From Raillietiella orientalis (Eukaryota), in NCBI GenBank assembly GCA_036172245.1, contig JAYWIR010000078.1, positions 310,001-358,622 of the forward strand: DNA of 48,622 nucleotides. The letters are read 5' to 3'. The position numbers were made by a program, and so were the translations under genes. Every line of letters begins with the position of its first letter. The stretch's first letter is position 1. Positions 1 to 48,622 of this stretch are shown here, one piece after another. The notes below the pieces were generated by a model that had not been told where the DNA came from, ran no database searches, and worked only from the letters and a program-made list of their open reading frames with translations.

Positions 1-505
1 CGGTTGTGCAAATGGGGCCGTCCCCCCCTTCTCCGGGGGAGATTCCCTCCATCTCATGCCACAGAGTTGGTGGATCGATACCTCTCCAGAGTGAAGTGTG
101 AAGAAGCGAGCTTCTCCCTTCGAGGAGCGCCCTTCAGAGAAATTGGGAAGCGTTCCTTCGGGGTTCTTTCCAGAGGAGGAAACAGGAAGCAGTTCCTCCG
201 ATCCCTGTTCCTCCCTTGCAGGTCCCTCCGGAGAAGAAATATCTGGAGCGGATCCCTTCATCGGGTAAAGTGAAACAGAGTTGAGGAGCTTCGTGTGCCC
301 CTAGGCGAACAGTTCTTGAGAACTCAGCGAGATTGAGAACTCACTCTCTGAGATTTCTCCTGCCCTTACGAATCACTGCTTTAGGGCGGGTCGCGCCTGC
401 TGCGTTCTCATTTTTTTTAAATGAATAAGCTCGAGATGTATTTGAAAGTAGAGACTATGTAAAATTCTGTTCTAAAAGTTCTAATGATGATGTGTTACTT
501 CTAAG

Positions 506-3500
506 ATACGAGAGATTTGGATGCTTTGAACTGACATCGATAGAGCAAGAGGTGTACGAGAAGTACTTTTACGGGACCGAACACTGGAACTACTTCACTC
601 AGGACGAAGATTTGGGACCGGTCATTCTTAGTCTAAAACAAGAGGCTGTGCAAGGGAGAGACCAATTCAGGTACGATCGTGAGTCTCGTTAGTGCGAGAA
701 ACTTGGGATGATCTGTGAGACCGTTTCCTCCCCGTGTGCGTGATTCTGCCTTAAGGAAACGAGCTGGCTGCAATGCAAAGGGAAAAAGGTAAATGCGGCT
801 CTTCGTTCCGGCCAGGCTTAACTGACTCTGTGGACACAGCCGAAGTGTTGAATTTTGCACGCGTCCTTCTGTGTTCTAGCATTCAGAACGTGTGCATACA
901 GAAATGCATGCTTCTCTGCACACGCAACCTGTTAGGATGGCACAAACGTACTCTGGGGCTTTGCAGACACGAATCCACTGTATGTGGGAATATGTGAGTA
1001 TGTATTTACACATATGCATGCGCGCACATCAGGTTTCGAATTCGGAGCGGTAAAGACCCTTGACCCTCACGTAATTCAAGCTAACATGCAGGTGCATGAA
1101 ATAAGATTTCCTATCTTCCATTGCCCTCACTTTCTCAGCAGTCGTGGTGACTGACTTCGCATAATCATGCAAAGAAACCCAATGGATACTTGGCAGTCCT
1201 ATCGTGGAATCAGGAGGAACGGAGGTGCTCTTTCGTAGGTTAGACGTCACACAGATGACCTCCTTAGTCTCGCTGTTTCAACTGCGCTCTAAAATACTTG
1301 AAACGAGTCTCCTGGGCTTGGGACATTCTCGTGAGCTTCACTGAGGTCCCGTGCACTTTTCTTCCGTTACATGGCGTTGCAGAACTCCTTGATCCAAACC
1401 TTTGATCTTTCTGTTCCTAGTTTCATTGGGGGTCAAGTCCGGAGGAGATTGCTCAGAACCGACTTTTCCATGCAAGCGATTCCCTGAAGGCATACTTTGC
1501 TTGAGAACCAGTTCCCTTTCTTGTTTCGAACATTTCTGAGGTTTTCGTTCCTGAAGCAAGATGAGAACATCCCTTCTGGAACGAATCCATTTTCTTCCTA
1601 GAATTGTTTCCCGCATCCATTTTCCGACACATCTTGCCACGTTCCTTATAACTACGAGAAGGAATCTGTTGGAAACTGGCTTGCAGGCCAGCGGGGTTGA
1701 CTCAGCAGCACAAAGAAAGGGGAGACAAACAAACAGAAAAAATTAAATAAAAAACATGCAGTCAAAAAATGGAAAGGAAGGGGGGTTTAGGAAGGGATCA
1801 CTGACATCCATCTGTGTCACCCAGTCGTTCCAGTGATTCGAATCAACAGATTTTGGTTTTCCATACGAGTGCGTTGGTTCCATTTTGATGAGGTCATCAT
1901 GGTGCCATGTCACAAAGTTGACGTATAGCTCTGAACTCCAGAAAAGTCGCCGAACCTCGTTGTGTGCCAAAATTCCATCTAGCATAGGTGCATCTAGAGT
2001 AGGGGGGCAAGTTGTTAGCAAGGTCCGCCACTCGGTTTCTTTTAATCAATCTAATCAAGCCACCGATATCCCTGTTTCCTGTACTACTTGCTTCTTCGGT
2101 TATTGTGTATACATATGGATCTGAATTTTCTAAGCGAGCGTACGTGCACACGTGTGCTCACACAGCTTTTGTGAATCTCTGAAAGAGAAGGAGGAGGAGA
2201 AAAGATTCAAGGTGATCCCACCGCCACAAGCTCGAGCTGTCGATCTGGACTTCCATAAAGCCGCACGTGGCCATGTGACTTCACGAGGCTGCTCAAGTCG
2301 TGTGACTGTGTGAAAGTGAAAAAGAAAAAAAAAAGAGGCTTTTTTCTATTCTTTCTGAACTTGGCCGGTCTCGCAAAACGGACCATAAAGCAGGGAAGAA
2401 GTTCACAGACCTCTGTTCATCATCAGAACGGTCATCAATCGATCCATATCTTCACTGAGATCACCCGATTATTTTTCCCAAAGAGATGTTTCCAAACTCA
2501 GTGCCCACTTTTGGAGAGTTCCTTTATTCAGCAGTGCAACAGCCTCCGCACTCCCTCGGACCGTTTCGGGTCAGAGCCTCTTGCCTCAGAGCAAGTTCTT
2601 TGAGATTGCGAAGCTTTCGTTTTCCTTGCTTGCTGCATCACCATCTTTTCCTTACATGTTTCTGCGGAAAACCCTCTCCCGCACAGACTGCTCGATTTCA
2701 ATGCTGATTAGGATGTTGGGAACTCCTCAGTCCAAACTGTTCAGTTTGTTCCAGAAGGATCTTCGAGGTTTTTTTCCGTATTTCTCGTTGTACGCAATCT
2801 GCCCCTTGCTAATTGATTCGGTGTTTATTCCGGTGACTCCGCCCCAAGAAGTACGATCGAGCTGCGACTGATCCATTTGCGAATGACTGTGTGAAGCTCT
2901 TTGTCGATCGCGATGAAGAGACAGGTACAGATGTAGGTCCTTTTCTTTTTTCTCTCTCTTACTCTTTCTTTCGCCTCTTCCACCTTTATTCTTTGCCTCA
3001 GTCTATTTGCTATGATTCCAAAAGCAACGGAAGCCACCCTGGAAGGGAGGCGAACTAAGGGAATTCTGGATTTGAAAGTCACCAGTTCACAGTAGTTTCC
3101 AGTTTCGGACGTGCCGTGGGTCAGGGAAATGCCTTGACTCTTAGAAGCTTCACCTGGGAGTTGGAGCAGCCTGAACAGAACAACAGCGAGCATCAAAGTG
3201 CAGATCTCCAGTTTCATCTCCCATCAGTGTTTCCCGAAGCGACTGCCGCTGCCGTCCGATGCATACAAGGAATTTCTTATTTTAATTTTTTTTCAGGATA
3301 ATGGTCCGAGCGGTGAGCTACACGATCCACGGTTTGGTTCCGGCATCGTGTGTTTTTGCTGATCGTTACAATCGGGAAGAAGTGGTCAGATCTTTAGGTC
3401 AAGAGATCAACCTGAACCCTCTCCTCACCCTAGCGCAGCTCCCGAACACACCAGAAGAACTCCTAAAGTTAGATCAGGTAACCTCACCTATCGTGCACGG

Positions 3501-6500
3501 CGCTCTAAGCAGCATCTCAAACCTCGAAGGTGTTCGTTAAATCGGAGCTGAAGGTCGGAGTCGTATTCGTCAGGAAGGGGCAAATAACGGAAGAGGAAAT
3601 CTTGGACAATAACGAAAGCAGCACACTCTTCGAGGAGTTCCTGCAAATGTTGGGGGAGAAAATCAGATTGAAAGGTACGCCTGGTTCCCATTTCAGACGG
3701 GAAAAACTCCTCCCGATTTTCGTGAAATGCGCCCGGGCGCACCTTTGCGGGTGCCTCCAGCTTCCATGGAGATCGTACGGAAGGAAGACTGGCACATCAT
3801 GAGGACAACCAAGAAGGAATGGGTATGACTGGACCGATAGGTGACGCTCAAAAGGAACTCTCCGGCCGTTGCCAAAGTGAAGATCGAGACGCACCACAAG
3901 GACAGCAGCATCTTCAGTAAGACGAGAGCAATGAAATTGGGAAGCGAGACATCCAGGCGACCAACTGCGTTTCTGATCTCTTTCAGAACATTCGAAGTCT
4001 GTCCTCGGCTAGAGGTCCCAAGAAACGGAAAATTCTAAAAAGCAAGAGGATCTTGGGAAGACTGAGAGCGCAACATGGGGAAAACAGGAGAGGAACAAGG
4101 AGTGAATGCTGGCAGGGATTCGGGACAGAAGTATGAGGAATAGATCCCTGAAACCCGAACGGGTTGAGAACCTTCTCCAACAGCGGGCGTGTCGTCAGAA
4201 GCAAAATCCGGAAAACACAAAGCGTCCATCTAGCATAGGTGAACGCAGAATAGGGGGGCAAGTTGGTAGCAAGGTCCGCCACTCGGTTTCTTTTAATCGG
4301 TCGGTTGAAAAGCCATCGATTATTCTTTTTTCCTGTAGTATACGCTTCTTCGGAAATTGTGTATACACATGGAACTGAATTTTCCAAGCGTTTGTACACA
4401 CGTACATTCGCAGAGCTCTTGTAAATCTTTGAGGCAGAAGGAGGAGGAGGAGGAGGAGAAAAGATTCAAAGTTTTCCATTTAGAAAATCCAAGTTGCAGC
4501 TCGGAACTCTCTGGAAGAGCGGACTTCTTCGGATAGAACATTCACGCTTATTGGAAACGGGAAGGGGTCAAGAATCTGGCCGCTCCAGCAGGGGGCTCTT
4601 GGAACAAAAGGAGGACCGAAGCTGGGAGATCCCAAATCCACGCCTCCCCGGTGTTCGTGGCACGTGACACCTCGAATACTCAAGGAACTCCAAGATACTC
4701 GGTTATCGTGGGTTGGCGGGAAGCCTGAATCACCGGATTCGGGACCGCACGCAGCATCGCCCGCACTGCATCTGCCCCCCCCCCCCCCCTCCGCTTCACC
4801 CATTCGGTTCTCCGGCCGCTGAGAGTCTCTCTCGTTGACGTGAACGTGATTTTCTAGGAGGAAACCTTTCCTTCCTCTACCAGGGCCACGCCCTTCCCCC
4901 CCGGAAGACCCCCAACGAGAACACGGTCTCACCTCGAAATGACCTCGGCAAATTTCGTTGACTTGCACAGCCGCTTTTCCGGAGCGCGCACTCTTGGTCT
5001 CCCTTGCCCTCACGTGCCGCTTTGCTCTTCTCAAGGGTCGCAGCCGACTGGGGCGCCTCAGCTCTGCTGGTACGGGAAACGGGAGAAGGGAGGATTCCGT
5101 CCTCAGTCTCCTAACATTTGCTCGGCAAACCGGCCTTTTTGCCGGATGCAGGAAAATGATGCTGCAGATATCACGGAACGCTTGTTCTGTCTTCCAGGAT
5201 TCGACAAATACAAAGGAGGACTGGACACAGTTCATGACCTCACCGGAACCCATTCCGTCTACACCTGCTGGAGAGGCATCGAAATCATGTTCCATGTGGC
5301 TACGCTGTTGCCGCATGAGGCCAACGACCCACAGAAGGTAATGGCAGAATCCTTCCTGGAAACTGAGCCTTCTGTTCTCACCCGCCTTCCTCCCTCTCTC
5401 ACCGTTTCTCCCAATCTAGACAGCCGAAAGTCGCGTGTGCTTGTTCCCATGACCACCCGGCTCCCGCTTTCTCTCTTGAAAAAAGGCTGAAAAAAAAAAA
5501 ACCCCCCAAACTCCAAGGACTGTGGAGAATACCCCGACAGATGAAGTCTTTCTTAGTGCCGCAATTCTCGAGAGCTGAAGATGCTGAGATTCTCCTGCAG
5601 CTTACTGGATTATCTGGAATCAGGAGTCAGCGTTGACGATGCCGTGGTTCCCAGTATGATGTCTCCATCAGACGAAAATTTCGTGTTGCCTTGCGTTCCA
5701 AAAGACGGGAAGCCCTGTATTAAACCAAACACAAACCTATCTCTGTATCCGGAACCCTTGACTTTTGATGAGCATCTTGAAGAAGAAAGCAATTTCATAA
5801 GAAGAGGAAATGCTGCTCAGCAGCTAAGCAGAACAAAAAGATGAACTCCTAAACAGACGACGGAGAGATGCTCCTGGTGATCCGGAGAACAGACGAGGGA
5901 CAGCCGAGTACATCCCTTCGGTCGGCTCCTGCGACAATCAGCAGCAAGAAAAGCGCGCTGCGAACGCAGAAGCGACATGGAGCACAGCTAGGAAGGTCAA
6001 CAACTGAATGTGCTTATGTTGTCAAAATCAGAGAACAGGGGCCCTTTTCTTGATTCTGCTACCCTTCCCCATTTTCAGGGACGAGGCAGGAAAAGTTTTC
6101 AAATCACAGCAGATTAAGAAATCCTTTCGCCAAGGATATGTTTCCTTGGTGGAAAGGTATGTGGGGAGATCGATTTTCAGTAATGAGGGGATTCGTGGCA
6201 ATAGCAGAGAGGGAAACCGAAGTAGTGGTGATGGGGACTCATTGACTGCTCCCAAACGTAGAAGCCGAACGAGAAGATGTTGCACGGAGGGAACAAGGAA
6301 AAAATAAAGAAAGAAAGGGAGGCATCAGTCAGCACCTCCTCCGTCCCTCTGGATCTTCTGGTCTCCAGAAATTCCGAGCTGCTTCTGAACAGCGGACATC
6401 ACCCTCAAACAAAGAGGTGCAAGCTGCCCACTGAGAAGGATCGCTTGAGAATCCAGGCCTGCCGCGAGCGCGCACTCAAACAATTCAAGCGACCAGTGCC

Positions 6501-9500
6501 CGAAGGAAGGAGTGCAACTTCTGTTACAGCATGCAAACTGCAACATACCTGAGAAGCAACAAGATGAAAAAGAGATGGGAGTGCGAGTGAGGCAGAAATA
6601 GAAAGCCACTGAGCAGAATTCGGGTAGCCGTGACCATGGGGTGCTGTTTATCAGGCAGGAGAAAACCATCCTTAGTGATTAACATTCCGAGACTGTGATG
6701 CTCTGGAGGTTCAGCATGTTCAACAGGACTACTAAGGAGCTCAAGAATGGAAAAAAGAATCTGTATGGACCCAGGATTAGCTACACTGTAAACACAAAGT
6801 GGGCACGTTGATCCCTCTGCAATAGGTTGCACGCAACGGAGGATTTCTTAGGTTGCTTCTTGAGGGACAGATGATTAGCTGTTCGCGTCTCTGAAGGGAA
6901 ACTTTTGCCGTGAATGAATGCAACCTGATTACAGCGCCAATCGGATGAGGATGCATCTCAATTATTTAAGTGTCCCAACTGACAAATCACTTGGAGTTCT
7001 TATCTTCTTCGGTGTCATCCCAATTCTGATCCTTTCAAACTCACAGCTGATGACTGGTTTCGTGGGGGTCTCTAACTCTCAGAGAAACAACTCACCAGGA
7101 ATGGATAACGATTGCGATCGAGCGTGGATTTACTAGGGAGCCCATTCTCAGAACTTGGCATCTCCAAGAGATGAGATCTGGAAGTGACACTTCGGCTTCG
7201 TGTGGAGCGAATCTATGAATTCCCCGTTACAGCACGGACCATTCTTTAGGTAGAGAACGAGGTAGAGAGTAATTTTCTGTGTCTCTTCATCGAGGTCTTG
7301 AAGGAACCGGTCCAAAGAATTTATCCAAAGCTTGAAACCTCTGTCCCTCTTTGAACACCCACCGGTGTTCTCCTTTGCTTATTTGACTGTGTGTTTCTTG
7401 CATTTTAAAAACGAACTTCAGCTGCAACGCAAGCGTCACATTGGCAACGACATCGTCTGCGTGGTGTTTCTGGAAGCGAAAGACACCCCGTTTTCTCCAG
7501 CCTGCATCAAGTCGCATTTTCTACACACCTTCGTAGTAGTGAGGACTTTCTCACCTCCTGATGGCTACCCTACTCAGTACAAGGTACGTACCATTTGTGG
7601 CATAATTCTCCAGTACGTTTCCACGTACAAAGTGATACCGACAGCCTTCGCCCAAAACATAAGAATGCTTTCGTTCGGATTGATCGAGCACACGACATGC
7701 TTCTATCAAACATGGAACGACAGTCGTCAAAGAGAATAGGCATTCTTTTTTACCGCATGTTTTTTTCGTTTCGTTCTTTTTGTTGTCTTTTCACAAGTTG
7801 TTTCGCTTTGTCACCTTCCTGTTACACATACTGATCTGCTTCCATGTATGTAAACAGAATGCTTCGTATGAATCGGAAAGTTCCCTATATAATCATGAAA
7901 TTCAACGCAGCAATTCCAAATAACTGAGTGCTGCTATTCGTGATGTTGATAAAGATGTCCATCCAGCAAGATGCTGTGGAATTCCAAACAAAAGTAATGC
8001 CTGCTTGAGCGAACCAAAATCTGATACGTGGGTAAAGAAACAAAAAGTCACAGATAAAGCGCGCGAATCGAAATTCGCTGGAAATGTGTGCCGTGTCGCC
8101 TAGAGACACATGTGAACATGCGTGGATGGAGATTAAGGAAGATCTTTTAGAAGCAACACCATGGAAACCTGCGTCGAGAATACAAAGAGCATTTATTTCC
8201 TCATACAGAGATCATCAATTTCCTTGAAAATTCATGAGTCTTGAAAAGTCTTTGAGGTTTAGGACGATCAGTAAGGCGGAAGTCGGGGACACGCGTGGAG
8301 GAAGCCAGTTTTTGTTTTCGTCTAAAACCCGATGCATAAGTTTCCTCTCAGAAGAATTATCCATACTACTTCCATCCAAACTCATTTCATCTCCGTTCAC
8401 AGTTCCCTGCTGCTATTTTTATGTGAAAAACGATTTTTAATTGTCATCTTCCCATATTCTTGGAACCCGGAATCCTTTTTCCGTCATCGTTTAACATACG
8501 TCATCCTAGGATACTCGAAGTTATTCCAAAAGTTCCACGCATCCTCTGCACATGCCGGAACTGACTTGCAAAATCCTTAAATCATTGAAAGCAAAGTAGA
8601 AATAAGAAAAACGATTGATGTTGATCAGTTCTGACTAAATTTTAAAATTGAGCATAACGAATGAAAAGAACGCAGCAGACGAAACCTCCATCGCAGTGCT
8701 TCTTGTAGGATGTCAGATCTCATTTCATGAATTGGTGGTTCAACAGCTGAAGAACACTTGGAAAAAGTTTTCGAAAGAGTTACTTGTGTGTTTGTGGGCA
8801 TCCGTGCTGAGACTGGGGCACTCTCCGTTCCTTGAGGGGTTCCCAGTGAGGACGAAGAAATGCTCTCTCTCCGGGGTGAGCATCGCCTGCTCCCAGAACA
8901 CGCCCAGCGTGCGCAGCAAAGCCGTCACCGGGGCAATGAGATGTTTTAGCAGCACCCTCCGTTTCAGTTCCAATCGAACTGTGTTCTTGTGTTTACAGCT
9001 TCGTGTGCAAGTAACACTGATCAGTTTGAGCTGAAGGCCCTTTGCTAATTGACATACTCGAGAGTAACAAATGCCATAAAAGGAAAAGGGTGTAGAAGGA
9101 TGAGCGAGAAAGTGGTTAAGGGGTTTGGATACACAGAAGGCATCTCTGTTTTCCTACATCCATTGATGTGGAAAAACAGAGATCTGGGATTGCATGCAGG
9201 TATGCAAGGGAGGAACTTTCCACATCTTCCTCGATCTTAATTAGCTTCGTCATTGTCGAAAAGGGATGACCTGCGATGACTGCTCCAGAATGGGTGTGTC
9301 CCTTGTCGAGATGGGAACTTTGTCAGGCAGGTGATTCGGAGGTGATTCGAACCTTCGACCTTGTTTTCGGAGCTGGGAATCGTCGCCCATTAAGTCACTT
9401 GCTTCTTGCTTTATTGATTTTGGAAGAATTTCTTGCTTGCAAGGAGTTTGTTAATGTGTAATGAAACAGAAATGGAACCAAAATCAAACAGAACATTCTT

Positions 9501-12500
9501 CTGGGATTCTGAGTGCTCAGTCATTATGAATCGTAACTCTGACTCTTTTCTGAGACTTTGTTAACATAAATTTTTCATTAACTTTGAACTTAACTTTTCT
9601 TGTGATGCCTTCTTTTGTCGCTTTTTGGGGTCAATTTCTAGCTAACCTCTGCATTTTCCTCAGCCTCGAAACATTGAATGAGATGTATCGTGGTCCATGA
9701 CAGACAAAGGACAAAGAAAACATTATCTAAAAATCACCAGATATGCAATATTTGCAAAGTTCCATGGAAGTTCAAATATTTTGAAATCTCTTTATCTTTT
9801 TCAAAAATATCAAGATATAATACATGTGTATCATAAATATTAATTATAATACATACAAATATATTTATTCCTAAAAATGTAGAATATTCATGGAGCTCAC
9901 TCACTCACTATGCTGATCTTCTTTCAATCTTTTTGCAATATTTTTTTGCTCTCATACGTCCATTTTCTTCTTCATTATGATCAATGTCTATGAAGTTTAA
10001 GCTGCGTTCTTTTACATTAGGTAGTCGTGGGTAATGCATCTTTCTCTCTTCGGTATGTCATGAGCAATCTGAAACCGTTGTTTCGTGTCGCGAATCTTTC
10101 GCAATTCCTACCGTCCTCTACAAGGTTCGCCCAGCAAAACTTTGCTTACGATCCTGACTGCTGTCTCCGGTGCTCCTTCTTTTTGTTGCTGTTGCCGCTG
10201 TTATTCTTTTTGTGTGTGTGTGTCTGTCGATTGCCCTTAGCATCAAGGAAACCACATATGAGGCTGCCAGGATGACTGTTCCAAAACATTCGTTTCCAAG
10301 TTTCACAGTTTCCATGCTCCTTCTACGTGGTGATATCTACTCAAGATGCACCTCATAAGAGCACCTCAATCCGAAGTTCGATGTTCAAACAGTGCAAATA
10401 CTGAATAGCAGCGCTTATAATGCGAGAGGGAACGGAAGAGGCATTCGTTTTTTTTTTCCTCCTTGGTTGTTGTCAGATGTCTTTTCTCAACGTGGAGATT
10501 AATAGATGCACGCTGCTTGCCTTGTGGCATTGGTCTGCTTCGTGCTTCTGGCTAATACGGGAAAATGATCCTTCTGCTATTTCTCTCGCGGAATTCAAAA
10601 GACACACAACGGAGCGAAAAGAGATGCGATTCGAACCAAACGACACTCAGAACACTCAGACGTTCAATTTGGTCTTCGGAAAAAGAGGGTGTTGAGAATC
10701 TGGAAAATTAAGCACATAATTGCCTTATGAAAAAACGAAATTTCATGTTAAGCAAATACGGGATTCGTTCCGTAATAGAGAGCAAAAGAGCTATTTCTCA
10801 ATTCGGGAAACAACCGAAGGAAACTCTTCGCTTCTCGCCAAAGACATTGCAAATAGGTAACCCATTAATGTCTGTTTGCTTGTGCGTTGGGATGAGAAAG
10901 CCGAAGCAATTCGGAATTCAGAATCATTGAAGTGGGTACCACGAGTTTCAGAATCAAGATGCATTATTCAGGAGAAAACACGTAAACGGCACAAAGAGGC
11001 AGCTCGACTTTGTGCAAGTGTTTTTCAAACATCTGATAAAAGAAGCTGAAGGAAATAGAAATGGAGTTTTAGGAAAACGAAACTTTAGAAAGGGATCACA
11101 TGACATAATCTTCTGTTATGCGTCGTCTGCTCTCCCTTGCAGCAGCGAATGCAACTTAAAATGCAAGAGCGTCGTCATCAAAATCTGAAAGCTCATGAGC
11201 GACTGCCCGAGTAAGATCGCTTCACCAAGATGTTCTTTCTGCAGCAAGGCCTTCTTGTATATGGGGAGCACCTGTGTTTGAAATAGTCATCTAAGAAGCG
11301 GAGCGGTTGCCACATATGTGCAGCGGGCCTCCACTTAGACCGGGCTAGATCGCAGCATCCTTCAAATTCCGAACAAAGTACTCAGCGATTGCAATGTAGG
11401 AAACGTTGTACGTATCTAGAAATTGCTTCAGTACCAAATCAGAAAGGAACACTGTTTATCAGGAACCCCCAGATATTTAGCTTCTGGTGGAACAAAAAGT
11501 TTTTCGGATTGAAGAGTCATTTTCTTCTCTCAGGAACCAAATCTGTTCTCTGCTAGCCGATCAGAGAAAGAATGGCAGGCAAAAAAAAATGCAACATCCC
11601 CGTACAGACAGAAATGGTTTAGAGCTTTGTCATTGGTGACATCACGTCCTAAAACGCTCCCGAAAGGATGCTCTGAAGCGAATAGGCAGAACGGAGTTTT
11701 AAACGAAACTGGAAGGAAAGAGAATCTGTTTTTTCAGTCCCTTGATTGATGATGATTGATTGTCCTCTTTTGGAGGAGTTTATGTTGATGGTGTTCTCCA
11801 TCTAACCTTAATCTGTAGCCAACACTTGTAACAGGAGCTGGAGCTCAACACTGTGGGCATGGAGAGGGATGGTCTTCAGTCAGGAATAGATATCTGAGGG
11901 ACAATATAGCTAGATATGTCCCACAAGGATGTCTTTCGCCAACCAGTTGTTGGACTAGTATCTATTTAATTTGCGTTGTCTTCAGAGCAGTTTTAAGTTG
12001 CCAGGCAGATCACAGCAAATGGTGAGCAATGGTGTACGATGCATTCTGCGTAGAGTTGAGCGCAAATGCTTCAGAAGCAGCATGTGCACGTGTGACGTGT
12101 GAGAGAGTTTTTTTCAGTGTTCAATGTTTTTCTGCCCTTGCCACGCTCTAAAACTCTACGAATGTGTCGAGCGGGCACTTCGCTCATCATCTCAGAAGGA
12201 AATAATTTCCAGCAAGAGTTTATGAGACGACGATGGCTTTGAGATCAGAATAAACTGCGAAACCGTAGAGGAAGAACAAATCGCCTCGTTTCGAATGTTC
12301 AACGGACCACTAAAAGATGCTGATCATCCCCGGTAAAGATTCGTTTGATTCAGCGAAAGGAAGAAAGAAGATTTTCATGTGGCAGAAACCATCTATTCAA
12401 AACATAGGTCTCGCAAATAGTAGAGATTCATCGATTTGGTATAATTGGCATGTGCTAGCAGCAAACGCATTACGGATCTTGATACCAGCACGAACAGAGT

Positions 12501-15500
12501 ATCATCAGAAGGGGAAATCGAAAAATAACTTACAGCTTCATATGGACATCATGCTTTCATCTCAGTACGGATGATTTTGGAATGGGGAAGATGCCAGCAT
12601 ACTGAAGGAACGTAAGGACGGTTCTTCATCTAACCTGAATCATGTAAAAACGAATAGGAAGGTCCCACAATTTCTACCTCTGTACCATGTATTGTCTGTG
12701 AACGGACATCGAAGTATGGGAGAACTAACTAGCCAGGAATCGTCATTCAGCGAAAACTTTAACGCAGATTCACTGATATCACGTCACTTATTATTATTAT
12801 TATAAAAGGTAAACAGTGAGTCCTGGTGTAATCGTCAGTTTCCATGTTTCCAAGAGCATTCACGGACTTTGCGCAGAAAAGGCAGTTAAATACCGACAAT
12901 ATGGAGCTTATATCACTTCGATTTCTCTGATGCGAGGAAAATTTCGAGCTATTTTTTGCACCAACTCAAACACTGATGCCATTATTCCCCATCAAACCAA
13001 GTCCGATTTCAAAATCTCTGTCTCTCTCTTCTTTTTTTTGGATGTACGATATCTCAATTTATCAGTAGAATCATATGATACATGCCACGACATATCACGG
13101 GACATCGTACCACAGCACCATGTCACGGAGTGTCGTGATTGCAGGTTTCCGTTGTGACCAGGGATGAAGTTGGAGCCTATAAACCTTACCTATACGAACA
13201 GCACGTGTTTGTCAAAGGATCGATGTTTCGGGAATGGCTGTTGACGAAAATAGTGAACGGTGAAAGAGCCAGCTACAGCGCTCCCAAATTCGCTCGGATG
13301 CAGGAAAGAACGCGTAGTCAGATGCTCGAGGACATCGTCACGAACCTACAGAATCATGCTGAAACAGGCCAATTTCCAAAAGCTTTCAGGTACTGTGTGC
13401 TCGCAATGTGTTTTAATACGAAAAAATCTTGAAAGACGAGGATCATGGAGGCCCATCGGGCACATGAGGCCTTCTAGTCCACTGCTTGATTCGTTGAAGG
13501 ACGCATACGAAGGATATGACCAGCTGACAAAAGACTTTTCCAGATATTTTCTAAATGATTCCGATCAGATCAAGTTATTTGACATTTCCTTCCTTGTGGG
13601 ACAAGGAAAACAGAAAACTAGGTTATTTGGAGTTCGCGCCCTTTTAGCCATAAGAAGCAGGTAATTTCCGTTTGACTTCGATGCTTTTAAGATGCACAGT
13701 AATGTTGGAATGGCTCCATTAATGCTTCTAACGATACTTAGAGTTTTCCAAGAGATGCTGTACGGTTTCACAACTGGTTTTGGATCCCCTCAAGTTTCCG
13801 TTGCTGATCTGCTTGCTAGACCAGTGCCTTCTTTACCCTCCCCTACGCATAAAAGGAAAGCTTCAAATTTTCTTCAGGTTCCGGAATTGGAAATGCAGAG
13901 GTAATGTGGTCGCAACCATCCATGCAGGCATTTTAGAATTGCGGGACCAACGCCAGACCCAAAAGTGTTCCAAATTCACCCATTGTAGTGAGGGCTTTCT
14001 CAAGACTGGGTAGTTTGACTTCCGGATGGGGTTGGAACTACAAAAAGCAAGAGGTTTCCAACCTCTCTGAAGCGAACAAAATCAAGTGGAACAGCTCCAC
14101 CGATTGCTCTGGTAACAGACGGTCAAGAAAATCAAACAAAGATCCGTTCCTCTTTGCATAGACAAAGGAAAAGATCGAGCATCTCAAAACCTACCTGTAC
14201 CTCGTCTAAGCGTCTGTGCAGATGTGCACAAAGTAGACAAAACGAAACTCTTCCAAAATGAGGTAACGAATCGTCTTAAGCTGCGTGATTAGCAGAGGAA
14301 TTTTTCGGCATTCCAGTTCACCATAATCGAATTCGAAGCAGACACATTCAGAATCCTTTTGAATTACCTTCACACTGGTGTCTGTTCCTTCTCTTGCATC
14401 AACATCCCTGGATTGATATGCGCTGCCGAACATTTCGACCTTCCTGAGCTTTTGCAAGCTTGTTTTCATCATTCCAAACAGTTCCTAAGGGTCGAAGTGG
14501 TAATCCTGAATGTTCAAAGCTTCCATTTATTTATGTAGATTGTAGACTTGCAATATGCTTATCCAGCTAGAAAATTATTACTGGAGGTACACTTCCGCTT
14601 CGGAGTTAGTCAACATGATTCTTGCATTCATTGAACCAAGAGCTTTGCAGGTATTTCTTTTTTTCTTTGAGTAATTGCAGCCGATGCTGTGTTTCGTCGT
14701 ATCTGTTGCATCCCGGTGGTGGTAACCAAGCCGTCACTGATGGTTTCCAGAAAGAACACGTGGTTTCTGAAATCATATCCCGATCGTTTTTAACTAGGTC
14801 CTCACACTGAAGCATTTGTGCGCTTTCCTTTATGTGTCTGTGTGCGCGCGTTGGATTGGATAAATGCAAGGAAGATTTCAGACTTAGCCGCTGAGAAAGC
14901 TGTTCCCAAAATATAAATGCATTCCTAGAATGATTTTATCGGTTCGAACGCAAGCTGAAGCGCGCGTGCGTCCCTCAGCACCTTCTTCGCAGTTCTGTCA
15001 TTTCCCTTGTCGACTGAATTCGCCACCTGAATTTGCCTTCGGAGGAAGGACACAGACTGAGAAAAGAGAGAAAGTCGCTCACTCGAAGTGCTCATGTCTC
15101 GCTCTTGCAAACTGTTGGTCGTCCACCCTTGGTGCTTTGGTTAGGATAGAGGATAACAAACAAATGATGACATCCCTGACGGAAGTAAGAAGGAGCTACC
15201 CACGAAAACGTCCTCATCACGTTCAGGGCGGTTTCCTCCTTCGCTAACCGCATAGCTCTGGTTCTTCCAAGCAACTCCACCAGACGCGAACCTGTTTTTC
15301 AGATCCTCCAATGCCCACGTTGCCACCATTCTTTGCCGATTCTGTTTTACTGTGGGACTATTTCGTGCAAGCATCTCTTTCCAGAGCACAAACATCGGTG
15401 TTTCGGAATTCAGGGTTTCGTGCTTTGGAAGTCATTTGTAGGCCACGCGTTGAGTTCACTCAGAGTGAGGATGAAAAACCACCGTTTCCCACCGCGAGGA

Positions 15501-16199
15501 CGTATTTTTTTAGCTCTGCGGAAGACATAAGGCCTAGTTTGCAATAACGCTTTCAAAGGGCTTTGTTTCCCAAAGACTTATCCCCTTTCTGCGTTGCCTA
15601 CAAGGGGGAAGGGGAGGGGGGTTCGTTCCCACTCGTTACCGTTACTGGAGGTACACTTCCTCTTCAGACTTGCTCGATATGATTCTCTCATTCATTTAAA
15701 CTTCTGTTTGTCTTTTCCTTTCCTCCTTGTTGTTCTCACCCAGATTTTTAACCATTTCGAATTTTTGCACTTGTCCGAATCGATCGTGCAAATGATCATG
15801 AGCAGGAATCTGGAAATTCCCGAGATAAAGAAATTCGAAGCCATGCTGATGTGGGCCAAGAACAAGGTCAAGCACAAGGCACCAGAAAGCAAGGTGACTT
15901 CTAGGGTCGAGTTCCTGCGCATCATGGAGAGGCTGAGCAAGGACCTCAAGCTGTATCGCATCACACCTCACGAGCTCATCAAAGTAATCCTCATTTACGT
16001 CCGCGGGAGACTGGTCACGATTCCTCTTCCTTTTCAGATTGTGCTACCCAGTAAAGCCATCAAGAACGAAAGAATACTTGAAACCCTTATGTTTCAAGCC
16101 AACTCAGGAATGTACCGCATTCAGGATGACTACCTGCGAGCATGCGCGCAGCGCCAGAATTCCCACTTCGGCGAAATGGAATCGTTCGACTACACATGA
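506..16199 (+). CDS. rad: Rap GTPase-activating protein with C-terminal BTB and BACK domains (radish-like); 5'-partial, 14 exons, ~788 aa visible
   Basis: Exons joined in frame by GT-AG introns: 506-670, 3297-3477, 3530-3674, 5198-5337, 7422-7583, 13145-13389, 13436-13660, 13742-13900, 13957-14111, 14162-14262, 14317-14499, 14546-14650, 15744-15983, 16038-16199 (TGA). RapGAP motifs: [39 protein letters not shown], and catalytic [11 protein letters not shown] (Asn thumb intact). BTB: DISFLVG...[14 protein letters not shown]...[46 protein letters not shown]. The first exon starts in phase 2, so upstream exons lie outside the window. The radish name comes from recalled architecture and is less certain than the domains. 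Confidence 0.92.
1338..1560 (-). mobile_element. Decayed non-LTR retrotransposon ORF1 fragment (CR1/L2-like)
   Basis: ERELVLKQ...[15 protein letters not shown] resembles the 'DLT..eR..rk' motif at the end of CR1-type ORF1. By-eye match only. Confidence 0.35.
1974..2210. repeat. Dispersed ~240-bp repeat, copy 1 (probable non-autonomous element)
   Basis: Shares TCCATCTAGCATAGGTG, TAGGGGGGCAAGTTG.TAGCAAGGTCCGCCACTCGGTTTCTTTTAATC and GAGGAGGAGAAAAGATTCAA with 4225-4469, in the same orientation. Confidence 0.85.
4225..4469. repeat. Dispersed ~240-bp repeat, copy 2
   Basis: Direct diverged copy of 1974-2210 with a longer (GAG)n tract. Confidence 0.85.
5950..6500 (+). mobile_element. Decayed Penelope-like reverse transcriptase remnant
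   Basis: Frameshifted motifs in the expected order: [10 protein letters not shown] (~Q..G.aMG), PWWK/RYVG (~W.RYVDD), [12 protein letters not shown]...RERAL (~S.HP...K...RA). Confidence 0.35.
8790..8960 (-). mobile_element. Decayed Ty3/gypsy pol fragment (RT-RNase H junction)
   Basis: [16 protein letters not shown]...SLSTDAH resembles 'iaaPLt.LL.k...f.W...l.tDAs'. Confidence 0.4.
15642..15699 (+). pseudogene. Degenerate partial copy of RapGAP exon 14546-14650 inside the following intron
   Basis: TTACTGGAGGTACACTTCC is identical to 14578-14596; 46/55 nt match overall. Reads [18 protein letters not shown] versus [19 protein letters not shown]. Confidence 0.8.
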
Positions 16200-19100
16200 A
16201 AGAATGAGAGGATGCAGGAACACAGTCGTGAAGCGTTCTCCAGGTATCTTCAGACACGAGAGTGAAGAGTGGACAGCTCATGGGAAGCATTAATGGATCC
16301 ACACTCCCGACAGTGCAATCGAATTCCTGTGATAATTTCGTGGAGTCACGTGACACTGTGTGTTTATGTACGGAAGCTCCGATTCGATACATCATGCTGT
16401 TGTGGCTGCATTGCATCATTTCGAGAACGAACCACATCTTTCCACTGTTCCAGTTTTATTTCTGCAGAGAAGGCATCCACTCTCCCCATCGATTGGTTGG
16501 CTCGTAATGGATTCCGGAATACAAGATCTGTTTCTACGCAAGCTTTATTTTTGTATCGCTACAGACAACACACATGTATAATTTGGCCAAGTGTGCAAAA
16601 TACATTGTTATCAATCAACTGAGTACAGTGTACATCACTCTGGTTTCTTCCATGTGATCAAATTTTGAATTTATTTCAAGTTTTCAGGAATTTATTGACA
16701 GTTTGAAATGGAATGCAATAATTTGGAAATAAGGCACTTTGGAGGCCAGTTTTTTTTTTTTTTTTTTTTTTTCTTTTAAATTTTGTGCACATCAGTTGAC
16801 ATCAACTTTCTGCTTCGACATCGGCTTGTCGATGCGGCTTGGTTCCAATTTATGCAATGATCGCTCGACAGCTCTTCAAAATACTTGCAACCGTCTTTTT
16901 CTTTTGAATGTTTCAGCAGACCGTTCCACACAGAAAATTCGGTTCCTTATTTTGCGTCCTATTGCATTTTATTTTTAAGACTGATTCAAATAAGAATTGG
17001 AAAATTATTAACTTGGTTATCTTCTCTCTCTCTCTGCTTTAGGGATCCTCGGAGCAAGAGGAATCCTCATCTTCTTCAGACAACGCAGAAAAGTTCTTTT
17101 CTAAGTTTGTGAACAGTTTCGGTCCCTTAGAACGAATTGAAAACACTGTTCACGCTTCCATCTACCCATGAATATATTTTTCATCAATTTGATCAACTCT
17201 GATTCCTTGCAGCCGTCTTGCAATTTTCTATTCAGTCTCCTTATTTGAGTCCTAATGCCATTCCCTCTATCAGCCGCTTCTACTGTATGCTCATTTTTAT
17301 CATCAATAGCATATCATGTTCTTTCATTTGAAACTTAATGGCTATTATTCTAATTTTATTATCTCGCAATTAAATAATAATGCAAGACGATATTATTAAA
17401 TTTACTGTTGAATCAAATGAAGCTAATCAAACAATCTTCAATTTTATTAAGATGTTTAAAACAGCTAGTTTATCTGTTATTTATAAATTATTTGAAAATA
17501 AACAAAATGAATTCAATGGCAAAGCAATGACAGAACGTAATTACTATTCAAAAGGAAATGTTGTCGTTGTTGTTTTTAATTTTTGATCCGAATTTAGTTA
17601 TTGCTAATCGAAATGATAAGAGTAGGCTCGTTTCGGAGGTGAGAGAAAAGCATGCATGTGGTCCACAAAAGCTATTTAGACTCCGTCTCCAATTATTTCG
17701 TCCTCACCAGAGTTGTTTCTAAGCAGGCATATTTCGCTGCCCAGTTTCACATCCGTACCAGCTGACTTTCAATCAAAAACAAGACAGGAGAATACCATTT
17801 CACGTACGCACATTCACATGGGAACACATTCGATTCAGTGGTGGTGATCATTTCTTGGCGAAGTCGCCCTACTTTAACGCGACAGCAAGTGCTTGAACTT
17901 CTAGTTTGACTACTTACATCCTCCCTATCTGAGGCGTGGGTTGTTTTACATGATCTTGCAGTAACCCCTCATCTCATATAAAGTCTGTTTGTCTGGATTC
18001 TCCCTGTCTCTTGCGAGATGATGCACCGCGAGCACCTGGTCATTTTTGGTGACCGGTAATGTAGACATTTCCTTTGCTATCATGTGTGGTCGATTGGCTC
18101 TTTTCCCGATCGTCTGTTCGTATTATTTGAACGTAAATTGATATCACTGATAATGAATTTAATTTTTTTGGACGGAGTATTTGGAGTTTCTTTCCTGTGC
18201 AAATTAATGGTTTTCCTTATCTTCATTAATGTGCTCTAACGATAATTATTTAATACACATTCACATGCCTTGTGATTTCTGGAATGCTAATGATTCAAAA
18301 CCTTATGGCTGGAATACTGACTGGAATTTGTGAAACAGAAGTTCGACTTCCTGTTTTTTTTTTTTTTTTTTAAAAAAAAATGGATGATCTAGAATCTAAA
18401 AAATCGTATTGAAACTTCAAATTATATGAACCTATTCTTCCATATAGAACAATAAAAACGTACTGTTTATTTTGTTTCACTTCGGCTGTATTATAACCTT
18501 TTTGTTTCCTTCCAGTTTTTATCACCTTTATCTATCTGGTGCTTATCCTTAATTGTCTTCGAATCAAAAGATGTATTGAACATTAGCAAACTTCAGCATT
18601 GGTATACCTTTTACTGGCTGTTTCTTAAGGATTCTCAGGCGATCGCCAATTAGACAGTGACATTTATTAAACCTACGATGTAAACAAGCAATGGCTGATT
18701 AGAATGAAAACTGCCAAATGTTTACTTGGTTGGTGGAATTTAAATGAGAAAAGAGGCAATCAGATGTTACAGTTTGTGTTTATGCCTATGGATCATAATC
18801 CAAAGAAATTCAAACACAAATTTCAAATATTTAAACAATAAAACCACTGGAAATAAAGCAAGGCAAGCTTCTAGTGAATCTACCAGGAAATCAGTTCAAG
18901 GAAACGAGGATTAAAGAAGTGTCAACTGACTTTATTGGCATCGTTAAAAACAACTAACACGGTGATTCCATGCAGAGATGTATTTTGCACACCCTTTTAG
19001 ATTGAGAGAGGAAAGTCTGTACCTTAAAGTCCGTATGGTGCTATGTGAAAATGAAAATTACAGATCCTCATACTATTTGAAACAAGTTTTGTTAGCGGAA

Positions 19101-21102
19101 GTGAGCGTAGTTTTTTTTTAGTTACCTGAATTTAAAACTATAACTGTGATTTACCTTTTTTTAAATATGAAAACAAAGATTGTTATTCTTATTGTGGTTT
19201 GATTCACACTGGACTATTCATTTCTTTTTCACGGCCCAGAACACAAAATTAATTACTAGCGATACAAACACATCGCAGTTTCTTCTTCATGACTTTGTTC
19301 TAGGAAGCTCTGTAGAAATCATTCCGGATATTTCGATCTTCTATTAACATCTCTAATGAATTCATATTACGAAAGAATGCGAGTTTAAACAGAAGGAAGA
19401 AAATGATGTCAGTGATCCTTTTTCCCATTTAAAAAATGGAACCGAATTTGATCGGAAGAGGCATTTACATGGAACATGATTTCCTTCAGAACGGAACAGA
19501 AACGGAATGAATTTTCCAAATCTTGAATGTGACTTCATTTTAGGCAAAGCTGTCTAGAATGATGGCATTTTCGGCATAATGTACAATTCTGGTTGTTTTA
19601 ATCAATGAATTTAGAGCTTAAGTTTTAATGCAGTTTTTAGTTTGATTGATTACTTAGTTCCATTTTCTGTGATCAGTGTTTTAGCACTATAAATCAGAGG
19701 TGCATTCCTAACTTATTACTTGGAATCTGTCCAAAAAAAAAAAACATTAAAATGAAGTAGCTAATGAATTTCGTGCTTATAGTATAATTAATTCTCTGGT
19801 AAGCAGCTGCGGTGATTAAGATGCCTATAGGACGATGCAAAAAAAAAAAAAAATAAAGCGTTTTAAAACATGAAATTAAGGCGAAAGGCTTGCTTTTCCC
19901 CCCAATGTACAATAGGGGCAAAGTGAAACAGGAAATCTACAAAATCTAATCAGATGCCACGAAAGTCTCATGAGTCTGGTCTAACTTATAAGTAAAGCTC
20001 TTCGTTCTGACTGAAGTGTTAACTCTTACGGATTCTTGGAAGAAACGTTAAAAAAAAATTCCTTTCGGGAAAAGAGCAAACTTACAAAGAGCTCGAAAAA
20101 AAAAATAAAACTACTACAGGTAGAAAGGATCCGAGGTGGATTCCAGCATCTGGTGATAATGAGAAAATGTTTGATCGTTTTGTGTTGATAACAAATCAGC
20201 CTGTGCGCTTCTTACCGCGCGGGACCATTCCGGAATTAACGAAAGCGCTAGGATTAGCTGTTTCAAATTCTTCTGTCTCGTCGAAGCTGCACGCCTTTCT
20301 CACAAATAAGGAATGAGAGCGATTTTGAGAAGGACCAGTGTGTTTTTCTGTGATGATTGATTCCAAGCTGAAACCTCGTAGTGTTCCATCTTTTCCAAAG
20401 CACTGCGTTAAACCCGAGCATTTTGGTTGAAAGCGTCGGTCGGCTTTGGTATCTTCAACTTTGGCAGTCCACTTGAACATTCACCCTTTTTTATTTTTGC
20501 GAAAAGCATGTTCTGATCACAGATTGTTATCTCATAAATTATGTTGGCTATTTGAGTACACCGTCACGTATTAGCTTCCCGTATCTGTTCAATACCTTTC
20601 ACTTAAATGTTGATGGATATCGGCCTTTCGACGTGTTGGAGTGCTCACTGTTGGAAGTTTTGCTTTTTTAATTAATCTTTTTGTAATTTGATTGCAAACA
20701 GACAAGTATGCTTGCATAAGTTTTAAGATATAATTTTTGTTTGTGTTCAAATACAATAGCGAATTCAGCAAAGTGAAGTCTTATTGGTGCTTTTCACTCA
20801 AAAGTACTTGTGTTCTCAACTAAGAGCTTATATGTATTTGTGGATATTTTCAATAAATATATATATTCAGACCTGCACAGTTTTGAGTAATAAATTATGT
20901 TACTGTTATAGCTTCATGCACCAATCGTTAGATAGGAGAATGACGATTGAATTTTTGCTATAATATAGTGTAATCCAATGCCAAAAAAAGCCTGGTTTCC
21001 CATAAACCTTGGTTAATGACTTTCCATAGTTATGTTGTAATTTCCAAAACAAATGCATTTCCATTGAATAATATTAGTCCTGTTCATCTATTATGATATT
21101 AC

Positions 21103-21919
21103 ATGGAAGAAAAACTTGAACCATCACCAAAGTTAAAGGTATGTGAAACGAGGAACCATAAAATTTGAGTTTGAAGGTAGACAAAGACAGTTGTTAAGCC
21201 CATTGTGTATGGAAATGTAGCAAAATATTTTGGAAAAAAACGAGAAGATGATGGTCATACCCATCAGTGGACAGTTTATGTGAAACCATACCATAATGAG
21301 GATATTTCTGTTTGGGTTAAAAAAATTCATTTCAAACTTCATGAAAGCTATTCGAATCAGAATAGAATAGTTACAAAACCTCCATATGAAATAACAGAAA
21401 CTGGTTGGGGCGAATTTGAAGTCATTATAAAAATTTACTTTCAAGATCCTGCAAATGAAAAGCCGGTACCTTTTATTTATAGTCTGTTGTTGAATTATTA
21501 TCAAACTTCTGATTTCTCTTTAGGTCACTTTATATCATATTTTGCGTCTTTTTCACACAGGACAGGATGCCTCAAATGAAAAAACTGTTGTAGTATCAGA
21601 ATCATATGAAGAAATATTATTTTATGATCCATCTCCTCTTATGGCCCAACTTCTGTCTACCAACCGCTGCAGCACACTTAATGAATATAAGCATGAAACA
21701 GACTGTATGATATTCATATGATTATTATTAAATTAGTGATGTGATTTGTTTTCAGTTGAAAAAGAGAAGGTGAAATCTTTGACATCAATTCTTTCAGCCA
21801 AAACAAAAATACAAGATGAAATAAGAGATTTAAAGGATAAGTTGAAATTGACAAAAGAACTAATTGCCAACTTTCGTAATGAAATTAATAAAGTTCAGAA
21901 AGAATACACAGGTTCCTAG
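21103..21919 (+). CDS. YEATS4: YEATS domain-containing protein 4 (Gas41), 221 aa, 4 exons
   Basis: Exons 21103-21138, 21181-21465, 21524-21704, 21756-21919 (TAG), 666 nt in frame. [32 protein letters not shown]...FKLHESY...[21 protein letters not shown], then [10 protein letters not shown] and a C-terminal coiled coil, as in YEATS4. The ATG at 21103 is inferred. Confidence 0.95.
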
Positions 21920-22666
21920 TGTAAATATGGAATTGTTATTTTTTTTCTCCTTGGATGCACCTTTTATTAAGAGATATGTTTCCCAAGTGGCATATGATAT
22001 TAAGCTTTTCATTATTAAACAGTTATCAAATTTATATTGAAATAAGCTTCACATTTAAAAAAGTTTGTTTTGAAAAGGGTTTGATTTTTTCAAAAAAAGT
22101 GGAATGAAAATGTGGGGAAAAATAGCTGCTGACAACTTTAATCATGACTCAGTATTTCTCATCATTTATTTAAATGATTGAATTGCATTGTGACTTGCAA
22201 ACTCATGTGTTTGATACAAGCACATGATGGGGATTTCTTTTACTTGTGCAAACCAAGTCCGGTCATACTTTTGTCTCATCGCATGTAAACCTCCAAATTC
22301 TTAGTCCATGACATTAAATGATTATTCAATGTAAGCCTGGTTGTCCTAGAAAACTTTTGAAGCTTTATATCTGCCAATCATGAAACTTTATTAATGAACA
22401 GAATATGCAATCTCAATCCAAGGGACAGAGGAACTATGATTGATGAACACATTCTCCAGAAACCCAATGTAAGAAACAATCATTTAACACATAATTATGT
22501 CAAATTGCCTTCTGTTTTACTTTTTCAAGTGGTATTACAAATCAGAGGTTTTAAGATATATCGTTATATTTAAGGCCAGATTGATCAAACACTGAATGTA
22601 CACTTTTACTGCTGAGTGCATGTGAATGTTTCTTACCGAATATCAATGTTGAAAACTAAAAAACAG

Positions 22667-24786
22667 GCAAAAAAGGGTTACAAGACAACTGAGACTATTT
22701 GCTAAGAAATCCGCAGTTCAAATTTCATTCGTGGTCGAGCAGCTAATCATGAGAAAAATAACATATGCTGGATTTAAAAAAATAAAATGCATATGGAGGT
22801 AAAATGATGCTGAAGACTTTGTTACATATGCATTCAATTCTCTACATATTCTGTTGATCTTGATCGATGAATATGAACATGTTAGGCGTATCATGTGTAC
22901 ATACATAGACTGTACTTAGTACATAGCAAATCCTATAGAAAATCCATCGTAAGTTGTGGAAATGAATGCGTCACTATCTTCAAAATTTTTTCAATAACTG
23001 AATATGTAAACTATCTAACCTTTTTTTGGATTAGATTGCTTAAATAATGAACTTTTCTAAGTTGTTACCAACATTTCTATAGTGTAAACCATTACATGCA
23101 TTCTAATACTACCATGTAAGAACAATTTATTTGTTTTCATAATATTCTCCAGAACCCATTTTCTTTTAGCTTTCGCGGGAAACCACCCGAGATCATTCAA
23201 AGACTACCTGATTAGTCTGTGATCATGTGTTCTAGCATTGGACTCTTATTTTGGAACTTTCAGTTATGAACAACGCAGTTCAGTTAATGATAAAGAGATG
23301 GTGATCACTTCAACAAAGTCAGAATACGTATAATTAAAGAATCCTTGTTTAGAAGATTTTTTCATGATACGACATTGTGGTATTCCTATAGATTTAACAG
23401 TGAATTTTTTTGTAGCCAGGTCGACACCCAATGCACAATGTAATGTTTACATCTTGGAAACTGTATTCACATCTAGTCATACAACAAAGCGGACTTTGGA
23501 ATGGAGCTCATTCTGTGAAATTCAGACTTATGAATCAATTGCAAGAAAAACGCTCATATTGTGTATTTCAGCTCTTAGAAGTAATAGTAGTTTGGCTTCT
23601 TTTTCACTGTTTTCATATTTTAGCTCTCATAAGGGAAGAATGAAATCAGTGGCTTAAACACTGTTATAATTCTACTGAACTTTTTATTTTTAATCACTGT
23701 GATTTCAATCTTCCATTACTCAAAACAATTTATTGAGTTTCTCTTCAATTCTTAAATAATTGTTTTCCCGAAACTGATTTTCAATGCGAAATTTCCATTT
23801 GTAACAAGTTTCTGCAATCCGATGAATATGCATTTGGGGGATATAAAATCATTACATTTGGAGCTTCTGATGAAACCACTTTAGGACCCTGCAAGTACCA
23901 ATGTAATAAGCATGTCTAATTATATGGTATTTAGTACATCGCGATTCGAATCTCATAGACATCCACTGCTGCACTCATGTATTTAAATAGTTCAAGCCCT
24001 ATGATCCTCCAGAGATATGCTGGATGAAAACGCTCATTAGAGATGTAAAAATCAGAATCCAAGTGTCCAACCTCACAGCATATTGAATGAACTGAGAATG
24101 ATTTGATAATGATATTTTAATACTATCTTAAATTTCCAAATGGCCTTTTCAGATGTGCTTCATGCATACAAATGAAGGTATTAGCAGAATATTCATGAAA
24201 TAATAATGTATCACAAATTTCCAGATTTGCAATTATTTTTCTGAAACTTTAAAATTAGAATGTATTTTTGTAAGTTAAGTTTCACCAAATACAACTGCAG
24301 TGAGAATAGGCACATTAATAGAAATGCAGATTCATATATCACTACGAAAGTTCACAAATCATATGACTACTGAGCTTTTGTAAATCAGATCACAATATCA
24401 TAATATTAAATTTGCATATTTTGTGTAAAAGTCTTATAAAAATGGAAAGGCACTGTCACAAACATTTTGTATTTAATACTAAAAACTAAAATTTTTCACA
24501 TTTAATAATAATGCTGAATGGATTATATATAGTTCTCGCGTATCACAATCTGCAGAGAACACTAGATTTGTAAATCCGAGTTTTTATTTACTCTATGCAA
24601 AGACTTTGATAAAAGATGTCATTTATAAAGCCTTTACCGATTCATCAATCCAGTTGTTATTGATTTTCATGTTATGACGGTGAGTAATTGAGATTCATGT
24701 GAATAAAATGTAAAATTCTATCAATAAAAGACCTGAAGAAAACTTTTTAGAGCTTTGATTTCAAAAACTCTGCAGAAAGAAACTAG
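22667..24786 (+). other. Candidate unrecognised multi-exon gene or pseudogene between YEATS4 and eIF3f
   Basis: AG/GT-bounded stop-free segments in AT-rich DNA: 22667-22798, 23392-23580, 23991-24044, and 24631-24679 (donor GTGAGT) to 24751-24786. I could not join them all into one frame. Confidence 0.3.
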
Positions 24787-25146
24787 CAGATTTCTTGCAG
24801 ATCTACTATCATGATAGGGATAGCCCTTTCTTAACTGTGCATTAAATTTATTCAATCAGCACTTTTTAAAATAAAACGAACTCTTTGCAAGTCGGCAATA
24901 GCAAAACGATTCACAGTTTCAAATTTTGTTATAAAGCTGATTTAGTTTCGCAACTGGGTATGACTTGGTAACCATGAAGGGAAAAGGTATGTTTTACGTG
25001 TTGCGAGAGTTTTGTTGGTATGCTGCAAACGAGTGATAGGGTATTTAAATTATTACATATTCAAATTCCCCGTTTATTTGGAACCATGATGTGCTAGATT
25101 ACCGACTTTTCTTGAATTCTGCAAGATAATTTTATCCAATCCAACA

Positions 25147-28100
25147 ATGGCTCTTCACTTAGTGGTCAAAGTGCATCCCGTAGTACTGTTTCAAATTGTT
25201 GACTCATATGAAAGAAGAGATGAACATGCTAGGAGAACCGTTGGAACGCTTTTGGGTAATAGAAAATTCCTGTTTTTTGTTACGATGCTTTGGAACTTTT
25301 ACAAATATGAAAAACATCATCTGATGGTTTTACCATGCCATGACGTGATATTGTAAAGGTCACAGCCTCGAGATGCATTGGACTATTAAGAATTTTTTGA
25401 TTTAGATTCATTTCTACCAAAATTAACTTATGGCGAATTAAGTTGAAGCGAAATGTCATAAATGATTGTTTCTTATATAGTGCTGGTTTATCTTTTGAGT
25501 ATTTCAGTACTGTACCGAAATACTTTATTAAGTTTTTTAATGTTGCAAATGTTTTGGTTTTCTTATCTGAAAAAAAGGTCTGCTGAACTTTCACGAAGGT
25601 CTGTTAATTAAGCATTTGTTCTGTTAGCTTTATCATCATACCACATTCTTTAGAATTTGGTATATTTTAGCCTTTCTAGCTCCTAAGAGATAGTTAATAG
25701 ATTTTGCGAAGTGTTTATGTTCTTCCATCAAGTAAGCGCTTTTCACATGTCCTTGTAATATTTTATTGCGTGGTACTTTTGAAAAAATTCTTATTGTTGA
25801 TATTGTGTATGATGTCCCGGGATACACACAGAAGTGTGTATTCCGGGACATCAGTTTTGACATTACGATCATTCTGAACAAAATTCCGGTGTTCATGTAA
25901 AAGAAAAAATGATCCTAAGCGACTCTTGAAGTCTTACCTATAAAGTTAATGATCATTTGAAAGAAAACGTTTTTAAATTTTATGAATCATGACATTTCAT
26001 GAAGTAATAACATACAGGAAACCTAAATTACACAGACTGTATTGAATTTCACCGTAGCTTCCCTGTACAAAATGTGTTTTATGAAATTACAAGTATTAAA
26101 ATTTAACTATGGATTTCAGAATTATATTGATCTTTAGTGATCAGATATTATGAATATCAGTGAATAATAGTGTGGAACACCACAGAAACTTTTTTGACTA
26201 ACATTCTGTAAGTTGTTAAGTTTGTGGTTTTTTATGATTTAGAATATTCAAAGTCACTATACTTCATGTGTAAAGGATGTTAAGGATGAATTATGACAAT
26301 ATTGTTATTTCCAGTATGCTCAGGGTTCATATTGAGTGGAATGTGTTATTTTTGTAAATTTTGGGCTTTTAAGTTACACTACTTGTTTATAAAGCAGGAA
26401 AACCACATTTCCAGCTGTATTCTAATTAGATGTATGAAAGTATTTTAAGTCTTTAGCATTTATGATGTTTTCATGCTATCTGTTATATCTCATCCATTTG
26501 GTTGAGTGTATTTCAAGTTTTTTTAGGTTGGAATTTAACATCTGAGAGTATTGATTCTGCTGGTGATGTTGCTCTCCATCTGCATATGTGCAATCATTTT
26601 TATTTTAACCATAGGCACCATAGTCATTTACTTAGTATCTTAAGGGCTATCTAGAAAGGTTGGAAGGAAATGTTGTATGTATGCCATCTTCTGTCAGCAT
26701 TTTGTCTAGAGCATGCATTTTCAGTGACCAGCAAGTGTGAATTTAATTTTAATTAAATATTTTGGACTTGTCATTTTTTATGCATGGCATATCTCACACT
26801 TAATGGATGATGTTTTCATTTATTATTTTTAATTGAATAGAACTGATATGATAGAACATGATATTAAAATTGAATATGAAGACAACACTGTGTTTTATAA
26901 AAAGTATAAATGGTCACAGTTCACATGACTATGGTGAAACAAGTACCCATTAAATGTAACTTTTGTTATAAGTAGAGTTACAAGCTTGTACTTGTTATTT
27001 GCAGACTTATTTTAATATCATGTCATTTTAATATAACTAGTAAAGAAGTTTTGAATGCTATGCAATTAAGTTTCCAAGAATGATTTCTAGTGATATAGTG
27101 AAGTAAATAGGGGATTTCTTTCAGGGTAGATTGGTTTCTAGATATATTCCATATGTATTTGATATGCTAGTAGGGAATCCAATAGAGTGATCTGTAAAAA
27201 AAAGTATTTTGGAAACTTCATGTTTTTAAAAGGCTTCATTCTAGATGAAGAATTTGGGTTTAGTGATTGTACTGCATGCATTCTAATTTCTCACTTCCCC
27301 CTCCCATTTGCAGTATTTGACTTCCAAATAATGAAAAAGTTCAATTACTGGGTCGCTTTTATAGTGATTGATTTTGATCATTATAGAATATCCATAAGAA
27401 ATCAAATTCTTTTTTGTTTTTTTTATGTTGCAGTGATAAATTATTCAGATACAGAAGTGTGAGTATTAAGCATGATCTCTTATGGTTTTCATTGACATTG
27501 AATATAGAGCTATGACCTAAACTTGTGTGTTATTTACTTGTGATACGAAATATTCTATGTATCTTACAAACAAAGTTGAATGCGAGTGGAATCAAAAATT
27601 GTATGAAGATCTGTGAATGGAGATGATAAGCTATTTTTTTGGAATGTAATACTGTGGGAGCAACCATGCATAAGACTATCACCAATTTTAATAAAACAAA
27701 GTTTCAAATAAAGTTTCATTTCATTATCAGGTACTTATACACGAATTGTTTCGATATATGTTTTTTTCAGATGTATAGGTTAGGTGGTTTTCATTTAGCT
27801 ACCTGTAAATATGATTTTGTAATAACAAACAAAAATATCTGTTATTGTGGGAAGTGGGAATATTTTTAAGGAATCATATTCATCTGAAATGTACTTCATT
27901 TTGTTGCAGAACTTAGTTTTGTTCAAAATTTTCTTTCTAGGAACTGTGGACAAAGGATTTGTTGAAGTTACTAATTGTTTCTGTGTCCCTCACAATGAAG
28001 CAGAAGAAGAGGTATTGAATTGATTAATAGAAGAAGTGTAAACAGAGATTATGCTTAGGTTGTAATGGGCATTGACTTTGCAAAAGAAATGTTTGATCTG

Positions 28101-29453
28101 TATCATAAAGTCAATCCATCAGAAGTAATTGTTGGTTGGTATGCCACAAGTCCTTATGTGAGTGAACATTCAGTGTTGATTCATGATTACTTTTCAAGAG
28201 AATGTAATCAGCCTATCCATTTAACTGTGGACACCTTTTTGAACAATATGCGAATGAGCATAAAGGCATATGTTGGGTAAGGTGATTTGAAATCTTGAGA
28301 ATCTTAATGAGCTGTCCTTCATTTTCATCAGTGTTCCAATGGGTGCACCCAATCGTACACAAGGCATAATGTTTGCACCTATCCCTGTTGAAATATTAGC
28401 CTTTGAACCAGAGCTAGTAGGAGGTATTTTCTTATATTTTAACTTGATAGATCAAAAATGATAATTAATGGAGATTCATTTAGTAATTAAGTATAAACTA
28501 AGAACTTCCACTTGTTTGACTGAAGCTGTGAAACAGTTACACAGTTTTACTTTGGTATTTTATTTGCAATTTGCTTTAAATTTGGCTTAAAGTATAGGTG
28601 TTGCTGTATATCTATATTGAAAATCTGTTGTTTTCTGTTCAGTATATCGTTATTTGTTATCTTCTTTTGTTTGAGTAGCAGACATAATGCAAGATTAACA
28701 TGCAACTTATAGCAAAGAAAAAGTAAAAAAATAAATAATATTTGAAAATTGAATATAGTTTCTAAATTTTCTTGATACTCTCAAGATAATTTCAGTTTAC
28801 AAGCAATATATTTTATGAATTGATTTAAGTAGGTTTGGCCTGATAGCACATTCAAAAAGATCAGTTAATGTAGTTTTCCCCTTAATTTTCCGTCGGTGAA
28901 ATGACTATTGTATTCACCATTGAATATTCATTACTCTTCTTTACGTATGGATAATTTTGGTTTTGTTTGTTTCGGAATCAAGGAGTTATATTAAAGGGAA
29001 AGAATAACGAATTGCGTTGAACTCCATGCTCAGAAACATTGATTTGTCTCTGTCTCCTTTTTTCACAGTTCAAGTAGCACAGAAAACCAAATGTTCTTCT
29101 GAAAGGACAACTAAATGCCAGTCAGAGTTGACCCAGATTGCACATGTCACAGGATCCTTGGAGATCATGCTAGACATAGTGCTCAATTATGTGGAACAAG
29201 TTGTTTCAGGAAATGCTACGCCTGATAATAAAGTTGGGAGATTGCTTCTGAAACTCATTAATTCTGTACCTAAAATGAATCCAGAAGAGTTTGAGGAGAT
29301 GTTAAACACCAATGTCAAGGTCAGGAAATTAACAATAAATAATCTTTATCTTATTTTCATCAGGATTTGCTGATGGTAATTTATCTGTCTCAGTTGTGTA
29401 GAACTCAAGTGTTGATCAATGAAAAGCTCTGTTTACTGAATGCTGGAACATGA
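25147..29453 (+). CDS. EIF3F: Eukaryotic translation initiation factor 3 subunit F (MPN domain), 276 aa, 6 exons
   Basis: Exons 25147-25255, 27941-28011, 28059-28276, 28332-28423, 29069-29319, 29364-29453 (TGA), 831 nt in frame. [65 protein letters not shown] and [11 protein letters not shown]...QVLINEKL are typical of eIF3f. Confidence 0.95.
25810..25853. repeat. Near-perfect inverted repeat (20-bp stem, 4-nt loop) in eIF3f intron 1
   Basis: TGATGTCCCGGGATACACAC-AGAA-GTGTGTATTCCGGGACATCA: 19 Watson-Crick pairs plus one G-U on the + strand. Confidence 0.9.
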
Positions 29454-29458
29454 ATAAA
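29453..29458 (+). promoter_or_regulatory. Candidate polyadenylation signal of eIF3f overlapping the stop codon
   Basis: TGAATAAA: the AATAAA hexamer shares its first A with the TGA stop; T-rich sequence follows. Confidence 0.5.
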
Positions 29459-29799
29459 TTCTTTCGAACAATCTTGGCGTACGAAGTTTTTTATTCATGA
29501 GTAAGATACAACTCAAATGGGTAGCATTTTCATTTTTAATGTGGATAAAACGCTACGTATGCATGATGAAACATACAAAGAAAAAGTGTTTTGACAAGAA
29601 TTCAAGTGTGTCAGCTTCTTAGGAAACTTTAGAAAACAGCATGGTGTCTTGTCACTGGGACTGGAAACATCAGCATGCTTGGTGCTCACAATCTCCTCGT
29701 CGAAAGACTCCCTAATAGTTGACTGCATGGTGTTGCAGGAGTACTGCTGTTGAGATGAGAAACTCACTTGCTGCAGTCCTATATTGATGACAACCTGCA

Positions 29800-30310
29800 T
29801 TTTTTCGTGTTGCCTTGGGCATCCACGTGTCTTGTGAAAGCACAAAACAGTTCAGGCGTGTGTATCCGATGTATGCCGTGCACGAGTGGAATGTGTCCTT
29901 TTTTTGTGTTGCAAAAAGGATGAATGAACTGGATGGTGTGGATGACAGGGGCATGTTGAAACAGTTGTGCTACCTCAAAGTCAGAAGGTGCAACAGAACA
30001 TTGCTTCATGAACAAGGAGCATCCTCACCGGCATCTTGTTTAGAAAGACGGAATGGAAAATTGGTTTCTAGATTTTCATGGACAAGGAAGTGAAGAATTC
30101 GGCAGCATGGTTTTGGTGGAATGCATAAATGCTTAGCGCTTTAGCGTGGGAAATGCCTTTGTTCGGTAGCATTGGTTCCAATAGGTGTTCAGTGGAATAA
30201 GGGATGATGCAGCGGTGGGTTGTGATTTTCTCGTAGTTGGGGTCCTTGTTGAGGAAGATGATGAAGCGAGGTGGATCGTATAATTTAAGGTGACGTTGAC
30301 ATTTTCATGG
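29800..30310 (-). mobile_element. Possible decayed gag-like ORF1 of an I/Jockey-group LINE
   Basis: Minus-strand YDPPRFIIFLNKDP (about 80 open codons) and, downstream in another frame, AYIGYTRLNCF. The minus strand is A/C-rich. Confidence 0.3.
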
Positions 30311-30785
30311 AGCCCAGCGTTCCGATTTTCCGGCTTTGCATAATGCCGTAGTTGCTGTAGTCATGTGAGGTCCAGCACGATGATTTTGTCTCCTTTCCCC
30401 ATGTGGTTGGCGCCGCTCTATTTGCGATTGGTTACGTGCAGTGCGTAGCATATGATATGTTTAGCTTCTGTGGTGTTTCCCCAGTTACCTTGGTAGTCGG
30501 TGTACCAATGTGTATCTCGGTGGTCGGGTTCTCTTCGCATGAGGTCTGTGGCGTTCTTCGCCGTCGTTGTTAGCTTTTGAGGCTCATTGGATTGCTTGTG
30601 GATTAGGATTGTGCGAGTCTGTTGCTGTCGATGTTGAAGCCATTCTGTTTATCGAACGGTGGTGGTTCTTTTTCTGTTTTTTCCCTCTTTTCTGTATGCG
30701 AAGATCTAAAAGCATTGTGTTCCTTTGTGTTTGTAATCGATGTACTTGATCTTGTATAGTGTTAGTGTTAGAGTGTTAGAGTGAG

Positions 30786-31010
30786 CTATCTTTGATCATC
30801 GATGACCTCCACCTCATCACCTGCCACTCCACCACTAGCAACCACCAAAGAATAAGCCGCAGCCACCCCGTGATCATTCAACCTGCTTACAACACATCAC
30901 AACCCTGGGTTCCCACGCTCTAGTCTTCCACTCATTAGTCACTCCATATCTATACAAAACCTATCCAAACGCATCCAAACTTGATCTCACTCTCTGTGGA
31001 AACCACGAAG
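30786..31010 (+). mobile_element. Possible LINE reverse transcriptase fragment
   Basis: LSLIIDDLHL...IQPAYNTSQPW resembles 'sLyADDl...lQ.aln.l..W'. The + strand is A/C-rich and carries stops. Confidence 0.3.
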
Positions 31011-32076
31011 ATTCTGATTCTACGTAGGCGTTTAGTCGTCATAAGTGCAAACATTAACAAACCAGTAATATAACACATTAAAAAACACACAGAGAGAAAA
31101 ATATGAAAGAGGAGAATTCCGAACACATTTCCTCCGTTTCAGCCATGATGATACACCTTCATCAGCCGAAGGAAACTCATTATCCAACCAATTACCTAAT
31201 AACCAGGCCGTCCATCTCCTCATAACACGGAGAACACCTAATAATTAACCTAAAATTGGATTCATGCTCCCTTGCTTTCCCTATCGATAAGAAGATGGAG
31301 TTGCTGGCAACGCCGTTTATATCACATGTGAGATCATGAAAACAGAAAAACGGGAAGAGCTGATCAATGAGTTCATTATGTCAGATCGTTCTCTGGTGTA
31401 CCACCCTAACCCAGTGAAACACCAATGACTTCACATTCCGCTGGTGTTTCTGCGAATCACGACTCTCTAAGCATCCTTTAAGGATCGCATTCGCACCCTT
31501 TGTACTGTTTTCCGAGCGAACGGAAGTGGCGACTCAGATCGTCATTCCAAGCCGTTCATGACGGAGACACGAGGCACACGCACATGCAACACGCTCGACC
31601 CTTTCATTTCGTCCCGTCTCTCTCCGTCGCGGAAAGGCCTCTCTTTCACGGGAAAGAACACGCAGGAGGCCTTCGGTGGTTCGTCGCTGCCAGCTGACAA
31701 GAGATCTTTCGGTTCGCAGCTCGCCTTCCGAGCGTCCCACGAACGCTCACTTAACAGTCCCGCTGATCCCACATCACACGCCACCCTTCAGAAAGTCACC
31801 ATTGACCCCGAGAGTAGTCGGATAGATGAGGCGGTCAGAGCTATGATGGGGGCTATTATGTCTCTGCTAATTGTGGAAAGTAGAATCATTGCTGATGGTG
31901 AGAGGGAGATGATGAATATGGGAGTTTTTGTCAGGATAGTATCGCCACTCGAGCTGAATCCGACTCGAGCAGGCTCGCGTGGATGTGCAACAAGCTTCAC
32001 CCAACGGTCCCGCTTTTGGTGGCTTCTTTCCGGTTTCCCGGTCAACTGAGAGGCCTTCTCGAGCAACCCGAGCTAG

Positions 32077-35000
32077 ATGTCTCTGTCCTTGCGCGCGGTA
32101 GCATCCCCGATATCCCCCCGCAGCAGGAAGGAAGTAGAACGATACGCACCCTCAGCTGTTCCCAAGTTCCTCGTTAACACGGCCGACCCTGGCAGCGACG
32201 TCCCCACACGTGAGCAGGGATTGCGCTTCCTAGCCGACGCACCCTGCCGCGGACAGGACGTTGGGAGCGGCAACAGCAAACAGAAGAGAAAGAAGGCGGG
32301 AACGCTGCGGTGAGGGAAGGGGTAATCGGGAACTGGAAGCAGGTTTTGCACCTCCGGCTGCACTCACCGGTGAAAACGCAAACATCAAAATGGAGACAAA
32401 TCAAGCGCATTCCAGGAAATCCTCCCCATGGGAAGACATTCGAGCAACCACGCTGGAAACAAACGCGGTACTTCCTTTGTTCGCCACGGATGCCGAGAGC
32501 AGTTCTCGCGATCCCATTCCACCGTACACTTGATTCCCTCGCTGGACCTTTTTCAAGCGTGCTGCAAAACCGCTTGCTGAGGAAAGCTTGGCTGACTACA
32601 ACTCGACACATTTCAGCTCCGCGCAACACGCATGCAATCATACACGGATGCGCAGGCGCGCCAGTAGTTTTTCCCTCAGTCTCGAGTTGCCGCAGGTCCT
32701 CGTTGAGACCTCGAGATTCGATCACAGCTTCCCCTCCCGTCGACGAGACTTTCTTGGGCGCCTCCCTTTCCTGGGAGCTGTCGCATACGAGCGCCACCAT
32801 TCAGCCGATATCGCACACCTCGCAAGGGACTTCCAGGGGAAGTCCCGAGTTCCGTGCGATGCGTTCCCGTCAGATCTGTGCCCACCGGTCTACTCCAACC
32901 AACCTGCAAACGTGATTGCAGGTGGTCGGACTGCAGGCTCGCCAGCGCCGTTTTTTCCTTCCTCGTCTCGCCTGGCTCGCACACGCTCATCCTTTCCTTT
33001 CCAGGTGCCTGGATCTGAGGGCTGCCTACCTTTGCCAGAATGAAAAAAATGGCACCGCCCTTCCCGAAGGAGATTCCGACTCTCCTCATTCGAAGAACGA
33101 TCTATTCTTCTCAAGGGGGTGCCAGGCAAAGGAATCCCTGATAGAACGGTGAGAAATGCTGCCTGCCTCGATCCTTTGCTCGCCTACGCCCATGCGAAGA
33201 ACGCGGCATTCGAGCTGATCCGTGCGTCTGCGCTCCGCGTTGAGAGCTTGAATATCTCGATGAGCATGGATGCCATTCGAGAGGTTTCAGGCGAGCCGTA
33301 CGGTCTGCCCATGCAATCAAATGTGTGCCTTGCCAAATAGCTGTTACGTACCAGGAAGAACCATCCGCAGCGCGCGGATGCTCTCATTCACTTACGCAGA
33401 CACATCGCACCTCTTCCCACCCCGAATTGTTTCCGTGGAACGTCATCACCTGAGCGAAAGACCCGAAAGCGGCACTTCTTCGATCCGGAGGAGGCGGCAG
33501 GCGTTGCGACCACCGCGTGCTTCACCCGACCGATTGGTTCACCAGAGGACTCTCCGTCGCCTGCCCTGTGGCAATAGGGCGAACGCTTGTTGGTAGATCC
33601 TGCAATCGGCTTTCGCTCTCCTTCTGGAGGTTTCCCGCTCATCCACTCGCCGAATGAAGAGCTTCATCCTCCCGTTGCTGCTGGTCCGAACTGGAATTGG
33701 CAAATCCTCCCATCTTGACTGGATCCGTGGAGAGGGAGACGCCGCTTTGGAAACAAAGGACACTTCGCGTATGCAGTGTCCCCACCATGAGAGACTCGCC
33801 TTGCGTTCTCGCTGCGTGACGTATGCGGGCTGTCTCTTGCTCAAACGAGAAAACACTCGCGACCCCGTCGACCTTGTCCACCGTCTCCTTGGCAGAGGAC
33901 CCGCATGATCGCGCGGATCGTTGCCGCCGACGAAAGAAAATTATGGAAAACTGCGCGACGCCTCCTCGTTCGATAGTTCCCTCCGGATACGAGCTGACGA
34001 AGATCTCCCCTTGCATGCACCCGTACAGTCTTCCAGCACCGAGTCATCCGCACGGTTTGTTGTCCAGAGGCTGTCCAGTCCCGCAGGAGGATAGGCTGGA
34101 GTAGTCTTATTTCGCGGACAACCGGAAACCGGAACCGGGTACCTGGAAACGCCGCCAGTCGTGCGAGGAACACAAACCTGCGAAACGAGACGTCGCCTTC
34201 CGCTCCAGCTTCCGGAAGACGAGATGGTGCTCACCCCATCTCCCATTCGCGTAGTTGGCATGTCCGGTTCTCGCGCAGGTCTTTCCTGTGAAGGGGAACG
34301 AAGAGATCTCTTCTCTTGCTCCCCGCGCGGAGGTTTAATTCAGGCATTCGCTCTGATCATTCAATCGGCCTTGGAGAGGAATCTCGGCGGCAAGGTGGAC
34401 ATTTCTCGCCAACGGCCCGTCTCCTCTCGGGGGATGAGTAGACCTGCTGGCGCCATCACGGGTGTCAGGAGATGCGGATCCGGTCCGTAGGGGCTCCTTC
34501 CGAACCTCTGACAACGGACAAGGATGGCAGTGGGAAAGGCAGGGATGCTCTGTTCAGCTAAGCGTCTGGGTCGCAGGCTACGGAAGCCTGGAGCACGTGC
34601 TCCGCGTGGGGGTAGGCCTTGCCTTTAGCCTGCCTTTTTCCTCCACCACGTCTTCTGCTTCTCTCTGGGGCGATGGTTTCTGCATTTTCTTTCATCCGAA
34701 CGAGGCGAAAGTCCACGTGTGATGATGCCCGGCTCCTCTTGCAGGGACCTCTTGTTCGGGCTGACGGACGTAGAGGTGTCCTACGAGCAGGCTCGGATGT
34801 ACTCTGAAACTCTGGCGCTGAACCCCGAGGCGTCCGAGGTGGTCTTCAATGTGCTGGATGTGATGGGAAGGTAGAGTTCCGAGCTCCGGCGATGGAGGCA
34901 CTCCTGCTTTCCGCAAATAGTCCTTCGCATCACCCGAAGGACCAGAAAAACTTGCGGCCGAACTCCGCCAGAGCATGGGGGCTACTTCCTGGAGTCTACC

Positions 35001-36920
35001 TCTGCGACACGGAGGTGGCAGCCCAGGTTGATTTGCCTGCCGGCAGATGTGGTCTATAGGGTCCCCTGCTCTTTTTGACCTGTTCCTCGCACTGTCCTCT
35101 TTCTTCTCCTTTCATCGTCTCGCTTCTCTCTTCCTTGCGTCCCTTTCAATCTTTTGGAGGGACTGCAGCTCCAGCAAACTTAGGAGTGGTGTGGGATGGG
35201 TCCAGAGCTCATCATTTTACGATTTGTGGGACTTTCAGAAGAGGTCTGCTGAATCTGCAATGCTCTCCTGTATAGGGGAAAGGAAAGAAAGAAGGAAAGG
35301 AGGAACAGTTTCCGTAGCAGTAAGTGGATGACCTCCGTCTACTCCCATCCCTGCCTCCTTCTCTGATTTCAACGCGTCTGTGCATCGTTTTGGGCGCTGG
35401 CAGCCGCCAGGATGTCGAGAAGCGCCATAGCAGATGTCAGCAGGGTCCGGCGGTACTTTGCAGGCATTTCTTGCCGAGATCGCGGATTGCTGCCCTCCGG
35501 TGACCAGGTGGTTTCCTTGACGGGTCTCATTTGAACGAGGAGCGTCCTCGCTGGCAGGTGCTCGGTTGCCACTGCATCGCGGAAGAGGACGCTCCCATAC
35601 TTCCCAGGTGAGCGATCCAGTAAGTGCGAGGACAGTTTTCCGAGTCTAAGGAATGTCCTACTCTGGGGAAGCGGAGACGCTGGGGAAACCCTGCGGGCTG
35701 CCCCTGAGCAGATTTCGGAGCCCTGCTTCCGGGATGGATTTCGGACTCTTCTTTCTTCTCACCTCAGAAGGACGAAGCGTGCGTCCTGCGGACTGATGCC
35801 CGCCGAACTTGACCCCTTCCCCTGACTGAGGCGCTGCTACCTCCGTAGGGTCAACGACTGGGAAGCACGGAGGATCGTCGATGTGCTGACCGAGTTCTCG
35901 AAGTACACGAGCACTGGGATCCAGGAGAACCAGGTATTTGTCGCTCAAGTCCCGACTGAGAGAGAGGGTGGGAGACACGCGCAGTGGGAGGGGGAGCCGT
36001 GGTGGCGGTCCTGTGTGGTGTCATTCGGGATGATTCTTCCTCGATTCGCTCCGTGCTGCGCGCATTTGCTGTATGGGAGCTCAGTCCTCACTACGAACGG
36101 TTCGAAGGCGCAGCGGGTCCATGAGGATGCTGGGAAGGATGTCGGGACGCCAGAAGGTCCCGCATACAGGGAGTGGGTTGGACGCTACCCTGTGGCTCCC
36201 CAATCAGCGGAGGAATGGCGGGATGCATCTGCGTGGACCATGCACCCTCTCGTCCTCCACGCCCTGTCGTGGCCTTGCGCCCGATCTGGTTTTGTCCCGC
36301 CTACCCGATTCCTCTCGGAGAGGAGAGGCGCCTGTGGACGTAGCAGCTACTCGTATCGCCGGTCCTTTTCTTGGACGCGGCCTCTCCAGGGAACCCTTCT
36401 CTCCACCATCTCCCTTTGGCTAGAGGGCCAGCAGGTAAGGATTCTCTTCCCTCCGCTCGACCCGGATGCTCCGGGAAAGAAGGAAAGCAGGAAATCCCCG
36501 CTTCTGCTAGTCCACCGCTCCTCTTCCCTGCATGCTTCCATTTCAGGAACGCCTCCCGTTGCACCCTGTCACGGCTCAGGGTGACGTCCGTCCTCTCCCT
36601 CCCATCTCATTCGCGGCGAATGGCCGGAGGGGGCTCGGCTTTTTCGATCTCTCTCTGGGACGCGTGGGCCGGAGAGTGGACGCCCGATGGAAAGGAGGGT
36701 GGAAAGCGCTCCCGACCGGACGGGGATGCTGAGAGGAGGAACCTGGCCTGACCTTCCGGTTTCCTTCCAGTTCAACCAACTCGCTGGCAAATTCTCTTAT
36801 CGTGATAACTTGGCGTCCGCCTGCAGGCGAGCTGCCAGCAGGACCCGCGCCAACATGCAGTGGTTGAACGACAATTCGGCCAGCATCCTGGATTCCCTAA
36901 AGAAGATCTTTAGCTACTGA
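32077..36920 (+). CDS. M1 aminopeptidase C-terminal (ERAP1_C-like) domain-only ORF, ~245 aa, 5 exons; start uncertain
   Basis: Exons 32077 (ATG; or acceptor at 32124/32127)-32309, 33005-33148, 34745-34870, 35849-35933, 36771-36920 (TGA) join in frame (phases 2,2,2,0) with canonical sites. The product has landmarks of the aminopeptidase-N C-terminus in order: FLADAPC, DLRAAYLC, LFFSRGC..ESLIER, LALNPEAS, and terminal RTRANMQWLNDNSASILDSL. Similarity judged by eye. Confidence 0.65.
36050..36200 (+). mobile_element. Possible RTE-type LINE fragment in an intron
   Basis: LLYGSSVLT followed, after a frameshift, by MRMLGRMSG, resembling 'lLYGsE.W...emrmLR.i.G'. Confidence 0.3.
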
Positions 36921-37449
36921 GTCCTCTTTTCCGGCTTTGCACGCGCCTCTGCCTGGAACACTGTTTTCTCCGTTCCACGAGTACGAAACGGAAGAGGATC
37001 TTCCCCGTGATGGGTGAGAGGGAGGGCCTCTTCGTCCCTCCAGAAGAAGGCGTGTCTGGGGGAACTCCAAGAGGAATTCAGGAACCATCCTTCCTTGTCG
37101 CATCGACCTCTCACTGTTCCTCTGATGATGCCCCGCATCGGAAGGAACAACTCGTCGCAGGGACCAGCGACGGATTTTGTCCGGGGAGACCTCAGTGAGC
37201 GCTCCGCGAACATGCAGGAACCTTCCCGTTGCAGTGCTTCCGCTAGACGCGCTTCTCGACTCGACTGTCTCCTAGCCTTCTCCAGCCCGGACTGGAGCTT
37301 TCAGACTCCCGAACGGGTCCCTGTCCACCGGTCGCCTCCCCTTCTTCGATGAGTGCCCGTAAGCGCGCTGGGAAACTGGGAGTGGAGGATCGTTTACGTC
37401 AAGCGAGGCGCGCGACACGGGTCACTACCTCCGTGCTCAGAGGACCGGC

Positions 37450-38150
37450 CTCACATAATGGCGCGCGCGGGACACAGGACTCCAGAGATGGAATGTGTGC
37501 GCGGTGGGCCTTGAATTGGCTGAACACGTGCGGAGGGAAGCAGCATCTCGCGATCGTGATGGGAGGTGCGCTGCATGGATGGCCTAAAGGAACGGGTCAA
37601 GTGCTCGCCGCCGGCCGCATCGCATCCGAAATCCCATGGTGTGGCTGCAGCACGCGTCCCCTGTTGACAGGGTGGGTGACGGGCTTGACCGAGCATATGG
37701 TGAGAAAGGGCGTTGCAGTGCATTGGCTCACGATTGCACGAGTCATTCGGAAGCTCCATCCTGGTCCATCGCGTCTGCGGAAAGTACAGCTCCGGCATCG
37801 CAGGAATGGCTCGCAACAGAGTGAGTGGATGCAGCAGCATAGGGGAGGCATAGGCACTGGCATTTCTCATAGACAAAAAAGAAACACAGGGAGCATGCTA
37901 GCCAAGGAACGCATTCCACTGCATCCCGGGGCAAAACGCGCACGGACTGGACCGCCGAGGAAAGCCAACCAAACCGGCCGGCTCCCGAAGCAGCGAAGGA
38001 CCGCAGCTGCGGCGAACGCGCTCTCTTGCAGTCGCGAGAGCAGTCTTCCTGGATGGCTGCAGATGCTCCCCTTGGAGTTGTCGGCAGATGGTGTCCTGGA
38101 GCACCAGCCGCCTGCTGTATGAATGCAACGTTTTGCGAACCTCGCCTTGC
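37450..38150 (-). mobile_element. Decayed non-LTR retrotransposon reverse transcriptase
   Basis: Ordered degenerate RT motifs on the minus strand: GGWCSR...NSKG, HPGRLLS, RARFAPGCSG (~Q.GF.PG.S), LCCCIHSLCCEPF (~fiDl..AF), HPVNRGRVLQ (~V.RGV.QG), with stops. Confidence 0.45.
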
Positions 38151-38789
38151 AGTCGTAGGGGGAGACCGCATCAAGCCTAGAAGGGGTGGTACGTCGCCTT
38201 GAACTGCCCGCACCCAATGGTTCCTGTGAGCGCGTTGCCGACGTTTGTGGCTGATGAGTGACGACTTGGAGGGGAGGTGGGAAGCGCCGCTAGACCTGAA
38301 CTCCGCCGCCGGCGTCCATGATTGCACGGATCGAGGATCGGTTCCGCCTTCCTGCATCATTGCCCTACAATGATGTCGTCGCTGATGCGTTCCTGGGGCG
38401 GATTTGGCACCTAATACCGAAGAATTCCAATCCCGAAGCTGTAGTTCATCATCCATTGAGGAAGTTTCATGTGTTGTGTTGGAAATGAGATTCTTAGCTC
38501 AGCAGATTGCAGAAAAGGATGCTGGCAATTAAAAACAGTGGAAGAATAAAGGAACAAATACAAAAAAGGAAATTCGACTTAGGAGGAAGTGTGTTAAATG
38601 GATGGACAACTGCACGGAGGTAATCCGTAAGGGTTCAAAGGGGCTGTGCTGCTGTTTCTGCACTGGGCGCTCCAGTGCAGTCACCGCCCAAACCTCGTTT
38701 CCGTGGTAACTGCATCCCCGAACTGTTCCAAGTGCAGGTCGGAGGAAGCTATCTCGCAGCTGTTGTCTTTGGACTGCGGTGCCCTATAC

Positions 38790-39010
38790 GAACTTTGGAG
38801 GAGACCGACTTTAGCTCTCGAGAACCAAGAGGGCATTGGTCGTTACCTACTGCGGGGGTTCATCTTGCTCGGTGGACTTCCGACAGGAGCAGCGATTTCA
38901 ACGATGGATGGTTGCGTCTCCCACCGCCGTCACGGTCCGCCACGTCTTGGAATGGGAAGGGGAGCTAAGGGAGACCTTCCGCATGGCAGCCGCCTACATG
39001 AAGACAGTTG
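38790..39010 (+). mobile_element. Possible 3' end of an I-group LINE ORF2 (zinc-knuckle region)
   Basis: Across three frames: EETDFSSREPRGH / GFILLGGLP / VTVRHVLE, resembling 'E..lsRlRiGH..g.lL.g...lTv.Hil.eC'. Confidence 0.3.
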
Positions 39011-41414
39011 GATCCCACCCGCAAGGGAATGTCGAAGCAGAGATCGGTGGATTCAGAGCCGGTTCCGGGAGGAAGGAACTACCGAAGTCAAAGACCCCTG
39101 TCCACACCCTTCCTTTTTTATCAGTTTGGTCCTTCCATCCCGTTCCAAGAATTTTCCCGGTGTTTGAGAAGGAACAGTAAAAGCCAAAGACTCTCGCCCC
39201 TGGTACTCCGTCCTCTTCCATTTTCATCTCCTTGCCCACCCATTCCGGACTCCTGTGGTGACTGACCTATGTGTCGATGACATCCTCCCTTGAAATTCTT
39301 TTTGTCTTGTTGCGGATATTGGTTGTTCCCAATAGGTTCATTTGTTGTTGTTGTTTTTCTGAACCAACGTTCCAGCGTGGACGGGTTATAAATCTCGCAG
39401 GCCTCACCAGCTCTCTTATCTCTCTTTTTCTTCCGCAGCAAAGCATGCTCTCGAACCCTATCAAGATGTTCTTCAGCTGCGGAGGCTGCGTGCATTCAAT
39501 TCTGAAAAGAAGGGAGGGTAAAGAGAACTGCTCTCCATCAGTCTTGCGTTCCTTTGGGAGCAGCTACAAGAATATCACTGAAAAGCGCTGATGATGATCA
39601 CGTCTGACGGAGCTCTAGCCGCTGGAGTCTCCCAAAAGTGAGGTTATCTTTTGGGAGCTACAATGCAATCCCTTGGAAGATTTTCCTTACCTTTTCACTT
39701 GTAGCATGCATCCGAGTCGTGATCCTTCTCGTGAAGCCGCGAGCTAAGGGATGGAAGAGAGAAGCGGACACGTTTCGGTTCCGGAGATCGACAGCCCGGT
39801 GAGGTGCTGACTGAGGGCTTCCTGCCGGAGTGCATGGTCTGTCGAACTGGTCGCACAGTCCTCCAGATCCAAAAGCTATGCCTGGAGTAAGCTTTGAGGA
39901 AAGTGGCACCGAAATTGCTTGCGGATGCTGTTAGTGACCGATCGAGTCCCTAGAAAGCACCCACGCAACGAGGAAATGCGATGCTCTCTCCCAAAGAGGC
40001 AGTCCTATTCCTCCTCTCTCCCCATTTGCATTCAAGCGAGTTAGCATGTCATGAACACACCTTTGTCTTCCATTTCTGTTCATATCTCTATCGTTTGACA
40101 AGCGGCAGGCAACCCTCGCCATTACGCGAGGATTGCCTGCAGAGGGACGCAAAAGAGGCAAAACCGTTGTTCGCCTCCGGGGTAGAGAAAAATTCAGCGT
40201 TCTCGGGATGGATATCATTTCGGCGTGGACTCAAGTCAGATGAAGACGGGGAAAGAAGATGGGGGAAGTCAGTAAAGAGAAGGTTCAGGAGGGAGGATTC
40301 GCTTTTCTCATGGTGGTGGATTCCCAATTCCCAATTCTCCACTATTTAGTGGATTCGTCGGTCGGAATTCCAGGGTCATTCCCCTCTCTTTGATGGTCCC
40401 ATCCACTGTTGCTGACTGTCAAGAGGAGGCCAGGATCCGCATTCCGCAAGCTGACGCGCTCCGTACGTGTTGGACTCGTGTGAGCTTGCTGAGTGCAACT
40501 CATTGGGACGCACGGCGCGTGCCAGAGCTCGGCCGGCCGCGAGTCCACTGCTTGGACGAGCCGTGCCTCGGCGCTTTGCATTCGGCTGTGTGGCGAAGCA
40601 AACCGAAACGCGTGAAAGACCGGTAAGTAGGGAAAGCGATCTCGTGAACGCGGTTTCAAGGAGGCTGAACCACGCCTGCCGACCCGCGAACACGCGCAAC
40701 GGATGCCGGCTTCTCTCGGATGCAACTGGCGCGCACCACCAACCAAGCTACGTGAAGGTCCACTCCTGGTCCCAAATGTCCACGGAATTTTCCCGTAAAA
40801 ACAGTTCGGGATCTCAAAAAGGCAGCAAAAAGATGAGGAGCACAGGCACACCTCAAGGCGATCTTCCTGGCGCAAGTCGGGTGTCCTCGTGCGTTTTGCC
40901 AAGCATCTCATGCAGGGCTTGCTGCGGCATTCCCACTTGCAATTCTTGAGTGGACACGAAAAAAATTCCAGCTGGAGCACGCAAAGTTCTCGGGGCAAAG
41001 CGCTTCCTTTCGTGAGCACAGCGACCGGAAGTGGCGAGCTCGAAGAGTTTCTGAGCTGTCTTGGGAAATCATTGCTCTGATCGCGCTCTCGCATCTTGAT
41101 TGAAACTCGGAATTTTCCACTGTGCCGCGAATGCGTTCGACTTATTCCTGCTTTCAGGTAAGGCAAGGATAGAAGGGAAGGTGCTGAGCTGCAGCAGCTG
41201 ATTCTCCCTGGAAATCTGTGGACTCGATTCATCCCTCATGACCTGCGTTCCAGATCATCACATCATTCAGATTTCACAACGAAACGATTTCGGAGTCCTC
41301 TTCAGAGGAGCAGCAATGAGCAGTCCCCTTGGAAGTGCCCTCCGTAGAAGAAATTTTAGCAGAGAATCCTTTCCGGGCTCCCTTTGGAGAACAAATAATG
41401 GAGTGACCTTCTCC

Positions 41415-41586
41415 GGAGGTCTCTCCGGAGAGAACAAGGAAGAGGTTCCCTTGGGGGTTTTCTTTCAAATTCCCCTCCGAAGAGTGCGAGAAGAATGAAC
41501 ACATTCATCCGAAGCCTTCCTGGATTTGTAGGGTGGTCCCCTCTCGGGGTGTCCCCTATCCTGAAGAGTTGACACGCACCCTCGGG
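41415..41586. repeat. Dispersed ~175-bp repeat (second family), copy 1
   Basis: GGAGGTC.CTCCGGAGAGAA.AAGGAAGAGGTTC and CCCCTAT..TGAAGAGT.G.CACGCACCCTCGGG are shared with 45540-45716. A weaker GGTCCCTCCGGAGA match lies near 220-235. Confidence 0.75.
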
Positions 41587-43199
41587 AGGCGCGGACAGCG
41601 CTAATGAGCTCTGTGAGCCACCAAGTGAATTGTTCTTCGGTACTAAGCGAACCAAGAGAAAGAAAACCCGAAAAAAAAAGAACTGAAAGGAAAGCAGCGA
41701 AAGCTGAAGAACGTCAAAAAAATTTCCAGCATCCCTGACCAATGATAATGATATCTTCGCGAGGTTTGCTACTGGTCTCATAAAAAAAAGACATGCTTTA
41801 CAGAGAATTCCCGCGGATTTTCGAAAGAGCTGAAGACATTCAGAGGGATGACCAAGTAAGGTGGTCTGGAATGGTCGAACAAGCGTGATGGAACGCGAGT
41901 CACAAAAGTTTTCTGCCCTCTCAAGGAGTTGCCGATGGGTAGAAGCGTGAAAGAAGGTCGGATAATAAATTTCCTCCTTTCGGAGGCACAAAGTTATGAA
42001 AGAGGAACGAACCATTCAGCGGCTTAGAAACGAGTAAATGACAGAACAGCACAGGCAGACCTCAATGCTGCTGACTGTACAGGATGCTGACTTGTTGCCA
42101 GGGATGTCGTAAATTGGCTCCGTGATCGCATCGCCATCGATTTTTCGATTTTTCATGGAGTGGCAGGAGTCGGCACTTTAGCTGTTGGATTGGGACTCCC
42201 GTACGGCGTTCGCCGCTCTCACTGGACCTGGGAGGCTGTGGTCCTAAACTGCTGAAGGTGCGGATAACGGGAATCCCTCCCGCACTTACCCGGAGACTGT
42301 GTTGCCCCCCGGTCTCTGCGGCTGCGTTACGCAACGGCCCTTGGTGCACCGACGGGCAATCCCAGGGACGTGAGAAAGTGCCTCCTCGCGCGCGAAGCCG
42401 TTTCTCCTGCCGCCTCTCCAGCAGCTCTCTGCTGCTGCCTACGCGGAATTATGGCGGCTAGAGCCACGCGAGAGAAGCACGACGCGATAGGGACGCCATC
42501 TGCTTCGCCCTGTGCTTCCTGGTGGACGGCAGCATGATGGCCCCACTCGTGGCACACTCGGATGGAGCTTGCCGGTATCCTGCAAAGGATGGAGGGGACA
42601 CCCTCCAGCACCCGGTAATCCCTTTTCCAACCCTCTTAAGTTTTTGTGCATGTGTTTTTCTTGTTTTTTTTTTTTTTTTCGTTCGCTCCTTTTCCTTCGC
42701 AGCCAAGACGAACCTCGCTGGTCTGCGTACCGATAACTCGGCAGGTTCTGAACATTTGCGAGCGTTGTAGGACCGATTTCTTCACATCTCTGTTTTTTTT
42801 TTTTATAATAAACGCCCCGACGCTACCGGCTGTTTGCCAAGAATGGGATTTGACCGTCTTTCCGGAAGTCCTCCAGGCAGAAGTTGAACGCTCATGTCGA
42901 TGGCTGGTTTTCTAAACAGGGAAGCAAGAGATGAAAGCACCAATACTTTCGGCGATGCACTTGAAAATGCCGAGACAACCTTGGAAACATCAGAGTCGAT
43001 AACCATCGACGTCACCCAGATCCAGAGCAAGAATAGGATCAGAGGCGGCAGGAAATCGCCTCGAGTGAAACAGAACTGCAAGCGCCACTGATGGCAGCCA
43101 TGGTCAGTGTTCCGACCTCCACGGTGCTCGAAGGATTTGCGCCGCCTCGCAAATCCAAGGAAGTACGGACATGGCTGCTGATTGTGCGGGAAGTCCAAA

Positions 43200-43760
43200 T
43201 CGCTCAACGGAAGCTCCAAATTCAGGATGGAACTTCATTGCAAAGAAGCGATCACGCCGCCTCTCTCTCAGGGGCTGTTCCGGAAATGGAACAAGGGAGG
43301 AAAGTTAGAAGAGGGACAGCACTCTCCATTCGCAATCCGGAAATGGCGCTCATCAACAGATATTGGCGCTGCAATTGTAGGCCTCCATCCAAAATTCCAA
43401 CGGAAACTCAGACTACCAATGTAAAAGTTTTGCATGGCACTCCCCATCGGAAGCCCTGACTAGTAACGAACGTGGAACCATTCGATCAATACCGGAATCT
43501 TTTGCCAAGAGCAAACAGAAGACATGGGGCTCTCCTAAGACCAAAGGTCATGCATGAGGGACATGAGCAAGCGGTGCAGCTGACTCCATTGGAATCCAGA
43601 GCAATATTTTTGCCAGAAGAGTTCAGAGAATTCCCACAGCTGCGCTGTCTGTTGCTATTATTTTCTAGCCTTGTCGCATGAGAATGATGATCTGTGATTA
43701 CCGCAATATACTGCAGTCTCGTTTTCCATAAAACCTTTGCTGGCTTGCTGAGGCCATGTT
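43200..43760 (+). mobile_element. Decayed CR1/Jockey-like LINE reverse transcriptase
   Basis: CKEAITPPLSQGLFRK, NCRPPS (~NYRPIS), NLLP...HG, and AIYCSLVFHKTF (~iylDf.KAF) occur in order, with frameshifts. Confidence 0.45.
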
Positions 43761-44449
43761 CACTCTCGCCATCGTCCTAATTTGAGAGACTACTTTGGAG
43801 AAAGCAACGTTTGACGGAAAGAAGGGCAACTATTCCTGAACAGGGAGCAGAAAGTCATCCCATGAGTTCGGGTTTCCGATGACTGAAATGTTCACTCCGG
43901 CTGTACGTGCAGAGCGAAGAGACAGTTAAAACGACCGTGGCGCAAACGTTCTCTTTCAAGGCGGATGGTGCAAACTTTCGAATACATCTTTTTAGAAGCA
44001 GCAGTGTTCGAAGCCCTGCCTTTTCGCTTCTTCGCAATTGCAGGTCCTCTGCAAGAAGTGCGAATGTCAACTCTCTCGTTCGTATTGTACGGCCGCACTC
44101 TCCTAATGAGGCTGGGAAAGAATTTCCCGAAAGTAGCAGAGAGTGGATAATTGGCTTCTCTTGAAGAACATTTCTTGCTAGGACCAAAGCTCTCAGGGTT
44201 AAGAATACTTTCGTTCGAGTTTCCACTTCTTTCCGCCTGTATGATAAATACTCGAAGGTTCCTAATGTAATGCTTGAGTGTGGAAGCGCCAACCTCGTGA
44301 TGTGGGGGAGATGTAAGAAATGGTGATTATTCGTACAAACTGCAATCCCCCTGTCGATGAGGTAACCGGAAACCGCAAGTTTGAATAATTGAGACAGTCG
44401 GGAAGCGTTGTAACTTTAAATGAAGCGGTGATTGACAGTTGCATTTTCC

Positions 44450-44680
44450 TCCGGCATCGCGCACAGCCTTCCTTTCGGGGTTCTGAGGAGTACAGGTCAA
44501 GTAACACGGCCCATGGCCATCAAGCGTGCAAGCGGGAAGCCGTCTAAAAGCCAGTCCTTATTCATCGATCTTCCAAGCTGATGAGAAAACAAGGCTGGAT
44601 TCAGCGTAGACGAGTAGGTGTCGAACTGGTAACCTGTGTCTCAAGCATTGTGTCTCAATAAATGCGGCCTGATCAATCGA
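44450..44680 (-). mobile_element. LINE reverse transcriptase fragment
   Basis: VRHLLVYAESSLVFS (~hLlyADD.vl.s) followed by QNPERKAV (~iN..Kt.v). Confidence 0.35.
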
Positions 44681-45315
44681 AAAAGGCAACGGGAACAAAA
44701 ATTGGAACTTCATAATTTGCAGAAGTGATCTTCCAGAACTGAGGTGCTTCAGTTCATTTGGTGATTCTCAAGTTTCCATTCAGCGGAGAAAACATCTCCA
44801 CCTACCGCAAGAGCGAAAATACTGCAGAGTACCATCCACTCCAGATGAATCAGCTGATCCTTGCGAACACGGAGATCCTCCGTCAGGATGCTGGCGCTCC
44901 AGCACGTGTGTTTTGCAAGCAACTCATCGTTTTCTACAATCGCAATTTAATTTTTTCCCAGTGAATAAGGAGAGAATCAGCCAATCCACGGATCATGTGA
45001 AATATCGGTACCAATTTGGAAAGCTCAATCACTTTAGTACACGGGAAGAGTGATCGATGTTTTTCCTTAATGTGACGCCGCCTGGATTCAAAGATGGCAC
45101 GAAAGAGCAAACACTTGCTGCTTTGCCTACCTTGTGAGAGCACCCTCATTCTAGCGTCCCAGCTCATTGACACCTCGCATGTGTTCGGCAAAGGGGCCTG
45201 CCTGTGCGACCACGAAATCAACGGATGCACCCTGCTACTGCGAATGGAGGTGGCACGAATGGTGGTCTGCTCGTATAAATGACACTTTCTATGCAATGAA
45301 AAGCTCGCGTTGGCG

Positions 45316-45375
45316 GCCGTGTGACCGTGCGGTCTCCGTGCGTGGTACAATGAGTTGCGGGTTCGAACCCCCTCG
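45316..45375 (+). mobile_element. tRNA-derived SINE head or tRNA pseudogene
   Basis: A-box-like TGACCGTGCGG (45322-45332) and B-box GGTTCGAACCC (45360-45370) at Pol III spacing. No complete cloverleaf. Confidence 0.45.
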
Positions 45376-45539
45376 TGGAGGATCGACGCCGAGAATGGGG
45401 AATGCTTCTTGGCTTCGATTCTCCCGATAAGCCTCTAGATGAGCTGGCTGGCCTTTAGGGTGCGACACATGGATGGCTGAATTTGAGAATTGATGACCCC
45501 TTAAGGTTCTTCCACGAATCAAGGAGCCCGTTCCTTTCG

Positions 45540-45716
45540 GGAGGTCCCTCCGGAGAGAAAAAGGAAGAGGTTCTCCCCCAGTTCCCCTCGGAGACAACCA
45601 GGGTGAGGGTTTCCGAGCGGGAGAGGAACAAACTCCTTCCTCCGGAGCCTTTCTGAATTCACGGGTGCTCCCTCCGGGGTTGCCCCCTATGTTGAAGAGT
45701 GGCACGCACCCTCGGG
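45540..45716. repeat. Dispersed ~175-bp repeat (second family), copy 2
   Basis: Direct diverged copy of 41415-41586. Confidence 0.75.
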
Positions 45717-46379
45717 TGCCGTACACAGTGTTGAAGCGTTTTGCGCACTCCTCCTCTCCTAAGGAGCCGGACGGTTCCTGAGCATTTGGCAAACCGGAAA
45801 CGCTCGCATCCACCCGCAGGAATTTTCACGATGAAAACCGTGTCGATTTTCCCAGATTTCATACCACCAACTAGCTGTCTGGTCCACCGTGCTCTCCTGT
45901 TCCGGAGAGAGAAGTCAAAATTCGCGAGCATGTTATTAGCAGTGGTCGGCGACTGCTCCCGTGAATGCAGGAAGAAGATGGAAAAACTGCAATGCCATGC
46001 TTGCTTGCATTTGCTAGGTTCTCCGTGCTCGAAGGGAATGGCTGAGCACGTAACTACGCGAACGGTGGTGAGAAGACCGTTTGAAATAAATTGAGGTGTC
46101 GTTGCTCAGGTCCTCAAGCCGTGTTTCAACATTTGTCAGCAAGAATGTCATTTTGTGCACATGTGCATTGCGAACTCGGAGCACTCCGTTGCAAGTGCTC
46201 TCTCGTTATAGGGGTTTCCGAGGCGTTGGTTTCCACGTGAAGCAGAGCGCCTCGGGCTTTCGACTGGAGGGAAAATTCTCTTCCGACTAATGATATAGCG
46301 AGACATGAAACAGTTCAAGCGTTATGGTTGATTCGATGGCATCATTCGACATGCATGCACCGAAAGATGAAGGAGGATG

Positions 46380-47240
46380 CCAACACGGAAGTGCATGGCT
46401 TTACGGAGATCCTTAACAGTTTTCCGCCAGCTTCCGCCGCGCTGCCTCGAACAATCTGCATCGTTTCCCGTCCCAAAGGAGATCAATCCAATTCCACACG
46501 TGACGCGCACTTTACAACGACTGGAGTCGCACATCCAGGCTGGATAGCACGATGTATCCGTGCACGGCCGCCGCCAACTTTGGGAAACTTCTGTCGTATC
46601 ATGCCGAACTTTAAGTGACCCACGGCTGCCTCTTTTACAGATGATCATAGTGATGACTCATTTGGTGCTTCCACGGCCTTCCAGCCTTTTCTTTTCGGTT
46701 CGTTTTTCTTGGATCTCCAAGTAATCATGGACCGTTGATCCATATCATAGGAGCATCGGGGAGACCTGACAACGTCGCTTCATGGGAACTCACAAGTCTG
46801 TCATGCTGGCATGAGTTTTCTTCCTTCTCTTTGGAATTCTTCTCCGAACATTTACTATCGGCTGAACCCATGCTCAGATTCTGTTAGCATGGAGCTACCT
46901 GTCCACATCAGGCTACCAAAATCTCGTTGGAGTATTCGCCACCACCATCACCAAATCTGCGCAAACGCTCCAAAAGAGTCCTTGTGCAAACCACTGCTGT
47001 GAGCTCTTTCTCGACCATCCTCCTTGCGAGCACCTGGCGAGCACTCTCAGACAACGCAACTCTGGAGTGCCGGGAGGGCTTCGCTCTGGAGGACGAGTAC
47101 GGTCCTGGCGCTTTAGCGCCATTTGCCTTTGGCATCGGTAGCTTTCCTAAGTGAGTCGTTACCGATAATGCTGTGAGGATTCCGACTTCCATCGCTACCA
47201 TCTTGCATAAAGCAATCAACACCTCACATGAAATCTCATG
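46380..47240 (+). mobile_element. Possible heavily decayed LINE reverse transcriptase
   Basis: FTEILNSF...CIVSRPKGD, then GALAPFAFGI, then VTDNAV...LHKAIN, in RT order. Confidence 0.3.
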
Positions 47241-47899
47241 CCCATCTCTTCAGGTGCTATGTGATGCCCAATGTTTGGGTCGTCCCAGAGAGCCAGTTCC
47301 GCTCATCAAATGGAGGCTGCTAGGTGCTCGTGGATCGCAGGATCTCAACTTTAGCGTTTCGGAAGCCCTGACCTCTCACTTGAAGAATAGACCGAGGTCG
47401 CAAGGACTCCAAGGTCTGACCCTCCGCATCGACGAGCGCCAGGTATCTTCCGGTAAACCCTGGATGGAACCAGCCACCCCATCGGTCCAAGACCCTTTCT
47501 CTCTTACGTCCATTCTACAATGAGCCACCTGCAAGTTCGGATCGCTGCAGACCTCTACCAGAGTTTTCTCTGGCTGTTTCCTAGCAAGAAATGGTCCACC
47601 ATCTCGCATCACGGAGAGCGTAAAGCGGAGATTAGTCAACCCGAAACATCACTCTCGCAACTTCTGAGAAACAAGCAAGAAATTCACTTTGGGGATTAAG
47701 GCCACTCCCAATTTCGGGCAGGCCAATGGCACATTCTGTTTTGGCGCGAGCAGGGTCTCATTATTGCACACTGAAAATCTGTGCCATTACAGCGTTGTCT
47801 CGCGGATGCAGTCCAAGTCCACAATGTGTCCACAACTCGGCGACAATCCCTATGGAGATTTTCAAGCCTGCCACGCCAGTCCACCTCACGGCCATCAGC

Positions 47900-48416
47900 G
47901 CAAAAAAATCGAGTCCCTGAAGAGCTTCAAGAAATGCATGGCAGCAGCGTCCTGAGAGCTCGTGCACCGGGGATTGTGGTCAAGCTGCCCCTCCTTAATC
48001 CAAACAGTCTGCTCTGCATGAGACAGGACGAGAAAGAATATTTCTTCCACCGTTTCGATTCACTGGACCATGCCTTGACACCTGTTGTGGAAGGCAAAGC
48101 ACTTCTAGCCAAACATCTTGCTCACATTGATGCTGTCGACATAGAAGTTGGCACAGAAAATAACGAGTATTTTATCAACGCAGTAAGATAACTTGGACCA
48201 AGTAGGTCAGGAGTAAATTCAAAGGACAAGAGATCAGCAGACTGTCCATAATAGAGAGATGTCCGGGTGAATTGATGGGCATTCTAGTCCACGACGATCA
48301 GCATGAACTTCAGTAGTTGTTGCAGCTGGCCATAGAAAATGCCTCACCTCCGACAACCGAAGCCAGCACCCGAAATTCGGCGTTACCATACTTGGATGCA
48401 CTCCCAAACGTTGCAT
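47900..48416 (-). mobile_element. Decayed LINE reverse transcriptase (palm/thumb region)
   Basis: MQRLGVHPSMV...CWL...RGLECPSIHP, then SYCVDKILVI (~yaDD.lvi), then IETVEEIFFL...TVW...AMHFLKLF, with in-frame stops. Confidence 0.5.
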
Positions 48417-48622
48417 ACGTCCATTTGACTCATTCAGGGAAGCAACCTGCTGAACACAGCCAGAACCGGGAGTATCTTCGAGCCTGCTCGTTGGACACCT
48501 CTGCGTCCGTCAGCACGGACATGGAGTCCCTGCAAGAGGAGCGGGGCATCATCACACGTGGATTTTCACCTCGTTCCGATGAGAGCAAATGCAGAAAGCA
48601 TCACTCCAGAGAGCAGCAGCAA

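Follow-up and report, generated by a model that had tools for sequence, protein, structure and literature searches.

The closest described system to the locus analysed here is that of the animal M1 aminopeptidases of the aminopeptidase N or 'aminopeptidase-2' type (PF17900 + PF01433 + PF11838). Catalytically inactive M1 homologues are also known, for example TAF2 and the nematode M1-like proteins without a zinc site, and these keep the whole multi-domain fold, losing only the catalytic residues. Like the animal M1 aminopeptidases, the locus carries a ...T[RK]AN[IM].W[LM]..N... signature, and its last ~60 residues (encoded by exons E4-E5) align to the end of the ERAP1_C domain, with the stop codon at an equal distance. 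Unlike them, the window (the whole stretch of DNA that was analysed, 48.6 kb) holds no N-terminal domain, GAMEN motif, HEXXH-E zinc site or first half of ERAP1_C, exons E2-E3 are without detectable similarity, and identity reaches only 37% over 49 residues at best (E5, tblastn). A member of the M1 lineage at this locus would, like the inactive homologues, act without peptidase activity, but unlike them it would retain only about the last third of the cap domain. The locus also resembles unprocessed (duplicated or truncated) pseudogenes produced by rearrangement, being a partial set of terminal exons with introns kept and upstream exons missing, and having nearby a diverged inverted copy which ends inside an exon and gives no sign of constraint; unlike such pseudogenes, its exons E2-E5 are free of stops, frameshifts and broken splice sites. 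With moderate confidence, we read the locus as a 3' remnant that has become detached from a divergent M1 gene of the aminopeptidase N type, probably cut off by rearrangement, and a remnant of this kind is most likely when set against a new kind of protein. The predicted product of the locus as it stands cannot be a peptidase.

The chain of five exons proposed in the earlier note was recovered with AG and GT bounds, compatible phases and a single open frame running to RTRANMQWLNDNSASILDSLKKIFSY and the TGA stop (Table 1), its spliced length being 212 aa (639 nt) and not the ~245 aa previously claimed. The frame was indeed open across E1-E5, but openness after splicing is weak evidence in this region because the DNA is GC-rich and stop-poor (GC 57-60% and only 2.1% six-frame stop codons in the exon-bearing part) and because 2895 AG..GT-bounded, stop-free segments of 40-300 nt are present in 31.5-37 kb; computed from the 2.1% of stops, ~6% of random 133-codon frames would be expected to be open here. 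No stop, frameshift or damaged splice site was found in any of the four exons E2-E5, and the splice-site scores of E2, E3 and E5 fell in the 67th-99th percentile of the region (88th-89th for the two sites of E2, 96th for the E3 donor). By amino-acid composition, compared with equal-length stop-free windows in six frames over 31.5-38 kb, E2 ranked 1st of 5389, E3 5th of 7189 and E5 28th of 4495, with E2 and E3 being the most protein-like stretches of the region. E1 was open in frame and compatible in phase with E2, and its composition did not resemble that of proteins (rank 320 of 2280 stop-free windows, LLR -3.3); no relevant Pfam or PDB match was obtained for it, a single PDB match to a collagen domain being dismissed as chance. 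With this ordinary composition, and with a profile score that falls when E1 is added to the product (13.6 bits without it, 12.2 bits with it, on the animal ERAP1_C profile described below), E1 and its ATG are without support.

Table 1. Positions of the exons, the neighbouring gene end and the inverted repeat within the window.
Feature	Positions	Strand	Remarks
Last exon of eIF3f-like gene	29364-29459	+	stop 29451-29453, AATAAA 29454-29459; left limit for upstream exons
E1 (first exon of the earlier note)	32077-32309	+	starts ATG, ends CG|gtgagg, phase 2; coding status doubtful
Left arm of inverted repeat	34655-34804	+	90 nt of intron and first 60 nt of E2
E2	34745-34870	+	acceptor ctcctcttgcag|G, donor AAG|gtagag; 42 codons
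E3	35849-35933	+	acceptor ctacctccgtag|G, donor CAG|gtattt; 28 codons and one split codon
E4	36390-36434	+	acceptor cggcctctccag|G, donor CAG|gtaagg; 15 codons
E5, last exon	36771-36920	+	acceptor gtttccttccag|T; 49 codons and TGA
Right arm of inverted repeat	48470-48619	-	ends 3 nt short of window end

The relationship to M1 peptidases was carried by the end of the product. Against a home-made animal ERAP1_C profile (187 domains, 377 positions), the spliced E2-E5 product scored 13.6 bits (E 1.1e-6, Z=1), with the best of 1000 shuffles of the same product reaching 7.2 bits, and the alignment was confined to profile positions 319-369 of 377 (51 positions), corresponding to the end of E4 and E5. 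E5 alone scored 14.4 bits, a value reached by none of 2000 shuffles, in an alignment that spanned positions 336-369 of 377 and was followed by the stop. Among all 1936 ORFs of the window, the E5 ORF was the top match to this profile (E 0.0075, corrected for all ORFs), and when 120 animal M1 proteins were searched by tblastn, no place in the window matched better than E5. When the same 120 proteins were compared by phmmer, the best match was P0006 (i-E 1.1e-4), named 'putative aminopeptidase-2 [Lingula anatina]' by NCBI, whose alignment crosses the predicted E4/E5 junction ungapped, with E4 contributing 6.2 bits (equalled by 3 of 300 shuffled E4 sequences). Further M1 matches came from molluscs (P0027, P0047, P0058, P0066 and P0067), and the E5 part was included in 38 of the 40 best phmmer domain matches. 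In local mode, hhalign aligned the product to ERAP1_C with E 1.8e-4, and in the PDB E5 matched residues 869-893 of 900 of aminopeptidase N at E 0.45. The match thus lies at the C-terminal end of ERAP1_C (PF11838) and at the C-terminus of the protein, and E5 is of M1 origin.

A search with Pfam ERAP1_C itself (PF11838, 318 positions, cut-off 38.2 bits) returned no match in single-exon ORFs even at E<=10, nor was the whole domain recovered, whereas the animal profile recognised the spliced product at the score given above. A prokaryotic profile (75 ERAP1_C-bearing M1 proteins) proved too remote, giving E2-E5 only 3.0 bits and rank 19 of 1002. The earlier reading of the product as an ERAP1_C protein therefore stood for the last ~50-60 residues (the end of E4 and E5) and not for a whole domain, of which only 51 of 377 profile positions are covered; on these comparisons the M1 link is genuine but far narrower than had been claimed.

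Upstream of E5 the signal faded. E2-E4 alone were not significant against the animal ERAP1_C profile in HMMER (score reached by 324 of 2000 shuffles). In global mode, hhalign placed E2-E5 at ERAP1_C positions 247-385 of 398, and with E5 kept in place 8 of 110 shuffles equalled the real score. No significant similarity of E2 to M1 was found; its PDB matches were to designed TPR proteins only, arose from summed weak repeats and were set aside. E3 aligned weakly and colinearly with mollusc M1 proteins, likewise without significance (P0066, i-E 0.15). E2 and E3 thus appear coding-like by composition, without detectable M1 similarity, and presumably belonged to the same former M1 gene as E5.

The earlier note had found no catalytic exons near the chain, and this absence was confirmed and extended to the whole window by motif scan, M1 profile and tblastn. 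Neither the GAMEN-type motif (G[AG]MEN) nor the zinc site HE..H.{15,22}E occurred in any of the 1936 six-frame ORFs of at least 15 aa, and the WLNEG and WFG[ND]LVT motifs were absent from all six frames of the window. When these ORFs were compared with a profile of full-length M1 (843 positions, from 75 prokaryotic sequences), a single match passed E<=10, its E being 9. With the 120 animal M1 proteins, tblastn found nothing below E 0.046 outside E5 and no match to the catalytic domain, and for the N-terminal part of M1 it gave isolated, non-colinear matches only (E>=0.2). The N-terminal beta domain (PF17900) had no Pfam match in 29.4-48.6 kb on both strands or in 16.2-29.6 kb on the + strand; over the 339 ORFs of these two intervals (16.2-48.6 kb in all, the part 16.2-29.6 kb on the + strand only), the only families above Pfam cut-offs were YEATS, JAB and MitMem_reg. 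Scanned with the animal profile for upstream M1 exons, the interval 29.4-34.7 kb gave nothing exceeding noise. Two candidate upstream segments, 33115-33283 and 34344-34394, were mildly protein-like and were rejected as they carried no M1 signal, the second being also incompatible in phase with E2.

The JAB and MitMem_reg matches fell on neighbouring exons of the upstream same-strand gene, which is an MPN/MitMem_reg gene, eIF3f-like. A word search with its eIF3f-like exon gave 53 candidates, of which none reached E<=1e-5. Its stop lies 2.6 kb before 32077, in agreement with the gap of ~2.6 kb given earlier, and the 5.3 kb between the end of this gene and E2 are without M1 signal. The description of the intervening DNA as 'LINE-like debris' is unsupported because, among the 162 ORFs (both strands, 45 aa or longer) that 29.4-39.6 kb contains, none matched a reverse transcriptase or other Pfam family at E<=0.05. 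The DRE-type motif TATCGATA is present at 31282-31289, but its value as a hint of a promoter is at chance level, at least one such motif being found in 29 of 100 shuffles.

A 150-nt inverted repeat links E2 to the right edge of the window. Its left arm and the reverse complement of its right arm align ungapped with 86.7% identity, differing at 20 of 150 positions: 10 of the 90 intron nt and 10 of the 60 exon nt, the latter changing 7 of 19 residues in the E2 part. The likeness of the right arm breaks off inside the E2-like part, identity falling to 17 of 60 just past the repeat, and the E2-like frame there meets a stop soon past the repeat end. The exon part of the repeat has been kept no better than the intron part, and there is no sign of constraint between the copies, a comparison which says little on selection in E2-E5 because the right copy is itself a stump of 60 exon nt. 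That a diverged inverted copy ends inside E2 points to rearrangement, a reading drawn from one 150-nt repeat that the window end (48622) cuts short.

Of the three readings put forward in the earlier note, the 'decapitated gene' is the best fit, given a window without catalytic exons and an inverted copy that ends inside E2. In this scheme, E2-E5 (34745-36920) would once have coded approximately the final 135 residues of ERAP1_C, the helical domain at the C-terminus, and the locus would have lost its N-terminal and zinc catalytic domains together with the first half of ERAP1_C. Most likely the piece was split off when an inversion, or an inverted duplication, placed one of its breakpoints within E2; the putative stump of that rearrangement is the inverted, diverged copy at the right window edge. 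In its present state, the locus is most probably a fragment of an unprocessed pseudogene in which neither the frame nor the splice signals have decayed so far. Against a relic, the four exons are open, in phase and well spliced, and E2 and E3, lying in GC-rich DNA, have kept a protein-like composition of the sort that neutral change tends to erase from an old relic; because E2-E5 contain no stop, frameshift or broken splice site, we infer loss of function rather than demonstrate it.

The alternative that survives best, and which we nevertheless consider unlikely, is a problem of assembly, in which an intact M1 gene truly ends in E2-E5 and its upstream exons have been misplaced or inverted. The misjoin would then lie within 29.5-34.7 kb or else at the right window end, where the inverted copy of the E2 acceptor region falls at the very edge. 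A change of base composition near 29.5-32 kb had been noted before and is present, with GC climbing from 0.31 through 0.39, 0.46 and 0.48 to 0.58 in 1-kb steps across 28-33 kb, and the only public run with this DNA (X1, a DNA run) consists of contigs of 150-320 nt, none of which bridges the region. The change is gradual, however, and it is matched by a depletion of CpG (o/e 0.14-0.50 in 22-30 kb, compared with 0.7-1.07 elsewhere) in a pattern typical of a methylated gene body beside unmethylated DNA; moreover, GC of ~0.46-0.52 recurs at 1-7 kb of the window. The contigs of X1, which contain 13% of the window's words and fall in 24 of 30 bins, occur on the AT-rich side as well as on the GC-rich one. 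The 20 mismatches among 150 positions show that the two arms of the repeat did not arise by artefactual fold-back of a single molecule.

Less likely again, the locus is a live gene, transcribed from its own promoter, whose product would be a small helical protein (~130-210 aa) that stands alone, is built from the final helices of the M1 cap and acts without catalysis, for example as a binding or decoy module. Such a gene would account for an intact frame over four or five exons with compatible phases and good splice sites and for the compositions of E2, E3 and E5, the most protein-like in the region, and the divergence of E2-E3 from canonical M1 could mean a new function. It would however lack a supported first exon or start, E1 being ordinary in composition and contributing nothing, its DRE motif is at chance level, and no canonical poly(A) signal (AATAAA or ATTAAA) was found within 1.6 kb downstream of the E5 stop. 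The piece covers less than half of ERAP1_C in the global hhalign placement and so falls short of a complete folding unit of the domain. Nor did E5 lead to comparable proteins: a word-based search for longer proteins over 5.8 billion clusters found none sharing words with it, its 9 candidates including none at E<=10, and the ESM Atlas returned no usable match. When 1.84 billion representatives were scanned in full with HMMER, the only matches were two repeat proteins, FG-GAP-like and TPR-like by sequence and unrelated to M1. At listing level, a search of the full-text literature found no paper on stand-alone ERAP1_C proteins, which does not prove their absence in print. The more specific proposal that the tail of an M1 gene has persisted as an independent spliced gene, evolving fast toward a binding or regulatory role and therefore no longer recognisable in E2-E3, appears still more doubtful.

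That the locus is not derived from a gene at all, its frames open by chance in DNA rich in GC and its last 35-50 residues like M1 only by coincidence, is highly improbable: the few stops, the abundance of AG..GT-bounded stop-free segments, the Pfam blank on single exons and the lack of significant M1 likeness in E2-E4 would fit it, but E5 leads all ORFs of the window after correction, sits at the exact C-terminal end of the domain with a stop at the expected distance and is matched by several independent animal M1 proteins, and the composition outliers E2, E3 and E5 coincide with the best splice sites.

The locus has no bearing on a long-standing open question. If it is the detached remnant that we favour, its value is for annotation, since gene callers could misreport it as a short 'aminopeptidase-like' protein, and the inverted stump marks a rearrangement breakpoint next to a housekeeping gene pair (YEATS and eIF3f-like). 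Should expression and selection instead be demonstrated, the tail would stand as a rare example of a subdomain of a peptidase cap that persists as a separate protein, and would merit structural and binding study.

Five candidate exons on the forward strand (E1 to E5, the last carrying the stop codon) were reconstructed from a spliced open reading frame proposed in the earlier note, and every acceptor of the chain was found to be AG behind a pyrimidine-rich tract and every donor GT, with exon phases of 2, 2, 0 and 0 and a joined frame that stays open to its terminus, ...RTRANMQWLNDNSASILDSLKKIFSY, followed by TGA. The five exons and their matching phases were recovered, with a product of 212 aa (639 nt) rather than the proposed 245 aa or so. 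As stops make up only 2.1% of the six-frame translation of 31.5-38 kb, and as 31.5-37 kb holds 2895 stop-free segments of 40-300 nt bounded by AG..GT, an open frame alone is weak evidence here. The chain gains weight from composition and splice sites: on a log-odds score contrasting average protein with the local background in six frames, ranked among equal-length stop-free windows (counts that take in windows overlapping the exons themselves), E2 (1/5389), E3 (5/7189) and E5 (28/4495) were extreme, with E4 (1139/9478) and E1 (320/2280) unremarkable, and the splice sites of E2-E5 lay at the 67th-97th (acceptors) and 89th-99th (donors) percentiles of the region's AG and GT dinucleotides. E2 and E3 probably code for protein and probably once belonged to the same gene as E5. 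The introns between E2, E3, E4 and E5 (978, 456 and 336 nt) each have a length divisible by three, so that these exons share one genomic reading frame, an arrangement with a chance of about 1 in 27 for which we offer no explanation.

Candidate exons of the M1-related chain and recognisable exons of the upstream genes
Feature	Position	Strand	Basis or remark
YEATS exon	21181-21576	+	Pfam E 8.8e-31
JAB exons of MPN gene	25090-25353, 27826-28020, 28059-28277	+	Pfam
MitMem_reg exon of MPN gene	29008-29370	+	Pfam
Last exon of MPN gene, TGA then directly AATAAA	TGA 29451-29453	+	read from sequence
E1	32077-32309	+	proposed exon, reconstructed
E2	34745-34870	+	proposed exon, reconstructed
E3	35849-35933	+	proposed exon, reconstructed
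E4	36390-36434	+	proposed exon, reconstructed
E5	36771-36920	+	proposed exon, reconstructed; ends TGA

Single exons gave no match in Pfam even at E<=10, and E5 returned nothing in a word-indexed protein search (5.8 billion clusters), only two repeat proteins unrelated to M1 in a full HMMER scan of 1.84 billion representatives, and a sub-threshold match in the PDB to residues 869-893 of 900 of an aminopeptidase (E 0.45). Reference M1 sequences were collected from prokaryotes with a GAMENWG-derived DNA pattern (120 loci, complete genes in 75; the cap domain ERAP1_C exceeded the Pfam cut-off in both of the two sequences checked) and from animals with a 530-residue segment of the Lactococcus gene (120 proteins, among those of at least 929 aa only). 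Against an animal ERAP1_C profile of 377 positions, built from 187 near-complete domain matches out of 238 (51 partial ones dropped), the E2-E5 product scored 13.6 bits (E 1.1e-6 as a single test; best of 1000 shuffles 7.2), the aligned part covering profile positions 319-369 only, which correspond to E5 together with the end of E4. E5 alone scored 14.4 bits, reached by 0 of 2000 shuffles, and its ORF ranked first (E 0.0075) among the 1936 six-frame ORFs of at least 15 aa in the window. The runner-up, a 36-aa ORF at 12013-12120 (-), lies on the opposite strand 22 kb from E2-E5 and matches profile positions 63-95 at a non-significant E of 0.11. In tblastn with the 120 animal proteins, E5 was the window's best match (P0006, 'putative aminopeptidase-2' of Lingula anatina, E 0.002), the same exon being found by four more, and P0006 was again the top match of the E2-E5 product in phmmer (i-E 1.1e-4), aligning ungapped over the E4/E5 junction. 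E4 contributed 6.2 bits to this match, equalled by 3 of 300 shuffled E4 sequences, a somewhat flattering figure as P0006 is the best of 120, and local hhalign agreed for E5 (E 1.8e-4). The last exon thus goes back to the terminal part of the cap domain of an M1 protein, and E4 probably does likewise.

E2-E4 without E5 scored -1.1 bits on the animal profile (reached by 324/2000 shuffles), and with E5 fixed in global hhalign the real score was reached by 8 of 110 shuffles of E2-E4. A few mollusc M1 proteins align colinearly from E2/E3 through E5 with ERAP1_C-like spacing, but at i-E 0.09-0.3; read by eye, with no statistic attached, the product tracks the ERAP1_C consensus from about position 232 on, with a gap of about 19 residues opposite its ...IRKQD... 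stretch. E1 gave no relevant match in Pfam or the PDB, and adding it reduced the profile score. The claim of an M1 C-terminal domain is supported for the tail (E5, probably E4) and not for the rest of that domain.

The absence of a catalytic M1 exon, also claimed, was borne out across the whole window: of the 1936 ORFs, a full-length M1 profile matched a single one at E<=10 (E 9, not significant; the ORF of an inverted repeat copy treated below), a scan for GAMEN, HEXXH-E, WLNEG and WFG[ND]LVT gave 0 matches, and tblastn with the animal proteins gave, E5 aside, neither a match below E 0.046 nor a colinear one. Over the 5.3 kb between the AATAAA of the upstream gene and E2, the animal profile found no M1 signal and Pfam no reverse-transcriptase or other transposon domain, which leaves the supposed 'LINE-like debris' unsupported. 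Pfam on 339 ORFs (29.4-48.6 kb on both strands, 16.2-29.6 kb on the + strand) returned the YEATS, JAB and MitMem_reg exons only, a positive control indicating that exon-sized ORFs of conserved families are detectable in the window. Across 39500-48400 (about 9 kb, both strands), 100 ORFs of at least 55 aa gave no Pfam family at E<=0.01, the sole exception being one DUF6349 match below cut-off.

The reverse complement of 34655-34804, a stretch that takes in 90 intronic nt, the acceptor and 60 nt from the start of E2, recurs at 48470-48619 (150 nt, ungapped, 86.7% identical). This copy begins 3 nt from the window end and so probably continues beyond it; within E2 the likeness ends abruptly (17/60 identical just past the repeat end), and the frame of the copy closes after that end. 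Mismatches number 10/60 in the exon part and 10/90 in the intron part, with 7 of 19 residues changed, so that the exon part is no less diverged than the intron part. No other portion of 29-37.5 kb was repeated in the window. The resulting layout is E2-E5 (+), 11.5 kb without recognisable genes, and a minus-strand stump, made up of intron and the beginning of E2, that faces off the window edge. Such a layout would result from an inversion that broke within E2 and duplicated a short stretch at the breakpoint; the remainder of the M1 gene would then be expected on the - strand past 48622. The same 150 nt could equally come from a dispersed duplication of small size. Elsewhere, three adjoining direct-repeat blocks (63-77 nt, 76-92% identical) at 1974-2199 and 4225-4449, at a constant 2.25-kb spacing, suggest a duplicated segment of about 225 nt, and 14578-14635 recurs directly at 15642-15699 (58 nt, 83% identity, 1064 nt apart).

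We favour, with a little over even confidence, a severed and probably dead 3' remnant of an M1 gene, the 'decapitated gene' being the best of the options in the earlier note, with a genuine M1 link that does not extend past the tail. The E2-E5 piece, at about 135 residues less than half of an ERAP1_C domain, cannot be a peptidase.

An assembly problem behind the lone tail is an unlikely alternative. GC along this eukaryotic window is patchy (1-8 kb, 0.44-0.52; 17-29 kb, 0.30-0.37; 32-39 kb, 0.55-0.60), and the AT-rich block holds two + strand genes of housekeeping type, a YEATS exon lying upstream, on the same strand, of an MPN gene with JAB and MitMem_reg exons that is, as had been proposed, eIF3f-like. 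CpG o/e falls to 0.14-0.50 over the body of this gene (22-30 kb) against 0.7-1.07 elsewhere in the window, with a TpG/CpA excess of 1.36-1.40. Such CpG depletion with TpG/CpA excess occurs in animals that methylate the bodies of housekeeping genes; the pattern reads as that signature and explains some of the sharp contrast in GC. The composition change named for a possible join is present, but as GC rises gradually over 28-33 kb and the CpG pattern is methylation-like, it is not by itself a sign of one. The only public run sharing window DNA (X1; 13% of sampled words) gave short contigs on both sides and no bridge, and the 13% divergence of the repeat arms speaks against a fold-back artefact.

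Slightly less probable still is a putative live stand-alone protein. No orthologue or paralogue was found with E5 by the word-indexed search or the full HMMER scan, AATAAA and ATTAAA are absent within 1.6 kb of the E5 stop, and the TATCGATA motif offered as a promoter hint is at chance level (at least one copy in 29/100 shuffles). The MitMem_reg exon (29071-29319, +, 83 aa) likewise drew a blank at E<=1e-5 when searched for relatives in the word-indexed collection, in which this lineage seems poorly represented, and arguments from 'no homologue found' are weakened accordingly. Pure chance is very improbable. As an object the locus is unexceptional, a fragment of a gene from a known family.
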